Shown here piece by piece: positions 1 to 64,000 of a stretch of DNA of 64,000 nucleotides. The stretch spans positions 8,018 to 72,017 of the forward strand of contig JAFTDG010000055.1 in assembly GCA_017454325.1 (NCBI GenBank), in the 5' to 3' direction. Numbering within the stretch: the first letter of the stretch is position 1; every line of letters begins with the position of its first letter. Source of the DNA: Desulfovibrio sp. Its GTDB lineage: Bacteria; Desulfobacterota; Desulfovibrionia; Desulfovibrionales; Desulfovibrionaceae. The notes under the pieces were generated by a model, which saw nothing but the letters and a program-made list of their open reading frames with translations, searched no databases and was not told where the DNA came from. Both the position numbers and the translations under genes were made by a program.

Positions 1-249
1 GCCCTGTTCATCCTTGGGGTGACGTTCTTTGGTGTAGTGGGCATGTTCCCGGGCATGATTATATCTTCACTGGATCCCGCCGCCACGGTGACAGCCTTCA
101 ACGGTGCCTCCAGCCCGCTGACACTCAAAATCATGCTGGGCGTGGCACTGGTTATGGTACCTATTGTATTGGCATACCAGTTCTGGACATATCGGCTCTT
201 TTCCGCACCTGTTACGTATAAGGATCTTGAAGACGATCACGCCTATTAG
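1..249 (+). CDS. cydB: cytochrome bd-type ubiquinol oxidase subunit II, C-terminal fragment (5' end lies outside the window)
   Basis: Frame 1 is open from nt 1. The last TM helix and tail (LKIMLGVALVMVPIVLAYQFWTYRLF) resemble the conserved CydB C-terminus. Stop codon at 247-249. Confidence 0.7.
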   Translation, partial: ALFILGVTFFGVVGMFPGMIISSLDPAATVTAFNGASSPLTLKIMLGVALVMVPIVLAYQFWTYRLFSAPVTYKDLEDDHAY

Positions 250-279
250 CGATGACTGACACGTTCCGGACTGTCCACG

Positions 280-996
280 ATGGTCCGGAACGCTTTTTCA
301 AACGCCTCTATGAATATTCTGAAAAAAGCCCTAGAACGGGGCATCACACCAGCAAATATTCTCTCCTATGTGAGCCTGCAGACCATGCGGCTGTGGGGAA
401 TTTTCTGGGGTACCATACGCCTAAGGACCAAAGCCCGCCTTTTGGGGATTGAATTGGGGGCAGGCGTTACGGCACACGGCCCTGTTGGGCTTTTGCGCTG
501 GCCGGGTGGGCGCATCCGTATTGGTGCAAGAACAAACATCATTTCCTCATGGCGACGAGCTACGGCAGCGGCACTGAACCACCCCACGCGTCTGCGTGTT
601 TTCGGCCCAGGAGCATGCATCGACATCGGTCCCGATTGCCAATGCAGCGGAGCTTCCATTACGGCTCGCTCCCAAACCATACGCTTGGGGCGACAGGTCA
701 TGCTGGCCCCCAACTGTATCATTACGGATTCAGACTTCCATGCCCACTGGCCTCCAGAGGCCCGAATAAAGGAACCTGGCATGGTAAATGACCGTCCAGT
801 AACCATTGGTAACTATGCCTGGATTGGCATGAATAGTATCATCCTTAAAGGCGTGACACTCGGAGAAGGGGTTATAATTGGCGCAGGCAGCGTAGTCACG
901 CATGATATCCCGCCCTTCTGCATGGCCGCTGGTGTTCCTGCGCGAGTGCTGCGTCACATGGGCCCCAATACTGTCCAATCGAGAGAACAGGTTTGA
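280..996 (+). CDS. left-handed beta-helix (hexapeptide-repeat) acyl/acetyltransferase
   Basis: Hexapeptide repeats NYAWIGMNSIILKGVTLGEGVIIGAGSVVTHDIPPFCMAAGVPARVL, typical of the WcaF/Maa-type O-acetyltransferase C-terminus. An alternative start lies at 310. Confidence 0.8.
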   Translation: MVRNAFSNASMNILKKALERGITPANILSYVSLQTMRLWGIFWGTIRLRTKARLLGIELGAGVTAHGPVGLLRWPGGRIRIGARTNIISSWRRATAAALNHPTRLRVFGPGACIDIGPDCQCSGASITARSQTIRLGRQVMLAPNCIITDSDFHAHWPPEARIKEPGMVNDRPVTIGNYAWIGMNSIILKGVTLGEGVIIGAGSVVTHDIPPFCMAAGVPARVLRHMGPNTVQSREQV

Positions 997-1002
997 TGCC
1001 AT

Positions 1003-4000
1003 ATGCCCTATACGTCGCCCACATCTCCCGTGGGGGAATATGTTGCAGCGCTTTTAGCATCACAAAAACTTGGCTCTCAAGTCACCTGTCATCGCTTACT
1101 GCCCTCTTGTGAAGCACAATATGCCCCGACGCGCCAGCCTTGGCCCGCCGCTGTGACGCGTTTGCTGGATGAACGCGGTATTCGTGGCCTATACAGCCAT
1201 CAGGCTCTGGCAACAGACCACATACGCGCCGGTCATTCCGTGGTGGTAGCAACGCCTACAGCCAGTGGTAAAAGTCTCATTTACAACCTACCAGTACTAG
1301 AGCGTTTCCTGCATGATCCTGACGCCCGGGCTCTGTATCTCTTTCCACTCAAGGCCCTGGCACAAGATCAACTGAATGTCTTCAACGCACTGGTTCAAAG
1401 TTGGCCTCAAGAAAGCCGCCCTGCTGCTGCACTCTATGATGGCGATACCAGTGACCATTTTCGTCGCAAGATACGACGCAATCCCCCTACTGTTCTCATC
1501 AGCAATCCCGAGATGCTGCACCTCGCCATTTTGCCGCACCATGAACAATGGGCATCCTTTTTGGCTGGCCTAAGCTTTGTGATAGTGGACGAAGCTCATA
1601 CCTACCGTGGCGTTTTTGGTGCGCACATGGCGCAGGTTTTCAGACGGCTTAACCGGCTCACCCTGCGCTATGGCACGCAGCCTGTCTATATCCTGTGCAC
1701 CGCCACCGTAGGCAACCCTGGAGAGCTGGCTGTCGCCCTCACTGGAACACAGGCAAACCCTGCAACGCAGAACCCTGTGGTTATCACCACCTCTGGGGCT
1801 CCGCAGGGGCCACGACATTTCATCTTTCTCAATCCGGAACAAAGTGCGGCCACAGCGGTTATTAATCTGCTCAAAGCAGCTCTTGCCCGTAACCTGCGCA
1901 CCATTGTCTATTGCCGTTCAAGACGTATGACCGAACTCATCAGTCTATGGACCGGGCAATCCGGTGCTTTTGGAAAGCGAATCTCCGCGTACCGTGCCGG
2001 TTTTCTGCCGGAAGAACGTCGCAGCATTGAAATGCGTATGGCCTCAGGCGATTTGCTGGCAGTTGTAACCACCAGCGCCCTCGAGCTAGGCATTGACATT
2101 GGAGGCCTCGATGTCTGTATTCTTGCGGGTTATCCCGGTACAGTCATGGCCACATTGCAGAGAGGTGGACGCGTAGGCCGTGCTCAACAGGAATCGGTAG
2201 TCATCGTTGTGGCCGGCGAAGATGCACTGGATCAGTATTTTGCCCGAAATCCCAATGATTTCTTCACCCGTCCGCCGGAAAAAGCTGTTGTCAACCCTGA
2301 CAATGATGTCATTTTAGCCCGTCATCTGGAATGTGCCGCTGCAGAGCAGCCCCTGTCCCCCGGAGAACCCATACTGCAAAGCTCGGCTGCGCGCGCAGCT
2401 GCGAGAAAGCTCAATATGCAGGGACTGTTACTATGGACGGCAGATGGTACGCAGCTTGTGGCCACACGCAAACGACCACAACAACATACAGATCTGCGCG
2501 GCACCGGACAAACCTTCACCATCGAAAACACAGAGGGACGCATAATTGGCTCAGTAGATGGCTTTCGTGCTTGGCGCGAAACACATCCTGGCGCAGTATA
2601 TCTGCATCATGGTCAAAGTTATGTTATTGAAGAAGTGGATGCCGGTCGCGCACGCGTAATCGCAAAGGCAGCCAATGTTTCGTGGTTCACACGCACACGC
2701 GGCCAAAAACATACGGATATTCTTGAAGAATTAGAACGCCGTTCCATAGGACGTGCACTGGTGTGCCGGGGTCGATTACGTATTACAGACACTATTACCG
2801 GTTACGAAAAACGAAGCACTTCAGGCAACAGACTGCTCACTGTTGTTCCACTTACGGTTCCTCCCCAAATCTTCGAAACAGAGGGGTTATGGTTTGTCAT
2901 TCCGGACACCATCCGGACAGCACTGGAAACCCAGTTCCTGCATTTTATGGGCTCCATCCATGCGATGGAGCACGCCTCCATCGGATTGTTACCTCTAATG
3001 GTCATGGCGGATCGTAATGATTTCGGCGGCATTTCAACTCCACTCCACCCACAGACGGGCTTCGCCTGTGTTTTCATCTATGACGGCCTGCCTGGTGGGG
3101 CAGGCTTGACACGACAGGCTTTTCCAGAAGCACGGTCACTGTTAGAAGCCACCTTGCGCGCTGTAGAGGGCTGTACCTGTGAAGATGGATGTCCTTCCTG
3201 CGTACACTCTCCAAAATGCGGATCAGGGAACAGACCCATTAGCAAAGAGGGCGCACTCGAACTCATGCGCCAATTGCTTGCCCCTGGCACAGAAGGGGAA
3301 AGGCTGTATTGCGAACTACAAATTAGCCAATCTCCAGCGAGATTGGAAATCCCTGACACGGGCACACAGCATGATGTGGCAACTCATGCTGCAAGAACAA
3401 CGGATAACACAGCCACACAAGCACAACCGCAACGGACAGACGTGACACGCTATCCTGCGAGGAACTGCGTTATACAAAAAAATGAAGTTATTGAAGACAG
3501 TTCCTATACCCCTGTACCACCGCCCAGCCACTACGTTGTTTTTGATGTTGAAACACGCCGATCTGCTGCAGAAGTAGGAGGATGGCACAGAGCAGATAAA
3601 ATGGGGGTAAGTATAGCCGTTGTCTATGACAGCAAGGATGACAACTATTATACCTATCAACAGGATGAATTGTCCGGCCTTTTCCAACAGTTATGCTCTG
3701 CAGAGCTGATAGTGGGCTTTAACAGTTTCCGTTTTGACTATGCCGTGTTGCGACCCTTTGCTCCCTGTGACCTGCGTAATCTGCCAGGATTGGATCTGCT
3801 CCAGCGTTTGACAGAACGACTCAACTATCGTCTGTCTCTCAATAATCTCGGTCAAGCTACACTGTGTGAACCCAAAAGTTCTGACGGTATACAGGCTTTA
3901 CAGTGGTGGCAAGAGGGCCGTTTGGACAGTATTGCAACCTATTGCCGCAAGGATGTGGACATTACACGCCGTCTCTATCTCTATGGATTAGAACACGGTT

Positions 4001-4065
4001 TTTTGCTGTTTACCAATAAAAGCGGAAGCCGGGTCCGAGTCCCTATCGATTTCCGACCACGCTAG
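1003..4065 (+). CDS. MrfA/YprA-type DEAH-box helicase with a DUF1998 (four-Cys zinc) domain, fused to a C-terminal YprB/MrfB-like DEDD (RNase H-fold) exonuclease
   Basis: Walker A ATPTASGKS (nt 1249-1275). DEAH at nt 1588-1599. TAT and QRGGRVGR helicase motifs. DUF1998 signature HAMEHASIG plus CTCEDGCPSCVHSPKCGSGN (nt ~3172-3219). A low-complexity T/Q/A linker follows. Exonuclease motifs are VVFDVETRR (DxE, nt ~3544-3552), VGFNSFRFDYAVL and YCRKDVD. Confidence 0.85.
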   Translation: MPYTSPTSPVGEYVAALLASQKLGSQVTCHRLLPSCEAQYAPTRQPWPAAVTRLLDERGIRGLYSHQALATDHIRAGHSVVVATPTASGKSLIYNLPVLERFLHDPDARALYLFPLKALAQDQLNVFNALVQSWPQESRPAAALYDGDTSDHFRRKIRRNPPTVLISNPEMLHLAILPHHEQWASFLAGLSFVIVDEAHTYRGVFGAHMAQVFRRLNRLTLRYGTQPVYILCTATVGNPGELAVALTGTQANPATQNPVVITTSGAPQGPRHFIFLNPEQSAATAVINLLKAALARNLRTIVYCRSRRMTELISLWTGQSGAFGKRISAYRAGFLPEERRSIEMRMASGDLLAVVTTSALELGIDIGGLDVCILAGYPGTVMATLQRGGRVGRAQQESVVIVVAGEDALDQYFARNPNDFFTRPPEKAVVNPDNDVILARHLECAAAEQPLSPGEPILQSSAARAAARKLNMQGLLLWTADGTQLVATRKRPQQHTDLRGTGQTFTIENTEGRIIGSVDGFRAWRETHPGAVYLHHGQSYVIEEVDAGRARVIAKAANVSWFTRTRGQKHTDILEELERRSIGRALVCRGRLRITDTITGYEKRSTSGNRLLTVVPLTVPPQIFETEGLWFVIPDTIRTALETQFLHFMGSIHAMEHASIGLLPLMVMADRNDFGGISTPLHPQTGFACVFIYDGLPGGAGLTRQAFPEARSLLEATLRAVEGCTCEDGCPSCVHSPKCGSGNRPISKEGALELMRQLLAPGTEGERLYCELQISQSPARLEIPDTGTQHDVATHAARTTDNTATQAQPQRTDVTRYPARNCVIQKNEVIEDSSYTPVPPPSHYVVFDVETRRSAAEVGGWHRADKMGVSIAVVYDSKDDNYYTYQQDELSGLFQQLCSAELIVGFNSFRFDYAVLRPFAPCDLRNLPGLDLLQRLTERLNYRLSLNNLGQATLCEPKSSDGIQALQWWQEGRLDSIATYCRKDVDITRRLYLYGLEHGFLLFTNKSGSRVRVPIDFRPR

Positions 4066-4083
4066 CATTCCAAGGAGGATGAT

Positions 4084-4692
4084 ATGGACAGGCGAGACTT
4101 TTTACGAACCGGAGCAGCCATCGCCGCAGTGACCCTGACGGCCCCAGGGCTTGCCCTTGCCGGAGGCAACGGATTGACCATGAATCTTCCCAAGCCAAAT
4201 ATGGAAAGCGGCAAACTTCTCATGAGCTGCCTTGCCGAACGTCACACTAATCGCAACTTGAGTCGCGACGATGTGGATTTGCCAACCCTTGGCGGGCTGC
4301 TCTGGGCAGCCTGGGGAGTCAACAGAGAAAATGGCAGACATGTCATCCCCACGGCTATGGACAAACAACAAATGGCAGTCTATGCGGTGCGTGGTGATGG
4401 TGTATGGGAATATCTACCCCCAAAACACGCTATTTCGCGTGTGCTGGACGGCGACAAGCGTCCCCTCTTCGATAGGGCAGGGCTAGTGCTGCTCTATACG
4501 GCCCCTAGGAATGATCGCTTTGCTGCCATGCATGTGGGTTCCATGTACCAGAATGTAGGTTTGTACTGTGCTTCTGCCGGTCTGGCCAACTGCGTAAAAT
4601 ACCAAAAACATGAAGTCCTGGATGCAGAGCTACCTCTGCCGCATGGCTGGAAGACATACATCACACACTCCATAGCCCAGCCACTAGGTTAG
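4084..4692 (+). CDS. nitroreductase-family flavoprotein with a twin-arginine (Tat) signal peptide
   Basis: N-terminus MDRRDFLRTGAAIAAVTLTAPGLALAG is an RR motif followed by a hydrophobic region and AxA. The core RHTNRNLS...LGGLLWAAWGVNR is nitroreductase-like. RBS AAGGAGGA lies upstream. Confidence 0.7.
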   Translation: MDRRDFLRTGAAIAAVTLTAPGLALAGGNGLTMNLPKPNMESGKLLMSCLAERHTNRNLSRDDVDLPTLGGLLWAAWGVNRENGRHVIPTAMDKQQMAVYAVRGDGVWEYLPPKHAISRVLDGDKRPLFDRAGLVLLYTAPRNDRFAAMHVGSMYQNVGLYCASAGLANCVKYQKHEVLDAELPLPHGWKTYITHSIAQPLG

Positions 4693-4724
4693 GCGTCCAT
4701 CCCATCGTAAAAGGAGAAATAGTC

Positions 4725-5246
4725 GTGAATAGTGATGCGATCAGCAGTTTACATGTGGATATTTTTCGTCTGTTCAACAACGAATGGGGGTTGCTCACTG
4801 CAGGCCCCATGGCCGACCATAATGCCATGACCATCAGCTGGGGACAGCTCGGTTCTCTCTGGGGCGGCCCAGGTCACGCCAAAAACATCGTCACGGTCTT
4901 TGTAAAACCTGTACGATACACTTTCACTTTCATGGAGAGGCACGATCTGTTTACCATTTGCTGGTTTCCAAAGGATTTCAGGAAAGACCTAGGCATCCTT
5001 GGCAGTAAATCCGGCAGGGATGGAGACAAACTGGCTTTAACACGTCTTACGCCCAAGGCCGTAGGCGAGGGCGTAGGTTACGAACAGGCCACGCTGACTT
5101 TGCTATGCAGGAAACTCTATAGTGACCAGCTCAAAAAGGAACGCATTCCTGCAGACGCCGTTGCCGCCTTTTACAGTGGCGATGACGGTGTTGATCCCCA
5201 CCATATGTATATTGGCGAAATACTGTACATGGAACAGCAGGCCTAG
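4725..5246 (+). CDS. flavin reductase-like (FMN-binding split-barrel) domain protein
   Basis: GTG start 6 nt after AAGGAGA. NAMTISWGQLGSLWG...VTVFVKPVRYT resembles the flavin-reductase-like domain family. Confidence 0.55.
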   Translation: MNSDAISSLHVDIFRLFNNEWGLLTAGPMADHNAMTISWGQLGSLWGGPGHAKNIVTVFVKPVRYTFTFMERHDLFTICWFPKDFRKDLGILGSKSGRDGDKLALTRLTPKAVGEGVGYEQATLTLLCRKLYSDQLKKERIPADAVAAFYSGDDGVDPHHMYIGEILYMEQQA

Positions 5247-5273
5247 AACATATAGACATATAGTTTAATAAAA

Positions 5274-5297
5274 GCCCGGTGTCTGAAAGCACCGGGC
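5274..5297. terminator. GC-rich hairpin (GCCCGGTG-N8-CACCGGGC) between the flavin reductase-like gene and rdgB
   Basis: Perfect 8-bp stem read directly from the sequence. The A/T-rich run lies on the upstream side (TTTAATAAAA), so orientation is ambiguous. Confidence 0.35.
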
Positions 5298-5331
5298 CAT
5301 TGCTGCAATAAAAGATGGGAGAAAACAATAT

Positions 5332-5970
5332 ATGGATACGCCTATGCCTAGACCTTTCCAACGCATCGTATTAGCCACCACGAATGTTGGAAAAATTCGT
5401 GAACTGGCAGAACCGCTGCATTCCTTTGGCGTGGATGTGCTTGGTCTTGCAAATTTTCCCGAAATTGGCCGCATAGAAGAAAATGGCACTTCTTTCGAGG
5501 AAAATGCCTTGATCAAGGCACGTACAGTAGCTGCCATCACCGGTCTTTTAAGCGTAGCCGATGATTCCGGATTGGAAGTGGATGCCCTTGACGGTGCACC
5601 GGGCATACATTCTGCGAGATATTCCAATGACTGGGAAAGCCTACCCGGGGAAAGTCGAGACGCTCGTAATATGCGTAAACTCCTGCACGAACTTGCCAAT
5701 GTTCCAAAGGAATCACGCGGTTGCCGTTTTGTATGCTGCATGGCCGCAGTACGTCCCGATGGGAAGGAATTTGTCGCACGTGGAATCTGGGAGGGCAGTA
5801 TATTACGCGAACCCCGTGGCAGTAATGGCTTTGGCTATGACCCGATATTTTGGATTCCAGCGATTGGTAAAAGTGCTGCCCAGCTGACCCGGGAAGAAAA
5901 AACCGCCTGCAGCCACCGAGGAAATGCCCTGCGGTGCCTGTTAGCCAACTGGGGGAATTTTACTAGCTGA
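5332..5970 (+). CDS. rdgB: dITP/XTP pyrophosphatase (RdgB/HAM1 family)
   Basis: LATTNVGKIRE, DDSGLEVDAL.GAPG, GFGYDPIF and SHRG motifs of non-canonical purine NTP pyrophosphatases. Confidence 0.9.
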   Translation: MDTPMPRPFQRIVLATTNVGKIRELAEPLHSFGVDVLGLANFPEIGRIEENGTSFEENALIKARTVAAITGLLSVADDSGLEVDALDGAPGIHSARYSNDWESLPGESRDARNMRKLLHELANVPKESRGCRFVCCMAAVRPDGKEFVARGIWEGSILREPRGSNGFGYDPIFWIPAIGKSAAQLTREEKTACSHRGNALRCLLANWGNFTS

Positions 5971-6058
5971 TGCCTCGTTAAAAAACGATACATCATTACA
6001 ATACTACCTGCCATTTTTCTGACTTCCGTTGCCATATCCACATGTCTATGTGCCCCCC

Positions 6059-6085
6059 TAAAGTTTTCTAGAAAAAGACCGATTA
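6059..6085 (+). promoter_or_regulatory. putative sigma-28 (FliA) promoter upstream of fliD
   Basis: TAAAGTTT-N11-ACCGATTA compared with the enterobacterial consensus TAAAGTTT-N11-GCCGATAA (8/8 and 6/8 matches). It lies about 200 nt upstream of the fliD ATG. Confidence 0.55.
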
Positions 6086-6288
6086 AAAATGTGCTAGATT
6101 CCCATTACAATCCGTATAGTTGAAATGGGAGCATATTATATACTTTTAGTAATTTGCACACATCTTGCATAACTTTTTTCATCCGCAGAAACACGGCATT
6201 TCCTTCCGACACAATATATTGGAATCAGGCCGTGAATATCCCAGTGTAGTTTTTTGCTGCGGAAGTCTATTTTGTTACGAGGCGTCCT

Positions 6289-9200
6289 ATGGCTATAAGC
6301 ATTTCTGGCTCTAACGCCATCTGGGGCTTAAGCGACTCAGGCACGAACTTTGACGAAGTTCTTGTCAAGCTGAAGCAAGTTGAATCCACGCAGCTCAACC
6401 GGCTGGAAGCTTGGAAGAGTGACTGGAAGCTGCGTTACGACGCCTTTGACAAAATCATTGAGCAGGTAGGTGCGGCTCAGAATATGCTGGCCACGCTAAC
6501 TAACAAGAATAATTTTGTAACCAAGAATGTCGTCAGCAGCGACGCCAACGTTATCACGGCAGTGGCCAATGCTTCTGCCGACGATGTGCAGCACACCATC
6601 AATGTTTCCCAGATGGCCAGTAATGCCATTTGGGCCAATACCGGCAATGTTTTCAGCAGCAAGACCGACCTCATCAATACAACCGGCCAGGCGCAGACCT
6701 TTTCCTACCGCTATGCAGGCCGGGACTACAGCATGAATGTGCCTGCCAATACCACGTTGGATTCCTTTGTCAGCATGGTCAACAGTTCTGCTGAAAATCC
6801 AGGTATCAAGATCAGCCTGGTCCAAACCGGTGGGGGGTATGTTTTCCAGATTGCAGGCAAAAGTACGGGAGCCGACAACGATCTCGTCATCTACAGCAAC
6901 AATCTCGTGGGTATGGACGCCACAGGCTCCACCTCCACCTGGAAGACCAATAACCTTTTGGATATGGCCGCTGCGGTCACCGACCCCACAAACTACGCCT
7001 ATGATCTCCTCATGGAGGACGGTAACAAGTTCACCGTGCGCATCGCTGGCGACAAGACCAACGAAAATCTCGTCACCGCCATCAATGCCAAGGTAGGGCG
7101 CAACATTGCCTCTCTTGACGAAAATGGCAATCTCACGCTGACGGATGTCGCAGCCATGTATCGGCGCGATGCCGATACACAAAGCTCGTTCAGCACGCCA
7201 TCCACCACGCTGACCCTGGGCAGCACACCAGCTGATACAACCCTGCCTTCAGCTCAAACCGTAACACTCCAGATCAACGACGGTATTACCAGCAGTACAC
7301 GCACTCTGAATATTGCCGGCGGCACCAGCCTGAAGGACGCGGCCCTGCAGATTGCCCAAGCCTCCGGTGCCAGTACGGTGCATATGGGGCTCAACAGCGC
7401 CGGCGCGTGGGAGATGAGCCTTGCCAATGTGGAGAGTATCAGCTTCTCTTCAGATGACAGCGGCATTGGCGTCACCAGCTCTGCGGGACAAATGGGCACG
7501 GAGATCACGGGTTCTGGCGTCTCCAAGACATTTTCTACCTCCGTTACTATCTCACAGGATCAGCTTACACAACAACTTGCCGGCCCAGACGCCGACCCAA
7601 CCAAGAGCTTCACGTACACTCTGGTAAAGGCCGACGGAAGCACACAAAATTTTTCCCTTGCGCAGAATGCCACTTATCAGAACTTGCTGGACGAACTGCA
7701 AAACTATGGCAGCATCGACAGCAATACGGTCACATTTACTGATCAGGTAACGGGATTCTACCTCAGCGGCGGCGGCTCGGGTGGCGGCATGGATGGCGTC
7801 ACGGTCAAGACGGATGCCGTAACGACCATTGCTGGCATGACAGGCACGGATACGTTGGAAAGCCCGCCAGACCTTGAATATACTATCGCCGTCAATGACG
7901 GCACAACCAGACAGTTTACATATGCTGGCGGTACAAGCATGTCTGCCATTGTGGCGGATATGCGCAGCCAGGGATTGACCGTGGATCTTGTGGACGCCGA
8001 CGGCAATAGTATAGATACCAGCGCCGGCATTCCTACAACTGGCAACTATTATTTACAATTTACCGATATCAGTTATGTCAGCGGGCCAGGTATCAGTGGA
8101 CAGGTAACGGCATCCTCCAACTGGAGCATCCAGAATGCGGCCAATGCCAAGTATCAGATCGACAACTGGCCGGTTGTAATGGAGTCTTCCTCCAACAGTG
8201 TCAGTGACGCTCTGGAAGGCGTTGTTTTCAATATTCAAGGCACGGGCACGGCCAATATTAGTGTCAGCACGGATATTGCTTCGGTGGAACAGTCCATCCA
8301 GAACTTTCTGGACGCCGTGAATTCCGTGCTGCTCACCATACGTGAATACACATCATACGACGAAAACAAGGAAGTAACCACCAACGATCCCGACAAGATT
8401 GGCAGCAGTAATTACAGCACTTCTCAGCTCACTACAGAAAAGGGCGGCCTATTGCAGGGCAACTATGGAGTGCAACTGTTCAATTCACGCTTTACGAGCC
8501 TGCTCGGCAGTGCGCCTCCTGGCTTCACCAGTCGTACGGACGCCTCGGACATCCTCTCTGGTGATACCCTGGCCAACCTGGCCAACCTGGGCATCAAGAT
8601 GGACACAACTGCAACCAGCAAGACTTATGGCTTGCTGGTAATAGCGCCCGCTGCCAGTATTGCTTCCATTCAGGAGATGGATGAGAGCAATTATGAAAAT
8701 ATGATCAACAACAACCTGTCCGCAGTGGTAGATTTTTTCTGCGCAAGCGGTACAGGCGCAAGCTCTTCTCCTGATTTTCGCTACGGCAGCCATGTCTCCG
8801 GTATCACCAAGGGTGGTACCTATGACGTTTCCTATACAGTAGATGCTACCGGCAACATTGAACACGTCTACGTGGGAGGCGTGGAAGCCACACGGGATAC
8901 GAGCCAGCCCGGCTACTACTACAGTGTGGCCTCTGGTGATGCGCGCGGTCTTTCGTTTCAAATAGATAATTTGGCGGAAGGGGCACATTCCGGGCAGATC
9001 CGCATCAAGGAAGGCCTGATCCAGACGGTCAATACCTTTCTCAAGAACGAACTGAAGTTTACAGATGTCAATGTCTCCACCACTGCAGGCACAAATACCG
9101 ACGCTATTGCGCTCAAGTCACAAAATGGCGCACTCATGGTTTTGCGCGACAACTACAAAAAGATTATGGAGAACATTGACAAAGCAATCGGCAAGGAAGA

Positions 9201-9339
9201 GGAACGCATTTCCCTTTGGGAAAGCCGACAAAAGACATATTTTGCCAATCTGGAAACTCTGTTGAAGCAATACAGTGAACAACAGTCACGGCTTGAATCA
9301 CAAATCAATTCATTGAGTTCAACTTCTTCCAAGAAGTAA
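6289..9339 (+). CDS. fliD: flagellar filament cap protein (hook-associated protein 2), unusually long at 1016 aa
   Basis: The N-terminal coiled coil (VESTQLNRLEAWKSDWKLRYDAF) and C-terminal coiled coil (ISLWESRQKTYFANLETLLKQYSEQQSRLESQI) are FliD-like. The centre is S/T/G-rich. fliS lies immediately downstream. Confidence 0.85.
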   Translation: MAISISGSNAIWGLSDSGTNFDEVLVKLKQVESTQLNRLEAWKSDWKLRYDAFDKIIEQVGAAQNMLATLTNKNNFVTKNVVSSDANVITAVANASADDVQHTINVSQMASNAIWANTGNVFSSKTDLINTTGQAQTFSYRYAGRDYSMNVPANTTLDSFVSMVNSSAENPGIKISLVQTGGGYVFQIAGKSTGADNDLVIYSNNLVGMDATGSTSTWKTNNLLDMAAAVTDPTNYAYDLLMEDGNKFTVRIAGDKTNENLVTAINAKVGRNIASLDENGNLTLTDVAAMYRRDADTQSSFSTPSTTLTLGSTPADTTLPSAQTVTLQINDGITSSTRTLNIAGGTSLKDAALQIAQASGASTVHMGLNSAGAWEMSLANVESISFSSDDSGIGVTSSAGQMGTEITGSGVSKTFSTSVTISQDQLTQQLAGPDADPTKSFTYTLVKADGSTQNFSLAQNATYQNLLDELQNYGSIDSNTVTFTDQVTGFYLSGGGSGGGMDGVTVKTDAVTTIAGMTGTDTLESPPDLEYTIAVNDGTTRQFTYAGGTSMSAIVADMRSQGLTVDLVDADGNSIDTSAGIPTTGNYYLQFTDISYVSGPGISGQVTASSNWSIQNAANAKYQIDNWPVVMESSSNSVSDALEGVVFNIQGTGTANISVSTDIASVEQSIQNFLDAVNSVLLTIREYTSYDENKEVTTNDPDKIGSSNYSTSQLTTEKGGLLQGNYGVQLFNSRFTSLLGSAPPGFTSRTDASDILSGDTLANLANLGIKMDTTATSKTYGLLVIAPAASIASIQEMDESNYENMINNNLSAVVDFFCASGTGASSSPDFRYGSHVSGITKGGTYDVSYTVDATGNIEHVYVGGVEATRDTSQPGYYYSVASGDARGLSFQIDNLAEGAHSGQIRIKEGLIQTVNTFLKNELKFTDVNVSTTAGTNTDAIALKSQNGALMVLRDNYKKIMENIDKAIGKEEERISLWESRQKTYFANLETLLKQYSEQQSRLESQINSLSSTSSKK

Positions 9340-9370
9340 CAAACCGCACGCCGAACAGGAAGGACAGTAT

Positions 9371-10024
9371 ATGAACAAGGCCGCACAAGCATACTTTCAG
9401 ACCAATGTGAGCACCACAGATCAGGGACGGCTTCTGCTCATGCTCTATGATGGCGCACTTAAGTTTATCCAACAGGCTCGCGTCAAGATGCTGGCCAAGG
9501 ATTTTGCCGCCAAGGGGATTCTTATTTCCAAGGTGATAGACATTATCAATGAGCTTTCCTCTTCCCTGAATCTGGACAAGGGGGGCAGTCTTGCTGAAAA
9601 TCTAAATAATCTCTACCTGCTCTGTACTGCACGATTACTGCGCGCCAATCTAAAGATGGACCTGGAATCTCTTGACAGTGTGGAATCTATTCTCTCCGGT
9701 CTACGTGGGGCCTATGCCCAAATTATCGACACCCCCGAAGCCCGTAAGGCAGCCAGCGACATCGCCGGACGCATGCAGCCGGCAGGGTCTGTTCTCAAGA
9801 AGGCACAGCCTGTCTTGCAGTCCACTATGACAGCTGTGCCTCGTGCCCATGCCCAAGCAGCATACGGGCGCAATGCCATGAATTTCACAACAGCTGCCAC
9901 AGCGGCCTCTGTCACACCGGCAGCCCCTGCAGGACAACGCGCTCATGTACAGGCTTTTGATGCCTCCTACATCCAGCGCCCCCCAATGTCCTCCAAGCTA
10001 CCAGGCGCCTATGGCAAGCCCTAG
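9371..10024 (+). CDS. fliS: flagellar export chaperone FliS with a C-terminal extension of about 85 aa
   Basis: AYFQTNVSTTDQGRLLLMLYDGALKFIQQA and LAENLNNLYLLC are canonical FliS helices. The A/P/Q-rich tail starts at about aa 130. Confidence 0.85.
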   Translation: MNKAAQAYFQTNVSTTDQGRLLLMLYDGALKFIQQARVKMLAKDFAAKGILISKVIDIINELSSSLNLDKGGSLAENLNNLYLLCTARLLRANLKMDLESLDSVESILSGLRGAYAQIIDTPEARKAASDIAGRMQPAGSVLKKAQPVLQSTMTAVPRAHAQAAYGRNAMNFTTAATAASVTPAAPAGQRAHVQAFDASYIQRPPMSSKLPGAYGKP

Positions 10025-10058
10025 AGGGCACATTTCGTCATCCAGCCAATCCGTTACC

Positions 10059-10107
10059 GGCGCACAGAACACCTTCCGCATCCTGTCTTGAAGGCGTTCT
10101 GTGCGCC
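10059..10107 (+). terminator. long hairpin downstream of fliS (GGCGCACAGAAC...GTTCTGTGCGCC)
   Basis: Perfect 12-bp outer stem plus a partial inner stem, 35 nt after the fliS stop. There is no clear U-tract. Confidence 0.5.
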
Positions 10108-10250
10108 GTGTCACAGCGGAATTACCTCCTCCAGTGTACATTCATCTAAGCACTTACTGCGCTGTCCTCCCCCGACACGCAAATACTGTTTATCGGGCAC
10201 TGCCTACTTCCGCACATTCCTGAAATGCCCTCTTACCAGGAAGGATCTTC

Positions 10251-10937
10251 ATGAATATCGGTGATTCTCAGGCACTCCAACAAGCCCTGACGTTAGGCCC
10301 ACTGGCCGCGCTGTCTGACAAAGAACGCCATTTTCTCACAGCTCACGCTCGCGTACACACTTTTTCTCAAGGGGAACTTCTGTTTCGTGAAGGCGATGTC
10401 ACAACTGATCCCATGATCCTTTTGAACGGCATGGTGAAGCTGTGTCGCCATACAACACAGGGCAAAGAATGCGTACTGCACCTCGTACGGCCCGCAAAAA
10501 TACTGGATGTGGGGGTACTTTTCTATGAAGATGTCCTGCCCATCACAGCAGTGGCCGTACAGAACAGCACTACAGTACGGCTGGAGAAAAAAGCCCTGCT
10601 AACGTGTGTGCAGGACAACACCAGTTTGAGTATTGCACTCATGAAGACCATGTGCCTACGCCAACGGCTCTTTATCAACAAAATAGCTGGGTCACAGGGA
10701 CGCATCTCCGTTGCCAGCCGAGTTGCTGCCTGGTTGCTGCATCGAGCCAAAATGGAAAAAAGCGCAACAATGCATCTTGGTGTCACTCAGGAAATACTAG
10801 CCCGTCAAATGGGCATCAGCCGCGAAAGTCTGAGTAGAGAACTGAGTGCCTTGGCTGCCGACGGTTTTATCGACCGTAGACACCGTACTATAACGCTGCT
10901 TGATCCCGAAGCTCTGCGTGCTAGAGCGGAGTCGTGA
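10251..10937 (+). CDS. Crp/Fnr-family transcriptional regulator
   Basis: cNMP-binding-type beta-roll (FSQGELLFREGD) plus a C-terminal HTH (TQEILARQMGISRESLSRELSAL). It lacks an N-terminal FNR Cys cluster. Confidence 0.85.
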   Translation: MNIGDSQALQQALTLGPLAALSDKERHFLTAHARVHTFSQGELLFREGDVTTDPMILLNGMVKLCRHTTQGKECVLHLVRPAKILDVGVLFYEDVLPITAVAVQNSTTVRLEKKALLTCVQDNTSLSIALMKTMCLRQRLFINKIAGSQGRISVASRVAAWLLHRAKMEKSATMHLGVTQEILARQMGISRESLSRELSALAADGFIDRRHRTITLLDPEALRARAES

Positions 10938-10942
10938 CATAC

Positions 10943-11461
10943 ATGAAATGCTGTATTGTGTTTTCCTCCTGTACGGGTAACACGCGAAAAGTGGCCGAAG
11001 CCATTGCCCAAGGGACGAATATTCCCTGTTTTCCTGTTCAAAATGCTCCGGCCCCACAAACATATGATATGTTGGCTCTTGGTTTCTGGGTACGTAAAGG
11101 TCTACCCGATACGCGAAGCCGACGTTATATGGCAAGAGTGTATGGGAAACATGTTTTCCTCTTTGGTACATTAGGGGCATGGCCACATTCCGAACATGCA
11201 CTTCACTGCCTTGCCGCTACCCGAGCTTTGCTTGAAGATGGCGGCAATACCATTCTGGATGCTTTTTTATGCCAAGGCCGTGTCAATCCTCGTGTTGTAG
11301 CTGCCACACAACGCAAGGGTACGCACCCATTGAGCATCGAACGCATACACCGTTTGCATGAAGCAGCACGCCACCCCACAACTGAAGATTGTGCAACTGC
11401 ACGACATCGCTGGCAACAAGCATTACAGTCTGTACAAATGCATACCGCAGTGTTTTTATAG
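10943..11461 (+). CDS. flavodoxin-like protein
   Basis: The N-terminal KCCIVFSSCTGNTRKVAEAI matches the flavodoxin FMN phosphate-binding loop (S/T-x-T-G-x-T). A GTG at 10934, overlapping the crp stop, is an alternative start. Confidence 0.6.
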   Translation: MKCCIVFSSCTGNTRKVAEAIAQGTNIPCFPVQNAPAPQTYDMLALGFWVRKGLPDTRSRRYMARVYGKHVFLFGTLGAWPHSEHALHCLAATRALLEDGGNTILDAFLCQGRVNPRVVAATQRKGTHPLSIERIHRLHEAARHPTTEDCATARHRWQQALQSVQMHTAVFL

Positions 11462-11595
11462 ATTCTGCGGTTCCGTGTGACAATAAACAAGCTCCAACTG
11501 CACAACTGTATCTGTATTCACAGTTTCGCAAGTCTTGCAAGCCTGTGCCGAAACGCGTACATAGCTTGTTCTGTTACGTTGCCGAGGCTTGTGTC

Positions 11596-12372
11596 ATGAC
11601 TCAATCTCTCTCTCCTGTGGCCGAAGGACTGCGACGCGGAGTGCCCATTATGCTGGGCTATCTGCCTGTGGGTTTTGCTTTTGGCGTGCTAGCAGTAAAA
11701 AACAATATCCCCCCAGCCCTAGCAGTTGCCATGTCTGTACTCATGTTTTCAGGCTCAGGACAATTTGTTTTCGCGAGCATGTGGGGCGCAGGGGCCAGCG
11801 CTTTTTCCATCATAGCGGCTGTCCTCATCGTCAACCTTCGCTATCTGCTGCAATCTGCAGCAGAATCTCCCTGGTTAACCTTCCTGCCACGTTTGCAGCG
11901 TTTTTTACTGGGCCTGGGCCTTACGGATGAAACCTTTGCCGTGCATGTCACAGCTTTCCAACAAGGCTGGCAGTGTAACCTGATTACACTTTTTGTTTGT
12001 AACCACAGTACACAACTGGCCTGGGTATCAGGAACAATTATTGGAGCTTTCTGCGGTGAACTTGTGCAGGACGTGAAGCCATTGGGTCTTGATTATGCGC
12101 TTACGGCCATGTTTCTCGCTCTTTTAGTACCACAATGTGTCAGCCGTCTGCATGTAGTCGTGGCTGTGTGTACGGCAGCATTCTCCATCGCCTTCAAGAG
12201 TATCGGCATGAGTCAATGGAATATTGCTCTAGCGACAGTATTGGGAGCGAGCATGGGCGTCTACTTATTGTTACGTAAAGCAAACAGGGATGGCACACCG
12301 CTTGATACACCCATCTCAGGAACTAACAGAACAAATACTGATGCACCGCAGCAGAGGAGAACCCATGCCTGA
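11596..12372 (+). CDS. azlC: branched-chain amino acid exporter, large subunit (AzlC family)
   Basis: GVPIMLGYLPVGFAFGVLA and GSGQFV motifs, polytopic membrane profile. The start is moved to ATG 11596. The ORF-track extension from 11389 overlaps the flavodoxin gene. Confidence 0.8.
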   Translation: MTQSLSPVAEGLRRGVPIMLGYLPVGFAFGVLAVKNNIPPALAVAMSVLMFSGSGQFVFASMWGAGASAFSIIAAVLIVNLRYLLQSAAESPWLTFLPRLQRFLLGLGLTDETFAVHVTAFQQGWQCNLITLFVCNHSTQLAWVSGTIIGAFCGELVQDVKPLGLDYALTAMFLALLVPQCVSRLHVVVAVCTAAFSIAFKSIGMSQWNIALATVLGASMGVYLLLRKANRDGTPLDTPISGTNRTNTDAPQQRRTHA

Positions 12373-12709
12373 AAGCACACAATATACCTCTGGGCTACTG
12401 CTTTGCCTACTGGGTAGCGTAGCTGTAACTGTGCTGCCTAAAGTGTTACCCTTGACCTTTCTCCATGGAGACAGCCTACCTTCACTGTTACGACATTGGC
12501 TGTCTTTTGTACCAGTAGCAGTTATGGCAGCACTGGTTGGACCAGATGTCCTTTTTTATGAGGGACAGTTCAATATAAGCACTTCTAACCTCTTCCTCAT
12601 GGTTGCCCTACCCTCGCTTGTTGTTGCATGGTGGAGCAAGAACTACTTTCTGACTATCGTTTTTGGTCTTAGCCTCGTCATTCTGGCCCGTGCCATGGGA
12701 TTGTACTAA
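12365..12709 (+). CDS. azlD: branched-chain amino acid exporter, small subunit (AzlD family)
   Basis: About 114 aa with 4 TM segments, directly after azlC with an 8-nt overlap. ATG at 12365. Confidence 0.7.
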   Translation: MPESTQYTSGLLLCLLGSVAVTVLPKVLPLTFLHGDSLPSLLRHWLSFVPVAVMAALVGPDVLFYEGQFNISTSNLFLMVALPSLVVAWWSKNYFLTIVFGLSLVILARAMGLY

Positions 12710-13017
12710 TGCTTACTGCCCCAGGCCCCAAGTATTGTCCTCCCGCACTTCGCAGCTATCGTCACTCTATTCAATCTCTGGAGCCTGCTTCGCACAGTGC
12801 AAGTCTACTGATTTATATAGCCCCAGAACAAATAGCCATCTTTCGTTTTTTACTCGAAGCATATGGACACACTGCCTTCTTCACTGTTTTAGAACGCCGT
12901 ACCGCTTTGCTTCGTCTTATCTTTTCACCCCATTATAAGACAGCTGTACAAAATGTGCTGACAGAAATGGCACAAAGCATACCCTTCAGTGTGAAAAAAT
13001 GGCCTACTGCCAGGTAA
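12709..13017 (+). CDS. small conserved hypothetical protein (DUF4911-like, recalled from memory only)
   Basis: The core IAIFRFLLEAYGHTAFFTVLERRTALLRL looks like a real folded protein. Its start overlaps the azlD stop as TAATG. Confidence 0.4.
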   Translation: MLTAPGPKYCPPALRSYRHSIQSLEPASHSASLLIYIAPEQIAIFRFLLEAYGHTAFFTVLERRTALLRLIFSPHYKTAVQNVLTEMAQSIPFSVKKWPTAR

Positions 13018-13151
13018 AACCAAATATAACAACAAACGATTCTAAAAATAACAGCCCTACCAATACGTGGCATGCAAAAAGGCTTTAAGACACAGATAAT
13101 TTTTGCTATACCTTTGTTGTATCATTCTCATTCCATCAAGGTAGAAAGCCC

Positions 13152-13865
13152 ATGCCCACACTAAAATACAAACGAGTTTTGCTTAAATTGAGTGGAGAAG
13201 CTCTTGCCGGTGCACAAAAAACCGGCATTGACCCAGAAACAGTTTCCACCATTTGTAAAGAAATTGGCTCCGTTTTAGCCATGGGTGTACAAATGGCCCT
13301 GGTCATCGGCGGCGGGAATATTTTTCGCGGGCTGTCAGGATCTGCCAAGGGTATGGAACGATCTTCAGCTGATTACATGGGTATGCTTGCCACAGTGCTT
13401 AACGCTTTAGCCGTACAGGATATGTTGGAAAAACAGGGGTATCCGACACGTGTTCTCTCTGCCATTACCATGCGTGAAGTTTGTGAACCTTTTGTTCGCC
13501 GCCGGGCTCTACGCCATTTGGAAAAAGGCCGTGTTGTCATATGCGCAGCTGGCACAGGTAATCCCTATTTCACTACCGATACCACAGCAGCGTTACGTGG
13601 TATGGAGCTGAAGTGTGACGCCATTATCAAAGCGACTAAAGTTGATGGCATCTATGACAAGGACCCGACACAATTCCCCGACGCCATTAAGTTTGATACT
13701 ATCAGCTATGATGAAACATTGTCTCGTCGTTTGGCCGTTATGGACGCTACCGCCTTTGCTCTAGTGCGCGATAACAATATCCCTATCATTGTCTGCCGGA
13801 TGTTTGGCGGCGATATCAGTCGCGCTGTTTGTGGCGAGGCTGTGGGAACAATTGTTCACGGCTAA
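13152..13865 (+). CDS. pyrH: UMP kinase
   Basis: [22 protein letters not shown] and [10 protein letters not shown] motifs. Confidence 0.95.
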
Positions 13866-13892
13866 TCCAGCCATTTCCCAAGGAGAATATTG

Positions 13893-14453
13893 ATGGATAT
13901 TGATAGCATTCTTCTGGATGCGGAAGAACGTATGGAAAAGGCCCTCACCGCACAGGATCGCGATTTTGCCAAACTGCGCACAGGCAGGGCTACCACGGCT
14001 TTAGTAGATAGCATCAAAGCTGACTATTACGGCACGCCAACGCCCATCAGCCAAATGGCTTCCGTAGCTGTACCCGATAGCCGCACTGTGACCATACAAC
14101 CCTGGGACAAAGGCGGTATTGCTGCAGTGGAAAAGGCTATCCTCAAATCTGACCTTGGCCTCACACCAGTTAATGATGGCAAAATCATCCGTATCTCTGT
14201 TCCTCCACTTACCGAGGAACGCCGTAAAGAATTAGTCAAGGTAGCGCGTAAGTACACTGAAGATGCCAAAGTGGCAGTACGTAATGTACGACGAGATGCC
14301 AATGATGCCTTAAAAAAACTCGAAAAAGACAAAACCATCAGTGAAGACGAACAAAAAAAAGCTACAGAAGATGTACAAAAGCTTACAGATAGGTTTGTAG
14401 CAGAAACAGACAAAAAGTGTACTATCAAGGAAAAAGAGATTATGGAAATCTAA
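13893..14453 (+). CDS. frr: ribosome recycling factor
   Basis: Full-length RRF-like sequence ([24 protein letters not shown]). ATG 13893 lies 6 nt after AAGGAGA. The track start at 13890 is a TTG. Confidence 0.95.
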
Positions 14454-14522
14454 TACACAATGGATGATCCTGGATCGCGTATTTACCCTTAGCCTATAGT
14501 AATCCTACAGTGTTTCAGTTGC

Positions 14523-15257
14523 ATGGACTTTTGCATGACGGAACTGCCAGAAAAATTGCCTACCCATATTGCCATCATCATGGACGGTAATGGTCGTTGG
14601 GCACAAGCACGAGGTCTTCCCCGTGAGGCTGGACATCGAGCAGGGGCAGAAACGGCACGCACTATTGTTACTGCTTGCCGCTCTATAAATATCCGTTACC
14701 TAACGCTCTACACATTTTCCAGTGAAAATTGGAATCGTCCCCAAACAGAAATCCGCGCTCTCTTCAGCCTGCTACTAGAATTTTTACGATGTGAAGTGCC
14801 ACATATGGAAGAACAGGGCATCGCCATGAGAATCTTAGGAGAGATAGATACTCTTCCCTTGCCTCAGCGTACGGCGCTGCGCCATGCAGTGCGCCGTACA
14901 CAAGAGGGAAAGGCTATGACGCTCAACCTCGCACTCAATTATGGAGGACGGGGAGAACTGGTACGCGCCATGCGACAAATCATCGAAGAAGGTATGCACT
15001 CGGAAGAAATAACGGAGCAGACGTTGGCTGACCATCTGTATACAGCCGGTCAACCGGACCCAGACCTACTCATCCGTACGAGCGGTGAGTTACGGATAAG
15101 CAACTATCTGCTCTATCAATGCGCATACAGTGAACTCTACTTTACACCAGTACCTTGGCCAGATTTTGATGAAACTCAATTATATCTGGCCCTTCAAGCC
15201 TATGCTGCACGTTCGCGCCGCTTCGGCAAAACACAGGAGCAAATTGATGCCCATTGA
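14523..15257 (+). CDS. uppS: di-trans,poly-cis-undecaprenyl-diphosphate synthase
   Basis: HIAIIMDGNGRWA, LTLYTFSSENWNRP and RTSGELRISNYLL motifs. Confidence 0.95.
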   Translation: MDFCMTELPEKLPTHIAIIMDGNGRWAQARGLPREAGHRAGAETARTIVTACRSINIRYLTLYTFSSENWNRPQTEIRALFSLLLEFLRCEVPHMEEQGIAMRILGEIDTLPLPQRTALRHAVRRTQEGKAMTLNLALNYGGRGELVRAMRQIIEEGMHSEEITEQTLADHLYTAGQPDPDLLIRTSGELRISNYLLYQCAYSELYFTPVPWPDFDETQLYLALQAYAARSRRFGKTQEQIDAH

Positions 15258-16065
15258 TCCCGAAATCCACAAGGTCGACGTGCGCCGCATCATTACGGGA
15301 CTTTCCTTAGCCGCCGTGATCCTCTTTGTCCTTTGGCTACGGGGCCTTCCTTTGTTATTTGTTATTCTGCTTGCTTCAGCCCTCGCATTATGGGAGTTTT
15401 ATTCGTTATTTTGGGGACCTAAAGGGCGTATCTCCAGCCGGCTCTGTGCCATCGCCCTGGGCTGGGGCATGCTCTGTCTCTCTTGGATGCACCGTCCGCA
15501 GGATGCACTCGTTTGTTTGGGAGCGGGTTTTGTACTCGCTGCTATGAGTTTTTTGTTTCGCTGGGATGTAATTGAAGAGGATAACGCTTTTTTTGCCAGT
15601 GGTATCTTCATGGCCGGTCTTGCCTATGTACCCTTGTTGCTACTGCCGGCTACCTATCTCTCGACCACAAAGCTCATCTTTGTTATTGCCGCTGTGGCTA
15701 TCTCAGATACTGCAGCCTATTTCGTTGGAACACGTTTTGGACATCATAAACTCTGGCCACGGGTTAGTCCCCAAAAAAGTTCCGAAGGTGCGGTAGGCAG
15801 TCTTGTAGCTTGTGTCATCTTTTGCTCCATTTATGGAGCTATCTATGGGAAAACGGGTTGGCTTTCTTTTGCTTTACTTGGCATTGCAGTTAACGCTTTT
15901 GCACAACTTGGCGATCTTTTTGAATCTGCCCTCAAGCGATCTGTAAATGTAAAAGATTCCGGCAACCTCCTGCCCGGTCACGGAGGTATTCTCGACCGTG
16001 CTGACAGCCTGCTCTTTGCTATGCCCATGGTGGCCGTAGTAGATCAATGGTTTTTCTTCTTTTAA
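15247..16065 (+). CDS. cdsA: phosphatidate cytidylyltransferase
   Basis: C-terminal signature SALKRSVNVKDSGNLLPGHGGILDRADS. ATG 15247 overlaps the uppS end by 11 nt. Confidence 0.9.
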   Translation: MPIDPEIHKVDVRRIITGLSLAAVILFVLWLRGLPLLFVILLASALALWEFYSLFWGPKGRISSRLCAIALGWGMLCLSWMHRPQDALVCLGAGFVLAAMSFLFRWDVIEEDNAFFASGIFMAGLAYVPLLLLPATYLSTTKLIFVIAAVAISDTAAYFVGTRFGHHKLWPRVSPQKSSEGAVGSLVACVIFCSIYGAIYGKTGWLSFALLGIAVNAFAQLGDLFESALKRSVNVKDSGNLLPGHGGILDRADSLLFAMPMVAVVDQWFFFF

Positions 16066-16104
16066 GTCTGTTTACTTTACAATAATTGTACGGGGTCTGA
16101 AAAC

Positions 16105-17427
16105 ATGGCTGAACTCTGGCCCGACCAAGGCGGGCCATTTATTAACTATATTTCAGGGCCACCCAGTGAAGCGTGGCGACGAGAACAGGTGCATGGTCTT
16201 GTGCTGTTGGGTTCCACTGGCTCTATCGGCCGCAGCGCCATGGATGTGGTGGCGGCACATCCAGAGGCATTCAATATTGTTGGTCTAGCCTGCGCTCGTA
16301 ATATCGAACGACTGGCAAAACAGGCCCTACAGTGGCGCCCGACATACCTGGCTGTGCTTGACGATGAAGCCGCCAAGGGCATTCAGGCTCTACTGCCTGA
16401 CGACTATCATCCCAATATCCTTGTCGGCCGTGAAGGATATGCAACACTTGCCGCATTACCTGAAGCCTCTACCGTACTCTCTGCCCAAGTAGGTGCAGCT
16501 GGCCTGAATGGCACCCTGTCTGCTGTACTGGCAGGCAAGGTGGTCTGTCTGGCCAATAAGGAATCCCTAGTATTGGCTGGCGATTTAATTCGACGGATTT
16601 GTGCGCAGACTGGCGCGGTTATTCTTCCTGTGGATTCCGAGCACAATGCTATCTTTCAGTGTTTGGCAGGCCGTGGACAGGAAATCACCCGTCTTATTCT
16701 TACGGCTTCTGGCGGTCCCTTCAGAGGAAAAACAAGCCAGGAACTCCGCAGTGTAACACCCAAGCAAGCATTGCAACACCCGAACTGGAGCATGGGAGCC
16801 AAGATAACCATTGATTCAGCCACCCTTATGAATAAGGGGCTGGAGATCATTGAGGCATATCATCTTTATGGCGTACCAGCAGAACGGATAAAGGTACTCG
16901 TTCATCCACAATCAGTAGTGCATTCTTTGGTGGAACTAACAGATGGTAGTCAGATTGCACAATTAAGCACACCCGATATGCATTTAGCTATTGCAGCATG
17001 CCTTCTCTGGCCGCGTTGCAAATGTGTCAATGTCTCCCCCCTTGACTTAACTGCAAAAACTCTCACCTTTTACGAACCTGACGACGAAGTATTCCCGTGC
17101 CTAAATCTTGCCCGAGCAGCATTGGACGGACGTGGTGGCCGGTGTGTAGTCTTAAATGCCGCCAACGAAGCTGCAGTAGAACTTTTTCTCGCTGAACGAT
17201 GCGGTTTTATGGATATTCCTCAACTGATTGCTGAAACGCTTAAGATCTACGACACTACAATGCCAGGACATCAATCTCTCTGTTCAACTTCAGCCGCCGT
17301 GACCAACGTCACAAAATCGTCTTTGGAGAAGGAAGCACAAACCCTTGCACGTCGTATTGCATCTCTTGACGAACAAAGCCGTGACAGGGTGTACTCAATG
17401 GCTCGCCATGGAGGTTTCACGTGCTGA
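16105..17427 (+). CDS. dxr: 1-deoxy-D-xylulose 5-phosphate reductoisomerase
   Basis: LGSTGSIG, LANKESLV, PVDSEHNAIFQ and NKGLE motifs. It carries N- and C-terminal extensions of about 30 and 40 aa relative to typical Dxr. Confidence 0.95.
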   Translation: MAELWPDQGGPFINYISGPPSEAWRREQVHGLVLLGSTGSIGRSAMDVVAAHPEAFNIVGLACARNIERLAKQALQWRPTYLAVLDDEAAKGIQALLPDDYHPNILVGREGYATLAALPEASTVLSAQVGAAGLNGTLSAVLAGKVVCLANKESLVLAGDLIRRICAQTGAVILPVDSEHNAIFQCLAGRGQEITRLILTASGGPFRGKTSQELRSVTPKQALQHPNWSMGAKITIDSATLMNKGLEIIEAYHLYGVPAERIKVLVHPQSVVHSLVELTDGSQIAQLSTPDMHLAIAACLLWPRCKCVNVSPLDLTAKTLTFYEPDDEVFPCLNLARAALDGRGGRCVVLNAANEAAVELFLAERCGFMDIPQLIAETLKIYDTTMPGHQSLCSTSAAVTNVTKSSLEKEAQTLARRIASLDEQSRDRVYSMARHGGFTC

Positions 17428-18575
17428 CCACAGTTATTGCTGTTATCCTTGTATTGGGTGGCCTTATTTTTTTTCATGAATTGGGACACTTCTCCGTGGC
17501 CAGGCTCCTTGGTATGGGTGTTTCCACATTTTCGTTAGGTTTTGGTCCGAAAATTCTTCGATACAAGAAAGGCAAGACGGAATACGCTCTCTCTTTGGTT
17601 CCTTTAGGTGGCTATGTGGCGCTGGTGGGCGAGAGCGACCCTGCGGAACTTCCTGAAGGTTTTTCAAAAAATGAAAGTTTTGCCCTGCGTCCAGCATGGC
17701 AACGTCTTCTTGTAGTGGCAGCAGGCCCAACAGCCAACATTTTACTGGCCTGGTTGCTATGCTGGATGCTAGCCCTTGGCTGGGGCACACCAGTGCCACT
17801 AGCACAAGTGGGAAGCGTACTCAAAGACAGCCCGGCAGACCAGGCAGGTCTTCTTCCTGGTGACACAATTCTAAGCATTAATGGCATTCCTGTGGATAGC
17901 TGGCAAAACATGGCCGACGTCATTGCTGCCGGAAACGGCACAGCACTGACACTGGTGCTATACCGGCCCGATCCAACTGTCGAACAGCATAACAAGGAAC
18001 AAAATCGTATACCGGGACTACAAGGCAATGCCAAAGAATTGAGTGTAAGAGTAACTCCAAAGCGTTCTATCCGTAAAACTATATTCGGTGAGGAAGAAAA
18101 TGCCTGGCTTATTGGCATTACCAGTTCCGGGGCAGTACGTCTTGTGGAGCACGGCGTTACAGCTGCAGCAGCTGCTGGATTCTACCAAACACTGGATATG
18201 TTGCATCTGACTTGGCAGAGCTTTGTTAAGCTGGCAGAACGTGTAGTCCCACTAGAGCAGGTAGGCGGTCCGATCATGATCATGCAAATGGTTGGGAAGC
18301 AAGCACATGAAGGTTTCCCCGGACTGCTTGCGCTAACTGCCCTTATCAGCATCAACCTGGGCATACTGAATCTCCTGCCCATTCCGGTACTAGATGGGGG
18401 TACCATTGTCTTCTGTTTATGGGAAATTCTCTTCCGTCATCCGCTCCATGAAAAAATCCAGGAATACTCCATGCGTATAGGAATTGCCCTGCTGGTCTTG
18501 CTCATGCTGCTGGCAACATACAATGATATTTTGCGTATCCTCAAAAACACCGGATGGTTCGGGAGTGGTTCATGA
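17421..18575 (+). CDS. rseP: RIP site-2 zinc metalloprotease RseP
   Basis: HELGH zinc motif, PDZ-like insert, NLLPIPVLDGG. The GTG start follows GGAGG and overlaps dxr by 7 nt. Confidence 0.9.
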   Translation: MLTTVIAVILVLGGLIFFHELGHFSVARLLGMGVSTFSLGFGPKILRYKKGKTEYALSLVPLGGYVALVGESDPAELPEGFSKNESFALRPAWQRLLVVAAGPTANILLAWLLCWMLALGWGTPVPLAQVGSVLKDSPADQAGLLPGDTILSINGIPVDSWQNMADVIAAGNGTALTLVLYRPDPTVEQHNKEQNRIPGLQGNAKELSVRVTPKRSIRKTIFGEEENAWLIGITSSGAVRLVEHGVTAAAAAGFYQTLDMLHLTWQSFVKLAERVVPLEQVGGPIMIMQMVGKQAHEGFPGLLALTALISINLGILNLLPIPVLDGGTIVFCLWEILFRHPLHEKIQEYSMRIGIALLVLLMLLATYNDILRILKNTGWFGSGS

Positions 18576-19423
18576 GCCAAGGTACCGGTCTGGAACTCAT
18601 TCTCAATGCCGCTGAAGGGGCATTGCAGATTCTTATCACCGAAGATGAACATATCCTCTGCGCGCAAGAATGGAGGAGGACTGACAGAGCTACGGAAATT
18701 TTGACACCGGCACTGAAGGGAATGTGTACTGCCTTGGGCATACAACCTTCAGAGTTTCGACGCATTGCATGCATATGTGGGCCGGGTTCCTTTACAGGTA
18801 TCCGTCTTGTGCTCGCCACAGCTGCAGCCCTGCGTCGTACCGGCAGGGCTCAACTCGCTGGACTAAACTATTTGCAAGCCCTGGCTACAACAGTAGTGCA
18901 ACGTCGTTCGCTGCCATACGGAGTATATATTTGGACACTCACACATGCCCGGCGAAACCTCGTACACTGTCAACCATATATATCCTATGGGCCACGTATA
19001 CCAGCACAACCGCTTGCAGAAGTGAAACTCTGCACGCCCCAAGAAGCAGTAAACCAAATTGATTCAACGCCAAAAATCCAACCTCAAGGTATGTGTCTTC
19101 CGCAATGTGTCTGGATCTGTGGCAGCGGCCTCTCCCGCAACCATGGCCTTTTTGAATCTTTTGACGGGATGGGAGAACTCCCCGTGTCGCCCAATGCACC
19201 AGTAGTTGCTTTGCCGGAGGTTTCCTCACCAGATTTTTTTGCCTTGTGTCTGCTTGCCCGCCACGGAGAATATTTCTATAACGATATTCAGCCCCTTTAT
19301 GTGCGTTCCTGTGATGCCGTGGAAAATCTTCCCCATTTGGCCCCTAGACTGGGCATATCTGGTGATGAAGCTTACGCCGCACTACAGGCACAGTTGGCAC
19401 GCACACCGCACAGTGAAATATAG
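18572..19423 (+). CDS. tsaB: tRNA t6A37 biosynthesis protein TsaB-like (inactive Kae1/Gcp homologue)
   Basis: CGPGSFTGIRL motif. ATGA start/stop overlap with rseP at 18572-18575. Confidence 0.65.
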   Translation: MSQGTGLELILNAAEGALQILITEDEHILCAQEWRRTDRATEILTPALKGMCTALGIQPSEFRRIACICGPGSFTGIRLVLATAAALRRTGRAQLAGLNYLQALATTVVQRRSLPYGVYIWTLTHARRNLVHCQPYISYGPRIPAQPLAEVKLCTPQEAVNQIDSTPKIQPQGMCLPQCVWICGSGLSRNHGLFESFDGMGELPVSPNAPVVALPEVSSPDFFALCLLARHGEYFYNDIQPLYVRSCDAVENLPHLAPRLGISGDEAYAALQAQLARTPHSEI

Positions 19424-19456
19424 AAACATTTGCGTGCGACAAAGGTCCAGTTATCA

Positions 19457-20401
19457 CTATACAGAGCAAGACAAAGGACGTCCAGCAAGAACCTGCCGTG
19501 CTGCTCGTACATCGGCAGCTATCTGTTGTTTAAGCTCATCAGTAGAGGCAAAGCGTTGTTCATTGCGCAACCTCTCTACAAACTCCAGTCGCATGGTGTG
19601 GCCATACAAATTCTGACTGCCATCTAGCTCCAGAAGGAAGGTTTCTACACATAGTTCGTTTTCGCCAAATGTGGGCTTGCGCCCAACACTCGTGACAGCA
19701 GGCATACTGCGTCCATCCACTGAAGCTTGTGTAACATAAACACCTTCAGCAGGCAGTACAACTTCAGGCCTATGCTGATTGGCAGTGGGAAAGCCTAAGC
19801 TGCGACCACGTCCGTCACCATGCAGCACTTCACCACTAAACCCATGCCAACGCCCCAGCAGCGTAGCGGCTTTTGCTACATCTCCTTCAGCTATGAGTCT
19901 GCGTAAGGTCGTAGAGCTGACAACCACGGCATCAGCCATGACGGGAAGCAACTGTTCTACACGGAAACCAAGCAATGCTCCCAGTTCCTTCAATACACTC
20001 ACAGAACCTTCCCTATTTCGGCCAAGTGAGAAATCATAGCCCACAACAAGATATCGTAGGCACATGGGTACAAGTATATCACGCACAAAAGTCCCTGCTT
20101 CCAATGAGGCAAGCCTGTGCGTGAAAGGCAATTCAAGCACATAGGGTACGCCCATGGCCTCCATCAGTGCAAAACGGTCTTCCCGCGATGTCAAAGGACA
20201 GTGCCCACGCTCGGGGAACAATACCTGGCGAGGATGCGGCCAAAAAGTCATGACCACAGGAGTAAGCTCGTCGGTGGCACTAACTTCGAGCAAGCGTCTG
20301 ATTAGTGCCTGATGGCCCAAATGTACGCCATCAAAATTGCCAATAGTAAGAGCTGTTCCCTTCAAGGAGCTGAGTGCATCAACTGAATGGAGAATGTACA
20401 T
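19457..20401 (-). CDS. ribF: bifunctional riboflavin kinase / FMN adenylyltransferase
   Basis: GNFDGVHLGH, the C-terminal kinase motif LGFPTAN and E.HLL.F..NLYG-type motifs. Confidence 0.95.
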   Translation of the reverse strand: MYILHSVDALSSLKGTALTIGNFDGVHLGHQALIRRLLEVSATDELTPVVMTFWPHPRQVLFPERGHCPLTSREDRFALMEAMGVPYVLELPFTHRLASLEAGTFVRDILVPMCLRYLVVGYDFSLGRNREGSVSVLKELGALLGFRVEQLLPVMADAVVVSSTTLRRLIAEGDVAKAATLLGRWHGFSGEVLHGDGRGRSLGFPTANQHRPEVVLPAEGVYVTQASVDGRSMPAVTSVGRKPTFGENELCVETFLLELDGSQNLYGHTMRLEFVERLRNEQRFASTDELKQQIAADVRAARQVLAGRPLSCSV

Positions 20402-20430
20402 TTTTTACGGTACCGGAGCTGGAAAACTGG

Positions 20431-20931
20431 CTAAATAAGACGTTCAAAAAGAAACTTATATAGCTTGCGTAGGTAGAGCACCATCTTGAGCTGAATACTT
20501 CTTACTGCATTCGCATTCAGTACGGAGAACGAACACAGATGGCGAGAAACCTCACTGAAATCTTTATCTCCACGTGGTGCCAGCATAGCCCAATATTCAA
20601 CAGCGCGCTGCAGCAGTTGGGTACTTTGTTCATCTGTATGCTTGCTACCATACGTAGCTCGAAATTCGTCAAACATACGATCGGCATCCTGCGGGAACGA
20701 ACGTGCTAAGGCAAGACGCCACAGGGCCATGAACACTCCGCCTAGCTCGATTTTCATCTGTCTGCGACGTAAAAACTGGAATCGCCCAACGTGCAACAAA
20801 TCCAGTGCCTCTGTAAAATCTGCATCAGACAACAGTGCATTAAAATTATCCAGTGCCCTACGCACAGCTTCAGCGGGAGCAGTATACGGCGTGGAAGATA
20901 AAAGGGATGTCTGACCGTCAAAAGCCTGCAC
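20431..20931 (-). CDS. hypothetical protein (166 aa)
   Basis: ORF with a GTG start, packed between the DEAD-box helicase and ribF on the same strand. No motif recognised. Confidence 0.45.
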   Translation of the reverse strand: MQAFDGQTSLLSSTPYTAPAEAVRRALDNFNALLSDADFTEALDLLHVGRFQFLRRRQMKIELGGVFMALWRLALARSFPQDADRMFDEFRATYGSKHTDEQSTQLLQRAVEYWAMLAPRGDKDFSEVSRHLCSFSVLNANAVRSIQLKMVLYLRKLYKFLFERLI

Positions 20932-20942
20932 GTCGACCTACC

Positions 20943-22592
20943 CTAAGATTCTCTGCCTGTTCCGGAATTCTGAAGTTCCTGGATACTTGCATCGGCAGCG
21001 TTAAAATGTTGCGATCGACGACGGCGTCTGTGCCGTGAGGTTCTGGGACTGGGGACATTTTCCTCATGAAGATCGGTTTGCTCTATTTTGCAGTCAAAAG
21101 CATTATCGCAAGCTACCGAACTTTCTGATTTTTCTTTCTTGCGTGAACGCCGGGAGCGCCAACGGCGCTCACCTCGGTTTGAGGCACCCGAATTATCCGG
21201 AAGGCACTGCATGTGCAAGGTCTTCTGATGATAGGCATCCAGAAGCATAGCTAGAAGGAGTCCATTGTCATCTTCATCTCCCTGTGTCGCTAACTCACGA
21301 GCTAGATGCGCATAACGCGCCACACGCATGCGTTCCAGGCCTGTGAGCATACGAAAACGCGATTCCAATAAGGCAGTTATCCGTGTAGACGCCACCCTGG
21401 AAACATCTTCATCCGTGGGGAGTGCAAGCTCCCGCAAGGCAAGTTTGTAATGCCTGGCTATACGTTCCAGCTCCATGCGTTGCATGACGTCAACCAATGA
21501 AATGACAGTACCAGCCGCGCCCGCCCTACCCGTACGGCCGGCACGATGAATATAGCTTTCATGATCTTCCGGAGGTTCATACAAGAAAACATGTGAAAGC
21601 CGGGGAATATCAATCCCCCTTGCAGCAACATCTGTGGCTACAAGGTATTGCAACCTCCCCTTGCGGATTTTTTCCAACACTGCTTCGCGTCTTGCCTGTG
21701 TGAGGTCGGCAGAGAGTTCATCAGCATTATAACCGAAGCCTTGCAACACTCCGGTTACATAGTGAACATTGGACTTGGTATTGCAAAAAATAATAGCAGA
21801 CGCAGGGTTTTCTGTCTCAAGCAGACGGACTAGCGCACGATCCTTGTCCATGGGCTTCACTTCACAAAAAAGGTGCTGCACTTCAGCAACATACACCTCT
21901 TTACAGGAGAGAGAAAGCAAGGACGGCTCTGTCATGAATTCTCGTGCCAACATGAGTACATGCGGAGGGTAGGTAGCTGAAAAAAGGCACGTATGTATAC
22001 AGCCGTCCGGCAGATAGCGCTGGATTTCCTTCATGTCTGGATAAAATCCGATGGACAGCATACGATCGGCTTCGTCAAAAACCAGCTCGCGCAAATCTCC
22101 CAGATCCAGCGTACGCCGCAGCAAGTGATCCAATACGCGACCTGGTGTACCCACTATAAGCTGTGCGCCCTCGTGGAGGGCCTCTACTTGTTTCTTATAG
22201 CCTACGCCACCATAGACGGCGGCTGTATGGATGCCAGTGTCTGTAAAGATAGCGACGGCTTCCCGTGCCACCTGTAAAGCCAATTCACGTGTTGGTGTGA
22301 GCACCAAAGCCTGTGGAGCCTTGAGTTCCGGAGAAATGCTGCACAAAAGGGGAAGCAGATAACACCCCGTCTTGCCACTGCCAGTGCGGGACTGTACCAT
22401 GATGTCACGTCCTGTCAGTAAATAGGGCAAGGCAAGGGACTGCACAGGCATAAGGCTTTGCCAACCTGCCCGAGCACAGCCAGCACGCACACTTTCAGGT
22501 AGTGCCTCCAACGTCACGCGAGGCAAGGCATTCTCCGGTTCGGAAATCGCCATGGTGTCAACGGTGGGCTGTATCATTGTTATAACTGGCAT
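20943..22592 (-). CDS. DEAD-box ATP-dependent RNA helicase with an Arg/Ser-rich C-terminal tail
   Basis: SRTGSGKT, PTRELA, VFDEADRM, SAT and HRAGRTGRAG motifs. The tail contains SRHRRRRRS. Confidence 0.9.
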   Translation of the reverse strand: MPVITMIQPTVDTMAISEPENALPRVTLEALPESVRAGCARAGWQSLMPVQSLALPYLLTGRDIMVQSRTGSGKTGCYLLPLLCSISPELKAPQALVLTPTRELALQVAREAVAIFTDTGIHTAAVYGGVGYKKQVEALHEGAQLIVGTPGRVLDHLLRRTLDLGDLRELVFDEADRMLSIGFYPDMKEIQRYLPDGCIHTCLFSATYPPHVLMLAREFMTEPSLLSLSCKEVYVAEVQHLFCEVKPMDKDRALVRLLETENPASAIIFCNTKSNVHYVTGVLQGFGYNADELSADLTQARREAVLEKIRKGRLQYLVATDVAARGIDIPRLSHVFLYEPPEDHESYIHRAGRTGRAGAAGTVISLVDVMQRMELERIARHYKLALRELALPTDEDVSRVASTRITALLESRFRMLTGLERMRVARYAHLARELATQGDEDDNGLLLAMLLDAYHQKTLHMQCLPDNSGASNRGERRWRSRRSRKKEKSESSVACDNAFDCKIEQTDLHEENVPSPRTSRHRRRRRSQHFNAADASIQELQNSGTGRES

Positions 22593-22942
22593 TACGTTAC
22601 ATGTGGCACATCATAACAGGCGGCATCCTGATAACGCACATAGGCCGCACGCATATCCAGAACGACAAAGAACATATCCACTTTGTGTCTTTACATGCGT
22701 AGAGTTTGTTCAAAAAAACACTACGGCATGCAATGCGTGTCTTTTTTTTAGTTCATAATTGATTTCGTATATGAAAACTAATATAATTCAATGGTGTTAT
22801 TTACGCAAGTTACCGTGGAATAAGCCGTTTGCTTGTGCTACTTGTCTTTCCCAGATACTTGCGAATAGAGCACTACCGTTGCATATGAGCATCCTTACCA
22901 TCATAAGGCAAAGCATAAATGGAGAATTTCAGGGGGATCAGT

Positions 22943-23353
22943 ATGGCCGCAGTTCAAGACAAACTTCATGCCCCTGATACAGCTTTTACTCCCGATTTCA
23001 GCAAGGGCCTTGTACCGGCCATTGCACAGGACTATGCAACCGGTGAAGTGCTGATGCTTGCCTATATGAATGAAGAGGCATGGCACAAAACCCTGGAGAC
23101 TGGGGAAGCTCACTATTGGAGCCGTAGCCGTCATGAACTATGGCATAAAGGATCCACTTCGGGTAATATTCAAAAAGTACATGCATTACGTCTTGATTGT
23201 GACAGCGATACAGTACTGTTACTGATTGAGCAACTGGGTGGAGCTGCCTGCCATACTGGAAGACGCTCCTGCTTTTTCAAAGAATGGCGCAATGGGGCTG
23301 TGAACATTTGCTCACCACAGATATTTGATCCCAAACACGTCTATGGGAAATGA
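22943..23353 (+). CDS. hisI: phosphoribosyl-AMP cyclohydrolase
   Basis: [20 protein letters not shown] and LDCD.D..L..V......ACHTG..SCF motifs. ATG 22943 follows AGGGGGA. The in-frame ATG 22919 is an alternative. Confidence 0.9.
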
Positions 23354-24300
23354 CTACCCATCTGCAGACACAGTGCGACACGTTTCAAGTGAAGGACAGG
23401 ATTATTATGCGCGAGGGAACCTCCCCCATCATTAAGCTTGGCGTACCCAAGGGTTCGCTAGAAGAAGCCACCATCAATCTTTTTGAGCGTGCAGGTTGGA
23501 AAATTCGCAAACATACCCGTAACTATTTTCCAGACATCAACGACCCCGAAATCGCTGCCTCGCTTTGCCGAGTTCAGGAGATTGGCGAATACATTGAGGC
23601 CGGAGTACTTGATGTAGGCATTACAGGCCTGGACTGGCTCATAGAACGGAATCATGAAAACGCGGTCATGCGCATAGCCGACCTAATGTATTCCAAGTCC
23701 TCCAATCGCCCCTGTCGCTGGGTGCTGGCTGTCGCTGGTAATTCTCCATATCAAAAACCAGCAGACCTCGCAGGCAAACGCATAGCTACGGAGCTGGAGG
23801 GGCTTACCCGCCGTTATTTTGAAAAAATTGGCATAAAAGTTGATGTATTCTATTCCTGGGGAGCTACTGAGGCCAAAGTGGTGGAAGGGCTGGCAGATGG
23901 CATTGTTGAGGTGACGGAAACCGGCACCACAATTCGCGCACACGGTCTGCGTATCATTGATGAAGTCATGATTTCCTATCCGGTGCTCATAGCTAACAAG
24001 ATATCTTGGGAAAATCCCGTTAAACGCGCCAAAATCAAACAGCTCGATCTTCTTTTGCAAGGTGCGTTACGGGCCGAAAATCTTGTGGCGTTGAAGATGA
24101 ATGCCCCGGCGCTCCATCTAGATGCCATCCTTGAAATGTTGCCTTCACTCAATTCGCCTACCGTGTCCCCCCTGCGTGACGCACGCTGGCTCTCCGTGGA
24201 GACAGTGGTACAGATTGACGTCGTGCGTGATCTTATTCCGCGTCTGCGTGAAGCCGGTGCCGAGGGTATCATTGAATACGCCCTGAACAAAGTCATCTGA
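23350..24300 (+). CDS. hisG: ATP phosphoribosyltransferase (long form)
   Basis: [17 protein letters not shown] and ATEL motifs plus a C-terminal regulatory domain. ATGA overlap with the hisI stop. ATG 23407 is an alternative start. Confidence 0.9.
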
Positions 24301-24343
24301 CCGTTATCCTGAAAAGGGATTCCACTAAAAGGAAATATGGTTC

Positions 24344-25117
24344 ATGGACGACGCCAGCAAAGATTACCTTGAAAGCCTGCCGGAACTGCATTCCGGCGAG
24401 ACGTTCTGCTTTGATTGCAATCCTGAGGTACCCTGTTTCAACCAATGTTGTGCGGAGCTTACTCTGCCTCTCACACCGTATGATGTACTGCGATTGCGCC
24501 GTCATATGGATAATATCGCCAGTGAGACTTTTCTTGCAAACTTCACCACTATGCGTTCTTTTCCAGATACAGGATTTCCCCTGCCCATGCTCCGTATGTT
24601 ACAGGGGCCCGGTGAGCCTTGTCCTTTCGTGACTCCCGCTGGCTGTTCCGTATACGAAAACAGACCTGGTGCCTGTCGTTTCTACCCATTGGGACGTGGT
24701 ACAAAAATGGGGAAACATGGTATTGAGGAACGCTTTTTTCTTGTGCAGGAACCTCACTGTCACGGTTTTGACAAAGGAACAGAACGTACTGCGGAACAGT
24801 GGTTGCACAATGAAGAATTATCTGAATACAATGCCGCCAACGACCGCTACATGCGCCTCATGGCCTTGGTACGAGCCACAGGTAAGCCCCTGGAGCCTCG
24901 TATGGCGACTATGGCTGTGCTCTGCCTTTTTCAGTTAGATAAATTCCGGGAACTCATTTCCCAAATGCACATCTTTGCCCATGTGGACGTACCTGCAGCG
25001 CGGCAAACATCCATAATGGCTGACAGTCTTGATGGCGATAAAGCTGCACTGGACTTTGCGCTGGACTGGATGGAATTGATCATCTTTGGTCAAAGCTCGC
25101 AACTATCCAAAAAATGA
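24344..25117 (+). CDS. YkgJ-family cysteine-cluster protein (UPF0153)
   Basis: CFDCNPEVPCFNQCC ... CPFVTPAGCSVYENRPGACRFYP is the characteristic CxxC...CC / C...C...C pattern. Confidence 0.7.
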   Translation: MDDASKDYLESLPELHSGETFCFDCNPEVPCFNQCCAELTLPLTPYDVLRLRRHMDNIASETFLANFTTMRSFPDTGFPLPMLRMLQGPGEPCPFVTPAGCSVYENRPGACRFYPLGRGTKMGKHGIEERFFLVQEPHCHGFDKGTERTAEQWLHNEELSEYNAANDRYMRLMALVRATGKPLEPRMATMAVLCLFQLDKFRELISQMHIFAHVDVPAARQTSIMADSLDGDKAALDFALDWMELIIFGQSSQLSKK

Positions 25118-25148
25118 TGAAGAGGAGCACTCATCTAGATATAATTCT

Positions 25149-25186
25149 TTTACAAATACTGTGAAATAGGCCATGATATTTGTAAA
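25149..25186. promoter_or_regulatory. perfect 10-bp inverted repeat TTTACAAATA-N18-TATTTGTAAA upstream of the TSUP gene
   Basis: Read directly from the sequence. It lies about 150 nt upstream of ATG 25339. Candidate operator or RNA hairpin. Confidence 0.3.
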
Positions 25187-25338
25187 CTAAAAGGCACACC
25201 AGGCAATATACGCATATCAGTTTATTATTTCACATAGTTATGGTATGCTGTTCTGTAGTTGTTATCATGTCAAACTACGGTCTTTTTGTCGAGGTATATG
25301 CCTCGGTATTGGCCAGAAACCTTGTAGCGGAGGAGAAT

Positions 25339-26601
25339 ATGAGTTTTGGCAGACAACTGTATGAATTTCTGCTGAGCAGCTCCCAGGCATACGCCAAATG
25401 GGATTTGGAAGTCTCCACTTCTATTCTGAAAAACAGAAAAAAACTGCTCATACTATTTGCATTGGCCGTGCCTGTTCTGGCGGGATGTTTTGCTGAAGCC
25501 TATGAATACCACGAGATGCTGGGTGGTAAATCAGCCTATGCCCCGGCTTTTTACACCACCACTATTTTTCTGGCCTCCATCGCTGTTGGCCTTGCTGCAG
25601 GCCTCATTACCGGGTGTATCGGTGCGGGAGGCGGTTTTATTATTACACCGGCGCTTATGGCTGTAGGTGTCAAAGGGATCCTCGCTGTGGGCACGGATCT
25701 CTTCCATATTTTTGCCAAAGCTATTATGGGCACAACCGTCCACAAAAAACTGGGCAATGTCTCTGCCAAACTAGCAGTGGCCTTTCTTGTCGGCTCCATC
25801 GGCGGCACCTTTATTGGAGGTGCAATTAACAAAGGCCTGTACAATGCCGACCCTCTGCTCTCAGAACTTTTCATCAGCACTATTTATGCCGTCTTGTTGG
25901 GTTTTTTAGGTTTTTATGCTCTGTTTGATTTTTGGAAAAGTACTCGTGGCACAGCTGCCACCCAGACAGCACAAGCCAGTGGAAATGCCGGAATGACTGG
26001 TCTTTCGGTCAAACTTCAAAGTCTTACGCTGCCGCCCATGATCACCTTTGATGAAGACCTTGTTCCTGGTGGTCGTCGCATTTCTGGCTGGATTGTTGCT
26101 GCAGGTGGTGTCTTTGTGGGATTGCTGGCTGCAATCATGGGAGTAGGCGGTGGTTTTGTGACCTTTCCCATGTTTGTATATATATTCGGCGTGTCTTCCA
26201 TGACCACAGTAGGTACAGATATTCTACAGATTATCTTCACCGCGGGCTTCGCAGCTGTAGGACAATATGCCATCTACGGCTATGTATTCTATACTCTGGC
26301 CATTGGCATGTTGCTTGGCTCTCTACTGGGCATCCAGATCGGCGCATTAACCACAAAGGCTGTCAAAGGTGTCCATATCCGAGGATTCTATGCGGTTTCT
26401 ATCATAGCTGGTTTCATCAACCGTGCTGCAACGCTGCCTAAAAAGTTGGTAGAAATGGAAGTGCTAAACTGGACGCCCGGCGTTGTGAATACTATTGAAC
26501 AGGTGGGCAACGTGATCTTTTGGGTTGTAGTTGCCGTATTTGGTCTCTGGGTTTTCAGCAAGTTCTTCCTCAACCTTGGCAAACTCAGAGGGGAGGCATA
26601 A
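25339..26601 (+). CDS. TSUP (TauE/SafE) family anion/sulfite-type exporter, long form (420 aa)
   Basis: Two homologous halves each carry a GxGGGF motif (GAGGGFIITPALM and GVGGGFVTFPMFV). ATG 25339 follows GGAGGAG. Confidence 0.8.
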   Translation: MSFGRQLYEFLLSSSQAYAKWDLEVSTSILKNRKKLLILFALAVPVLAGCFAEAYEYHEMLGGKSAYAPAFYTTTIFLASIAVGLAAGLITGCIGAGGGFIITPALMAVGVKGILAVGTDLFHIFAKAIMGTTVHKKLGNVSAKLAVAFLVGSIGGTFIGGAINKGLYNADPLLSELFISTIYAVLLGFLGFYALFDFWKSTRGTAATQTAQASGNAGMTGLSVKLQSLTLPPMITFDEDLVPGGRRISGWIVAAGGVFVGLLAAIMGVGGGFVTFPMFVYIFGVSSMTTVGTDILQIIFTAGFAAVGQYAIYGYVFYTLAIGMLLGSLLGIQIGALTTKAVKGVHIRGFYAVSIIAGFINRAATLPKKLVEMEVLNWTPGVVNTIEQVGNVIFWVVVAVFGLWVFSKFFLNLGKLRGEA

Positions 26602-26602
26602 C

Positions 26603-27334
26603 ATGCTCATTCACGAAAAAGCCCCCTTTATGAGGGGCAGCCTGCTGCTTATTTCCTTTCTTGTGCTGTTCTTTATCCTTCTTACACCCGTTATGCGCGA
26701 TGAAAATGGCAATCACCTAACGGGACTACAATACGCCGACAATGTATTTAACGAACTTTCCAAGGGATCTTCCTATTTTATCCCCACTGTACGCAAGAGT
26801 CTTGATACCGTAAACGGCAAGGTAGTAACTGTCTCTGTTGCCTTAAAAAAGGCAGACCTAACCCCCATTGCTGTGATGGCCCTGCAGAAATCTGGCGCCA
26901 GCGACGTAAAGGAAGAAAACGGCAAAGTGACATTTACCGGTGATTTAGGCAAAATACTTACTTCTGCCACTGATGACGCAGATCATCTATATCATAATCA
27001 AGCAGAACCTGTGTCGCAGAAATATAACGGTGAGAATGCTCTCAAGGTAACCTCTGCATGGTGGTATACTCTGTCACCCGCCATCAAAGAGCTACAGAAG
27101 CAACGACTTATCCCAGAAGCACAGGTAGTGGATCAAGTACTACGCCGAGCCATAGAGCCAGGCAACAATTTCTTCAGTGTAACCCCGGCCAGGGTAGCTG
27201 ACCATATCTGGCTTTTGGTCGCCATGTTGTTATTTTATATCATTTATACGTTGTGGTATGGATTTGCGATTTTTGAACTATTTGAGGGCATTGGTCTTGC
27301 CATGACAAAGTCCAAGGTAAAGCAGGAAAGCTAA
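26603..27334 (+). CDS. hypothetical membrane-anchored protein coupled to the TSUP gene
   Basis: ATG 26603 lies 1 nt after the TSUP stop. It has an N-terminal TM, a soluble middle of about 170 aa, and a C-terminal TM hairpin (HIWLLVAMLLFYIIYTLWYGFAIFELF). Confidence 0.5.
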   Translation: MLIHEKAPFMRGSLLLISFLVLFFILLTPVMRDENGNHLTGLQYADNVFNELSKGSSYFIPTVRKSLDTVNGKVVTVSVALKKADLTPIAVMALQKSGASDVKEENGKVTFTGDLGKILTSATDDADHLYHNQAEPVSQKYNGENALKVTSAWWYTLSPAIKELQKQRLIPEAQVVDQVLRRAIEPGNNFFSVTPARVADHIWLLVAMLLFYIIYTLWYGFAIFELFEGIGLAMTKSKVKQES

Positions 27335-27492
27335 CTGGTTACAATTCTAAACTGCGATTTGCTATGGGCACCCCATACAGGGGGGGCCCATATAATTCTT
27401 CTTTGGGGAAAAAAAAGATTCCCAGTGACGGGGGCTTTTGTCTCGAATGGTTTTTTGTAGATTATTTTTTGGATCACCGTAGCGATGATATT

Positions 27493-28341
27493 ATGTCCAG
27501 TCTCTGGAATGCAAAAAAGCAAGATCCCTTAGTAGAAGCTCAAAACAGCGGATCTACCATCACATTAACGTGTTGTCTTTCACGAAAAGGCGAAGCCGTT
27601 GAAATGCGCATTGAAGGCCTTTTACGCAATGTACAGGGTCGAGAAGCGCAAGTTTTTGTGCAAAGAGTGACCACCTTAAGTGGCAAAAACAAGGATCCCG
27701 ACGACCATTTTGAATTTTCATTTCAGATTGCCGCAAGCCATGGTGAAAACCAGGGGACACGAATGGGTGCTCGGGGAATAGGGCTCATTCTCAAAACTGA
27801 GGATAACAATGACGGGACGTTGCGCACTCTAGACCTGCGCTTCCCCCACAATTACACTGTCCGCCCCCTGCGCAAAAACAAACGCTACGTCTGGAATAAC
27901 GAGCATACCCGGCTACTCAGCGTACTGCTTATCGACAAACCTCCGTCTACACGAGAAGAACTGGCGACGCTCTTGCGAACGCAGCAAAAGGATAGTCTCC
28001 TGGCAAGTCAGCTTATTGACATTTCTGCTGGGGGTGCTTGTATATGCCTTCCTGAAGAGGTTGCTCGGCCATCCTTTTCAACCGGTGCCCTCTATATTGT
28101 TTTTTTCATTCCAAGCTTGGCTACAAAATCAGATTTTCCTTTTGTCTTTCTTGCTAAACGCCTGGGACTCGGTAGGGAGCAGTGCTTGCATGGAACAGCC
28201 GTCCGTTTGTGTTTCACAGATGAACTTAACTGGACATATCATCATCAACTACTCAAATGGACCCCTATTGAACTAGATGGTTCAACACGCCTACGTGATT
28301 GCTTACTACTCTATAATAATGATAACAGCTTAACACCATAA
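27493..28341 (+). CDS. PilZ-domain (c-di-GMP receptor-like) protein
   Basis: RKNKR (RxxxR) followed by LIDISAGGACI (DxSxxG). The start is uncertain: the track ORF begins at 27364, but that stretch contains G7 and A8 runs. Confidence 0.55.
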   Translation: MSSLWNAKKQDPLVEAQNSGSTITLTCCLSRKGEAVEMRIEGLLRNVQGREAQVFVQRVTTLSGKNKDPDDHFEFSFQIAASHGENQGTRMGARGIGLILKTEDNNDGTLRTLDLRFPHNYTVRPLRKNKRYVWNNEHTRLLSVLLIDKPPSTREELATLLRTQQKDSLLASQLIDISAGGACICLPEEVARPSFSTGALYIVFFIPSLATKSDFPFVFLAKRLGLGREQCLHGTAVRLCFTDELNWTYHHQLLKWTPIELDGSTRLRDCLLLYNNDNSLTP

Positions 28342-28364
28342 GACTAAACCATCTTATACCACTT

Positions 28365-28380
28365 TGGCATTTAATATGCA
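28365..28380 (+). promoter_or_regulatory. putative sigma-54 (-24/-12) promoter
   Basis: TGGCAT-TTAAT-ATGCA has the GG-N10-GC spacing and is close to the consensus TGGCAC-N5-TTGCA. It lies 79 nt upstream of ATG 28459. Confidence 0.55.
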
Positions 28381-28458
28381 TATTTTGTGATATCCGTATC
28401 AACGCGGCAATTTTGACATTACGCTTACAAATGGCAAGCATAATAAAAGGATATCACC

Positions 28459-28710
28459 ATGAAGATCACCGGATTTACCCCCTCTGACATCTTTTCCTTT
28501 CCCATGTTTGAAAAGGACGCAGCTGTTTCTACCACAGCATCTCATGATGTGGTCAATCTTCAGTCTCTGAACATGATAGATATGGATGATACTGAAGCCA
28601 ATGCACTGCTAAATGAAACTATTGGCATAATTAGTCAGGACCACTTTGCAGCTCTCTCCGTCCACGGGGGATTAACAGAAAGCCGTGTTGCCGAACTCTT
28701 GAGCCTTTGA
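28459..28710 (+). CDS. small acidic hypothetical protein (83 aa)
   Basis: ATG follows AAAGGA. It sits behind the sigma-54-like promoter. No family recognised. Confidence 0.45.
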   Translation: MKITGFTPSDIFSFPMFEKDAAVSTTASHDVVNLQSLNMIDMDDTEANALLNETIGIISQDHFAALSVHGGLTESRVAELLSL

Positions 28711-28770
28711 CAATACCTCATCTTCCGCAGCCTATAACCTATTACTATTTCAAGACCTGCGTACTTTGTA

Positions 28771-28800
28771 AACACAAGGTATTCAGGCCTTGTTGTTTTC
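28771..28800 (+). terminator. weak rho-independent-type terminator
   Basis: ACAAGG-N8-CCTTGT stem followed by TGTTTTC, 60 nt after the 83-aa ORF. Confidence 0.3.
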
Positions 28801-28985
28801 TGCAATTTTCTATAAAATTTCTTAATAGTATATGTGGCTAGCCTGCCGTATTGACAATATGCTCTAACAGTTGCGATATGGTGCTTGCCAGAGCGGCCTC
28901 TTTCAAGTAAATTAAAACTTTATGTTGTTTCGCTGTGAACAAATCAATCCAGCAACAATGGGTCATATACTATTGAGGATGAGGC

Positions 28986-30293
28986 ATGAAGAATACCCTT
29001 CCCTATCCGACAAATCAGGCTACTGCCCCCAAACACGCCGAAGATACCTGCACTTCCAGCTTCAATCGGCATCGCTCTAAGCTTGCCTTTGACCGCCTAG
29101 TTGAAATGGGTGCTAAGATGGGGATGGAAAATCCCCTTTTTCTCTGTCATGAACGTGCTGCCAAGGCTACGACGCTCATTGGAGGCAGAGAATATCTCAA
29201 TTTTTCAACATATGATTACCTTGATATCAATGCACATCCAGAAATCACCGACGTTGTAACTAAAGCGGCAGCCTTGTATGGTACATCAGCTGGTGCCAGC
29301 CGCCTCGTCGGCGGTGAACGCCCCCCACACCGCGAACTAGAGCACGCCCTCGCAGATTTTTATGGGGTGGAAGACTGTATCGTCTACGTAAGTGGTCATG
29401 CCACCAATGTCTCTACATTGGGTTTCCTGTACGGTCCCCGTGACGCTATTTTCCACGACGGACTGGCACATAATTCACTGGTACAAGGGGCAAGGCTTTC
29501 AGGCGCTGCACGTTTTTCTTACACACATAATGATTGTGAAGCTCTTGAATTACTTCTCAAGACAAGGCGAGCAGAATATAAACGCGCAATCATAGTAACT
29601 GAAGGGCTTTTTAGTATGGATGGCAACATCCCAGATCTGCCCCGCATCATAGAACTGAAAAAAAAGTATGATTGCATGCTTCTAGTAGATGAAGCCCACT
29701 CACTGGGAGTTCTCGGCAAAACTGGTCGTGGTGCGCATGAATATTTCGATATTGATCCCACTGAAGTAGACATGTGGATGAGCACACTCTCCAAGTCTAT
29801 GTGCGGTTGCGGTGGTTTTATAGCTGGCCGGCACGATCTTATTGAATTCCTGAAATATGGTTCCCCTGGTTTTGTTTTTAGCGTAGGCATGCCGCCCATT
29901 GTAGCCGTAGCTTGCCGAAAGGCACTAGAAATACTAATACGTGAGCCTGAACGTGTGCATAAATTACAGAAAATATCACAATTTTTTGTACATTACGCCT
30001 CAGAACTCGGGTTGGATACCGGTTCTGCCCAGGGATATGCCATAGTGCCTATCATGATTGGTGATGCCATGGTTGCAGGTTTTTTGGCCAATGCACTGAT
30101 AAAACGCAATATCTATGTGATGCCAATCACATTTCCAGCCGTAAAAGAAGGCACAGATCGCCTACGTTTCTTCCTTTCTGCTTCGCATACGGAAGAGCAT
30201 ATTCGTAAAGCTCTGGATGCAGTAAAAGAAGAGCTGCCCATAGCATGGGAAAATGTGAAAAGATATATGCGTGAGCATGCCAATGAGCAGTAA
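28986..30293 (+). CDS. PLP-dependent alpha-oxoamine synthase (serine palmitoyltransferase / 8-amino-7-oxononanoate synthase family)
   Basis: YLNFSTYDYL, SRLVGGE, HNSLVQG, LLVDEAHSLG and the PLP-lysine motif STLSKS. An N-terminal extension of about 55 aa containing ENPLF resembles bacterial Spt. Confidence 0.85.
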   Translation: MKNTLPYPTNQATAPKHAEDTCTSSFNRHRSKLAFDRLVEMGAKMGMENPLFLCHERAAKATTLIGGREYLNFSTYDYLDINAHPEITDVVTKAAALYGTSAGASRLVGGERPPHRELEHALADFYGVEDCIVYVSGHATNVSTLGFLYGPRDAIFHDGLAHNSLVQGARLSGAARFSYTHNDCEALELLLKTRRAEYKRAIIVTEGLFSMDGNIPDLPRIIELKKKYDCMLLVDEAHSLGVLGKTGRGAHEYFDIDPTEVDMWMSTLSKSMCGCGGFIAGRHDLIEFLKYGSPGFVFSVGMPPIVAVACRKALEILIREPERVHKLQKISQFFVHYASELGLDTGSAQGYAIVPIMIGDAMVAGFLANALIKRNIYVMPITFPAVKEGTDRLRFFLSASHTEEHIRKALDAVKEELPIAWENVKRYMREHANEQ

Positions 30294-31581
30294 CGAGGCG
30301 CCAGCAGTTGCCTATGTACTGCTCTGGTTTCCACTTTCTTCAGAAACATTTATTTTCCGCGAAGTTGTGCAGCTTATGGCTGCGGGTCTGCCCATACGCG
30401 TCTACTCAATGTATGGAGAGCGCGTCGTTGGATGCAGCAAGGAAATGCGAGCATACCCTGGCTATGTGCAACGCATGGGTGTGAAAGCCATAGGACAAAT
30501 TTTCTGTGCGTTTTTCAAATTCCTGCGTAGTGCGCCGCGTAAAGTTATATGGCTTCTACGCCGGGGTTTTTTCCATCGCATGCGCAATCTTGAATCGCTG
30601 GGAGAAAATCTCTGGTGCTTTATGGCCGGTTTTTTACTGGCAGAATTGTGTATCCGCGACGGCATAAAGCTCATCCACGCCCCGTGGGCAAACGGACCGA
30701 CTACAGCAGCATGGGTTGCTTCACATTTAACAAACATTCCTTATGCTTTCACTGGACGGGCTGGCGACATATATCCTGAAGACGGGTTACTTCACGAAAA
30801 ATCAACAGATGCACTATTCATCCGCACCAATAACCACGCCAATGTTGACTGGCTGCGTCGTTTTTGCCCTGCTGGCCAAGAGACGAAAATTCATACCGTT
30901 TATAATAGCCTGACCTTCAATCCAAGTGGCTCATGTGCTATTGCTATGCGCCCCCCTTACCGTCTGTTGGCCGTAGGACGCTTTGCCCGCACCAAGGGTT
31001 TTCCTGATCTCTTAACGGCCATAGCCCGCCTTGTTCGGGAAAATGTGCCCGTGAGCCTCACACTTGTCGGGGATGGCCGCTGGCGTCGCAAACTTACCAA
31101 GATGCGTGACCGTTTAGGCCTCAAGGATATTGTTAACATGCCTGGATTCATTCCGCACGACCAGATATGTAATTATATGCTCGACCATGACATGCTTATA
31201 ATGCCAAGCGTAGTGCATGCAAATGGAGACAGGGATGGCATCCCCAATGTAATCATGGAAGCGCTCTCGCATGGCATGCCCGTTATTGCTACTGACGTAT
31301 GCGGTATTGCTGAAGTAATCCATAATGAAGAGACAGGCCTGCTAGTACCACAGCGTAACCCTCGTACTCTGGCTGATGCCATCCGCAAAATGCTTGCCAA
31401 TAGGGAGCAAGCACTGCATATGGCTGAAACGGGGAGAAAACTGGTAGCAGAAATGTTTGATAGTAAGCGTAATATTGCAAAACTGTTGCAACTATACACT
31501 AATGAATGTGCACGCTGCTGGCATGCTGAACCACAAAAAGCCGCCAGAACAGACGGAGCTGCAGCTGAAGGCCATGCATGA
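30271..31581 (+). CDS. GT4-family (group 1) glycosyltransferase, WcaL-like
   Basis: N-terminal VAYVLLWFPLSSETFIFREV. C-terminal GT-B motif DGIPNVIMEALSHGMPVIATDVCGIAEVI..EETG. It overlaps the preceding gene. Confidence 0.85.
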   Translation: MSMPMSSNEAPAVAYVLLWFPLSSETFIFREVVQLMAAGLPIRVYSMYGERVVGCSKEMRAYPGYVQRMGVKAIGQIFCAFFKFLRSAPRKVIWLLRRGFFHRMRNLESLGENLWCFMAGFLLAELCIRDGIKLIHAPWANGPTTAAWVASHLTNIPYAFTGRAGDIYPEDGLLHEKSTDALFIRTNNHANVDWLRRFCPAGQETKIHTVYNSLTFNPSGSCAIAMRPPYRLLAVGRFARTKGFPDLLTAIARLVRENVPVSLTLVGDGRWRRKLTKMRDRLGLKDIVNMPGFIPHDQICNYMLDHDMLIMPSVVHANGDRDGIPNVIMEALSHGMPVIATDVCGIAEVIHNEETGLLVPQRNPRTLADAIRKMLANREQALHMAETGRKLVAEMFDSKRNIAKLLQLYTNECARCWHAEPQKAARTDGAAAEGHA

Positions 31582-32591
31582 ATCACCGCCGGGTAGTATA
31601 TCTCGTCGTAAGTCTTGATGTCGAAGAAGAAGGACTTTTTGGAGGAAACTACGCCCGTCGCAACTATACAACGACCAATACGGTTGCGCTTGAACATCTT
31701 GTGCCACTGTGTCGCATTGGGGTTCGGCCCACACTATTCTGTGCATACAGTGTGCTGACGGATTCCTCCTCGCGTGACAGGCTTGCCCGCTTGTGTGAAG
31801 ATCATGGGGTAGAGCTTGGAGCACACTTGCATCATTGGAACACGCCCCCATTATCCCTGCATGGAAACGATTCTTCCCTACCAGACATAACAACAGAGGT
31901 TCCTGCTGCAGGAGTACACCCTACCCTTTTGGCTGAAAAGCTGTTTACCCTTATGAAAGCAGGGCAAAGCATACAGGGCACGCAGATGACTTCCTTCCGT
32001 ATGGGACGCTGGGATGCCCAACATTCCTTATGGCCATTATTGGCACAGGCCGGAATATTGGTAGATGCCTCTGTCCGTCCCTTGCACAGTGGCAGCACAG
32101 CTTCGGCCGGTCCTGACCACTTTGATGCCCCCAATACACCTTACTGGATCCCGACACCAAAAGGTAATCTCTTTGAAGTACCGCTGACTGTAACGCCATT
32201 GTTTCAGAAATTGCCCGCCCTTTTACGCCGTATCCCTGCTAAAGCAGGGATACAAATACGTGCCAGTTTACGACACTGGGGTGTAATGGCACTACTACCT
32301 GTGTATCACCCTCTATGGGCCATGAAATTTGTTACGTCACTGTATCTAGCGCGCGGTGGTCAAGTGCTTTCACTCACTTGGCATTCTTCCGAAATGATGC
32401 CTGGCTGCACACCGCATCTACCCGACAATGACGCAGTACAGTGCCTTCTGCGTAAGATTGACGACTGGCTTGAATGGTTACATACACACTACACGATACG
32501 TTGTCTGACCATGAGTGAGCTGATGAAAGAACTTGGGCCTACGTCACCAACATTTCAAGGCATTGGTGACTGGACCAGCATAAACATCTAG
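31578..32591 (+). CDS. polysaccharide deacetylase-like (WalW/CE4-like) protein
   Basis: LVVSLDVEEEGLF and GAHLHHWNTPP resemble the Asp and His metal-binding motifs of deacetylase-fold proteins. ATGA overlap with the upstream GT stop. Confidence 0.5.
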   Translation: MNHRRVVYLVVSLDVEEEGLFGGNYARRNYTTTNTVALEHLVPLCRIGVRPTLFCAYSVLTDSSSRDRLARLCEDHGVELGAHLHHWNTPPLSLHGNDSSLPDITTEVPAAGVHPTLLAEKLFTLMKAGQSIQGTQMTSFRMGRWDAQHSLWPLLAQAGILVDASVRPLHSGSTASAGPDHFDAPNTPYWIPTPKGNLFEVPLTVTPLFQKLPALLRRIPAKAGIQIRASLRHWGVMALLPVYHPLWAMKFVTSLYLARGGQVLSLTWHSSEMMPGCTPHLPDNDAVQCLLRKIDDWLEWLHTHYTIRCLTMSELMKELGPTSPTFQGIGDWTSINI

Positions 32592-32717
32592 CATAACTTT
32601 AGGACCAACCATAATATGGTGACAGCTCAACATCCAGACATGTTTTTCTTTTAAGCAGAAGATATGCCATCCAAACAATATAGCTAGGTATTATCAGTTT
32701 TGTCACGGAGTCTTGCC

Positions 32718-34043
32718 ATGTTGAAAACAACATTTTCGGGCAAACATCCCATCTTTTCGTCTGGATTACCCCATGTTGCCTATGTCCTTCTATGGTATCC
32801 CCTGTTCACACAACCCTTTATATTTCGCGAAGTTGAAGGCCTCAAGAATTTGCTGCCCCTTTCCGTATACAGTTTGTATGGATATAATCTGCGTCACTGT
32901 TCCACTGAAATGCGTGCGGCAGCAAATGAAACCCACACCTTCGGTATACGAACGCTGATACCTGTATTGGCAGAGTGCTTTCACTTTCTCGCGTTGCAAC
33001 CATTACGTTTCATGCGACTGCTGAAACATACACTTTTTTATCACTGGCACAGTTGGGAAATGTTGGGAGAAAACCTCTGGGCCTTCTTCATTGGCCTATA
33101 CCTAGGCCGTCTTTTTCAAGAAGCTGGCATTGACATGATATATGCGCCATGGCCCCGAGGTACGGCTACTGCAGCATGGGTAGCATCGCAAATTTCTGGT
33201 ATCCCCTTTGCCACAGCAGCACGTGGTGATAATTTAGAACCGGCAGATCCGGACCTTGGTGCCAAACTGACAGCTGCCAGTTTTATACGAGCCAATAATG
33301 CAGCAGACAAGCAGCGTATTGAGCAGTTCGACAAAGGTCAGGCCAAGGGGAAGGTGGAACTCATTTATAACAGCCTGACTTTACCTCCAGACACATTCAG
33401 AGAACCATCGCAACCAATACCGCAGCTCATGCCGCGTCCAGTGCAAATTCTAGCACTGGGCCGATTTGATGTTACCAAAGGTTTTGACATACTCATTCAG
33501 GCATGTGCAATCCTGCGTAACAAGGGGCTTGACTTCAGACTCACTTTGGCTGGCGGAGGAGGTACCGTTATGGGACTGGGACGCATGGAGGCACAAATTC
33601 TGAAACTCCGCAGAGAGTTACAGCTAGAGAATCTTGTGCATTTGCCAGGACTTGTCTCCCATAACGAGCTCCCCAACATGTTGCATGCGCACGATATCTT
33701 TGCCGCTCCCTGTATTGTTCACTCTTCAGGGCGTCGCGACGGCATTCCCAATACTGTCATTGAAGCCCTAGCATACGGCCTACCTGTGGTGAGTACCACG
33801 GTCAATGCTCTTCCTGAGGTTGTACGCAATAATGAAACCGGATTAGCTGTGCCTCCGGGGGATCCATCAGCTCTCGCTGATGCCCTTTTACGTCTAGCTG
33901 ACGACGCCCCCTTGGCAGCTCGACTGGCCCGCAACGGAAAAGACTTGGCACTAAAAATGTTTGATCCTGATCGTAACAACCAGCAGTTAGCAGATATATT
34001 CATAAGGTATTACACACAGCAGGAGAGTACATGTGCGGCATAG
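32718..34043 (+). CDS. GT4-family (group 1) glycosyltransferase, paralogue of 30271-31581
   Basis: VAYVLLWYPLFTQPFIFREV at the N-terminus. DGIPNTVIEALAYGLPVVSTTVNALPEVV.NNETG at the C-terminus. ATG 32718 follows GGAG (the track start at 32700 is a TTG). Confidence 0.85.
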   Translation: MLKTTFSGKHPIFSSGLPHVAYVLLWYPLFTQPFIFREVEGLKNLLPLSVYSLYGYNLRHCSTEMRAAANETHTFGIRTLIPVLAECFHFLALQPLRFMRLLKHTLFYHWHSWEMLGENLWAFFIGLYLGRLFQEAGIDMIYAPWPRGTATAAWVASQISGIPFATAARGDNLEPADPDLGAKLTAASFIRANNAADKQRIEQFDKGQAKGKVELIYNSLTLPPDTFREPSQPIPQLMPRPVQILALGRFDVTKGFDILIQACAILRNKGLDFRLTLAGGGGTVMGLGRMEAQILKLRRELQLENLVHLPGLVSHNELPNMLHAHDIFAAPCIVHSSGRRDGIPNTVIEALAYGLPVVSTTVNALPEVVRNNETGLAVPPGDPSALADALLRLADDAPLAARLARNGKDLALKMFDPDRNNQQLADIFIRYYTQQESTCAA

Positions 34044-35947
34044 CAGGCATTTGCCGTCTAGACAACACCCCCCTTACACCTAGTTCCACCCGCTGGGTGA
34101 TAGCTATGACAGACCGTATGGTCCACCGTGGACCAGATGGGCAAGGGGTCTGGACACATGGTCCTGTAAGCCTTGGTCATCGGCGACTTTCCATCATTGA
34201 CTTATCGGGCGGTAGTCAGCCAATGCATAGTCATGATGGACGATTAACCGTCGTATTTAACGGTGAAATCTATAATTTCCCTGAACTCAGGAAAGAACTC
34301 ATTGCCGCAGGTCACCGTTTTAGAACACAGTCAGATACAGAAGTTCTTCTTGAGAGCTATCGTCACTGGGGAACGGATTGTCTATCCCACTTTGACGGAA
34401 TGTTTGCCTTCGCCCTTTGGGACGCTACACACCATCGACTATTTTGTGCACGTGATCGTTTTGGAAAAAAACCTTTTTTTTATACAGTACAACACGGTCA
34501 GCTGTATTTCGCCTCGGAGCTTTCGGCACTGGAACAAGTTAAGGAGCTTCAGTTTACGATAAACCCTCAATCCGTCACTCGCTACCTTGCCTATGAATAT
34601 GTACCCGCCCCGCAAACCATGTATGCAGAAGTGTGCAACCTGCAACCCTCGCATCTTCTCCTGCTGGAACACGGGGATATACATATTCGTCGATACTGGG
34701 ATATGCCCATTCCAGACGAGCAAGATACACGAGATATAACTACACTATGCGAAGAGCTGCGCCACTTAATGACACGTGCAGTGCAAATGCGCATGATCAG
34801 TGACGTCCCGCTTGGTGTTTTTCTTTCAGGAGGTATTGATTCCACCATCATAGCCGGCCTCATGGCCACCCAGTCATCAGCCCCAATCAAGACATTTTCC
34901 ATTGGTTTTACCGAATCCGCATATGACGAATCTCGCTACGCACGTACCGCTGCCAAGACTTTTAGTACAGACCACCATGAACATGTACTCTCAGCAAAAG
35001 ACTGCGCGGATATCCTTCCCGGCATTATCAACGGTATGGATGTACCCATGGCCGACGCTTCAGTAGCGCCCACATGGTTACTTTCCAGTGTCACACGCGA
35101 GAAAGTCACCGTCGCTTTGGGCGGCGACGGTGCGGACGAACTTTGGGCAGGGTACGAACACTACATCGGTTTCAAGATTGCAGAATGGTATAATAAGCTG
35201 CCAAACAGCTTGCGCCGCCATATCATTGAACCTCTTGCGCAAATACTTCCTTCTTCTGCGGGCTATATCAATCCCCGCCTTGCCGTACAGACATTTTTAC
35301 AGGCAGCTCATGCGCCAGCTTGGCAGCGTGTGCAAAGCATGCTCACAGCTTTGACTTTAGATATGCAAAGAGAGGTCCTTTCCGCATCCTTTGTGTCACA
35401 GATTCCTGATTTTTTCTCTCCAGAAATACTCTTTGCTCCAACGCATACACAATACAAGCACTGGTTGCCCCGTGAAGCCGCTTCTCCTCTAGCGCGAGCT
35501 TTTCATGTCTATGTACGTCAGTTTTTACCAGAAGATATCCTTGTCAAGGTCGATCGGTGCTCTATGTTGCACAGCTTGGAAGTCCGCGCACCGTTTTTGG
35601 ACCGGGACGTGGCGATATTTGTTGCGCGCCTGCCAGTGCGCTACAAGTTGCACGGATTCAAGCGTAAATGGTTACTTAAGAAGGCATTTGCCGATCTGTT
35701 GCCAAATGAAATTTTGCATCGTAACAAACGTGGCTTCCAAATCCCCGTAGCACAATGGCTCCGAGGTCGTATGCGTCCACTTATGGAAGACATGCTTAAT
35801 GTTGACACGTTACGAAAACAAGGAATTTTTAACCCTCAGGCTGTACGAAAACTAATGGATCTACACATTTCTGGCCTGACAGACCTACGTAAGCCTCTAT
35901 GGACATTACTGGTTTTTCAACTTTGGTGGCAAGCTCACAAAGCTTGA
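34031..35947 (+). CDS. glutamine-hydrolysing asparagine synthase-family amidotransferase (AsnB-like)
   Basis: MCGIAG Ntn nucleophile, RGPD, and the SGGIDS PP-loop. It overlaps the upstream GT by 13 nt. Confidence 0.9.
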   Translation: MCGIAGICRLDNTPLTPSSTRWVIAMTDRMVHRGPDGQGVWTHGPVSLGHRRLSIIDLSGGSQPMHSHDGRLTVVFNGEIYNFPELRKELIAAGHRFRTQSDTEVLLESYRHWGTDCLSHFDGMFAFALWDATHHRLFCARDRFGKKPFFYTVQHGQLYFASELSALEQVKELQFTINPQSVTRYLAYEYVPAPQTMYAEVCNLQPSHLLLLEHGDIHIRRYWDMPIPDEQDTRDITTLCEELRHLMTRAVQMRMISDVPLGVFLSGGIDSTIIAGLMATQSSAPIKTFSIGFTESAYDESRYARTAAKTFSTDHHEHVLSAKDCADILPGIINGMDVPMADASVAPTWLLSSVTREKVTVALGGDGADELWAGYEHYIGFKIAEWYNKLPNSLRRHIIEPLAQILPSSAGYINPRLAVQTFLQAAHAPAWQRVQSMLTALTLDMQREVLSASFVSQIPDFFSPEILFAPTHTQYKHWLPREAASPLARAFHVYVRQFLPEDILVKVDRCSMLHSLEVRAPFLDRDVAIFVARLPVRYKLHGFKRKWLLKKAFADLLPNEILHRNKRGFQIPVAQWLRGRMRPLMEDMLNVDTLRKQGIFNPQAVRKLMDLHISGLTDLRKPLWTLLVFQLWWQAHKA

Positions 35948-36055
35948 GCTCATACACATTAAGTTAGTTCTAAAAGAACTCCCTTGCCAGCTCTGGAAAA
36001 ATGCGTATATCTGGCATAAACACATCATGCACCACTCTCTTTCTTGGGAGCACAT

Positions 36056-36925
36056 ATGACAAGCCAGTTAAAAACAGTTCTCCTTCTTGCCCTGTTATCC
36101 GGCATCATCATTATTTTGGGCGGCATGCTGGGCGGACAATCCGGTGTAATCTTTGCTTTCGGCCTTGCCCTACTGATGAATCTGGGCAGCTACTGGTATT
36201 CTGACAAAATCGTACTCTCTATGTACCATGCACGAGAACTTGCACCTGAAGAAGCCCCCCAACTCCACCAGATTGTAGCAGAGCTTGCCCGTAATGCAGG
36301 CATCCCCAAACCGAGAGTCTGCGTGGTGCCTGAAGAAACTCCTAATGCTTTTGCCACCGGACGAAATCCAGAAAACGCAGTTGTTGCCGTAACTGAGGGG
36401 ATCTTACGTCTGCTTTCCTTTGAAGAACTTCGCGGAGTATTGGCACACGAAATGGGACACATTGCCAACCGCGATATTCTTATCCAGACTATTGCTGGTG
36501 TTATGGCCTCCGCGATAGTCACTTTGGCAAATATTTTTCAGTTTACTGCTATTTTTGGGGGACACCGTGATGGCGAAGGCGGTAGCGGCAACCCTTTTGC
36601 CGCACTAATACTAGCCTTATTGGCTCCCATGGCAGCAGGGATTATTCAGATGGCCATCTCGCGTTCAAGAGAATTCTTGGCTGATGAAACCGGTGCACAA
36701 ATTAGTGGACAGCCGCTCGCTTTGGCCAGCGCCTTGCACAAACTGGCAGTACAAAGCGGTCAAATTCCCATGCATTCAGGTAATCCCAGTACGGAACAGA
36801 TGTTTATAGTCACCCCCATGTATGCAATGGGCGGAATGGCAAGTCTTTTCAGTACACATCCACCCATTGAAGAGCGTATCCGCCGTCTTCAATACATGGC
36901 GACCCGTTTTCATCAAGGACATTGA
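36056..36925 (+). CDS. htpX: membrane zinc metalloprotease HtpX
   Basis: HEMGH, NAFATG and EFLADE motifs. ATG 36056 lies 5 nt after GGGAG. Confidence 0.9.
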   Translation: MTSQLKTVLLLALLSGIIIILGGMLGGQSGVIFAFGLALLMNLGSYWYSDKIVLSMYHARELAPEEAPQLHQIVAELARNAGIPKPRVCVVPEETPNAFATGRNPENAVVAVTEGILRLLSFEELRGVLAHEMGHIANRDILIQTIAGVMASAIVTLANIFQFTAIFGGHRDGEGGSGNPFAALILALLAPMAAGIIQMAISRSREFLADETGAQISGQPLALASALHKLAVQSGQIPMHSGNPSTEQMFIVTPMYAMGGMASLFSTHPPIEERIRRLQYMATRFHQGH

Positions 36926-36935
36926 GGCGAATAGC

Positions 36936-37334
36936 ATGATAATATTGCGAATTTTTTCCTCCTTAATGGCCCTAGTATTTCTTAATGCCTGTGCTACTCA
37001 AAGTAAAGATACAGAGCTCCTTCCTACTCCTGAAGAGTGCCCTTTTATTTATGTAGCTGCACCAGGCAATTATATTATTGACATTGCCAGCGGAGCTGAA
37101 GTTATTCTTGATCCCGCTGTACAGGATTTCGAATTGTTTTGCGATGCCGATGTGGCCCGTAAAGCCGTAAACAGAGGGATACATAGTGGAGATCTACCAG
37201 AAGGAGATTGGCGTATTTATCGTCTTGATGGTCAAATGGAAGATTTAGGACAATGTATAGGCGACGGAAGATTCATGCTCAGCCGCATGGGACAAATTGT
37301 AGACTGGGTAACCGACCAGCCTTCCGTAGAATAA
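36936..37334 (+). CDS. putative lipoprotein (132 aa)
   Basis: Signal peptide with lipobox LVFLNAC at the N-terminus. ATG 36936. Confidence 0.55.
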   Translation: MIILRIFSSLMALVFLNACATQSKDTELLPTPEECPFIYVAAPGNYIIDIASGAEVILDPAVQDFELFCDADVARKAVNRGIHSGDLPEGDWRIYRLDGQMEDLGQCIGDGRFMLSRMGQIVDWVTDQPSVE

Positions 37335-37373
37335 CCCTGATATCTTCCCACTTTCCAGTGACGGCGAAGTGTG

Positions 37374-38561
37374 CTAGGAACGATAGTCTGCGTTCAGGCT
37401 TACATACTCATGCCCTAAATCTGATGCCTGAAAATCATAGCTGCCCTTTCCTGCTCCCAAAGTAATATCTATCTGGATATCCTTGTCTTTGAGCAGCATG
37501 CCTAAAGCTTCTTCCTTATCATCGTTGACAGGTTGGCCCTTGTGGAAACGTTCAATCCCACAAAGGCTAAGGCTGACTTCGTCTGGATTGAAGTGAGCTC
37601 CGCTGTAGCCTACTGCGGTAACAATACGACCCCAGTTGGCATCACCACCATAGATGGCCGTCTTGACCAGTTGAGAATGTCCCACAGAGCGCGCCACAAG
37701 TCTGGCATCAGCGTCGTCCATAGCTCCATGTACATGGATATGGATTACCTTTCCCGCCCCTTCTCCATCCATGACCAACATATGTGACACCATAGACAGA
37801 AGTTCCGTCAAAGTGTTCTCAAACGCTTCCAATGCATCCCTTTTGCTTACCGCCACGCCAGAGGCTCCATTGGCAAGTCCTAGTATGGTATCATTGGTGG
37901 AAGTATCTCCATCCACACTTACACGGTTAAAGGTAGCCTCAACAGCACGTCCAAACATGGCTTGCCACTGTTCACGGCCTATTGCAGCGTCAGTAAGGAC
38001 AACACAAAGCATAGTGGCCATGTTAGGACAAATCATACCAGCGCCTTTTGCCATAACCGTCAACCGTACCCAACCTCCATCCAAACTTACTTCACGCATT
38101 GCAAACTTAGGGAAAGCGTCCGTAGTCATGAAGGCCCTCGTGAAGCCCTCGGCATCGCGCGTACCAAGGCTCTCGATCAGTGCAGGCATGGCCGCAGCCC
38201 ACAGATCCATTTTAAGCTGCGCACCAATAACTCCAGTAGAAATGGGTAATACAGCTTCTGGTGCTAAGCCTAATCGCTCTGCCACCATACGTTGTGTCGT
38301 CCTGCAATTTACAACCCCCTGTTCTCCTGTGCATGCGTTAGCCTGACCGGAATTGGCAATCACAGCCTGTGCAGTTCCATAATTACGTAAAATCTCTCTG
38401 CAAATATGTACTGGAGCAGCACAGAACACGTTTTGCGTAAACAAGGCTGCAAGTACAGCCGGGCAATCCGACACTATTAAACCTAAATCATCCCGGCCTA
38501 GCTTCTTGAATCCTGCCTCCGCCGCTCCAGCACGGAAGCCTTTGGGTAAATCGTCAAACAT
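37374..38561 (-). CDS. argJ: bifunctional ornithine acetyltransferase / N-acetylglutamate synthase
   Basis: ATMLCVVLTDA autoproteolysis site, KGAGMI.PNM, and GGDANWGRI. Confidence 0.95.
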   Translation of the reverse strand: MFDDLPKGFRAGAAEAGFKKLGRDDLGLIVSDCPAVLAALFTQNVFCAAPVHICREILRNYGTAQAVIANSGQANACTGEQGVVNCRTTQRMVAERLGLAPEAVLPISTGVIGAQLKMDLWAAAMPALIESLGTRDAEGFTRAFMTTDAFPKFAMREVSLDGGWVRLTVMAKGAGMICPNMATMLCVVLTDAAIGREQWQAMFGRAVEATFNRVSVDGDTSTNDTILGLANGASGVAVSKRDALEAFENTLTELLSMVSHMLVMDGEGAGKVIHIHVHGAMDDADARLVARSVGHSQLVKTAIYGGDANWGRIVTAVGYSGAHFNPDEVSLSLCGIERFHKGQPVNDDKEEALGMLLKDKDIQIDITLGAGKGSYDFQASDLGHEYVSLNADYRS

Positions 38562-38608
38562 ATGTTGCTCTCCCTAGCATGTAGCGGAAGTGGTTTTCTT
38601 CTAATACC

Positions 38609-38636
38609 AGAGATGCGCCGTTGTCGGCGCATCTCT
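38609..38636 (-). terminator. perfect 12-bp hairpin (AGAGATGCGCCG-TTGT-CGGCGCATCTCT) downstream of fusA
   Basis: Read directly from the sequence, 80 nt after the fusA stop and before argJ. No clear U-tract on the minus strand. Confidence 0.45.
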
Positions 38637-38715
38637 ACTTTATACTCTTTCAAAAAAGAATGCGAAAAAAACGGAATCCTTCTCAAAAGATATTCGTGTT
38701 GCTCCAATAAAAATT

Positions 38716-40794
38716 TTAGCTTCGCGACTTTTGAATTTCATCAGAAATGGCTTGGGGTACACGTTCATAGTGATCAAACTGCATGGTGAAAGTAGCCCGT
38801 CCCTGGGTACGAGAACGCAAATCAGTCGCATAACCAAACATAGAGGCCAAAGGTACTTGCGCTCGTACGCTTTGCACTCCACCCGCCCGAGCATCCATAT
38901 TCTGTACACGGCCACGACGCCCATTAAGGTCACCCATTACGTCACCCAGGTATTCTTCAGGCGTGACCACTTCCACATCCATAATGGGCTCCAGTAGTAC
39001 GGGACTTGCCTTTTTCATAGCGTCCTTGATAGCCATGGAGCCTGCTACATAAAACGCCTGTTCAGAAGAGTCCACCTCGTGGTACGAACCAAAGACCAGA
39101 TTGACCTTAACGTCAACCACTGGGAATCCCGCTAAAACGCCGGACTTAAGGGCATCTTGGATGCCTTTATCTACCGCAGGAATATACTCCTTGGGAATGA
39201 CCCCGCCGGTGATGGAATTGATAAATTCATATCCCTTGGCCGGATTGGGTTCCACCTCAATGACTACATGTCCGTACTGGCCACGGCCACCAGACTGTTT
39301 TGCGTACTTAAGGTCAGACTTGGAAGGCTTGGATATAGTTTCGCGATAAGCCACCTGCGGCTTGCCCACATTGGCATTGACGTTAAATTCACGAGTAAGG
39401 CGATCAACAATAATCTCCAAATGCAATTCGCCCATACCGGCGATGAGCGTCTGATTAGTCTCTTCATCGCCTTTTACACGAAAAGAGGGATCTTCCTTCG
39501 CCAGCTTATTAAGTGCCGCAGATAGTGCGTCACGGTCAGCTTTTGTCTTGGGTTCAATGGCAACTTCTATGACTGGCTCGGGAATATTGAGAGATTCAAG
39601 GATAACCTCACGTTTTTCATCACAAAGAGTATCCCCAGTTGAGGCATTCTTCAATCCAACCAATGCCACAATATCACCTGCACCAGCCCATTTGACATCT
39701 TCACGTTTATTAGCATGCATTTTGAGAATACGGCCGATACGTTCACGTTTTGTAGTATTGGCGTTGTAAACTGTCATGCCTGATTCCAGATAGCCAGAAT
39801 AAATGCGGAAGAACGACAGGTGACCAATGAACGGGTCAGAGAAAAGCTTGAAAACCAAGCCGGCCAAAGGCTCTTTATCATCACAATGGCACTCAACAAT
39901 CTCATCTTCATTGCCCGGCACATGGCCAGGCGTGGGTGGAATATCCACAGGGGAAGGAAGATAGTCTACCACGGCATCAAGCAGAGGTTGTACGCCCATG
40001 TTACGAAAAGCAGAACCCAGCAGTACAGGCACGATATTACGAGCAATGGTAGCCTTGCGTATGCAGGAGATAATCTCTTCTTCCGTGAGGGTTTCTCCAC
40101 CAAGATATTTCTCCAGCAGGGCTTCATCTTCCTCTGCGACCGCTTCCAAGAGCTCGTGATGTTTTTCATCAAATAGCGCTTTCATTTCGGAGGGAACATC
40201 CTCCACAGAGAATTGAGCGCCTTTTGTGGACTTATCAAACCGGATAGCATGGCCACGTACCAAGTCAACCACACCCTCAAATTTATCTTCACTTCCTATA
40301 GGAAGCTGTAAAGGTACGGCCTTGGCGCCAAGACGTTCGTGAATCATATTCACACAGCGAAAGAAGTCTGCCCCGATACGGTCCATCTTGTTGACAAAAC
40401 AGACTCTTGGGACATGATAGCGGTCAGCCTGACGCCAAACTGTTTCTGACTGCGGTTCCACGCCTGCCACGGCATCAAACACACACACTGCACCATCCAA
40501 AACACGCAGAGAACGTTCTACCTCAATGGTAAAATCCACATGTCCGGGAGTATCAATGATGTTGATACGACAGTCTTTCCAAAAACAGGTGGTCGCGGCT
40601 GATGTAATGGTGATACCGCGCTCTTGTTCCTGTTCCATCCAGTCCATGGTAGATTCGCCGTCATGCGTTTCGCCAATTTTGTGATTAACGCCGGTATAAA
40701 AGAGAATGCGCTCAGTGGTGGTGGTCTTGCCAGCGTCAATATGGGCCATAATGCCAATATTACGCTGCTTGTCTACGGGGGTGGTGCGAGACAC
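38716..40794 (-). CDS. fusA: translation elongation factor G
   Basis: [22 protein letters not shown] and NKMD. Full-length EF-G. GTG start follows GGGAGGA. Located downstream of rpsL-rpsG. Confidence 0.97.
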
Positions 40795-40878
40795 GGTAGT
40801 TCCTCCCTCAAAACGGTCCCTCAGCTTAAAATCTGGGGCATGCCGTTCCGACTGCGGATGCTTTTGTGGTGTAAAGGC

Positions 40879-40906
40879 GACGCCGCTTCCTAGCGGACGC
40901 GGCGTC
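40879..40906 (-). other. GC-rich hairpin in the 142-nt rpsG-fusA spacer
   Basis: GACGCCGC...GCGGCGTC outer stem with an alternative inner hairpin CCGCT-TCCT-AGCGG. Read directly from the sequence. Confidence 0.35.
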
Positions 40907-40936
40907 GTGTATCAAGCTGACAAAGGAAGGTTCGCA

Positions 40937-41407
40937 TTACCAGCGGTAGTGGGCGAAAGCCTTGTTAGCATCGGCCATGCGGTGTGTATCTTCACGCTTC
41001 TTTACCGCACCACCGCGCCCGTTATAGGCATCCAGCAGTTCAGCGGAGAGCTTAGCGGTCATGCCTTTTTCACCGCGGGAACGGGCATAGTTGATAAGCC
41101 AACGGATGGAAAGGGAAACCTGTCGCTCCGGCCGCACTTCCATGGGCACCTGATAGGTTGCTCCACCCACACGGCGGGCCTTGACTTCCATATGTGGTTT
41201 CACATTGTCCAAAGCCTTTTCAAAGGCACGCATCGGATCTTCGCCGGTCTTTTCAGCTAGTGCTTCCAGAGAACTATAAAAAATTTTTTCGGCTGCGCCT
41301 TTTTTGCCATTGTACATAAGCCGATTCACAAATTTAGTGACAAGCCGGCTGGAATACATAGGATCGGGCAGCACTTCCCTCTTGGGGACAGGACCTTTAC
41401 GTGGCAT
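40937..41407 (-). CDS. rpsG: 30S ribosomal protein S7
   Basis: [16 protein letters not shown]... is full-length S7. ATG 41407 follows AAGGAG. The track ORF is extended by 12 codons. Confidence 0.97.
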
Positions 41408-41506
41408 GGGGTTACTCCTTACATAAGGAAACGGCGTCACCAACCCCGCATCATCAGCGCACTAAAGCAGCCGGATGATACATGGCGCACGCCAATGATA
41501 AAAAAG

Positions 41507-41878
41507 TTATTTGGGACGTTTTGCACCGTATTTAGAACGGCTTTTACGACGATCTGTCACACCAGAAGTATCAAGTGTACCACGGACAATGTGATAACGA
41601 ACACCGGGCAGGTCTTTCACGCGACCTCCACGGATAATCACCACAGAGTGCTCCTGCAGATTATGGCCTTCGCCAGGGATGTAGGCCGTAACTTCGATGC
41701 CATTTGTTAAACGCACACGAGCGACCTTACGCAAAGCAGAATTCGGCTTTTTGGGAGTTGTGGTATACACGCGTGTACAAACGCCCCGACGCTGCGGGCA
41801 AGCCTGCAGAGCTGGGGTTTTTTTGCGTTTCACCACGGCCTTCCGCTCAATGCGGATAAGCTGATTAATCGTGGGCAT
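41507..41878 (-). CDS. rpsL: 30S ribosomal protein S12
   Basis: MPTINQLIR...[10 protein letters not shown]...[15 protein letters not shown] 41878 follows GGAGGAAG. Confidence 0.97.
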
Positions 41879-41991
41879 GAATGCTTCCTCCATAGAATTA
41901 GTTTGCACATGGGTACCTTCATGACAAACTTTTGAGCGGTAATCCATAGCCTGTCCTGGCTCCTCTGTCAATAGAGGGCACAGAATACTAG

Positions 41992-44658
41992 CTATTCTTC
42001 TTCCAGCGCTTCAGCAAAACGTACGCGCAAGGCATACATTTTAGTCTTAGTATCCAACAGTTTTTCTGCTCGCTCACGCTCACGCTGCACTACATCTGCT
42101 GGTGCACGGCTAATAAAGCCTTCATTGTGCAGTTTCTTATTGGCACTCACCAAATCCTTTTCAAGCTTGTCCAGTTCCTTGTCCAGCCGAGAGAGCTCTC
42201 CCTTAAGATCCACCGTACCTTTGAGAGGTACAATGACCTGGCATCCTTCCACCACTGCCGAAGCGGAGGCCTTAGGGGTTTGCACTTCCATGCCAATGGT
42301 CAGTGTTTCAAGCCGAGCCAAGGTAACTAGACAAGGGCGATTCTGTTCCAAAAGCTCAGCTTGAGCGGCATCAACTGGATGAAGAAGCAAAGTAGCCTTG
42401 TGGGCCGGGCTGATGCCTAACTCAGCCTTTATTGTGCGCACAGCCACAATAACGCCTTGGATAAACTCCATCTTTGAGGCCTCGCCCGGACGTTCACACT
42501 CGGGGCGGAAAGAAGGATAAGGTTCCTTTGCAATATCCGTCACGCCTGTCCCAGATTGCACCGGCAAAGCTGCCCAAATTTCTGCAGTAACAAATGGCAC
42601 CATTGGATGCAGCAGTATGAGCAGTTCGCGCAAGCTGAGCCACAACACATACTGTGCAGTAGACTTGCGTGCGACATCATCACTTTGCATATCTGGCTTG
42701 ATGAGTTCCAGATACCAATCACAAAACTCACTCCATAGAAATTTATAGCCCAGCTGTGCAGCGTCATTAAAACGGTATTCTTCCAATGCCTTGTCCATCT
42801 CATGCTTGACAACTTCAAGCCGATGCAACAGCCATTGATGGTGCAGTCCCAGTACTGCTGCTGGTGCCACAGGGGAAGGTGCCTGCTCTGGCAGATTCAT
42901 AAGGGCGAAGCGAGCCGCATTCCAGAGTTTATTTATAAAATGGCGATAGCCCTCAATGCGTTCTTCGGAAAGTCGGATATCGCGCCCCATGGCGGCAAAA
43001 GCCGTGAGCGTGAATCGCAGAGCATCGCAACCATATTTGGCGATCATTTCAAGGGGATTAATGACATTGCCCGTCGATTTAGACATCTTGCGGCCCGTAG
43101 CGTCACGTACCAGTGCGTGCAGGTACACGTGGGCAAAAGGAGGCTTGCCCATAAAGTGCAGCCCCATCATCATCATGCGGGCCACCCAAAAAAAGAGTAT
43201 GTCGAACCCCGTCACCAGCACGCTTGTGGGGAACCAACGATGGAGATCCTTGGTATCATCAGGCCAGCCCATAGTAGAGAATGGCCAAAGGGCTGAAGAG
43301 AACCATGTGTCCAGGACGTCCTCTTCCTGTTTAAGATTATGGCCGCCACACTTGGGACACGAAACAGGAGTTTCCTCGGCAACAATAAGTTCGCCGCAAT
43401 CTTGGCAGGTCCAAGCTGGGATACGATGTCCCCACCAGATCTGACGGCTGATGCACCAGTCACGGATATTGTCCAACCAGTGATAATACGTCTTGAGCCA
43501 GGCTTCAGGAAATATCTGTGTAAGAGAGGGCACAGCATCGCGCGCAGCAGGAGCCAGTTTTGTAGAAGCAACAAACCATTGAGTGGAAACATGCGGCTCA
43601 ACCACGGTATGACATCGGTAGCAATGCCCGACTGCATGATCCAGCTCTTCAACACCTTCCAAAAGGCCAACTGCTTCCATATCAGCAACAATCTTTCTTC
43701 GGCAGTCCTCTTTGGAAAGGCCGGCGTATGGCCCGGACTCCGGCTTCATGATGCCGTTTTCATCAATGACCTGAATGAAGGCCAAACTGTGCTTCTGGCC
43801 AAGCGACCAGTCGTTATGGTCATGGCAAGGAGTAACCTTCAGAGCTCCGGTACCAAACTCACGATCCACATAACTATCTGCAATGATAGGAATTTCACGA
43901 CCCAAGATTGGCACAACAACAGTCTTCCCCACAAGATTGGCATAACGTTCGTCTTCTGGATGTACGCAGACGGCAGTATCACCGGGAATGGTTTCAGGCC
44001 TAGTGGTAGCCACAGTGATATAACCTGAGCCGTCGGTCAATGCATAACGAACTTTCCACAAATTGCCCCGATGTTGTTCATGCTCCACTTCGTCATCGGC
44101 TAGTGCTGTATGGCAGCGTGAGCACCAATTGATAATATAGTCTCCCTTATAGATAAGACCTTCTTTGTAGAGGCGTACAAAAACCTTGCGTACTGCAGCA
44201 GAAAGGCCCTCATCCATGGTGAATCGCAGTCGCGTCCAGTCCACGGAAGCCCCAAGGGCGGATATCTGGTCGAGGATACGGTGCCCATAATCCTCACGCC
44301 AAGCCCAAACCCGCTCTATAAATTTCTCACGGCCAAGGTCACGGCGAGTTTTTCCTTCCTTGGCAAGAGCACGCTCCACTACGTTTTGCGTGGCAATTCC
44401 CGCATGGTCCGTACCTGGTACCCAGAGCACATTCTTGCCTTTTTGCCTGGCGTGACGACATAGTACATCAATAAGGGTCAAGTTAAGTGCGTGACCAATG
44501 TGCAGCGCGCCTGTAACATTCGGTGGCGGAATGACAATGGAGTACGCTTCACCCTCGTCGTCCGGATCTGGCGAAAAAGTCCTGTCTTCCTCCCAGTGTT
44601 TACGCCACCGGGCTTCAACATTCTGGGGTTCATAGCCCTTAGGTAAGGTATCGGCCAT
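41992..44658 (-). CDS. valS: valine--tRNA ligase
   Basis: [13 protein letters not shown] (HIGH), KMSKSTGN (KMSKS), and a C-terminal coiled coil. ATG 44658 follows GGAGAAAG. Confidence 0.97.
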
Positions 44659-44693
44659 CTTGCTTTCTCCATAAAAGACGGCGATAGTATGGC

Positions 44694-46025
44694 ATGATCT
44701 TCGCCAAGCAGCCAATTTTTATTCTTTGGGATGAGTCCCATATCTGGGGACTCATGGCTTGGCGCGCCGTACGCGCACTGGGGCTGCCCTGCCGTCTAGT
44801 TAAGGGGAATGAAATAGCCGAAGGTACGCTTTTACGCAAGCCGCAAAACACGCGCTCGGGTTGTACACATACAGGTATGTTGCTGGTACCTGGTGGCAAT
44901 GCCCGCCTCAAGGCATACGCTCTTGGTTCTGCTGGTCGCGAAGCCATTCGCTACTGGCTCGCAGCTGGTGGGAACTATCTCGGCTTCTGTGGTGGTGCCG
45001 GTCTCGCCCTGACACAGACTCAACCGGACGAAGGCCTGAACATTTGCCCCTGGACACGAGCAAACTACCCCCAACGCCTGAATCATCTAATATCAGGCCA
45101 TGTACAGTCACATGTTACTCTCGGTCACGCATTCTCTCCAAAATCTCCTGTACCTGCAGATGAACTACTCTCTTTACCCGTATGGTGGCCGGGACAATTT
45201 GCCCAACAAAAATGCCCAAATGTACAGGTGCTTGGGGTTTGCCACAGACCAGACAAAGATTTTTGGATTGCCGATTTACCCATGCAACAACTGCCCAGCG
45301 GTACTATTGAACATTGGCGAACCCTGTATGGCGTCAACCTTTCAGCAGATTTTCTGGAAGGGCAACCTCTTGTGATCACTGGAACTTATGGTTCTGGTCG
45401 TTATGTCTTGAGCTATTCACACCTGGAAACTCCGCACAGTCCAATGGCCAACACATGGCTGGCCCAAATACTCGCTAATATGACACAACTTGTCCCCAAA
45501 AACGACCAAGTGCCCCTGTGGCAACTACGACACCCACATATATCATGGCCCGATTACCGCGAACGTACTCTACTGATGGATGCCCTTCGGCATATGCGTG
45601 ACCTCCTTGACCTCGCGGTGGAACACCATCTTTTCTTTGCACGTACCCACTGGCTGTGGGGCTGGCGCACAAGTCTGCCCGGCGCGAGCTGTAACCATTT
45701 GCACGCTGCACTATGTTCTGTGCTGGCGCTAAAACCCACATCCGCAGCGCGAATCTACTGGAGAGAGATGGCGACACGATTTGCCGCACTGGAACACATT
45801 TTTATGTCAGGTGCAGAAGAATATTTTTTAGCCTGCCGTTTAGCAGAAACACTTAGCCCCTCATTGCCCGATACTGTGGAAAAACGCTGGTTGGATCATC
45901 AACGCGAATCCTTATTTGGCCATCCCATGTACGGTGGCGGCATTCTATCAGAACTGCTTTCCATTATTGAGGAAATCATCTACCTCTCACAAGATAATGC
46001 CTTGACAGATACAGATGTTCTTTGA
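44694..46025 (+). CDS. hypothetical protein with an N-terminal class-I glutamine-amidotransferase-like (BPL_N-like) fold and a helical C-terminal half
   Basis: PIFILWDES...LLVPGGNA...GGNYLGFCGGAGLAL resembles the strand-loop pattern of the BPL_N/GATase1-like family. This is pattern recall only and was not searched. Confidence 0.4.
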   Translation: MIFAKQPIFILWDESHIWGLMAWRAVRALGLPCRLVKGNEIAEGTLLRKPQNTRSGCTHTGMLLVPGGNARLKAYALGSAGREAIRYWLAAGGNYLGFCGGAGLALTQTQPDEGLNICPWTRANYPQRLNHLISGHVQSHVTLGHAFSPKSPVPADELLSLPVWWPGQFAQQKCPNVQVLGVCHRPDKDFWIADLPMQQLPSGTIEHWRTLYGVNLSADFLEGQPLVITGTYGSGRYVLSYSHLETPHSPMANTWLAQILANMTQLVPKNDQVPLWQLRHPHISWPDYRERTLLMDALRHMRDLLDLAVEHHLFFARTHWLWGWRTSLPGASCNHLHAALCSVLALKPTSAARIYWREMATRFAALEHIFMSGAEEYFLACRLAETLSPSLPDTVEKRWLDHQRESLFGHPMYGGGILSELLSIIEEIIYLSQDNALTDTDVL

Positions 46026-46121
46026 CTTTTATTCATACGCATCATATTCATACATTTCATGACGCAGTATTATTAATATATAGCGCTATAATATATATAA
46101 TAATTCACTGTTTAACTTAAA

Positions 46122-46138
46122 CATTACATTATGTAATG
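46122..46138. repeat. 17-bp perfect palindrome CATTACAT-T-ATGTAATG
   Basis: Read directly from the sequence. Confidence 0.7.
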
Positions 46139-46162
46139 ACAATATAAAATATACTTTGATTA

Positions 46163-46186
46163 TTATAAAATTATTTATAAAATTAT
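46163..46186. repeat. perfect tandem duplication of the 12-mer TTATAAAATTAT
   Basis: Read directly from the sequence (46163-46174 equals 46175-46186). Confidence 0.7.
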
Positions 46187-46260
46187 AAATAAGTTATTAC
46201 TTATAATGATTTCATTACACACATACTCAACAATATCAACTACAAATATTTACATATACT

Positions 46261-46293
46261 GTGATGCAACAAAGTTATAAATTACTGCATCAC
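46261..46293. repeat. inverted repeat GTGATGCA-N17-TGCATCAC
   Basis: Read directly from the sequence. It lies just upstream of the putative -35 element. Confidence 0.65.
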
Positions 46294-46306
46294 TGAATAA
46301 TGTTGC

Positions 46307-46335
46307 TAGACAAATAACACGATATCATTTATAAT
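46307..46335 (+). promoter_or_regulatory. putative sigma-70-type promoter TAGACA-N17-TATAAT
   Basis: Perfect -10 hexamer at 46330-46335 and a 4/6 -35 match at 46307-46312 with a 17-nt spacer. It lies about 44 nt upstream of ATG 46379. Confidence 0.4.
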
Positions 46336-46378
46336 AAAGAATATATTTATTGATTATTCTTGCACCACAGGTCAAAAA

Positions 46379-49300
46379 ATGCGCCAAATTCCTGACATCG
46401 CTCCCGGCAATGATCCGGAAGAATATGTGCTCGATGGTGTTCGCTATGCCAATGTGCGCCAAGGTGATCAACTATGGCATATAGGAAGCATTACGCCCAC
46501 ATGGCGGCAGGAGTTACTGTCACTGCCTCCAAATCCTGAAAGAGAGAGCATAGCACGATTAGAGACACGAGGCCTTTGGCTCTCACCTGCAGGCACACCA
46601 TGCCCTCCGTTGGCAGTCATGTGCTGTGGTCTTGGTTCTGTATGGCCAGGCATGGGTCGCGAACTGTACGATAATTTTCCCGTTGCAAGAGCGGCCATGG
46701 ACCGCATTGCTGCTGTAGCAAACTGGGATATTCTCGGTCTCATGGATGAGAGAGATGCAGAAAAAATAAACCATACACGCTGGCAATGTCCCTACCTTTT
46801 TATGCTGGAATTCGCCCAGTGGAACCTGCTGCAATCCTTGGGGCTCGCACCGACCCTGATTTGCGGTCATAGCCTTGGCGAACTGATTGGTTTGTGTTTT
46901 GCGGGAGTCTATACACCTGAGGTTGCTTGGTATATTTTGGATACACGTGCCGTTCACATGGCTGAGCTGGAAACCACTGCAACCCGCGAAACCGGCATGA
47001 TGGCCGTACATGGTAGCGCCGAGGTCATTTGTGAAACGCGCAAAAATTGGCCTTCACTTTATGTCTCCAACTATAACACGCCGCAGCAGTTCATTCTTAG
47101 CGGCCCACGCGAAATGCTTCTAGAAGCTCGCAGGCATTTGCGCAAACGTCACATCCCGGCCATTGTTCTGAATGTAAGTCTGGCTTTCCACCACCCTGGC
47201 ATGCGCGTACTGCGAGATCTCTCCCTACGCCGTCTGAATGCCTTGGCAATGCATGCGCCCAAATTTCCCATGTTAAGCTGCATTACCACAGGTTTCTACC
47301 CAGAAGATCAACCGAATATTTGCCGTTATATTGCGGATCTGGATGAAAATGCTGTCCGCTGGACAGAATGTGTGCAAGCCATGTGGAAACGTGATGGCAT
47401 TCGCGTATTCCTCGAACTTGGGCCACAGGAAACACTTTGCAGCCTTGTAGCAGACAACCAATCGGATGCCTGCTGTTTCTCTGCGGGACGCAAAGGACAT
47501 GAAGTCGAGAGTCTACGTAGCACCTGCGCTCGTCTGTACTCCAAAGGCTATCTGCACAGCCCCGCCGCGTCTCGTAGAATATTTGTAAGCACACATGGGC
47601 TTGATCTCCAGCCCCCGGCCCCTCATCACAGCCCCCTGCCTCCTGACGGAGCAGAAATACTGCATACTAAAGTCTCTTTGCCACCTAAAATACCTGTTGT
47701 CCCCCCTGTCAATGCCTCGGACTCGGATAATACAAAAATAATTCCCTCGCACCCATCAACAGCACATTGCCTTGCCATAGTGACAGCTGCCATAGCCAGA
47801 GCCTGCGAACGTCCCATTGACGAACTACGGCCAGAAATGGATCTCCGTTATGACCTCGCGCTGCGTTCAAGCCGTTTCCCGCTTATTGTGCAGGATGTGG
47901 AGAAAGCGTTGGGTTGCTCTATAAATTTCGACCAGTTATTACAGGTTTCCACCATTGGTGATTTTGCCCGTATACTGTCCGGCGATAGTGCCATTGCCTC
48001 TTCCGCAATGCACAACAACCCCTTACCAGCTCAGACGGAAAAGGGGTTTACGCACCCTCTTGTTCGCTATGCGCCCCTCACTGGGTTACCCTTGAATAAT
48101 GAAAAACCGATTGTACTTCTTCCTCTTTCCCATAATTCATATGGACAAGGTTTGCCCTTGCACAAGGAAAGCGTATTGGCAGTATGGGGGCCTGACGCAC
48201 ACCTCCTGCGGCAGCTATTGCGCGGTCTTGCCCCACTGGGATGCAAGATTGGCATACCAGCAGCCTTTCTGGATGCATGCCAGCCTTTGGCAGAACTAGG
48301 CGCACGACTTATCCCGCTTGATATGCCGTTGACGCCACACGAAGCATTAACGACCGCTTCTGCGACCATAAACTCACTGTCAAAAATCAACGGCCGTCTG
48401 GACGGGATCCTGTTTGCAGTGCCTTTAGTCGGGGCAGAAGATGCTACATCATCACAAGAAAAAGCATCAGCAGACTTATTGCAAACGCTAGTCCAAGAGG
48501 GCTTTACATATGGCTTACAATTTGTCTGCTCTTGTACAGTATTACCGCCCGCTGGCGATAATTGTGTTTTTGATGGCCCACTAGCGAAGGCATTGGAAAC
48601 AAAGATTCCCTCAAATCTGGATATACGTTCCATCCGACTGTTACATGGCGGGGAACCTTGCGATCTGGAAGAATGGGGAGACATGCTAGCCCAAGAACTT
48701 ATGTACGGCACGACAGCTCGTGTTATCTGGGCACGCCCCGGCGAATTATCAGGAAACGTATTCGCGCCTATTCCGAAACCGCAATACCAACATGGTCCAC
48801 CCGCGTCATGCTTCCCTCCTATGTTTATGGATCCTGCTCCTCCCTATAATGTGACAGCTTCATTGACGCAAACCTGTTGTCATTTTTCACGTTTCGCCGA
48901 CCCTGTTTTGAACGATCACGGTGGCTGCAAAGGGGAATACCTGGACCGTTCAGATCCATGGCTCCCAGCGAGTTATGCCCTAACGGTGCTTCTGGAGGGA
49001 GCACGCTCAGTGTTACCTTGGCTTCAGCCAACAGGTTTCTGCGATATACGCTTTCACCACGTACCAACATTACCGCCGGGTATTACACGTGAATGTCGCC
49101 TTGCGGTGGAAGCGGAGCAATGGCTCACGCAAGATGGCACAATGACGCGCATGTGCCGAGGTCGACTTTCGGTACGGCAATTAACCCCAAACGGTCGACA
49201 CACACAAGACTATGCCCAAGTGATGGACGGCATGGCCTGGTTGGCACCCAAAGGAGCTATGGTGCCCCCCCTATGGATGCATACGCCTGTTTCACCTACA

Positions 49301-49780
49301 CCAATAACCATAGACCCCAGGCTCTTTTATGCTGCTGCAGGTCTTGGCTCTACATGGCGCCTGGTACGTTCTTTTACCCCACTATCGGATGATATGTTTA
49401 CTGTCACGCTATGTCTGTCAGAAACAGCGATTGCCCCCAGAAACAATTATAGTTATAATAATTATCTCTGTGTTGTGGAAGGTATATTGCAAGCAGGCAT
49501 GCTCGCACTGACGTTCAGGGATTCCAACGCATTTGCCGATGCTGTTGCCATAGCGACCCTCATAAAGCTATGGAACCTCAATGGGATAGGTTTTATCCGT
49601 TTTGGAACGTGTCGAGCGACAGGCCCGGTACATTTACTACTACGCCGTTCCTGGAACGACGGGCATCTTCTGCGTTTTGACGCACAGGCCGTGGACTGTC
49701 GGCAAAATGTCTTTCTGACAGTACACCATATTGAATTTTCCAAACGCGATCACGAAAAGTGGCGTACAACTTTTGTATGA
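46379..49780 (+). CDS. multidomain protein: FabD/PKS-type acyltransferase, carrier-protein-like domain, Rossmann-like region, and PKS-type double-hotdog dehydratase. No ketosynthase.
   Basis: AT domain: GHSLGE (Ser165, nt 46871-46873), NYNTPQQFILSG and AFHHPGM. Carrier-like helix DLRYDLALRSSRF...STIGDFARIL (aa ~462-535). Dehydratase: LNDH (His847, nt 48917-48919) plus PWLPASYALTVLLEGA, and VVEGILQAG in the second half. Confidence 0.8.
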   Translation: MRQIPDIAPGNDPEEYVLDGVRYANVRQGDQLWHIGSITPTWRQELLSLPPNPERESIARLETRGLWLSPAGTPCPPLAVMCCGLGSVWPGMGRELYDNFPVARAAMDRIAAVANWDILGLMDERDAEKINHTRWQCPYLFMLEFAQWNLLQSLGLAPTLICGHSLGELIGLCFAGVYTPEVAWYILDTRAVHMAELETTATRETGMMAVHGSAEVICETRKNWPSLYVSNYNTPQQFILSGPREMLLEARRHLRKRHIPAIVLNVSLAFHHPGMRVLRDLSLRRLNALAMHAPKFPMLSCITTGFYPEDQPNICRYIADLDENAVRWTECVQAMWKRDGIRVFLELGPQETLCSLVADNQSDACCFSAGRKGHEVESLRSTCARLYSKGYLHSPAASRRIFVSTHGLDLQPPAPHHSPLPPDGAEILHTKVSLPPKIPVVPPVNASDSDNTKIIPSHPSTAHCLAIVTAAIARACERPIDELRPEMDLRYDLALRSSRFPLIVQDVEKALGCSINFDQLLQVSTIGDFARILSGDSAIASSAMHNNPLPAQTEKGFTHPLVRYAPLTGLPLNNEKPIVLLPLSHNSYGQGLPLHKESVLAVWGPDAHLLRQLLRGLAPLGCKIGIPAAFLDACQPLAELGARLIPLDMPLTPHEALTTASATINSLSKINGRLDGILFAVPLVGAEDATSSQEKASADLLQTLVQEGFTYGLQFVCSCTVLPPAGDNCVFDGPLAKALETKIPSNLDIRSIRLLHGGEPCDLEEWGDMLAQELMYGTTARVIWARPGELSGNVFAPIPKPQYQHGPPASCFPPMFMDPAPPYNVTASLTQTCCHFSRFADPVLNDHGGCKGEYLDRSDPWLPASYALTVLLEGARSVLPWLQPTGFCDIRFHHVPTLPPGITRECRLAVEAEQWLTQDGTMTRMCRGRLSVRQLTPNGRHTQDYAQVMDGMAWLAPKGAMVPPLWMHTPVSPTPITIDPRLFYAAAGLGSTWRLVRSFTPLSDDMFTVTLCLSETAIAPRNNYSYNNYLCVVEGILQAGMLALTFRDSNAFADAVAIATLIKLWNLNGIGFIRFGTCRATGPVHLLLRRSWNDGHLLRFDAQAVDCRQNVFLTVHHIEFSKRDHEKWRTTFV

Positions 49781-49829
49781 CACGTTAGGCATTTCACACA
49801 GTCTGCCAAAGCATTATAAAGGTTTTTCC

Positions 49830-51293
49830 ATGCTCAACACGCATACCTTACATATGTACAATCTGATTTGCTTATTACCGCTCATCTTGAGTGTTGCTCT
49901 TGTCGGCTGTTCCAGCAAGGCGGGAATCAAATCACCTGAATTGCCTGCTAAGCACTGGTTAGAAGAAGCGCCAGGCGTGCCAGTGGAAAACAAGTCCAAA
50001 CTTGAGGCTGTATTGCCCAACCTATATAATCCACAAAAAAATTTTTCGTTTGAAGATTGTGTCTTTCTGACAATCCAACAGTCTCCTCAGTTGGTCAACA
50101 GCGCCGTAGAAATTGAGATCAAACGGCTTGCTCAAACTAACGCAGTCCTTAAATATCTACCTGAGCCCCGGATAGCACTGACCGTTTCCAACAACATCAC
50201 TCGTTACAATATGAACACGCGTGATACCCCTAATGACTATGGACAACCCAAAGCACATATAGGTTTTTATGCGCCTTTTCCCAACCCAGTTGCAACGTAT
50301 TTTGAACACCAGGCACAGAAAGCCATGGTAAATGTCGCCATCTCGACCCACCGCAAGGCAGTGGGCACAGCTATCCGAGAGATAGCACAGGCATACCTCA
50401 AATTGCAGGCACGTCAAAAAATTGTGGAGGCGCAAAAAGCCCTGCTCCCCCTGGGTAAAGAGCTGATCGCCTATTGGAAACAGGTAGAAAATATTGAAGG
50501 CCGTCAAGGTGTGTCTCTGAACGCAGCCATGCAGCATCAGCGTGAATTGGAGTTAGAGCTGGAACAAAGCAAAATGCAGGAGACCATGCAACGCACTCAG
50601 CTCAAAATCCTTGCTGGGGTTGAACCGCAGCAACGTTTTGCTGTGGATACCAAGAGTGCTGATACCATTCTTCAAGGTTTCGACGGGCGTAAACTCACAT
50701 GGGAAGAACGCTGGCCAGCTACAGAAGACGAGCTTTTGTTGCGTGCGCAGGTACTGTTGGCAGACTACAATATTATGCTGGCTTGGGCTCAGTATGTGCC
50801 TGATATGTCCATCCACCTAAATCAGTCTCCACCGTCAGGCCAGTATCAACCAACACACGGCACAGATGATACCTTTTTGCATCTGAATTTTGATTTCCCG
50901 CTCATCGACTGGGGTCGTCGCCATCGTGGAGTTCAGACAGCACGTATGCAGAAAGCACAGGCTTTTCACGATATAGCCCGCAAGCGCACAGACTACTCAA
51001 ATAAATGGTTACAAGCCGAACAAAATGTTACCCTTGCGGAAACACAGCTCAAACTGGCCAAAACACGTTTCGACACGGCCGACATGCGCTTCAAGGAGGC
51101 TAGTATCTCCTTCAAAGAAGGACTTGTGGAACTGCCTTTCCTGGCAGAAGCGCAGGAAAATATGGTGAAGGCCCGGATAGCCCATATTATGGCCGAGCTT
51201 GATTACAACCTGGCGAAGTTGGGCTGGATGTTTGTAGCGAATGTGCTACAGGAACGCTTTCTGGGGTTGCCTGCCAAGGAGGTGGTGCAATAA
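49830..51293 (+). CDS. TolC/NodT-type outer-membrane efflux lipoprotein
   Basis: Lipobox SVALVGCSS. Two-repeat OEP-like helical/beta pattern. ATG 49830. The track ORF extension overlaps the upstream gene. Confidence 0.7.
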   Translation: MLNTHTLHMYNLICLLPLILSVALVGCSSKAGIKSPELPAKHWLEEAPGVPVENKSKLEAVLPNLYNPQKNFSFEDCVFLTIQQSPQLVNSAVEIEIKRLAQTNAVLKYLPEPRIALTVSNNITRYNMNTRDTPNDYGQPKAHIGFYAPFPNPVATYFEHQAQKAMVNVAISTHRKAVGTAIREIAQAYLKLQARQKIVEAQKALLPLGKELIAYWKQVENIEGRQGVSLNAAMQHQRELELELEQSKMQETMQRTQLKILAGVEPQQRFAVDTKSADTILQGFDGRKLTWEERWPATEDELLLRAQVLLADYNIMLAWAQYVPDMSIHLNQSPPSGQYQPTHGTDDTFLHLNFDFPLIDWGRRHRGVQTARMQKAQAFHDIARKRTDYSNKWLQAEQNVTLAETQLKLAKTRFDTADMRFKEASISFKEGLVELPFLAEAQENMVKARIAHIMAELDYNLAKLGWMFVANVLQERFLGLPAKEVVQ

Positions 51294-52222
51294 TGATGTC
51301 TATATCTCTTTCTCGCAGAATGCGACATCCACTCCTTGCAGTGCTAACATGTTCACTCTCTGTTATGCTTTTTTCAGCGCCACTTACTGCAGCCGAAAAC
51401 GGAACTATTCTTACCGGTAAGGTGGTTACCACAGTAACGCGTGCTGTGCCCCTACCCTTCCACGCTGTAGTTGACGAAGTACTGGTTAAACCTGGTACAC
51501 CCGTTTCCAAAGGCACGCCGCTTTTGCGTTATCATCTTCAAGACGAGGCTGAACGAGCACTGCAACGTGAAGTGACTTCAGGTGCCGGTACTGAAGGACT
51601 ACGAGGGCAGGTATTAAATCTTGAACGTGAATTGACCGAGGCCGCAGCCCAGCGTAACAAAGCCCGCCAGCTGGCTGCTTCAGGCCTTGGCTCGTCACAG
51701 GCTTCCAACCGCCAAGAAAGCGTTGTAAAGTCTCTTCGTGAACGCATAGAACTGCTGCGTATAACCATAGACAAACAGGAACGGAATTTTGCCCTGCGCC
51801 TTGAGGAGCTAAGCAAACATTTTGCTACCACCATTAAGGCAGGAGAGACTCTGCCTGACACGCTGACACTGACCTCACCCATTGATGGGTATGTCCTCTT
51901 TCTGGATGTTGCACTCAACCCGGGTTCACTATTGCCCGGAGGAAGTACGCCCATAAGTGTCGGCAAACTTGACCCGGTGCTTATTCAGGTACCTGTTTAC
52001 GAAGCAGAGATCAGCGGCATCAAGGAAGGTGATGCTGTTGTGGTGGAAATTCCCTCACTGCATGACAAGAAATTTAAGGGAACAGTAAATGAGATTTCTT
52101 GGGTCTCCAACGACATGAACGTATCCACCCCATCGTATTATACGGTGGAGGTTACTGTGCCCAACCCCAACCTCGAACTCAAGCCTGGCTTCAAGGCGGT
52201 AGTGCGTTTTACGGGCAAATAA
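51293..52222 (+). CDS. HlyD-family periplasmic adaptor (membrane fusion protein)
   Basis: Signal/anchor sequence, lipoyl-like VDEVLVKPGTPVSKGTPLLRY, a coiled-coil hairpin of about 90 aa, SPIDGYV, and a beta-barrel C-terminus. TAATG overlap with the OMF gene. Confidence 0.75.
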   Translation: MMSISLSRRMRHPLLAVLTCSLSVMLFSAPLTAAENGTILTGKVVTTVTRAVPLPFHAVVDEVLVKPGTPVSKGTPLLRYHLQDEAERALQREVTSGAGTEGLRGQVLNLERELTEAAAQRNKARQLAASGLGSSQASNRQESVVKSLRERIELLRITIDKQERNFALRLEELSKHFATTIKAGETLPDTLTLTSPIDGYVLFLDVALNPGSLLPGGSTPISVGKLDPVLIQVPVYEAEISGIKEGDAVVVEIPSLHDKKFKGTVNEISWVSNDMNVSTPSYYTVEVTVPNPNLELKPGFKAVVRFTGK

Positions 52223-52231
52223 GGCCCTGGA

Positions 52232-53665
52232 ATGAAGCTAAAAAGCATCCCTCGCCGGCTGGGCTTCATTCTGGGTGCGCAGTGGACGCGCGATTTAGCA
52301 TGGACCGTCTTTACCATCCTTCTGGCACGTCGTAGTCCAGATATTCTTGGGCAGATTGTTCTGGCGCTTACATTCGGTTATTTGGTCAAAACCGTTGCCG
52401 ATGTAGGGTTGAATGATTTTTTACTGTCCACTTTTGCACGCAGGGAGGGGCACCCCCGGGCCCTTCTGGGCGAAGTGACTTGGCTCAAGTTGGCCGTCTT
52501 ATTGCTGGCATTGGGAGTAACATGGCTCATCACCGGCTGGCAGGGCTATACACCTGAATTGCGCCTGGTAGTCATGTGTATCGCCGCTGGTCTAGGACTG
52601 GACGGCGTGAGTGATTCCTTCTTTGCGCTGTGCCAGGCACGGGGCCGTCAGGATGTGGAAATGCGCATCCGCATCCCCTCCGCACTTCTGGGGCTTGGTT
52701 TCGGCATTGCCTGTGTGCTGCTGGACGCTCCGCCCCTTGTCATTGCCCTCTACAAAGTGATTGAATCACTGCTCTGCATTGCCTTTGCCCTTGCTGCTCT
52801 GGAGCGCAATCCTCTTGCTGGCGTGGGCCTTGCTGGAATGAAGGATCTTGCACACCAGATGAAAAACGGCCTTGTTTTCACCTGCATGGCAGCCTGCGCT
52901 ATGTTTTATAATAAAATCAACGTGATTTTTCTCAAACAATACGGTGGTAATGCCGACGTAGGTGGTTACGGAGTCGCCTGGGAAACCGTGGAAGGTCTAT
53001 CGGTTCTCGTTTCGGGAGCACTCCTTGGCAAGGTAATCTTTCCACTGCTGGCACAATATTGGCAGCAGGACAGAAATGCCTTCCAGCAACTAGCTGGACA
53101 GACCGCACGTTCGCTATGGGCAGCGGCCTTGCCAATCATTTTTTTGATTTGTGTAGAAAGCGACCGTTTTTTACCACTGGTCTATGGTGAAAACTACCAG
53201 TCAGCCGTAACTGCACAACGACTGCTCACGCCATGCCTCGCCACGGCATTTCTGCACAATCTGGCAGCCTACGCTATGATAGGTATGCGCCGGCACCATC
53301 TGTTACTCGTCTTTTACTGCAGTGGCCTTGTTTGCAATCTGATCTGCTGCATGACGCTTATCCCTCGTATGCCACTGGAAGGTGCTGCCCTGTCTTTAAC
53401 CATAACCAAAGTGTTTGTGGCTGTGCTGACTGTAGGTTTTTTTCAATACACAGCACACCCCATGTCGTTCTGCCAATGGCTGTGCATGCTTCTTACTGCC
53501 TCCATCAGCGTGACCCTATGGTGGAGTGTGAACTATATAGCTCCACGTGAAGTCGCAGAGCTGTGCGGCCTTGCACCACTGTTAGTACTCTTCTGGTACT
53601 GGCGGCCACCACCTCCCTTCGAATCATCGACACCTAAAAACAATGACAAGACTTGCACTGCCTGA
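52232..53665 (+). CDS. MOP-superfamily (Wzx-like) oligo/polysaccharide flippase
   Basis: 477 aa with a 12-14 TM profile and N-terminal and central patterns typical of polysaccharide biosynthesis/flippase proteins. It starts 9 nt after the adaptor gene. Confidence 0.65.
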   Translation: MKLKSIPRRLGFILGAQWTRDLAWTVFTILLARRSPDILGQIVLALTFGYLVKTVADVGLNDFLLSTFARREGHPRALLGEVTWLKLAVLLLALGVTWLITGWQGYTPELRLVVMCIAAGLGLDGVSDSFFALCQARGRQDVEMRIRIPSALLGLGFGIACVLLDAPPLVIALYKVIESLLCIAFALAALERNPLAGVGLAGMKDLAHQMKNGLVFTCMAACAMFYNKINVIFLKQYGGNADVGGYGVAWETVEGLSVLVSGALLGKVIFPLLAQYWQQDRNAFQQLAGQTARSLWAAALPIIFLICVESDRFLPLVYGENYQSAVTAQRLLTPCLATAFLHNLAAYAMIGMRRHHLLLVFYCSGLVCNLICCMTLIPRMPLEGAALSLTITKVFVAVLTVGFFQYTAHPMSFCQWLCMLLTASISVTLWWSVNYIAPREVAELCGLAPLLVLFWYWRPPPPFESSTPKNNDKTCTA

Positions 53666-53672
53666 CAAGTTC

Positions 53673-54224
53673 TCACGGTCTGTCCTTTATTCCTGGGGCA
53701 ACAGGGCTGAAAAACTTCTCTATAGCCGCATGTTCCAACTGTAATAATTTGTATTTTCTGTCTATACCACCTGTGTAGCCAATGAGATGACCATTTTTCC
53801 CTACAACACGATGGCAAGGGATGATAATGGAGATTCCATTGTGGCTCACAGCTCCGCCAACAGCTTGCGCTGACATGCTTTGCATCCCCCGTTTTTTTGC
53901 GATGTTATCTGCGAGAAGGCCGTAGCAGACGGTCTTCCCGTATGGAATTTGCTGAAGCAGATGCCAAACACAAAGGCGAAATTCTGTACCAATTATATGA
54001 AGATGTGGTGTAAAATCAGGGCGTTTGCCAGAAAAGTATATATCCAGCCAACGTTTCGTTTCCACGATTACCGGAGTTTCCCTTACCCCGTGTTCTGTAT
54101 TGAAGCTAACAGGGGAATTTTTTGTCCCTTCAAACCATACTTCAGTCAGCCCCACGGCATCGGCAGTGAGATAAATCAACCCAAGAGGCGATTGATATGT
54201 GGACTTAACGCGCTTTGCCACCAT
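53673..54224 (-). CDS. ogt: methylated-DNA--protein-cysteine methyltransferase
   Basis: IIIPCHRVV active site and the YGGG-type helix-turn-wing context. Confidence 0.9.
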   Translation of the reverse strand: MVAKRVKSTYQSPLGLIYLTADAVGLTEVWFEGTKNSPVSFNTEHGVRETPVIVETKRWLDIYFSGKRPDFTPHLHIIGTEFRLCVWHLLQQIPYGKTVCYGLLADNIAKKRGMQSMSAQAVGGAVSHNGISIIIPCHRVVGKNGHLIGYTGGIDRKYKLLQLEHAAIEKFFSPVAPGIKDRP

Positions 54225-54391
54225 ACGTTCCCCCCGTCAGACCAATCACAACTGAAAAAACTACAAATCGCTCTAACACGATAACATGTATTCATAATCC
54301 CCCTACTCGATCTACACACGACACAAGTGTGCCATCAATCCCTTCGGCATGGCATTAAAATAATAGCTCCGAACAAAACCCCACCAATAGA

Positions 54392-55450
54392 TTAGGAAGG
54401 GCAGATGGCGGCTTTAAGCTGACCACAAGCAGCCTTGATATCCTGCCCCTTACTTTTGCGAACTATGGCCGTGATGTGACGTTTCCATAGGATCTGCTCA
54501 AAGGCCAGCACGCGGTCTTCACTGGGGGCTGTATATGGTGCGCCTTCTGCAGGATTATATACGATAAGGTTGAGCTTCCCCTTAACTGTGCTCACCAGTC
54601 GCGCTAATTCCCTTGCATGTTCTGGACCGTCGTTGATACCCCCCAACAGCAGATATTCAAAAGTTATGCGTTCGCGTGTCTTTAGGGGATACTGTTCAAG
54701 CGCACACAGCATATCTTCAAGAGGCCAGCGTGCGGCCTTTGGCATAATGCGTGCTCGCAGTACTTGAGTTGGAGCATGCAGAGAAACAGCCAAATATGCC
54801 AGCCCGCTATCTCCCAGCTCACGCAGGCCCTTTTCAATGCCACAGGTAGATACTGTAATACGGCGTGGAGAAAAGTTCAGTCCCTTGTCGTTATTCAAAC
54901 TGTGCAGAGAACGCATCACTTCACGCAGGTTGAGAAGAGGTTCTCCCATGCCCATAAAAACCAAATTTCTTAACACGGGATGATCTGGTCTGGCATCGCC
55001 CAGATATGCTCGTGCAACCAATACTTGCCCTAAAATTTCCCCCATAGTCATGTTGCGCTCAAAACCCATCTGACCGGTAGAGCAAAAAGTACATGCCATG
55101 GCACAGCCCACTTGCGAGGAGAGACACTGCGTCCAGCGACGCGAGCCCTCACGTGAGTCAGAAGGAATCAAAACGGTTTCCACCTGCTTGCCGTCTGCCA
55201 AGCGCAAGAGAAACTTCGTTGTACCATCACGACTTTCTTCAACAGCAGTAACCTCCGGCCAAACAATGCATGCAACTGCGGCCAGGCGTTCCCGACAAGA
55301 CTTGGAAACATTAGTCATGCTATCAAAATCACGAGCCATTTTCTGCCAAAGCCACTGCCATACCTGCGTTGCACGAAAAATGGGCTCGCCAAGTTCTTCT
55401 GTCATCCAAGTTTCCAGCTCATTCAGGGTCATATCCAGAAGATTGATCAC
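54392..55450 (-). CDS. rlmN: 23S rRNA/tRNA adenine-C2 methyltransferase (radical SAM)
   Basis: CAMACTFCSTG radical-SAM cluster, MGMGEPL, and the C-terminal GQDIKAACGQL motif. GTG start overlaps the upstream gene's stop (GTGA). Confidence 0.95.
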   Translation of the reverse strand: MINLLDMTLNELETWMTEELGEPIFRATQVWQWLWQKMARDFDSMTNVSKSCRERLAAVACIVWPEVTAVEESRDGTTKFLLRLADGKQVETVLIPSDSREGSRRWTQCLSSQVGCAMACTFCSTGQMGFERNMTMGEILGQVLVARAYLGDARPDHPVLRNLVFMGMGEPLLNLREVMRSLHSLNNDKGLNFSPRRITVSTCGIEKGLRELGDSGLAYLAVSLHAPTQVLRARIMPKAARWPLEDMLCALEQYPLKTRERITFEYLLLGGINDGPEHARELARLVSTVKGKLNLIVYNPAEGAPYTAPSEDRVLAFEQILWKRHITAIVRKSKGQDIKAACGQLKAAICPS

Positions 55451-56667
55451 TGTATGCCATCCAAGGGATAGGGTTCACGCATAAAAATCTTGCGTCGCGG
55501 TGACAGACTGATGTGATAGCACTGGTTCTGCGGTATATGGATATAGGGCACATCCTCAGTGCGCTGCCTGACCAGCAGTGAGAGCAGCACACGGTTGATG
55601 GCCTGATGCCCAACAATCACCGTAGGAGCATTATCTGCCAAAAAAAGCGCACGCCTGAGGCCGCGTTGCACTCGTTCGCGCAACATGGCGTAACTTTCCC
55701 CTTCGGGATAGACATACGCATATTTGTTTGCATTCCGGCCTGCCGTGACTTCAGGCATGCGTTCGCGTATTTCACTGTAGAGCATATTTTCACAGATGCC
55801 GGCATTAATTTCATCAAACTCCTTAAGGGCCATAACGTGGGCGCCGGGATGATCGGCCAACAAAGGGGCAGCGGTTTCATGCGAACGGAACCGTGTAGAA
55901 GTAAACACCCACGCAATGGGCTTGCCTCGTAAGTGAGCAGCCAATGCCTGTGCTTGTGCACGTCCCTTGGCCGTCAGTGGCGGGTCACCACCCACACGCC
56001 CCTGAACATTAAATTCTGTCTGACCGTGACGGGCCAGATAGAGATCGGGTACCCACATGCTGACCACAATTTCACGTATTGCCGGATAATAGGGAGAACT
56101 TTCGCAGGGACGTTCCTCTAAAACGCGGTTGGCAGTGGCATCCACACACATCCAGTACTTTTCATCAGAAAGTGGTTCGTATTCTGCCTCATAATGCACG
56201 ATGCGTTGCCGAAAGCTTTCCAACGCTTCCTCTTCGGTATAGGAGGCATACTCTGGCAATGTTGCCTTGCGACGTATACAGGCATTAAGCAGCAAGGGAT
56301 CTTCATTGACACATTGAACAAAGAGTACGGGATAATCAGTGAGTGTTTCTTCTATTTTTTTCCTCCGCGCACGACTCACGTTAGTGGCATCCAGGATGGC
56401 CACCTCACCATTATGTATCAGCCACTCACGGGCTTGCTCCATATTGCGGCGGTTTATCAGCTCCCTGGCCTCACGTCCGAAGCTGTTGGTGGGATCATAA
56501 AAGTCGGGTTTTGTGGATTCTGCCCCCATAAGAGCACGCCGCATATCGCCATTGTTAAACAATCTTGCGTTAATTCCCTCAGCTTTCAAACCGTCACAGA
56601 TACGTTTTGCCAGTGTGGACTTGCCGCGCGCAGGCAGTCCCACCATGGCTACATAAAGTTTTTGCAC
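55447..56667 (-). CDS. bifunctional 6-phosphofructo-2-kinase / fructose-2,6-bisphosphatase-like protein
   Basis: N-terminal half has VAMVGLPARGKST (P-loop) and RLFNNGDMRR. C-terminal half has LARHGQTEFN (RHG histidine phosphatase), SHETA and VGHQAINRVLL. The preferred start is GTG 56667, 5 nt after GGAGGTGA (the track start is TTG 56682). Confidence 0.8.
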   Translation of the reverse strand: MQKLYVAMVGLPARGKSTLAKRICDGLKAEGINARLFNNGDMRRALMGAESTKPDFYDPTNSFGREARELINRRNMEQAREWLIHNGEVAILDATNVSRARRKKIEETLTDYPVLFVQCVNEDPLLLNACIRRKATLPEYASYTEEEALESFRQRIVHYEAEYEPLSDEKYWMCVDATANRVLEERPCESSPYYPAIREIVVSMWVPDLYLARHGQTEFNVQGRVGGDPPLTAKGRAQAQALAAHLRGKPIAWVFTSTRFRSHETAAPLLADHPGAHVMALKEFDEINAGICENMLYSEIRERMPEVTAGRNANKYAYVYPEGESYAMLRERVQRGLRRALFLADNAPTVIVGHQAINRVLLSLLVRQRTEDVPYIHIPQNQCYHISLSPRRKIFMREPYPLDGIQ

Positions 56668-56730
56668 GGAACTCACCTCCAAGCTAGCTGTAAGTACGGC
56701 CTTGCCGTATACAAGATAGGCAAATTTTAC

Positions 56731-56762
56731 AAAAAAAAAAAGGCGCAGCCGGTCACCGCGCC
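56731..56762 (-). terminator. rho-independent terminator of tyrS
   Basis: On the minus strand, GGCGC-N11-GCGCC is followed by a T11 run. It lies 39 nt after the tyrS stop. Confidence 0.7.
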
Positions 56763-56800
56763 CAATTACAGCCAGTATCAGAGGCTATGTCTGAAAAAAG

Positions 56801-57997
56801 CTATCGCACCGTGAGCCGAAGAAAGCGCTTTTTACCCAGCTTTACGATGTACGTTCCAGAAGCCAAAGGTGTTGCCACATCATCACAACGCTCCCCGTTA
56901 ATGGAAAGTGCACCTTCTTTCATCAACCTTTTGGCCTCACCACGGCTTTTGACTAACCCCGCAGCTTCCAGAAAAACAGGAGGGATACTGTCCTCACCAG
57001 CATTACAGCTGTACTCCGGCATGTCATCCGGCACGCCCCCATTGGCGAATACAGCATTGAAGCCTTGTCGTGCTTCGTTAGCGGCCTTTTCGCTGTGATA
57101 GCGAGTCACCATCTCATGGGCTAATGCTTCTTTAGCGGCCTTGGGATGGACCTTGTTACATGCAACGTCAGCCTTAAGCGTGGCTATATCTTCCAGACTT
57201 TTTGCTGAAAGCAGCTCATAGTAACGCCACATCAGTTCGTCCGAAATGGCCATTACCTTGCCAAAAATCTGCGCCGGGGACTCGTCAATCCCTATGTAAT
57301 TACCATAGGATTTAGACATCTTGCGCACACCATCTGTCCCTTCAAGCAAGGGCATGGTCAGGATGCACTGGCTTTCCATACCGTAATGAACCTGCAAGTT
57401 ACGGCCCACCAACAAATTGAATTTCTGGTCGTTACCACCCATTTCCACATCACATTTGAGTGCGACAGAGTCATAGCCCTGGCAGAGGGGATACAAAAAT
57501 TCGTGAATGGATATGGGTCTCTGTTCACGAAACCGCTTTTCAAAATCATCCCGCTCCATCATACGGGCCACAGTATAACTGGATGCAAGCCTGATAAAAT
57601 CTGCGGCGTTCATCTTGCCGAGCCAAGCAGAATTAAACACAACTTCGGTTTTTTGTGGATCCAGAATCTTGAAAACCTGTTTCTTGTAGGTTTCAGCGTT
57701 AGCCTGCACCTGTTCAGCGGTAAGAGGAGGACGGGTTTCGGAGCGGCCGGACGGATCGCCAATACGTCCCGTAAAATCACCTATAAGAAAAATCACATGA
57801 TGTCCCAGTTCCTGAAAATGTCGCATCTTGTGCATGATGACCGTGTGCCCGAGATGCAAATCTGGAGCAGTGGGGTCAAAGCCGACCTTGACACGCAACG
57901 GAACACCACGGCTCAGCTTCCTACGCAATTCGCCTTCGTCAATAAGTTCGGCAACGCCTCGTTTAATGGTAGCCATCTGGCGATCAATATCCGTCAT
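56801..57997 (-). CDS. tyrS: tyrosine--tRNA ligase
   Basis: DLHLGH (HIGH), KMSKS, and a C-terminal S4-like domain. ATG follows GGAGGA. Confidence 0.97.
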
Positions 57998-58039
57998 TGT
58001 CCATCCTCCTCTCTCCTAGAACATGCAGATAACTCCGCG

Positions 58040-59362
58040 CTATTCTCCACCCAATACACGAAGGTAAACCGCAGGTTCCTTAAGCAAGCCCGAATCCATA
58101 GTGCGCTGCAAGGCGTCGCGCATAGCACGCGCCGAGGTTTCGTGTGTCATGAATACCAGCGGAACTCCTTGCCCCTCACCACTCTTTTGGATGACCTGTG
58201 CCATGCTGATGCCCTCAGCAGCCATACAGCCTGAAAGATCGCGCAGCACACCAGGCGCGTCCTGCACCATGACACGCACATAGTAACAAGAACGCCATTC
58301 CTCGGGCGGCACAATGCACGCCTTGGGCAACACCTTATCAGCAAAACCAGTATTATTGGGGCGCTCATCGCGCGCTACGGCCAGCAGATCTCCCAGCACT
58401 GCCCCTGCAGTAGGCAAATCGCCTGCGCCGCGCCCATGAAAAAAGAGCGCACCAGCAGCGTTGGCCTCCACGCGCACAGCATTGTACACGCCGCCCACAC
58501 GGGCCAGCAGATACTTATGATAAACCAACGCCGGAAAAACTCCCGCCTCCAGCCTCACTTGATCTTTCTCTCCGCCAAGGGCCTCGCGCACCTGAGCAAT
58601 AAGTTTGATGCGGTACCCAAATTCCCTTGCGAGCCGTATATCCATGGCTGAAAGCCCACGGATACCGCGCACAGAAAGAGCCGTGTAGGGATAGTGCACT
58701 CCATAGGCCAGCCTGATCAGCAAAATGAGCTTGTGTGCGGCATCGTGCCCGTCGATATCCAACGAGGGATCAGCCTCGGCATAGCCCAGTCGCTGAGCCT
58801 GTTGCAAGGCCACATCAAACTCCATCCCATTGCTGGTCATCTCGGAAAGAATGTAGTTGCTCGTGCCGTTGAGGATGCCCATAAGAGACTGTATACGGTT
58901 GCCTGTCAGACTTGCTTTAAGAGCTTCCACAACGGGGATAGCTCCAGCCACACTCGCCTCATAACGCAAGATGCGTTTCTTGCGTGCCGCCTTATGGAAC
59001 AGTTCCAGCCCTTCCTCAGCCAGCAGGGCCTTATTGGCTGTAACAATGTGCTTGCCTTGATCCAGTGCTCGATCAATAAGGTCACGGGCATGGTCGATTC
59101 CACCAATAAGCTCCACCAGTACGTCGATTTCTGGATCGTCAGTCAAGGAACGGGGATCCGTAACCAATGTTGCCCCGGGTGGCAGTTGAGCCGCTCGGGC
59201 CTTGGTGATGGTACGCACCAGGACCTTTTTCAGACGGATGTCACGCCCAACCCGCCGTTTGATAATATCTGCGTTTTCCTGAAGGAGGCGCACAAGACCG
59301 CCCCCCACAGTACCAAACCCGGCCAGCCCCACTACAAGAGGCGCATCACTGTTTCTGGTCAT
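58040..59362 (-). CDS. hom: homoserine dehydrogenase (with C-terminal ACT domain)
   Basis: GLAGFGTVGGG NAD-binding site, VTANKALL, GILNGTSNYIL, and an ACT-like tail. ATG 59362 follows GGAGAA. The track ORF is extended by 27 codons. Confidence 0.93.
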   Translation of the reverse strand: MTRNSDAPLVVGLAGFGTVGGGLVRLLQENADIIKRRVGRDIRLKKVLVRTITKARAAQLPPGATLVTDPRSLTDDPEIDVLVELIGGIDHARDLIDRALDQGKHIVTANKALLAEEGLELFHKAARKKRILRYEASVAGAIPVVEALKASLTGNRIQSLMGILNGTSNYILSEMTSNGMEFDVALQQAQRLGYAEADPSLDIDGHDAAHKLILLIRLAYGVHYPYTALSVRGIRGLSAMDIRLAREFGYRIKLIAQVREALGGEKDQVRLEAGVFPALVYHKYLLARVGGVYNAVRVEANAAGALFFHGRGAGDLPTAGAVLGDLLAVARDERPNNTGFADKVLPKACIVPPEEWRSCYYVRVMVQDAPGVLRDLSGCMAAEGISMAQVIQKSGEGQGVPLVFMTHETSARAMRDALQRTMDSGLLKEPAVYLRVLGGE

Positions 59363-59452
59363 GTATTCTCCACACTCGCACACAGAGCGAGCCTGCAAAA
59401 GGGGGTGTGAACAACTGCAATCCAGTGACGTTGCACAACGCACGTATCAAAA

Positions 59453-60634
59453 TCAGTCCCCCACACCAGACAATAACCGTCGGATGTTACTGATGGCCTG
59501 TCGTGTGCGGTGTTCATTTTCAATAAGCGCAAACCGTACATATTCGTCGCCATATGAGCCGAAGCCCAAACCAGGCGAAACTGCCACATGAGCCTCCTGC
59601 AGCAACAGCTTTGAAAATTCCACAGACCCCATTTTACGGAAAGGCTCGGGGATACGTGCCCATACAAACATGGTGGCCTTGGGCGCGGGCGTAACCCAGC
59701 CAATGCGGTTCAGGCCGTCTATAAGATGATCTCGCCGTTCCTGATATACGCTACGAATATGCTCCACACAGTCTTCAGGCCCATTAAGGGCAACGGTAGC
59801 CGCTATCTGAATGGGTTGGAACATACCATAGTCCAGATAACTCTTGATACGCGCCAGCGCATGGATAAGATGCTTATTACCTACAGCGAAACCCACACGC
59901 CATCCTGGCATGGAATAGCTTTTGGACATGGAAAAAAATTCCACGCCCACTTCCTTGGCTCCCTTGGCCTGAAGGAAACTCGGTGCCTTGTATCCGTCAA
60001 ATACAAGATCGGCATAAGCCATATCATGGACAACCCAGAGCTCATTCTCCTTGGCGAAATCTGCTACCTTTTCAAAAAAATCCAAATCAGTCACTTCGGT
60101 AGTGGGATTGTGCGGATAGCAAATGAACAGAACCTTAGGTTTAGGCCATGCCTGTCGTGTGGCGGCCTCTAGGTCCTCAAAAAAATTTCGGCCTGGTCCA
60201 ATGGGCACGCTGCGCACATCGGCACCAGCGATTATAGGTGCGTACTTATGAATGGGATAGGTCGGGTCCGGAGCCAACACAACATCACCGGGTTCAAGCA
60301 TGGCAAGCGAAAGATGAGCAAGCCCCTCCTTGGAGCCCAAGGTTACGATAGCCTCACTATCCGGATCAAGCTGCACGCCAAAATGGCGGGCATAGCGGTC
60401 ACAGATGGCCTTGCGCAAATTAGGGATGCCACGAGAAAGAGAATACCGGTGGTTTACCGGTTTTTGTGCTGCTTCGATGAGTTTGTCCACAATAGGGGCT
60501 GGGGTTGACATGTCTGGATTGCCCATACTGAAATCCACGATGTCAATATTCTGCCGGCGCAGACGCATCTTAAGATCCCCAACCACCGCAAAGACGTACG
60601 GTGGTAGACGCCGTATACGTGAAAATTCTTCCAT
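59453..60634 (-). CDS. class I/II PLP-dependent aminotransferase (AlaC/AspC-like)
   Basis: GNPD, NPTT and [14 protein letters not shown] (PLP-lysine) motifs. Confidence 0.9.
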
Positions 60635-60879
60635 CTTTCAAAGCTCCTGCGTATTCCCCAGTGGATGCAGCGAGTAAGCTACCGCGCCCCACGGGCATAT
60701 ATTCCCTATGCCTTGCGCACCTGTATGCAACAAAACACAGAACCATCGCACTATTTCCGTGCAGTGGAAAAACACTGCCAGCCGTATGCCCTTTTGTAAA
60801 GCATCATCTGCAAAACAAGGAGCATCTCGCTTTCCATGTGCGAGCCTCTTGTGTATCCTTTTGTGCATGGAGGAGGCCC

Positions 60880-61950
60880 ATGGTAGATCATATTTATTTC
60901 GATGTGGAGAAATGTGAACTCCATCTGCTTGACCAGCGGTTCCTGCCTGAGCGGGAGGAATGCTTCATCTGCCGTTCCGTAAACGACATCATAGAGGCTC
61001 TGCAAACCATGGTCGTACGCGGAGCGCCGGCCATTGGCGTTACTGCCGCCTGGGGATGCGTTCTAGCCCTGCTCGACGCCGACGGATCAAACTGGATGCC
61101 CCATCTGGAAACGGCGCTCGAGCATTTAGCCAATGCCCGCCCAACTGCAATCAATCTGCGTTGGGCCGTTACACGCATGCGTGCATGCCTGCAACAACTC
61201 ACAAATAAGGGGGATGTCGACCACGACGCCCTGCTGTCGGCATTTTTGGCAGAAGCAGCAACAATACAGCGGGAAGATGTGGAAATTTGTCGTGCCATTG
61301 GCCGCCATGGTGGAGCATTGTTGCACGATGGCGACACGGTGTTGACGCATTGTAATGCGGGTGCTCTTGCCACGGCGGGATACGGAACCGCCTTAGGCGT
61401 TGTGCGTGGCGCGGTGGACGCCGGGAAACACATATATGTTATTGCTGATGAAACGCGGCCATTCCTTCAGGGGGCACGTCTAACCGCATGGGAACTTCAG
61501 AAAGACAACATTCCCGTTACTGTGGCCTGTGACAATGCCTGTGCCCTGCTCATGGGTAAAGGACTTGTTCAATGCGTGGTGGTAGGTGCAGACCGCATCG
61601 CCGCCAACGGGGATACTGCCAACAAGATAGGAACCTGTGGCGTGGCATTGCTTGCACACCACTTCAATCTTCCCTTCTATGTGGCTGCTCCTCTCTCCAC
61701 CATTGACCTCTCCACTTCCGAGGGAAGCAGTATTCCCATTGAACAACGCCCAGAACGAGAAGTGACACATGTGGGTCAGGTACGTATATGCCCCGAAGGC
61801 GTGCCCGTATACAATTTCGCCTTTGACGTCACCCCTGCGGACTACATCAGCGGCATTGTCACCGAGATGGGAGTGCTTCGCCCCCCATATACCACATCTA
61901 TTCGTACAGCCTTCAGGACAAAAACGACAAGGACTCCTTCTGCATTATAG
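60880..61950 (+). CDS. mtnA: S-methyl-5-thioribose-1-phosphate isomerase (eIF-2B alpha/beta/delta-like family)
   Basis: [52 protein letters not shown] 60880 follows AGGAGG. Confidence 0.85.
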
Positions 61951-61963
61951 TTTCACGCCAACC

Positions 61964-63958
61964 ATGATACCGGTATCAACTACGGCTGATGCCAGATTGG
62001 ATGATACAATGGCAGTCAAAGAATGTATTCTTATTGTAGGATCAGACCACACTGTAGCAAGTACGCAAAGCTATGGTCCTGACGGTAAAAGCAATGGGGT
62101 AGAACGCCTCATTGTCCACTGGGACGGCTGGGAAGCGCCCAAGGATGAAATTGCCCTGCAAGCCCGTCTGCGTGACGAATTGAAAACTATCAGGGCTGAA
62201 CACGCTGCCTGGGCTTTTGATTTTGGGCATTTGCGCCTGGCAGGAAAAGAGGTGCAGCGTTGGCTCCAATGTGGTGCAAATCTCTCCATGTGGTGGTGTT
62301 CACTGCTCTACGAACGACATCCCAAAATGACACCTGCCCTCTATACCCTCTATAAGCTGCGTGCCCTTGAACGCCTCATGGATGCAGAAGCCTGTTGTTC
62401 TCTGCGTGTACATGGCGGCGACAGCGCTCTACGGCGAGCCCTGAGTCTTTTATGTATGTCAAGCCACCGCGTATTTTCCGAAGAGGATGAGACGATACCT
62501 TCACGTCCATCAAACAGCAAGTTACGCCTACTGTATGATGCACTTCCAGCCCCTCTGCGGGCCGTACTTCGCTATGTCCACTGGTACTGGACTGTACGCC
62601 GTCGCCTGCGGCCTTTGCCTTGCAACGCAGCCCTGACAGAAACCGCTGGCTCCCCCGCAACTATCGTAACGTACTTTCCCAATGTGGATATGGAAGCGGC
62701 AAAACAGGGACGTTACCGCTCCCGCTACTGGGAAGCGTTGCACGATGCACTCAACAAGAAAGCGGAAAAAGAAGGCGGACAATTTGTCCGTTGGCTGTTC
62801 ATACGCTTTCCCGCGCCCCAGCTCAGCCTTCGACAGTGTATCGCATTGCGCGACCGCTTTCGTAGTGCTGGCCTAGACGGGGCTAGTTTTCATTATTTAG
62901 AGGAATTTCTTGGCACACGCGATCTCTTGGCCGCGTGGTTGCGTTATCTACGGCTGAGTCTGGCTTCATGGAAGCTAGAGAAAAAGGTGCGCCCCTCTTT
63001 CCGCATGGCTGGTTCACGTCTGAATTTCTGGAATGAGCTTGGCATCTACTGGGTAGAATCCTTCAGAGGCTGGCGCTGTCTTGAGCGCTGTCTCCAGCAT
63101 CAGGCCTTCCAGCGTTATGCATCCATAGCCGGGCTACAACGATGGACACTCTTTCCCCTAGAAAATTGTCCCTGGGAACGCATGCTTACACAGACCATGC
63201 ATGAAGCTGGCAACGGTCCTGTCATCGGAGCACAGCACTCCACTATCCGGCCAACGGACTTCCGCTTTTTTGATGACCCCCGTGCTTTTACTGGCAAAGA
63301 TGCCTGTTTTCAACCTGACGTTATTCGGGGCAATGGCCTGTCTGCATACGGGCAGTGGTTTGAAGCGGGCATGCCAGATGCCCGCCTGGGTATTGTTGAA
63401 GCGCTGCGATATTTATATCTGGCAGGCTCTACTCCAACAGCCTCTCCGCATAGTCCGCAGAAAGATATGCCCACTACACCACGCCACTTGCTCATTGTTA
63501 CCAGCTTTTTCAGGGATGAAACCGAGGCACACCTCGCCCTGGTTGCCCGTGCGCTCACAGAGGGTCTGCTGGAGAAATGGGAAGTGCGTATTAAACCGCA
63601 CCCCTATCTGCCTGTGCAGGAAAACCTGCGCATGCTTCTGGGCAAACGTGCCGCCAATATTACTATTATTGAGGACGGCACCATTGCCGACCAGCTGAAA
63701 CCCGGTGTGATGGTATGGGCTTCAAATTCCACCACCGTAGCACTTGAAGCGGCCATCAAAGGCCTACCGGTCATGGTCATGCTACCTTTGAACGATTTTG
63801 ACCTCTGCCCCTTGCAGGATGTACCCCAACTACCACGTACCGGTACCGTAGAAGACGTCAGACGTGCGCTGGCCAACCCTACGCCCTTGGTTCTGCCCCA
63901 AGACTATCTAGAATTGAACGCAGACCTGCCACGCTGGAAGAAATTGCTCGGACTATAG
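61964..63958 (+). CDS. large hypothetical protein with a GT-B-like/capsule-type polymer-transferase C-terminal region (putative surface-carbohydrate biosynthesis)
   Basis: C-terminal LLIVTSFFRDE...IKPHPY...VWASNSTTVALEAAIKGLPVMVM resembles the nucleotide-sugar/CDP-alcohol transferase Rossmann half. ATG 61964 lies just after the mtnA stop. The track ORF extension overlaps mtnA. Confidence 0.4.
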   Translation: MIPVSTTADARLDDTMAVKECILIVGSDHTVASTQSYGPDGKSNGVERLIVHWDGWEAPKDEIALQARLRDELKTIRAEHAAWAFDFGHLRLAGKEVQRWLQCGANLSMWWCSLLYERHPKMTPALYTLYKLRALERLMDAEACCSLRVHGGDSALRRALSLLCMSSHRVFSEEDETIPSRPSNSKLRLLYDALPAPLRAVLRYVHWYWTVRRRLRPLPCNAALTETAGSPATIVTYFPNVDMEAAKQGRYRSRYWEALHDALNKKAEKEGGQFVRWLFIRFPAPQLSLRQCIALRDRFRSAGLDGASFHYLEEFLGTRDLLAAWLRYLRLSLASWKLEKKVRPSFRMAGSRLNFWNELGIYWVESFRGWRCLERCLQHQAFQRYASIAGLQRWTLFPLENCPWERMLTQTMHEAGNGPVIGAQHSTIRPTDFRFFDDPRAFTGKDACFQPDVIRGNGLSAYGQWFEAGMPDARLGIVEALRYLYLAGSTPTASPHSPQKDMPTTPRHLLIVTSFFRDETEAHLALVARALTEGLLEKWEVRIKPHPYLPVQENLRMLLGKRAANITIIEDGTIADQLKPGVMVWASNSTTVALEAAIKGLPVMVMLPLNDFDLCPLQDVPQLPRTGTVEDVRRALANPTPLVLPQDYLELNADLPRWKKLLGL

Positions 63959-64000
63959 GACAGGGATAAAAGCCGCACGCCAATGCCGTTGATAGCTGTG

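Follow-up and report, generated by a model that had tools for sequence, protein, structure and literature searches.

Gene content and conservation of the locus

The window, i.e., the whole 64,000-nucleotide stretch of DNA from a gut-type Desulfovibrio analyzed here, carries an operon of five intact, co-directional and tightly coupled genes at positions 28986–35947 of the forward strand (Table 1). An earlier note on this DNA had described the operon as an alpha-oxoamine synthase (AOS) joined to two GT4 glycosyltransferases, a deacetylase-like protein and an AsnB-type amidotransferase; the ORF list reproduces its overlaps and gap, and Pfam and NCBIfam agree on the AOS, the two GT4 proteins and the amidotransferase. 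The AOS and GT4a genes overlap by 23 nt if GT4a starts at GTG 30271, or by 17 or 11 nt from the in-frame ATG codons at 30277 and 30283, and each of the three candidate starts overlaps the AOS stop codon. An ATGA overlap (31578–31581) joins GT4a to the third gene, 126 nt separate the third gene from GT4b when counted from ATG 32718 (108 nt from TTG 32700), and GT4b overlaps the AsnB-like gene by 13 nt.

Table 1. Features of the split gene cluster in the window
Feature	Positions	Strand	Basis
Alpha-oxoamine synthase (AOS), putative SgaB/RkpG PKS-coupled type, 435 aa	28986–30293	+	Pfam Aminotran_1_2, tree
GT4 glycosyltransferase GT4a	30271 (or 30277, 30283)–31581	+	Glycos_transf_1, 124 bits (Pfam/NCBIfam)
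CE4-superfamily deacetylase-like protein (third gene), 337 aa	31578–32591	+	AlphaFold2 model, Foldseek
GT4 glycosyltransferase GT4b	32718 (ATG; or TTG 32700)–34043	+	Glycos_transf_1, 110 bits
AsnB-type glutamine-dependent amidotransferase, 638 aa	34031–35947	+	GATase_7 and Asn_synthase
Ketosynthase-less acyltransferase/carrier/degenerate KR/DH-like protein (AT-carrier), 1133 aa	46379–49780	+	Acyl_transf_1 and PP-binding, synteny
TolC-like outer-membrane factor	49731–51293	+	Pfam OEP; synteny with AT-carrier gene in relatives
HlyD-type periplasmic adaptor	51293–52222	+	HlyD_D23, HlyD_3; synteny
MOP/Wzx-type flippase	52232–53665	+	Polysacc_synt_3; synteny
Segment of ~17 kb inverted relative to same-genus genomes	28711–46378		Gene order in G068 and G116

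The five-gene arrangement is no chance run of open reading frames: the neighbourhood survey proposed in the earlier note recovered the same gene order in 12 related genomes or contigs, with protein identities of 58–85%. In related gut and rumen Desulfovibrionaceae, the operon usually stands back-to-back with genes for the AT-carrier protein, the TolC-like factor, the adaptor and the flippase. The AT-carrier gene was found in all eight sampled family genomes with an AOS orthologue of at least 70% identity, adjacent to it or no more than 2 kb away in six of them, and the two genes are likewise this close at L004, L049 and L050. The two adjacent genes are divergent in relatives, as in the order u443(−), valS(+) … AsnB-like(−) … AOS(−), AT-carrier(+) of G068 and G116. 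In the window, the four-gene AT-carrier/export set (46379–53665), which the earlier note does not mention, lies 10 kb downstream of the operon; the inversion splits the cluster, parting the AOS operon from the AT-carrier and export genes.

Placement of the AOS and its candidate acyl donor

The AOS translation contains STLSKS, HNSLVQG and VDEAHS, as previously noted, and the family residues K270 (in STLSKS), H162, D235 and H238 are present and invariant or nearly so in 26 relatives, identifying the protein as a member of the alpha-oxoamine synthase family (PLP fold type I; BioF/Kbl/SPT/ALAS). In the NCBIfam scan it scored below every equivalog cut-off, including those of the canonical bacterial Spt models NF047600 (283 bits against 640), NF047599 (246 against 500) and NF047603 (194 against 670). 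It is 45–53% identical (370–440 bits) to AOS domains that end type I PKS proteins or to the products of AOS genes located immediately behind a one-module PKS of ~2500 aa; solved BioF, Kbl and SPT structures reached 235 bits at most.

Phylogenetic analysis, another of the proposed checks, set the PKS-coupled AOS clade, including the window's enzyme, apart from the BioF, Kbl and SPT-like rows with a support of 100. The 12 operon-bearing rows form a clade (support 100) that branches from within the Desulfovibrionaceae AOS encoded after a full PKS (support 99), and this clade keeps 100 of the 105 columns conserved in PKS-coupled AOS. By this grouping the window's AOS appears to be of the SgaB/RkpG (PKS-coupled) type, an assignment made via the PKS-linked relatives in the tree. 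The 100 retained positions suggest that it may join L-serine to a long-chain acyl thioester. The earlier description of the enzyme as Spt-like is right in part: its closest characterized kin appears to be PfSgaB, an AOS with SPT activity (PMC12134224), and it fails the three canonical Spt models and falls in the SgaB/RkpG clade.

A full KS-AT-DH-ER-KR-ACP synthase is absent beside the AOS gene, and a genome search found no type I ketosynthase, the ketosynthases present being five stand-alone type II enzymes. FabD and the ketosynthase-less protein at 46379–49780 hold the only AT domains in the genome, and the latter protein probably supplies the AOS with its acyl substrate. In the alignment of its orthologues, the AT and carrier motifs alone are conserved throughout; the KR-like region has lost its motifs, and the AT domain retains Arg and xAFH, which usually signal malonyl rather than long-chain loading. 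Genes for a 3-ketosphinganine reductase and an N-acyltransferase are missing from both operons.

Tailoring enzymes

GT4a matched an EpsE-like model at 147 bits, below cut-off, and GT4b is its paralogue (40% identity). The third gene product has no match in Pfam, Polysacc_deac_1 included, or in NCBIfam. Its AlphaFold2 model (pLDDT 93.8) retrieved with Foldseek, as best matches, the putative polysaccharide deacetylases 3rxz, 3qbu and 3s6o, the structure 8t0j, listed as Salmonella Typhimurium ArnD, and PuuE (3cl6), with E-values of 3e-9 to 1e-6 and TM-scores of 0.48–0.63; the substrate of ArnD is a lipid-linked sugar. The predicted structure is the deformed (beta/alpha) barrel of the CE4 superfamily, which bears out the earlier deacetylase-like reading. 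Across 31 homologues, D14, E16–18, H83, H85, R141, D163 and H269 never vary, and D14, H83 and H85 are candidates for an Asp-His-His metal site.

Domain matches (GATase_7, 171 bits; Asn_synthase, 335 bits) place the AsnB-like protein among the class II (Ntn) glutamine amidotransferases of the asparagine synthetase B type. Both motifs that the earlier note reported intact, MCGIAG with the glutaminase nucleophile Cys2 and the PP-loop SGGIDS, are kept. Against TIGR03108, the XrtA/PEP-CTERM amidotransferase model, it scored 613 bits, below the cut-off of 817. Among solved structures it lies closest to the hydroxyamidotransferase 7ylz, an enzyme that tailors a polyketide acid.

AOS and glycan-tailoring genes recur with two different acyl-supplying partners; one locus in G034 combines a full PKS, an AOS and an SDR with GT2, CE4-like and GT4a-like genes. 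In Rhizobium, a capsule locus that houses an AOS of the PKS-coupled clade has the gene order Poly_export, PKS, AOS, SDR, sulfatase-family protein, Capsule_synth. GT4a orthologues with 45–54% identity pair with an AsnB-like gene in genomes without the AOS, and the operon of G047 holds AOS and AsnB-like genes without a GT or CE4 gene.

Proposed pathway and alternative readings

The conserved operon of a putative SgaB-type AOS and tailoring genes argues for an exported sugar-bearing amino-lipid as its probable product. With a probability of roughly one half, we read the operon as the part of a split cluster that carries out condensation and tailoring of such a lipid. We infer the following steps, substrates and step order. 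The AT domain of the 46379–49780 protein would load an acyl unit onto its own carrier domain, and chain extension would fall to housekeeping type II enzymes, because the AT-carrier protein has no ketosynthase. The AOS would join the carrier-bound acyl thioester to an amino acid, most likely L-serine, and release a 2-amino-3-keto (sphingoid-type) lipid. GT4a may then add a sugar, plausibly an N-acetyl-hexosamine, from which the CE4-like enzyme would strip the acetyl group, and GT4b would add a second sugar. The AsnB-type enzyme could amidate a carboxylate, plausibly that of a uronic acid, and the MOP flippase, adaptor and TolC-like channel would carry the product outward.

The placement of the AOS, the carrier/export and glycan-gene linkages, the Caulobacter Hex-HexA-ceramide built with an AOS and two GT-4 enzymes, the CE4 fold and the lack of a priming transferase or polymerase in the two operons count for the amino-lipid. 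Against it count the lack of a reductase and an N-acyltransferase in either operon, the lost KR-like motifs, the malonyl-type AT features, the genome without a type I ketosynthase, the GT4a-like/AsnB-like pairs of AOS-less polysaccharide-type loci, and the G047 operon.

Since such pairs occur in polysaccharide-type loci without an AOS, the tailoring genes may serve a polymer. The operon would then be part of a conventional polyprenol-linked pathway for an exopolysaccharide or capsule. The GT4 proteins, deacetylase and amidotransferase would build and modify a repeat unit flipped by the MOP protein, and the AOS and carrier would supply only an acyl-amino substituent or a terminal lipid primer for a long polymer; we consider this account unlikely. 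AOS-less pairs (45–59% identity) were found in G010, where they adjoin GT1_3, radical SAM, MOP flippase, GT2, GT4 and GGDEF genes; no fewer than five other genomes also have them. The best model for the AsnB-like protein is that of an exopolysaccharide amidotransferase, RkpG-type relatives sit in capsule loci, and CE4-like homologues (30 of 121 family genomes) outnumber AOS orthologues at 48% identity or more (24). However, Pfam and NCBIfam detected no priming phosphoglycosyl transferase, Wzy polymerase or chain-length/export (Wzc/Wza-type) protein among the nine genes that the two operons comprise, which do not make up a Wzx/Wzy-dependent polysaccharide locus. Export relies on a TolC-like channel and a HlyD-like adaptor rather than an OPX/PCP pair, and the AOS gene always comes first in the operon, with translational coupling to the tailoring gene that follows.

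A small polar product appears rather improbable. Malonyl, put on the carrier by the AT domain, would be amidated at its free carboxylate by the AsnB-type enzyme and condensed as a short unit with an amino acid by the AOS, and the amino-ketone would be glycosylated and exported; OxyD, an asparagine-synthetase homologue, is proposed to amidate a carboxylate in this way for the malonamyl starter unit of tetracycline. This would suit a carrier protein without a ketosynthase whose AT and carrier motifs alone are kept in all orthologues, its malonyl-type Arg and xAFH, the minimal G047 cluster of AT-carrier, AOS, AsnB-like and exporter genes, and the kinship with 7ylz. Yet the AOS retains nearly all positions conserved in long-chain PKS-coupled enzymes, AsnB-like orthologues pair with GT4 genes in loci without the AT-carrier, and the MOP flippase suggests a membrane-embedded substrate.

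That the AOS is the biotin enzyme BioF (or Kbl) in an incidental glycosyltransferase neighbourhood is contradicted and highly improbable: bioF and Kbl do give its top raw NCBIfam scores (346 and 320 bits), but these lie under the cut-offs of 426 (TIGR00858) and 460, a second AOS on contig C125 adjoins a BioC-like gene and is the better bioF candidate (383 bits, next family 242), contig C29 carries bioA, bioD and bioB with scores over their cut-offs, all of these genes lie off the window's contig, in keeping with the earlier note, which saw no bioA, bioB or bioD nearby, and both the tree and the conserved operon context set the enzyme apart.

The glycosylated, possibly amidated amino-lipid predicted earlier is therefore the leading reading, by virtue of a non-biotin AOS, its kinship with PfSgaB, the CE4 fold, the AsnB motifs and the recurrent AOS–glycan linkage; a polysaccharide is the less likely alternative.

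Comparison with known systems

In XrtA/PEP-CTERM loci, the likeness lies in the AsnB-like and GT4 proteins, which score best or near best against TIGR03108 and TIGR03088/TIGR04063, although all the window's scores are under the curated cut-offs. Caulobacter crescentus makes the glycosphingolipid GSL-2 with the AOS CcbF/Spt and two GT-4 enzymes, Sgt1 and Sgt2, which yield Hex-HexA-ceramide (PMC6445935). The resemblance to the proposed pathway is one of logic: two GT4 enzymes add sugars step by step to a sphingoid lipid that an AOS has made, and one GSL-2 sugar is a hexuronic acid, which would offer an amidotransferase a carboxylate. In contrast, Caulobacter employs a canonical Spt as its AOS, supplied with acyl chains from fatty-acid synthase; the GT genes do not share an operon with the AOS gene, and the pathway lacks a deacetylase, an amidotransferase and an exporter of its own.

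RkpA/RkpG of the Sinorhizobium rkp-1 region and WcbR/WcbT of the Burkholderia capsule cluster are PKS and AOS pairs in capsule loci (PMC3908369, citing Kiss et al. 1997). Their AOS belong to the same clade and are likewise physically tied to surface-glycan synthesis and export genes, with KpsS/C-like and OPX proteins there and GT4, CE4-like, AsnB-like, MOP, HlyD-like and TolC-like proteins here. Which lipid the rkp and wcb genes produce is likewise not known to have been established.

PfSgaA/PfSgaB(/SgaC) of Pseudomonas fluorescens MYb115 comprises an iterative type I PKS and an AOS with proven serine palmitoyltransferase activity that makes C24–C28 sphinganines, and a survey in the same paper counts 17 clusters from Desulfovibrio (PMC12134224). 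The window's AOS shares a clade with PKS-coupled members from Pseudomonas, Burkholderia, Bordetella and Rhizobium, genera that, with Desulfovibrio, match that survey, and the catalytic motifs are conserved. Unlike PfSga, the window's cluster has no full PKS and no SgaC-like reductase; its partner is a ketosynthase-less AT-carrier protein encoded 16 kb away in this genome, and it adds two GT4 enzymes, a CE4-like protein, an AsnB-like amidotransferase and a TolC/adaptor/MOP export set.

Phylogenetic placement of the oxoamine synthase

The alpha-oxoamine synthase (AOS) of the operon has homologues at 70–97% identity that are all named Desulfovibrio or Desulfovibrionaceae, and among 1.8 billion cluster representatives, searched exhaustively, one close cluster was found, at 82% identity. 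The remaining matches (42–52% identity, 364–440 bits, with one two-stretch match at 530) mostly correspond to the C-terminal domain of proteins of 1000–2800 residues; those that were domain-scanned are type I polyketide synthases (PKS), one with the arrangement KS-AT-DH-ER-KR-ACP-AOS. A stand-alone relative is encoded directly 3' of a 2483-aa PKS, and the AOS is immediately preceded by a roughly 2500-aa ORF in about 35 of 80 loci from named genomes. Solved BioF, Kbl, SPT and ALAS structures scored at most 235 bits. ORFs of this size before the AOS occur in Alcaligenes, Bordetella, Burkholderia, Ralstonia, Pseudomonas, Rhizobium, Methylobacterium, Accumulibacter, Cocleimonas and Guyparkeria, among other genera; SgaAB homologues are listed for some of the same genera in Peters et al. 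2025 (PMC12134224), a survey that also counts 17 Desulfovibrio clusters. PfSgaB is a serine palmitoyltransferase that, together with the iterative PKS PfSgaA, makes C24–C28 sphinganines (PMC12134224).

A maximum-likelihood tree of 78 rows was computed with IQ-TREE in quick mode, with SH-aLRT as the sole support measure. NCBIfam models served to label the outgroups, among them E. coli BioF and Kbl, and sub-cut-off matches to the canonical Spt model NF047599 were used as labelled outgroups alone. Of the families proposed for comparison in the earlier note, the tree covers BioF, Kbl and SPT-like enzymes: the PKS-coupled clade, which includes the AOS, stands apart from the BioF, Kbl and SPT-like outgroups (support 100). 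The operon-bearing enzymes form one clade (12 rows, 100), nested in a 20-row Desulfovibrionaceae clade (99) in which the remaining members lie after a full PKS. Of the 105 columns with conservation of 90% or more among PKS-coupled AOS, only 5 differ consistently in the operon-bearing enzymes, and mostly by conservative changes, which speaks against a radical shift in the class of substrate. In five genomes holding SgaB-like loci, no canonical Spt scored above the NF047599 cut-off.

A role as BioF is contradicted by the tree, by a flat NCBIfam profile below every equivalog cut-off (bioF 346, Kbl 320, SPT 283, ALAS 230, CqsA 174), by a second AOS on contig C125 of the same genome (bioF 383 vs 242 for the next family) that adjoins a BioC-like gene, and by the location of bioA, bioD and bioB, rightly described as missing near the operon, together on contig C29, all above cut-offs. 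The BioC-like methyltransferase that follows the C125 gene scores 180 bits, just under the cut-off of 185.

Operon structure and the acyltransferase-carrier partner

The five plus-strand ORFs attributed to the operon were all recovered among the ORFs of the window, and every motif quoted for the AOS and the AsnB-like protein is present in the translations. Pfam and NCBIfam confirmed the AOS family, the two GT4 glycosyltransferases (GT4a and GT4b) and the AsnB-type amidotransferase; no model of either collection matched the third gene (337 aa). Two of the reported junctions depend on the start codon chosen. The 23-nt AOS/GT4a overlap holds with GTG 30271 and becomes 17 or 11 nt with ATG 30277 or ATG 30283, all three candidate starts overlapping the AOS stop codon, and the 126-nt gap before GT4b holds only if translation starts at ATG 32718 rather than at TTG 32700.

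Coordinates of the features discussed (window positions unless a genome and contig are named; G000 is the genome of the window)
Feature	Location	Remarks
Acidic 83-aa ORF, then terminator-like hairpin	28459-28793	no family match; hairpin 28774-28793
Inverted segment	28711-46378	AOS operon, htpX, argJ, fusA, valS and u443 (443-aa BPL_N-like gene)
AOS operon	28986-35947 (+)	AOS, GT4a, CE4-like, GT4b, AsnB-like
htpX and DVU_2496-family lipoprotein gene	36044-37334	after AsnB-like
AT-carrier	46379-49780
AT-carrier, OEP, HlyD-like and Polysacc_synt genes	46379-53665
Type II ketosynthase-like genes	G000:C38:11776-27412	four stand-alone genes within 16 kb
CE4-like paralogue (L151)	G000:C114:3944-4888	41% identity; one in-frame TAA
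Likely true bioF (L152)	G000:C125, L152:6105-8779	overlaps 364-aa ORF without family match
Shortest operon (L013)	G047:C1:1-20000	AOS-AsnB only
AOS/glycan locus (L019)	G034:C45:62000-81999
SPT-CFB-like AOS loci (L015/L016, L017, L018)	G035:C10, G039, G012

A promoter and terminator scan gave counts near those of shuffled sequence, so no such site is taken as established. The acidic ORF and hairpin lie just upstream of the AOS promoter region and are preceded by a weakly PilZ-like gene (E 9e-4), which is not linked to the operon in two relatives of the same genus, G068 and G116. At the other end, the AsnB-like gene is followed by htpX and the lipoprotein gene, an order shared with G068, G116 and G067; the scan showed no terminator-like site in the interval from AsnB-like to htpX in the window, so transcription may read through. 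The AsnB-like gene was rejected as part of a conserved htpX backbone, since its orthologues elsewhere adjoin a GT4a-like gene, not htpX.

The neighbourhood survey suggested earlier revealed that the operon recurs in relatives with varying gene content. The order AOS-GT4a-CE4-GT4b-AsnB is found in the window's genome (assembly of 2.55 Mb, 99% complete) and in six other genomes or contigs, AOS-GT4a-CE4-AsnB in G114, and AOS-CE4-GT4b-AsnB in G041 and G096; in G047 a GT4b-like gene lies elsewhere in the genome. AOS orthologues of at least 70% identity occur in 8 of 121 sampled family genomes. All eight encode AT-carrier, the ketosynthase-less acyltransferase/carrier protein, adjacent to or at most 2 kb from the AOS in six, and two further named MAGs display the same layout. 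In D. legallii-type contigs the gene for a 1145-aa Acyl_transf_1 protein diverges from the operon and is followed by OEP (TolC-like), HlyD-like and Polysacc_synt genes, the same four genes that the window carries as a separate block. The order in G068 and G116, with intervening genes left out, is u443(-), valS(+), argJ, htpX(-), AsnB-like(-) and AOS(-), then AT-carrier(+), relative to which the window's segment is inverted; a single inversion of about 17 kb, one end of which falls in the spacer between the divergent AOS and AT-carrier genes, explains the separation of operon and AT-carrier.

Alignment of the AT-carrier orthologues showed that GHSLGE is conserved in all, that the Arg 25 residues further on is kept except in G047, and that xAFH is kept; the Arg and xAFH are usually a sign of malonyl loading. 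All orthologues share the carrier motif RSSRxP unchanged, conservation does not extend to the DH-type His, and the KR motifs are lost except in the G047 and G035 forms, G047 having the only close orthologue with these intact (GGGRGIT, GQANY). The C-terminal 734 residues had no PDB match by sequence search. FabD holds the only other AT domain in the genome, where we found no type I ketosynthase and five stand-alone type II ones. Four of these cluster on contig C38, where they may form a type II system of their own, fatty-acid- or polyketide-like, as a possible source of unusual acyl chains.

The deacetylase-like gene and related glycan loci

The third protein had no PDB match by sequence search and was placed by fold search only. 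Its model, built from an alignment of 31 homologues (pLDDT 93.8), has as best Foldseek matches the CE4-type putative polysaccharide deacetylases 3rxz, 3qbu and 3s6o, ArnD (8t0j) and PuuE (E-values 3e-9 to 1e-6, TM-scores 0.48–0.63), in agreement with the deacetylase-like assignment of the earlier note. Its neighbours in a language-model atlas are named deacetylases, which serves as a lead only. Residues D14, E16-18, H83, H85, R141, D163 and H269 are invariant in its homologues. The paralogue on contig C114 may be a pseudogene.

A second, independent combination of AOS and glycan genes is present in G034, with an AOS 59% identical to that of the window. The locus encodes a GT4, a KS-AT-DH-MT-ER-KR-ACP synthase, the AOS, an SDR, a GT2, CE4-like and GT4a-like proteins, a radical SAM/SPASM protein and a GT1_3, and looks like a more complete glyco-sphingoid cluster. 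In Rhizobium lusitanum an AOS of the same clade lies between Poly_export and PKS genes on one side and genes for an SDR, a sulfatase-family protein and Capsule_synth on the other. A different, SPT-CFB-like AOS is encoded 5–13 kb from a CE4-like homologue in G035, G039 and G012; its best model is the Bacteroidota-type Spt (384–413 bits, below cut-off). The G035 enzyme is also encoded near a 2432-aa synthase whose AT-carrier-KR part is 34–37% identical to the window's AT-carrier.

Orthologues of the AsnB-like protein (51–59% identity) occur in many genomes without the AOS, always next to a GT4a-like gene (45–54% identity) and frequently with a MOP flippase gene nearby; the pair of G010 is accompanied by genes for GT1_3, radical SAM, MOP, GT2, GT4 and GGDEF proteins. 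Such pairs mark GT4a/AsnB as an older glycan module, which in the gut and rumen clade came to be combined with the AOS module. The 'terminal amidation domain' of a bioRxiv paper was discarded as a parallel to the AsnB-like protein, being an NAD-binding domain and not an AsnB homologue.

A proposed route and its relation to known systems

AOS genes of the PKS-coupled clade adjoin surface-glycan genes in three layouts, namely the gut/rumen operon, the G034 locus and the Rhizobium capsule locus. Taking these layouts together with the different, SPT-like AOS near CE4-like homologues in G035, G039 and G012, we find it simplest to read the AOS product as the lipid that a glycan is built on or carries. 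We infer every chemical step of the following order: the AOS would condense a carrier-bound acyl chain with serine, GT4a would glycosylate the lipid, de-N-acetylation and a second glycosylation would follow, a uronic-acid carboxylate would be amidated, and the product would be flipped and then exported.

To an exported sugar-bearing amino-lipid of this kind we assign a probability of about 0.5. The polysaccharide-type relatives of the tailoring genes weaken this reading and favour a polymer with an AOS-derived substituent or primer, which we consider unlikely. The malonyl-type look of the AT, with no ketosynthase beside it, is a further weakness and would suit a small malonyl- or malonamyl-derived amino-ketone glycoside, an outcome that we regard as improbable. 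A reductase and an N-acyltransferase are absent from the cluster, which also counts against the exported amino-lipid. Tentatively, and at rather less than even odds, this lipid could represent a hitherto unseen class of exported glyco-amino-lipid made by gut and rumen Desulfovibrio, in which a sphingoid-type base from a stand-alone ketosynthase-less carrier bears an amino-sugar/uronamide head group and reaches the surface by the MOP flippase, adaptor and TolC-like channel.

Enzymes of this class, and their link with surface glycans, are known already (SgaAB; rkp/wcb). In the searchable literature we met no account of these features together in gut Desulfovibrio: a carrier lacking a ketosynthase, tailoring by GT4, CE4-like and AsnB-like enzymes, and an exporter of MOP flippase, adaptor and TolC-like channel. 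Nor did it yield anything relevant on Desulfovibrio with an oxoamine synthase, sphingolipids or the operon's genes. Little work has been done on the surface lipids of Desulfovibrio, a common gut genus associated with disease, and the cluster offers a concrete, predicted route to a glycolipid specific to it. Here the PKS-coupled sphingoid pathway, characterised in 2025, appears in rebuilt form, with a reduced carrier, genes for sugar tailoring and an unusual exporter of flippase, adaptor and channel. Sphingolipids and related amino-lipids of gut Bacteroides affect host immunity and lipid metabolism; if the prediction is true, the glyco-amino-lipid would be a candidate host-facing molecule comparable to them. 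Should the product instead anchor or decorate a polysaccharide, it would have a bearing on the lipid product of the related rkp and wcb capsule genes. The closest precedent for the proposed logic is the Hex-HexA-ceramide pathway of Caulobacter, which joins an AOS to two GT-4 enzymes.

Follow-up and report, generated by a model that had tools for sequence, protein, structure and literature searches.

The stretch of Desulfovibrio DNA analyzed here (64 kb in full, hereafter the window) encodes a 125-kDa protein in the open reading frame 46379..49780, followed on the same strand by genes for an outer-membrane factor (OMF), a periplasmic adaptor (MFP) and a MOP-superfamily flippase (Table 1). The OMF reading frame is open from 49731, with a signal peptide and lipobox (LVGC) after Met34. 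If the OMF starts at this lipoprotein signal peptide (ATG 49830), it lies 50 bp from the stop codon of the first, acyltransferase-containing gene (the AT gene); the MFP start overlaps the OMF stop at 51293, and 10 bp separate the MFP stop from the MOP start. The tightly packed export operon described in a first-pass annotation of this DNA is thus real. Its likely promoter is in the preceding intergenic region, which has a GC content of 0.22 (versus 0.50 for the window) and in which the best sigma-70-like match, TAGACA-17-TATAAT at 46307-46335, agrees at 11 of 12 positions. This AT-rich spacer is common only to the window and its closest relative, L007. The adaptor shows a weak match to the DevB family.

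A Pfam scan of the 50 large ORFs of the window detected no ketosynthase (KS), thioesterase, adenylation enzyme or phosphopantetheinyl transferase (PPTase), in agreement with the first-pass annotation, nor was a Wzy polymerase, chain-length regulator or initiating phosphoglycosyl transferase present among the 50 ORFs scanned. A Wzx/Wzy polysaccharide pathway was rejected, as the flippase is the only one of its parts found and is paired instead with an MFP and an OMF. A second operon, 10.4 kb away (28986-35947) with housekeeping genes between, encodes an alpha-oxoamine synthase (AOS), two GT4 glycosyltransferases, a CE4-like deacetylase and an AsnB-type amidotransferase.

Table 1. Features of the AT gene, its export operon and the AOS operon in the window.
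Feature	Position	Strand	Basis or remark
Likely operon promoter in AT-rich intergenic region	46026..46378	+	22% GC
Whole gene: KS-AT-linker remnant, AT, ACP, pseudo-KR, DH	46379..49780	+	1133 aa, ATG start
KS-to-AT linker remnant, aa 1-75	46379..46603	+	phmmer and alignment to KS-bearing relatives
FabD/PKS-type acyltransferase (AT), aa 76-392	46604..47554	+	Pfam, NCBIfam, PDB alignment
Phosphopantetheine carrier domain (ACP), aa 463-535	47765..47983	+	Pfam PP-binding above gathering cutoff
Pseudo-ketoreductase (pseudo-KR), aa ~595-790	48161..48748	+	hhalign versus KR of relatives
PKS-type double-hotdog dehydratase (DH), aa ~821-1125	48839..49753	+	AF2 and Foldseek
Outer-membrane factor (TolC/NodT-like lipoprotein)	49830..51293	+	Pfam OEP E 4e-30
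Periplasmic adaptor (HlyD/MFP family)	51293..52222	+	Pfam HlyD_D23 and HlyD_3
MOP-superfamily (Wzx-like) flippase	52232..53665	+	Pfam Polysacc_synt_3 E 2e-18
Alpha-oxoamine synthase (BioF/Kbl/SPT family)	28986..30293	+	Pfam Aminotran_1_2 E 4e-47
GT4 glycosyltransferase, first	30271..31581	+	profile matches and synteny
CE4/NodB-like deacetylase-fold protein, 337 aa	31578..32591	+	AF2 pLDDT 93, Foldseek
GT4 glycosyltransferase, second	32700..34043	+	profile matches and synteny
AsnB-type glutamine amidotransferase	34031..35947	+	Pfam Asn_synthase E 1e-99

The N-termini of the family match residues ~480-567 of P0202, a post-KS linker (phmmer E 1e-14 to 1e-20), and the same region (aa 1-75) also aligns with the linker of a KS-AT ORF in L075; judged by these alignments, the window protein begins inside a former KS-AT linker. 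A docking-type N-terminal extension is absent in most family members. The AT domain matches Pfam Acyl_transf_1 at aa 82-358 (E 7e-33, 114.9 bits versus a cutoff of 32.7) with Thermus FabD as its closest sequence in the PDB (E 1e-27); a FabD equivalog (NCBIfam TIGR00128, E 2e-36) was rejected at 126 bits, below the cutoff of ~261. It contains GHSLGE at 163-168 with the nucleophile Ser165, NYNTPQQFILSG, and AFHH at 269-272. All 29 homologues compared keep Ser165, Arg190 and His271, which align with FabD and make up a complete Ser-His-Arg set, typical of malonyl-type transferases. The carrier matches Pfam PP-binding at aa 468-532 (26.4 bits, cutoff 20.8), and its predicted attachment site, Ser497 (motif DLALRSS, within LALRSSRF at 493-500), aligns with Ser36 of E. 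coli AcpP and is invariant across family homologues, such that the putative carrier has its serine at the canonical position. The RS-for-DS motif is common to complete megasynthases, including those with an adjacent PPTase gene.

No Pfam family matched aa ~595-790, for which the AF2 model gives a Rossmann-like beta-alpha-beta fold, and which hhalign aligns with the ketoreductase (KR) of KS-bearing relatives at 99.8% probability (E 2e-27, 208 columns). The glycine-rich NADPH motif is lost (WGPDAH where GGxxGI is expected), the SS..Y..AN block is deleted or substituted with Cys at the Tyr position, and a lid segment of ~22 aa is missing. By profile comparison the domain is a dead ketoreductase that keeps the SDR fold with its cofactor-binding and catalytic motifs gone; in family forms of 860-950 aa it is missing altogether. 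The C-terminal DH was recognized in the AF2 model (pLDDT 91.3) by Foldseek matches to DH domains of CurF/H/J/K, MlnB, RzxB and MAS-like enzymes (E 1e-13 to 1e-15, target TM 0.64-0.76), among them CurJ 3kg8 (E 9e-15, TM 0.71), MlnB 5hst (TM 0.75) and CurF 3kg6. Key residues are His847 (in LNDH, 844-847), Pro863, Tyr1026, Glu1034 and Gln1038 (both in VVEGILQ, 1032-1038), with PWLPASYALTVLLEGA at 860; the His-to-Pro spacing is 16 residues versus the usual 9 (HxxxGxxxxP). His847 and Glu1034-x3-Gln1038 align, respectively, with the His and the ExxxQ/H of complete megasynthases, and the domain thus appears to keep the His, Glu, Gln and Tyr set of the family. Of 105 family members, 86 have the His and 90 have Asp or Glu at the acidic position (~18% and ~14%, respectively, lack them), the dyad being lost in some subclades.

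The first-pass annotation had read the protein as AT, carrier, Rossmann-like and DH domains, and this reading is correct for all four; every motif and residue number that it quoted is present in the translation, and its AT and carrier assignments are borne out by Pfam and, for the AT, by FabD. The alpha/beta region that it noted as lacking GxGxxG (aa ~595-800) is accounted for by the pseudo-KR. Its PKS-like DH stands by fold and not by profile: Pfam PS-DH, which matches the homologous region of relatives P0204, P0191, P0357 and P0355, does not match the window protein. Two supposed anomalies proved to be nothing of the kind, as RS in place of DS in the carrier is the norm of the family, complete synthases included, and Glu in place of Asp in the DH is likewise family-wide.

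More than 350 homologues were found, all named ones from Desulfovibrio or other Desulfovibrionaceae, and hundreds of genomes and MAGs have an intact ORF, at 34-62% identity. Every domain is under purifying selection, with dN/dS values (window versus L007) of 0.12 for the AT, 0.07 for the ACP, 0.19 for the pseudo-KR and 0.27 for the DH; linkers range from 0.37 to 0.47. Relatives in other Desulfovibrionaceae have a KS with intact Cys-His-His fused in front (KS-AT-ACP-KR-DH), and at L006, L075 and L088 such KS-bearing orthologues with an intact active site are found in the same AOS/OMF/MFP(/MOP) context. More distant relatives, found in other members of the Thermodesulfobacteriota, are complete ER-KS-AT-ACP-KR-DH synthases (ER, enoylreductase) with an adjacent PPTase (ACPS) gene and a reductase-like gene at the would-be place of the AOS; their clusters at two loci contain glycosyltransferases and, taken together, also genes for an OMF, an MFP-like protein and a MOP flippase. 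Such cluster content is suggestive of a lipid-type product, and of release by the AOS in the branch that lacks an ER. A canonical type I PKS/FAS module was rejected for the window protein, since a KS is neither in cis nor encoded within the window, and 82 of 84 loci have none closer than 10 kb. The first-pass annotation had raised the possibility that homologues are subunits of a canonical PKS with KS genes nearby in related genomes; this holds for a minority of relatives, because orthologous clusters carry KS-AT-ACP-KR-DH, and not for the Desulfovibrio clade (just 2 of 84 loci have a KS closer than 10 kb).

A survey of ±10 kb around each locus placed the OMF, MFP and MOP flippase after the AT gene at all 58 loci whose downstream flank was long enough, such that the trio is always attached, as the first-pass annotation had wished to establish by a homologue survey. 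At 52 of 65 informative loci the AT gene has a divergent AOS as its neighbor, encoded in an operon with the content of that displaced in the window; the first-pass annotation had not linked this operon to the AT gene. It also missed the PLP-dependent AOS, which is the system's sole condensing enzyme. The AOS is conserved better than any other gene of the cluster (66-86% identity across loci). Its PDB matches are KBL, AONS and SPT (E 1e-61 to 1e-69), with SphA also among them, and assignment as a BioF, Kbl or SPT equivalog was rejected (bioF 346 bits versus 426, Kbl 320 versus 460, SPT models 194-283 versus 500-670). The 337-aa protein has no sequence-family match; Foldseek relates it to 3rxz (E 1e-9), HP0310 (3qbu) and ArnD (8t0j) at TM 0.55-0.65 and 13-15% identity, and its gene is syntenic in 55 loci. 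AsnB, syntenic in 50 loci, resembles the XrtA/PEP-CTERM amidotransferase model at 613 bits, below the cutoff of 817. At nine short-form (AT-ACP-DH) loci the 10 kb on either side contain no AOS, and in AOS-less short-form loci such as L053-L055 and L065 the CE4-like and glycosyltransferase genes stay by the AT gene. The AT locus is syntenic with HtpX and a lipoprotein gene as well, and part of the synteny may be gene order merely kept within one genus.

The layout of AT, carrier and DH was at first thought to be without precedent. KS-bearing and complete relatives share the order AT-ACP-KR-DH, however, which matches that of Pfa-like and enediyne-PKS-like iterative synthases. Enediyne PKSs (KS-AT-ACP-KR-DH-PPTase) likewise place the carrier before the reductive domains, but the window protein lacks both the C-terminal PPTase domain and the KS, no enediyne-associated genes were seen, and DynE8 and CalE8 are not among the top sequence or fold matches. 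Pfa-like 'secondary lipid synthases' are iterative type I FAS/PKS enzymes that include uncharacterized deltaproteobacterial types, with neither a Desulfovibrio type nor a single-polypeptide ER-KS-AT-ACP-KR-DH type listed (Shulse & Allen 2011, PMC3098273). The likeness to these extends to iterative FAS/PKS-type domains, lipid-looking clusters, a PPTase beside the complete forms, a PfaD/FabK-type ER (Pfam NMO) in complete relatives, and PKS_plus_SDR and PfaA as the best NCBIfam matches of KS-bearing relatives; the window protein itself differs in having a single carrier domain and no KS, ER or active KR, and falls below all curated family thresholds. FabD and the loading AT-ACP of modular PKSs share its AT fold, Ser-His dyad, malonyl-carboxylate Arg and fused carrier, but the window protein adds a pseudo-KR and DH and is not in an assembly line.

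Pathways that combine a carrier or PKS with an AOS include bacterial sphingolipid synthesis (Spt with ACP), fumonisin and sphingofungin synthesis (PKS with Fum8 or SphA), SxtA and PigH. The window system resembles them in setting a carrier-bound acyl chain beside an AOS that could release it by amino-acid condensation and, in the case of bacterial glycosphingolipids, in the nearby GT4 enzymes. It differs in that its AOS is below every SPT/BioF/Kbl cutoff, no ceramide synthase or reductase is present, the carrier is a PKS-remnant domain rather than a free ACP, and there is a dedicated OMF-MFP-MOP exporter. The heterocyst glycolipid system (Hgl PKS, HglT glycosyltransferase, DevBCA-TolC exporter) is similar in its PKS-derived aglycone, glycosyltransferase and MFP/OMF-dependent export route; the inner-membrane partner in the window is, however, a MOP flippase rather than an ABC transporter, and the window system has an AOS and AsnB and no KS.

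We tentatively propose, at somewhat less than an even chance, that the protein is a KS-less, dead-KR descendant of a Pfa/PKS-like 'secondary lipid' megasynthase that now serves as a self-loading acyl-carrier subunit in a conserved pathway of the Desulfovibrionaceae. The PKS ancestry is argued because the N-terminus is a KS-AT linker and KS-bearing orthologues occur in the same context. The gene probably supplies the acyl part of an exported glycolipid-like molecule, because export genes are attached and an AOS and sugar-adding enzymes are usually adjacent, and this conserved context also suits the first-pass suggestion that a self-loading acyl carrier supplies an exported envelope lipid or glycolipid. 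Both the product and the chain source are given here as we infer them. Ser497 would be phosphopantetheinylated by a PPTase encoded elsewhere in the genome and loaded with malonyl from malonyl-CoA by the cis AT; housekeeping FAS II enzymes (FabF/FabH, FabG) would then most likely be borrowed to extend and reduce the chain on the carrier, because there is no KS or active KR in cis, and the 3-hydroxyacyl intermediate would be dehydrated by the cis DH. The AOS may release the chain, held as an acyl or enoyl thioester, through a Claisen condensation with an amino acid, yielding a long-chain amino-ketone (a sphingoid-like base). Among other members of this enzyme family, BioF takes pimeloyl-ACP and bacterial serine palmitoyltransferase acyl-ACP, and the AONS domains in SxtA and PigH likewise use ACP-bound acyl donors. 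The GT4s, deacetylase and AsnB would build the head group, an amino sugar or amide, and the product would reach the cell surface or the outside via the MOP flippase, adaptor and outer-membrane factor.

The AOS might instead be the only condensing enzyme with no chain made at all, joining malonyl or acetyl (after decarboxylation) to an amino acid; the small amino-keto acid so formed would be amidated by AsnB and glycosylated by the GT4s, for export as a polar glycoside or exopolysaccharide decoration. The absence of KS from 82 of 84 loci and the malonyl-type substrate indicated by Arg190 and the xAFH motif are in keeping with this, as are the resemblance of the AsnB, GT4 and MOP genes to EPS/PEP-CTERM components and the use of free carboxylates by AsnB-type enzymes (OxyD is proposed to make a malonamyl starter, and PcsA amidates polyene carboxylates). 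We nevertheless consider it rather unlikely: a malonyl or acetyl cargo leaves the full DH catalytic set and its purifying selection without a reason, acetyl-CoA could feed the AOS directly without a 1133-aa carrier, a beta-keto acid product is prone to decarboxylation, and ancestral and sister clusters contain full chain-building synthases. If a KS (and KR) dedicated to this protein were encoded elsewhere in the genome, in place of FAS II, the protein would be an ordinary split PKS/FAS subunit. Gene fission with relocation is common, the KS is fused in cis in relatives and the survey spanned ±10 kb per locus, but the 64-kb window and 82 of 84 loci contain no such KS, and the start inside the KS-AT linker without a docking-type extension in most members makes this arrangement improbable.

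The NodB-like fold of the 337-aa protein, and the retention of its gene with glycosyltransferases in AOS-less short-form loci (L053-L055, L065), recall Nod factor synthesis, with its NodB deacetylase, NodA and NodF-ACP. By analogy a GT4 would add GlcNAc, the CE4-like protein would deacetylate it, and the acyl group on the carrier would pass to the free sugar amine to give a lipo-amino-sugar, with the AOS acting elsewhere or making the acceptor. This seems quite improbable, as neither a NodA-like nor any other N-acyltransferase was seen in the cluster, the deacetylase is assigned by fold alone at low identity, and the AOS, as the best-conserved gene of the cluster, probably has a central role. 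Loss of the KS, death of the KR, its deletion in some lineages and loss of the DH dyad in some subclades might also mark a decaying relic without current function; an ORF intact in hundreds of genomes and MAGs, invariant AT and ACP residues, dN/dS of 0.07-0.27 in all domains and strict linkage to export genes (58 of 58) make this highly improbable.

Several observations weigh against the self-loading acyl-carrier reading itself. Elongation by FAS II on a carrier inside a 125-kDa protein is hypothetical, the AOS scores below all curated SPT/BioF/Kbl thresholds and is lacking from the nine short-form loci, 10.4 kb lie between the two operons, and ~18% of the family lack His847 and ~14% the acidic residue. 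The cluster contains no ceramide-synthase-like N-acyltransferase, keto-reductase or acyl-ACP synthetase, and literature searches on this protein family found no report, product, lipid or phenotype.

It is tempting to go further and suppose that gut Desulfovibrio, including D. piger and D. desulfuricans, export a new glycosylated sphingoid-like amino-lipid in which the AOS rather than a KS condenses on a stripped AT-ACP-DH core, with export by MOP, MFP and OMF; we regard this more specific proposal as doubtful, if still worth stating. If it is true, a PLP-dependent AOS would have replaced the ketosynthase as the dedicated condensing enzyme on an ancestral megasynthase core, and tripartite export through a MOP flippase, MFP and OMF would be unprecedented.

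NCBI names the protein 'acyltransferase domain-containing protein' and nothing more, and each motif quoted in the first-pass annotation is found, on translation of the ORF, at the residue given there. Pfam recovered the acyltransferase (AT; Acyl_transf_1 on residues 82-358, E 7e-33) and the carrier (ACP; PP-binding on residues 468-532, 26.4 bits, cutoff 20.8), but its KR and PS-DH models did not appear, with zero matches over residues 540-1133. NCBIfam returned only AT-domain matches, all sub-threshold, the best being 'PKS_plus_SDR' and fabD. Because the C-terminal half is blank in both databases, it had to be assigned through structure prediction and comparison of profiles. The tight operon proposed earlier is borne out by its junctions: the probable OMF (outer-membrane factor) start lies 50 bp from the AT stop and opens a lipoprotein signal peptide (...LVGC), and the overlap and short gap that join the periplasmic adaptor (MFP) to its neighbors are listed in the table.

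Features of the window that bear on the AT gene and its surroundings
Feature	Position	Strand	Remarks
FliD flagellar cap protein	6289-9339	+	1016 aa, unusually long
Two ORFs directly upstream of AOS operon	26531-28341	+	267 and 325 aa
AOS operon including HtpX and lipoprotein end	28986-37334		same operon as in relatives (synteny)
argJ, fusA, rpsG, rpsL, valS and 443-aa ORF	37374-46025		between AOS operon and AT gene
443-aa ORF	44694-46025	+	weak Pfam BPL_N (GATase1-like)
AT-rich spacer	46026-46378		353 bp
AT gene	46379-49780	+	1133-aa ORF
OMF (OEP/TolC-like)	ORF open from 49731; probable start ATG 49830	+	Pfam; signal peptide
MFP (HlyD-family adaptor)	start overlaps OMF stop	+	Pfam
MOP (Polysacc_synt_3) flippase	start 10 bp past MFP stop; unit ends 53665	+	Pfam
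729-aa ORF	61769-63958	+	zero Pfam matches

Residues 550-1133 were aligned with 104 full-length homologues and their structure then predicted (mean pLDDT 91.3, pTM 0.91). Foldseek searches of the PDB with the C-terminal part of this model matched the polyketide synthase (PKS) dehydratases of CurJ (3kg8; E 9e-15, TM 0.71) and MlnB (5hst; TM 0.75), followed by those of CurF/H/K, RzxB, GphF and a MAS-like DH, as well as the whole PKS chains PsoA, LovB and CalA3. The predicted fold thus confirms the double-hotdog dehydratase (DH) previously read from the translation, and identifies it as PKS-type. An exhaustive HMMER search of 1.8 billion proteins with residues 541-1133 yielded no more than 104 representative clusters, most with the same architecture as the window protein, and a few comprising proteins of 1650-1815 aa that Pfam reads as KS-AT-ACP-KR-DH. 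The KR of these longer relatives occupies the exact place of the Rossmann-like domain of the window protein (residues ~595-790, beta-alpha-beta in the predicted model), and profile-profile comparison aligns the two over 208 columns (probability 99.8%, E 2e-27). The GGxxGI glycine-rich motif is replaced by WGPDAH in the window protein, the catalytic SS...Y..AN block is missing or altered (Cys in place of Tyr), and a lid segment of ~22 aa is absent; judged by these alignments, the domain is a pseudo-KR. It is wholly absent from homologues of 860-950 aa, which are AT-ACP-DH.

The N-terminus also records descent from a larger synthase. Residues 1-75 share homology with the linker that follows the KS in KS-bearing relatives (phmmer E 1e-14 to 1e-20), and locus L075, from a Desulfovibrionaceae MAG, encodes KS, linker and AT in one ORF. 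The KS of L075 and of the homologous proteins P0202, P0204 and P0212 retain Cys (GAACSSS), His (HATGT) and His (K.Q.GH). A search with P0202 retrieved ~20 KS-AT-ACP-KR-DH proteins and then hundreds of 2400-2750 aa proteins with the order ER(NMO)-KS-AT-ACP-KR-DH. From aligned domain content, then, the family spans four grades: ER-KS-AT-ACP-KR-DH, KS-AT-ACP-KR-DH, AT-ACP-pseudoKR-DH (the window protein) and AT-ACP-DH. These are not steps in a simple linear series of losses, which is ruled out by the DH His, missing from the ER-less KS-bearing group and kept in the KS-less one; the two groups are therefore sister lineages. All of these proteins score below the curated NCBIfam thresholds, with PKS_plus_SDR and PfaA as the nearest models. 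The uncharacterised Pfa-like 'secondary lipid synthases' of Deltaproteobacteria catalogued by Shulse & Allen (PMC3098273) do not include the ER-KS-AT-ACP-KR-DH type. Rather than a new kind of enzyme, the window protein is a reduced form of iterative type I synthase that had not been described before.

In P0045, P0043, P0040-P0042, P0047 and P0054, N-terminal extensions of 170-350 aa precede the linker remnant. We considered those of 250-350 aa (e.g. P0045) as decayed KS domains and rejected this, as phmmer similarity is confined to the linker part; phmmer detects no KS similarity in the extensions, which could be either heavily decayed KS or unrelated additions.

The first-pass annotation had flagged atypical residues in the carrier and DH motifs; degeneracy of either domain is rejected here, as complete relatives normally show both motifs. 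The carrier motif DLRYDLALRSSRFP is nearly invariant, with Ser497 aligned to Ser36 of E. coli AcpP, and its RSS also occurs in complete megasynthases of Pseudodesulfovibrio, Desulfobacca and Thermodesulfovibrionales; a PPTase gene adjoins the synthase in both complete-relative loci examined (L087, L089), so that RSS is the family's normal predicted attachment site. Likewise, complete synthases have a His (LPNHKP, I[AD]DHRP) aligned to DH His847, LLEALMQ aligned to Glu1034-x3-Gln1038 and a Tyr aligned to Tyr1026, making Glu, not Asp, the family norm at position 1034. Of 105 family members, 86 have His and 11 Cys at position 847, and at position 1034 Glu occurs in 72, Asp in 18 and Ala in 14; S837, P863, W881, D889, R904, E905, R924, C926 and R940 of the DH are invariant (105/105), with Y1026 (103/105) and D1101 (102/105) nearly so. 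In the AT, Ser165 (GHSLGE), Arg190 and His271 are invariant across 29 diverse homologues, Arg190 being the equivalent of FabD Arg117 and His271 lying in the malonyl-type motif xAFH, which gives a predicted complete malonyl-type set.

Scanning a single genome for each species yielded 349 loci, the closest in a reindeer-gut MAG (90% identity); with few exceptions the best 80 carry the label Desulfovibrio or Desulfovibrionaceae, among them D. piger ATCC 29098, D. desulfuricans and D. falkowii, and the cluster comes mostly from gut, rumen and termite isolates or MAGs. When the window's proteins were compared by tblastn with 86 loci, the OMF, MFP and MOP genes lay downstream in all 58 whose sequence extends 5.5 kb or more in that direction, so the trio noted earlier is indeed consistently attached. 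Upstream sequence was sufficient in 65 loci, and in 52 of these a divergent operon begins 1.5-2 kb upstream, ordered alpha-oxoamine synthase (AOS), GT4, a 337-aa protein, GT4 and AsnB, usually followed by HtpX and a DVU_2496-family lipoprotein. AOS, the best-conserved cluster gene (66-86% identity), belongs to the BioF/Kbl/SPT family, with scores under every NCBIfam equivalog cutoff and KBL/AONS and SPT as best PDB matches. The 337-aa protein has no family match in Pfam or NCBIfam and only chance hits in a PDB sequence search; its predicted structure (pLDDT 93) is a CE4/NodB-like deacetylase barrel (Foldseek: 3rxz, E 1e-9; HP0310; ArnD). The KS-bearing loci L006 and L088 have AOS divergent upstream and OMF-MFP(-MOP) downstream, and L075 has the AOS/GT4/337-aa/AsnB operon. 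AOS is absent from L087 and L089, the complete ER-containing relatives, in which PPTase and radical-SAM genes adjoin the synthase, with several glycosyltransferases and, between the two loci, an epimerase/reductase-like gene, AsnB, MOP, OMF and MFP-like genes. In L006 two large polytopic membrane proteins (9198-12046; 555 aa, zero Pfam matches, and at least 395 aa) stand in place of the MOP flippase, which hints at another way of exporting or glycosylating the product.

In the window the AOS operon and the AT gene are separated by the genes tabulated, a separation that, by comparison of loci, is a lineage-specific rearrangement common to L007, the closest relative. In Desulfovibrio sp. 86, argJ and fusA are found downstream of MOP instead, suggesting an inversion or translocation in the window's lineage. 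The spacer before the AT gene has 22% GC, against 50% for the window, and contains the region's best promoter-like match; at this position L007 has 18% GC and other relatives 53-75%. The AT-rich spacer appears to have come with the rearrangement that split the two operons. The 443-aa ORF, without an NCBIfam match, is ruled out as a cluster member, occurring among 86 loci only in L007. The two ORFs upstream of the AOS operon, the first with two predicted membrane segments, have no Pfam or NCBIfam match and no synteny with the cluster in other loci. Elsewhere in the window, ~500 residues separate the N- and C-terminal Pfam domains of FliD.

The AT-ACP-(pseudo-KR)-DH protein is conserved, under selection and of clear PKS/FAS descent; its carrier site is predicted to be bona fide, and its DH retains the family's catalytic residues in alignment. 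Linkage to OMF/MFP/MOP is strict, and to AOS, two GT4s, the CE4-like enzyme and AsnB usual. We infer by analogy that the carrier is primed, loaded by its own AT, and relieved of its thioester by AOS, yielding a base that would then be glycosylated, deacetylated, amidated and exported. BioF with pimeloyl-ACP, bacterial SPT with acyl-ACP and fungal PKS-AOS pairs follow the same carrier-to-AOS logic, and complete relatives with a reductase-like gene at the AOS place point likewise to AOS as offloader. The kept DH is most easily explained if 3-hydroxyacyl intermediates continue to arise on the carrier and, with neither KS nor active KR in cis, this implies that FAS II enzymes would assist chain formation there, the weakest link of the proposal.

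Alternatively, AOS might be the sole condensing enzyme, giving a short polar product derived from malonyl or acetyl units; the malonyl-type AT fits such a product and the kept DH sits less easily with it, and we consider it rather unlikely. A split PKS, its partner KS elsewhere in the genome, is more doubtful: although KS-bearing relatives exist, the Pfam scan of 50 large window ORFs upheld the earlier reading of no KS, thioesterase, adenylation enzyme or PPTase in the 64 kb (the remainder being housekeeping genes), with a KS within 10 kb in just 2 of 84 loci (L006 and L075). Nod-factor-like N-acylation of a deacetylated amino sugar would suit the NodB-like barrel, with AOS then having a role elsewhere or supplying the acceptor, and seems less probable still. 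That the protein is a functionless relic, as the lost KS and decayed KR might suggest, is unlikely: in a codon comparison with a single orthologue, that of L007 (90% identical), dN/dS is 0.12 for AT, 0.07 for ACP, 0.19 for pseudo-KR and 0.27 for DH, with 0.37-0.47 in linkers, and on this one pair every domain looks to be under constraint.

Searches on Desulfovibrio lipids, PKS, sulfate-reducer glycolipids and AOS-PKS combinations found no literature on this family or cluster, which also goes unmentioned in a 2026 Desulfovibrio pangenome paper. The exporter combination is unusual. Adaptors are known with ABC, RND or MFS pumps, and we know of no earlier description of a MOP flippase paired with MFP and OMF; the coupling of a Wzx-like MOP, an HlyD-type adaptor and a TolC/NodT-like lipoprotein (49731-53665 in the window) in 58/58 loci may represent a new exporter type, worth study for its own sake. 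The four-grade series shows which megasynthase parts are retained once chain building is lost or outsourced, and offers a test case for cross-talk of a type I carrier with FAS II or AOS enzymes. Desulfovibrio, sulfate reducers common in the gut, have been linked to inflammation, and sphingolipid-like and glycolipid molecules of bacteria such as Bacteroides modulate host immunity. If the cluster encodes a surface or secreted glyco-amino-lipid, that product would be a concrete candidate effector.

What the first reader, a model, noticed from the sequence alone, without database searches (positions are those of the whole stretch)
49830..53665. TolC-type lipoprotein and HlyD-type adaptor paired with a MOP/Wzx flippase instead of an ABC, RND or MFS pump
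Three genes follow the AT-CP-DH gene with a 49-nt gap, a TAATG overlap and a 9-nt gap. They encode an outer-membrane factor with a lipobox (LVGCSS), a 309-aa membrane-fusion protein (lipoyl-like motif, long coiled-coil hairpin), and a 477-aa polytopic protein that reads as a Wzx-like MOP flippase. Known tripartite envelope-spanning exporters use ABC, RND or MFS inner-membrane partners. Heterocyst glycolipid export by DevBCA-TolC is the closest functional analogy for a PKS-derived glycolipid. An MFP-OMF pair genetically coupled to a MOP flippase would be an undescribed architecture for moving a lipid-linked product from the inner to the outer membrane.
Basis: partly seen in the sequence, partly recalled or inferred. 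Interest (0 to 1): 0.66.

Follow-up and report, generated by a model that had tools for sequence, protein, structure and literature searches.

The report
TolC-adaptor pair wired to a flippase
In gut and rumen Desulfovibrio, an outer-membrane channel gene and its periplasmic adaptor gene always sit next to a Wzx-type flippase gene rather than a usual pump gene, which suggests an undescribed cell-envelope export route that has not been tested experimentally.

Summary
Window 49830-53665 encodes a TolC-family lipoprotein (Pfam OEP), a MacA-like membrane-fusion protein (MFP) and a 477-aa MOP/Wzx-type protein. That protein matches Polysacc_synt_3 (E 2e-18) and has no MFS, MATE, ABC or RND hit. The gaps are as described: 49 nt, a TAATG overlap, 9 nt.

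With the upstream KS-less PKS-like gene (AT-carrier-Rossmann-like-DH-like), the three genes form a colinear four-gene module. It is present in essentially every Desulfovibrio sensu stricto locus I could inspect, about 100 contigs, including the reduced endosymbiont Ca. D. trichonymphae. Flanking genes vary between loci. MOP homologues at 35-42% identity in other genera lie among glycosyltransferase genes and never beside an MFP or OMF. The coupling is therefore derived and specific to this clade.

The adaptor keeps a TolC-docking tip motif (KxxxLxxxxxxS). It lacks a membrane-proximal domain and appears to be secreted.

I found no paper describing a MOP-MFP-OMF system. "Glycolipid" is unsupported. 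A physical tripartite complex is inferred, not shown.

Verdict: partly supported. This is a new variant of a known kind, with interest about 0.6.

The parts
46307..46335 (+). Promoter-like site (TAGACA-17-TATAAT, 11 of 12) in the AT-rich 353-nt spacer upstream of the module
   Evidence: This is a consensus match only. No terminator-like site of note lies between 46379 and 53665.
46379..49780 (+). KS-less type I PKS-like protein, 1133 aa. It has an N-terminal linker-like domain, a malonyl-type acyltransferase, a carrier domain, a Rossmann-like middle domain and a DH-like double hotdog.
   Evidence: Pfam Acyl_transf_1 E 7e-33 and PP-binding E 8e-6. GHSLG, R190 and H271 of the AT are invariant, as is the carrier Ser497/498. 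The putative DH His868 is not conserved. A profile of the C-terminus hits CurJ DH at E 0.002. The AF2 model has pLDDT 81 and aligns full-length to reducing PKSs PsoA, Pks16, MAS and CalA3. It is colinear with the trio in all loci with enough flank.
49830..51293 (+). TolC-family outer-membrane factor, lipoprotein type, 487 aa
   Evidence: Pfam OEP E 2.9e-30, two repeats. The lipobox Cys is conserved in 54 orthologues, and the mature N-terminus KSPELPA(K/R)HWLEEAPGVPVENK is nearly invariant.
51293..52222 (+). Membrane-fusion protein (periplasmic adaptor), 309 aa. It has a signal peptide, an alpha-hairpin, a lipoyl domain and a beta-barrel domain. It has no membrane-proximal domain.
   Evidence: Pfam HlyD_D23 and HlyD_3. 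AF2 pLDDT 82.8 with hairpin helices 101-129 and 135-177. The best Foldseek matches are MacA structures (9qgy_G, 3fpp, 5nik_D; TM 0.63), followed by EmrA, MexA, AcrA and ZneB. K123-x3-L127-x6-S134 at the hairpin tip is conserved (invariant in A4; K123 >=90% in the wider A3 set; sequence). It matches the RLS TolC-binding motif of PMC3391258. The N-terminal h-region is variable and is followed by a conserved AxA|AE.
52232..53665 (+). MOP-superfamily (PST/Wzx-type) polytopic inner-membrane protein, 477 aa, about 14 predicted TM helices
   Evidence: Pfam Polysacc_synt_3 E 2.2e-18 and Polysacc_synt E 3.8e-8. NCBIfam Wzx_EPS E 2.8e-14 and MOP flippase E 6.6e-8, both below their cut-offs. Hydropathy. 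NCBI names orthologues 'oligosaccharide flippase family protein'. It is the most conserved gene of the module, with mean p-distance 0.23.

Best explanation
The four genes form one operon-like module, specific to Desulfovibrio sensu stricto, that makes and exports an unknown envelope or extracellular product.

Proposed steps:
1. The KS-less PKS-like protein loads a malonyl-type unit onto its own carrier domain and supplies or modifies an acyl part at the cytoplasmic face.
2. The MOP protein descends from glycan-unit flippases. It moves the product, or its lipid-linked form, across the inner membrane using an ion gradient.
3. The secreted MacA-like adaptor assembles on the lipoprotein TolC-type channel through its hairpin tip. 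Together they form the periplasm-to-outside conduit.
4. The MOP protein takes the place that an ABC, RND or MFS pump normally holds. It does so either by direct docking, as EmrB does under the EmrA ring, or by handing over substrate at the periplasmic face.

Shown here: gene identities, gene order and tight coupling, clade-wide co-occurrence, adaptor fold and tip motif, and intact AT and carrier active-site residues.

Inferred: co-transcription, any protein-protein contact, the substrate, and the energy source.
For: - Gene identities come from HMMs above threshold.
- The genes are translationally coupled or tightly spaced. The only strong promoter-like site lies upstream of the AT gene, and there is no internal terminator.
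- MOP-anchored scan of one genome per species: 54 loci, all those with MOP identity of 59% or more and enough flank, carry AT-OMF-MFP-MOP in the same order.
- MFP-anchored scan of metagenomes: a MOP gene follows the MFP in 47 of 49 contigs. In L086 and L116 the contig ends within about 70 nt of the MFP gene.
- Flanking genes differ. rlmN lies downstream in about half the loci. valS and the BPL_N-like gene lie upstream only in the same-species MAG. rimM lies upstream in Ca. D. trichonymphae, whose 1.41-Mb reduced genome keeps the module.
- The MOP gene sits directly after the MFP gene, which is where acrB, macB and emrB sit relative to their adaptor genes (established knowledge).
- The adaptor has a MacA-like fold and a conserved KLS version of the RLS TolC-binding motif.
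- It lacks the membrane-proximal domain that contacts the periplasmic domains of RND and MacB pumps. EmrA, the adaptor of an MFS pump, is also among the structural matches. From my own knowledge, EmrA and HlyD likewise lack that domain, and their pumps have only short periplasmic loops.
- No ABC, RND or MFS gene was found among the window ORFs I scanned, about 40 ORFs of 150 aa or more.
- Distance matrices of the four proteins correlate at 0.95-0.97 with each other and at 0.85-0.91 with rlmN. Partial correlations controlling for rlmN are 0.74-0.90. This is weak support.
Against: - There is no experimental or structural evidence for contact between a MOP protein and an MFP.
- The adaptor seems to be a cleaved, soluble periplasmic protein. 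It has no membrane-proximal domain and no conserved TM helix. The MOP protein has only short periplasmic loops. A docking surface is therefore not evident.
- Residues invariant in the clade but different in MFP-less relatives are not enriched in predicted periplasmic loops: 3 of 67 loop positions against 37 of 295 TM positions (using a rough topology).
- Two loci, L053 and L054, carry the MOP orthologue without AT, OMF or MFP beside it.
- All the evidence comes from one clade, so part of the conservation is simply inherited synteny.
- A pump encoded elsewhere in the genome could not be excluded.
Confidence: 0.5

Rival explanations
1. Same pathway, different machines. The MOP protein is an ordinary flippase that moves a lipid-linked precursor to the periplasmic leaflet. 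The adaptor and OMF work with an ABC (MacB/DevCA-like), RND or MFS pump encoded elsewhere, or export a different component of the same product. The genes cluster because they serve one pathway, not because their products form one complex.
For: - The adaptor's closest structures are MacA, the adaptor of an ABC pump.
- The adaptor is apparently soluble and has no obvious surface for a MOP protein.
- No periplasmic-loop signature distinguishes the clade's MOP proteins.
- From my own knowledge, MFP genes of a type I secretion system (PrsDE) lie within a rhizobial polysaccharide cluster that also holds a Wzx gene, yet they work with their own ABC protein.
Against: - From established knowledge, MFP genes are almost always adjacent to their pump gene. 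Here the only adjacent membrane-transporter gene is the MOP gene, in about 100 loci.
- The adaptor lacks the membrane-proximal domain that MacA-type and RND-type adaptors use on their pumps.
- The module is kept intact in a 1.41-Mb reduced genome.
- No such pump gene was found among the window ORFs scanned.
Confidence: 0.27
2. The adaptor and OMF stand in for the PCP/OPX (Wzc/Wza) pair of a Wzx/Wzy-type polysaccharide pathway. The MOP protein flips undecaprenyl-linked repeat units, a polymerase encoded elsewhere builds the polymer, and the MFP-OMF tube carries the acyl- or malonyl-decorated polymer out. Known HlyD-TolC pairs do this for synthase-made glucans.
For: - Relatives of the MOP protein at 35-42% identity lie among GT1, GT2 and GT4 genes, rmlA, sulfotransferase, GDSL and radical-SAM genes. 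These are glycan clusters.
- HlyD-like plus TolC export of cellulose and mixed-linkage glucan is described.
- Surface-carbohydrate genes occur elsewhere in the window.
Against: - The module holds no glycosyltransferase, polymerase or initiating transferase in any of about 100 loci.
- The nearest GT genes are about 14 kb away and are separated from the module by housekeeping genes.
- The known precedents use processive synthases, not flippases.
Confidence: 0.13
3. There is no functional link. The adjacency is inherited synteny within one genus. An efflux-type OMF-MFP pair that lost its pump gene happens to lie beside an unrelated flippase gene.
For: - All co-occurrence evidence comes from a single clade.
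- Two loci split the MOP gene from the rest.
Against: - The four genes stay together while both flanks change.
- The stop and start codons overlap, and the other gap is 9 nt.
- All four genes are intact and under purifying selection across about 55 species. The MOP gene is more conserved than rlmN.
- A pump-less adaptor-channel pair would be expected to decay, above all in a reduced genome.
Confidence: 0.1

Closest known systems
EmrAB-TolC (MFS-type tripartite pump; PDB 8zal, 8zar)
   Same: - A TolC-family channel, plus an adaptor made of hairpin, lipoyl and beta-barrel domains without a membrane-proximal domain.
- An ion-gradient-driven inner-membrane protein of about 14 TM helices with only short periplasmic loops.
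- EmrA is among the structural matches of the adaptor.
- The gene order puts the adaptor gene before the transporter gene.
   Different: - The inner-membrane protein is of MOP/PST type, not MFS.
- The adaptor has no conserved N-terminal TM anchor and looks cleaved.
- The OMF is encoded in the operon and is a lipoprotein.
- A PKS-like biosynthetic gene is part of the unit.
MacAB-TolC (ABC-type tripartite pump; PDB 5nik, 9qgy, 3fpp)
   Same: - It is the best structural match of the adaptor, with TM 0.63 and similar hairpin length.
- The hairpin-tip motif aligns with the MacA RLS motif: RQQRLAQTKAVS against KARQLAASGLGS.
   Different: - There is no MacB-type ABC protein in the module.
- The adaptor lacks the membrane-proximal domain and the TM helix that MacA has.
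DevBCA-HgdD heterocyst glycolipid exporter
   Same: It is an MFP-plus-TolC-type system dedicated to a lipid made by PKS/FAS-like enzymes.
   Different: - DevC (permease) and DevA (ATPase) are absent.
- The adaptor scores 37 bits on the DevB model TIGR02971, against a cut-off of 129.
- No glycosyltransferase or ketosynthase is present.
Synthase-dependent HlyD-TolC polysaccharide systems (cyanobacterial cellulose Xcs; rhizobial BgsA-BgsB-TolC)
   Same: They show that an MFP-TolC pair can serve an inner-membrane partner outside the ABC, RND and MFS classes, and can export a glycan (PMC8892547, PMC13438883).
   Different: In those systems the partner is a processive GT2 synthase. Here it is a MOP flippase-type protein, and no GT is in the module.
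Wzx/Wzy-dependent pathways with PCP (Wzc) and OPX (Wza)
   Same: - A MOP/PST flippase is functionally tied to a periplasm-spanning and an outer-membrane component.
- The MOP subfamily's relatives lie in glycan clusters.
   Different: - The periplasmic and outer-membrane parts here are of HlyD/MacA type and TolC type, not PCP and OPX.
- No Wzy and no GT genes are adjacent.

Membership tests
Tripartite efflux / type I secretion-type assemblies (OMF + MFP + inner-membrane transporter) | Outer-membrane factor of the TolC/OEP family with two OEP repeats | tested here: met
   Pfam OEP E 2.9e-30, two stretches. TIGR01844 and TIGR01845 match only weakly, below their cut-offs.
Tripartite efflux / type I secretion-type assemblies (OMF + MFP + inner-membrane transporter) | Adaptor with alpha-hairpin, lipoyl and beta-barrel domains | tested here: met
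   AF2 model with pLDDT 82.8. Foldseek hits MacA, EmrA, MexA, AcrA and ZneB at E 1e-13 to 1e-15.
Tripartite efflux / type I secretion-type assemblies (OMF + MFP + inner-membrane transporter) | RxxxLxxxxxxS (RLS) TolC-binding motif at the hairpin tip | tested here: met
   K123-x3-L127-x6-S134 lies at the tip. It is invariant in A4; K123 is >=90% conserved in the wider A3 set. Arg is replaced by Lys. The motif is defined in PMC3391258.
Tripartite efflux / type I secretion-type assemblies (OMF + MFP + inner-membrane transporter) | Inner-membrane partner of the ABC, RND or MFS class encoded with the adaptor | tested here: not met
   The adjacent gene is of Polysacc_synt_3 / MOP type. No ABC, RND or MFS gene was found among the window ORFs scanned.
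Tripartite efflux / type I secretion-type assemblies (OMF + MFP + inner-membrane transporter) | Adaptor anchored to the inner membrane by a lipid or a TM helix, and/or a membrane-proximal domain that contacts the pump | tested here: not met
   The N-terminal h-region is variable and is followed by a conserved AxA|AE, with no lipobox. The model ends after the beta-barrel domain. Signal-peptide cleavage itself was not tested with a dedicated predictor.
Tripartite efflux / type I secretion-type assemblies (OMF + MFP + inner-membrane transporter) | Physical complex spanning both membranes | not testable with these tools
   No multimer prediction or experimental data was available.
MOP superfamily, PST/Wzx-type flippases | Match to Polysacc_synt or Polysacc_synt_3 above the curated threshold | tested here: met
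   PF13440 scores 67 bits against a cut-off of 23. PF01943 scores 33.5 bits against a cut-off of 28.2.
MOP superfamily, PST/Wzx-type flippases | 12-14 TM helices with short loops | tested here: inconclusive
   Hydropathy is consistent with about 14 helices. No structure was predicted.
MOP superfamily, PST/Wzx-type flippases | Membership of a characterised equivalog (WzxE, MurJ, Wzx_EPS, SpoVB) | tested here: not met
   Best NCBIfam scores are 52.7 bits (cut-off 800) for Wzx_EPS, 32 (273) for the MOP flippase model, 20 (236) for MurJ and 17 (372) for SpoVB.
MOP superfamily, PST/Wzx-type flippases | Encoded among glycosyltransferase, polymerase or initiating-transferase genes | tested here: not met
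   None of these is in the module in about 100 loci. The feature is met only for relatives at 35-42% identity in other genera.
DevBCA-HgdD glycolipid exporter | DevB-family adaptor together with the DevC permease and DevA ATPase | tested here: not met
   TIGR02971 scores 37 bits against a cut-off of 129. There is no DevC or DevA gene in the module.
Type I polyketide synthase (upstream gene) | Ketosynthase domain | tested here: not met
   Only Acyl_transf_1 and PP-binding are found by Pfam. The N-terminal 77 aa have no hit.
Type I polyketide synthase (upstream gene) | AT with the GHSxG Ser-His dyad and the malonyl-binding Arg, and a carrier domain with a Ser at the start of helix II | tested here: met
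   G163-H-S-L-G167, R190, H271 and S497/S498 are invariant in 29 sequences. Helix II starts at residue 500 in the model.
Type I polyketide synthase (upstream gene) | Dehydratase double hotdog with a catalytic His | tested here: inconclusive
   There is no Pfam hit even at E 10. A profile hits CurJ DH at E 0.002. The fold is consistent. His868 is conserved in less than 90% of sequences.

The most novel reading that the evidence does not exclude
A MOP-superfamily flippase is the energised inner-membrane component of an envelope-spanning machine. A hexamer of a secreted three-domain adaptor sits on it and opens a lipoprotein TolC-type channel. A product primed by a KS-less PKS-like enzyme then goes from the cytoplasmic face to the cell surface in one device. 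This would add a further class of inner-membrane partner to tripartite exporters. It would also be the first case of a Wzx-like protein coupled directly to a TolC duct.
Probability: 0.33. Interest if true: 0.82.

Novelty: new variant of a known kind. Interest (0 to 1): 0.6.

Why it matters
Tripartite MFP-TolC machines are central to drug efflux, toxin secretion and envelope biogenesis. Their inner-membrane partners are thought to belong to a few classes. A Wzx-type flippase in that role would widen that list.

It would also give a new answer to how flipped lipid-linked or acylated products cross the periplasm and outer membrane. The module marks a conserved and probably important envelope function in gut Desulfovibrio, a genus linked to host sulfide exposure. 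A reduced endosymbiont genome keeps it, and the flippase is more conserved than rlmN.

The PKS-like gene points to an unknown exported metabolite or surface lipid that could be identified by comparing mutants.

Tried and rejected
- **DevBCA-like glycolipid exporter:** rejected. There is no DevC or DevA, the DevB model scores far below its cut-off, and there is no GT or KS.
- **The 477-aa protein as MFS or MATE:** rejected by the HMM results. A PDB sequence search gave nothing useful.
- **Outgroup adaptors:** I looked for them to see what pump the ancestral MFP paired with. The homology search and the metagenome scan returned only clade members at 51% identity or more, so the origin of the MFP-OMF pair remains unknown.
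- **HMMs built from clade OMF and MFP alignments:** they did not even detect a generic RND adaptor in L054. Absence of MFP and OMF next to distant MOP homologues therefore rests on Pfam scans of the immediate neighbours in eight loci.
- **Clade-specific residues in periplasmic loops of the MOP protein as a docking signature:** none was found. Clade-specific invariant residues lie mostly in TM helices and include seven Trp.
- **Mirror-tree correlation**: supportive, but confounded by linkage and phylogeny.
- **BPL_N-like gene at 44694-46025 as part of the module:** rejected. It is shared only with the same-species MAG L052.
- **Rfam scan of the window:** no match.
- **Literature:** six searches found no MOP-MFP-OMF system.

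Full report
**1. Observation**

The AT-containing gene stops at 49780. That leaves a 49-nt gap before the ATG at 49830. The OMF stop overlaps the adaptor start as TAATG, and 9 nt separate the adaptor stop from the third ATG.

Pfam assigns OEP (E 2.9e-30, two repeats) to the first ORF. It assigns HlyD_D23 and HlyD_3 (E 6e-18, 2e-13) to the second. The third matches Polysacc_synt_3 (E 2.2e-18, 67 bits against a cut-off of 23) and Polysacc_synt. NCBIfam gives only weak, sub-threshold matches to Wzx_EPS, a MOP-flippase model, MurJ and SpoVB. There is no MFS, MATE, ABC or RND hit.

Hydropathy is compatible with about 14 TM helices and short loops.

**2. The upstream gene**

The 1133-aa protein has a malonyl-type AT (Pfam E 7e-33) and a carrier domain. 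In 29 orthologues these residues are invariant: GHSLG, Arg190, His271 and the carrier Ser497/498.

Pfam sees nothing in the N-terminal 77 aa, the middle 300 aa or the last 293 aa, even at E 10. A profile of the C-terminus hits the CurJ dehydratase at E 0.002.

The AlphaFold model (pLDDT 81) shows a Rossmann-like middle domain and a double-hotdog-like end. It aligns over its full length with reducing type I PKSs. There is no ketosynthase, and the putative DH histidine is not conserved.

"AT-CP-DH" is therefore roughly right, but the enzyme cannot elongate a chain on its own. It evolves much faster than the other three genes: 62% identity in the nearest species, against 88% for the MOP protein.

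**3. Organism and distribution**

All close homologues come from Desulfovibrio from gut, rumen and termite sources. The nearest locus is a reindeer MAG at 97% identity (L052).

I made two independent scans:

- **MOP-anchored.** A profile of the MOP protein was scanned against one genome per bacterial species, giving 80 loci. Every one of the 54 loci with MOP identity of 59% or more and enough upstream sequence carries AT-OMF-MFP-MOP in the same order and orientation.
- **Adaptor-anchored.** A scan of metagenome contigs gave 49 loci, all at 51% identity or more. A MOP gene follows the adaptor in 47 of them. In L086 and L116 the contig ends within about 70 nt of the MFP gene.

The flanks are not constant. 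rlmN lies downstream in roughly half the loci. valS and the BPL_N-like gene lie upstream only in the same-species MAG. In Ca. Desulfovibrio trichonymphae the module follows rimM. That genome is a 1.41-Mb reduced endosymbiont genome, and it keeps all four genes intact.

Two loci are exceptions. L053 and L054 have MOP orthologues at 60-62% identity. Each is preceded by a roughly 1-kb segment with no Pfam hit, and no AT, OMF or MFP lies beside them.

**4. Relatives outside the clade**

An exhaustive HMMER search shows a discrete subfamily. Full-length relatives at 31-42% identity score E 1e-50 to 1e-96, and scores fall off after that.

Loci for such relatives come from Solidesulfovibrio, Desulfolutivibrio, Syntrophobacteraceae and Desulfobaccales. 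They carry no AT, OMF or MFP. Their immediate neighbours are GT1, GT2 and GT4 glycosyltransferases, RmlA, a sulfotransferase, a GDSL esterase and radical-SAM/SPASM enzymes.

The MOP protein therefore descends from ordinary glycan-cluster flippases. Its coupling to an adaptor and a TolC-type channel is a derived trait of one genus-level clade. I could not find outgroup relatives of the adaptor, so its former partner is unknown.

**5. The adaptor and the channel**

The adaptor model (pLDDT 82.8) has a hairpin (helices 101-129 and 135-177), a lipoyl domain and a beta-barrel domain. It ends there, with no membrane-proximal domain. Its best structural matches are MacA (TM 0.63), followed by EmrA, MexA, AcrA and ZneB.

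At the hairpin tip the residues K123-x3-L127-x6-S134 are conserved (invariant in alignment A4; K123 at 90% or more in the wider set A3; sequence). They align with the RxxxLxxxxxxS motif through which MacA, AcrA and HlyD bind the TolC tip (PMC3391258). Docking onto the co-encoded OMF is thus well supported.

The N-terminus is a variable hydrophobic stretch followed by a conserved AxA|AE, and it has no lipobox. This looks like a cleavable signal peptide rather than an anchor. I could not run a dedicated predictor.

The OMF has a lipobox conserved in all orthologues and an almost invariant mature N-terminus.

**6. How it most likely works**

The best-supported reading is a dedicated export module in which the MOP protein holds the position of the pump. 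Four things support this:

- It is the gene directly after the adaptor gene.
- It is the only membrane transporter gene in the unit.
- It is the most conserved member, with mean p-distance 0.23 against 0.29 for rlmN.
- The adaptor has lost the domain that RND-type and MacB-type adaptors use on large periplasmic pump domains.

EmrAB-TolC is the closest working analogy.

Three results weigh against direct docking:

- The adaptor seems to be soluble.
- The MOP loops are short.
- Clade-specific invariant residues of the MOP protein are not enriched in predicted periplasmic loops.

Hand-off at the periplasmic face, or an unlinked pump, therefore remains possible. I put 0.5 on [quoted passage not shown]. 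Within that, I put about 0.33 on a true docked tripartite complex.

The substrate is unknown. "Glycolipid" is not supported, because the module has no GT and no KS. DevBCA membership fails.

**7. Comparison with what is known**

A review of tripartite systems lists ABC, RND and MFS partners (PMC8277102). HlyD-like plus TolC pairs that serve GT2 synthases are also described, for cyanobacterial cellulose and for rhizobial mixed-linkage glucan (PMC8892547, PMC13438883).

Six full-text searches found no MOP/Wzx protein paired with an MFP and an OMF. The classic companions of Wzx-type flippases are PCP/OPX proteins, which are unrelated to HlyD and TolC (established knowledge).

**8. Verdict**

The gene-level architecture is real and strongly conserved within Desulfovibrio sensu stricto, and it is apparently undescribed. 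The physical architecture and the substrate are inferred.

This is a new variant of a known kind. Interest is 0.6.

Noticed in passing
window 28986-35947 (+): A cluster of five genes. First is an alpha-oxoamine synthase of the BioF/Kbl/serine-palmitoyltransferase family, below every NCBIfam cut-off. It is followed by two GT4 glycosyltransferases, a 337-aa ORF with no hit, and an AsnB-type amidotransferase resembling the XrtA/PEP-CTERM amidotransferase. This may be an amino-lipid, glycolipid or surface-glycan cluster. It lies about 10 kb from the module and is separated from it by housekeeping genes.
   Followed up: partly
window 61769-63958 (+): A 729-aa protein matches TIGR04326, 'surface carbohydrate biosynthesis protein', at 722 bits against a cut-off of 250. 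It has no Pfam hit.
   Followed up: no
window 44694-46025 (+): A 443-aa protein has only a short BPL_N match (E 3.5e-6). It lies between valS and the module and is found only in the same-species MAG L052, so it is not part of the conserved module.
   Followed up: partly
L053 69-1076; L054 3053-3943; L039 6208-6690; L043 9283-9831: A conserved segment of about 1 kb with no Pfam hit lies between the MFP and MOP genes in L039 and L043. It lies directly upstream of the MOP gene in L053 and L054, where AT, OMF and MFP are missing. ORFs occur on both strands, and whether the segment is coding is unclear.
   Followed up: partly
orthologues of window 46379-49780: The PKS-like protein varies widely in length among species, from 861 to 1486 aa. 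Some forms cover only about half of the window protein. It is by far the fastest-evolving gene of the module, with mean p-distance 0.53.
   Followed up: no
window 52232-53665 (MOP protein residues 24, 84, 98, 296, 395, 416, 430): Seven tryptophans are invariant in the clade that has the MFP and OMF, but are Leu, Gln, Tyr or other residues in the MFP-less relatives. Six lie in predicted TM helices and W430 in a predicted periplasmic loop. This may reflect a change of substrate or of lipid-facing surface.
   Followed up: no
window 6289-9339 (+): The flagellar cap protein FliD is 1016 aa. Its FliD_N domain is at residues 17-112 and FliD_C at 617-996, so a large unassigned insert lies between them.
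   Followed up: no
window 53665-53673: The MOP gene and the convergent ogt gene (53673-54224, minus strand) end 7 nt apart, and no terminator-like hairpin lies between them.
   Followed up: no
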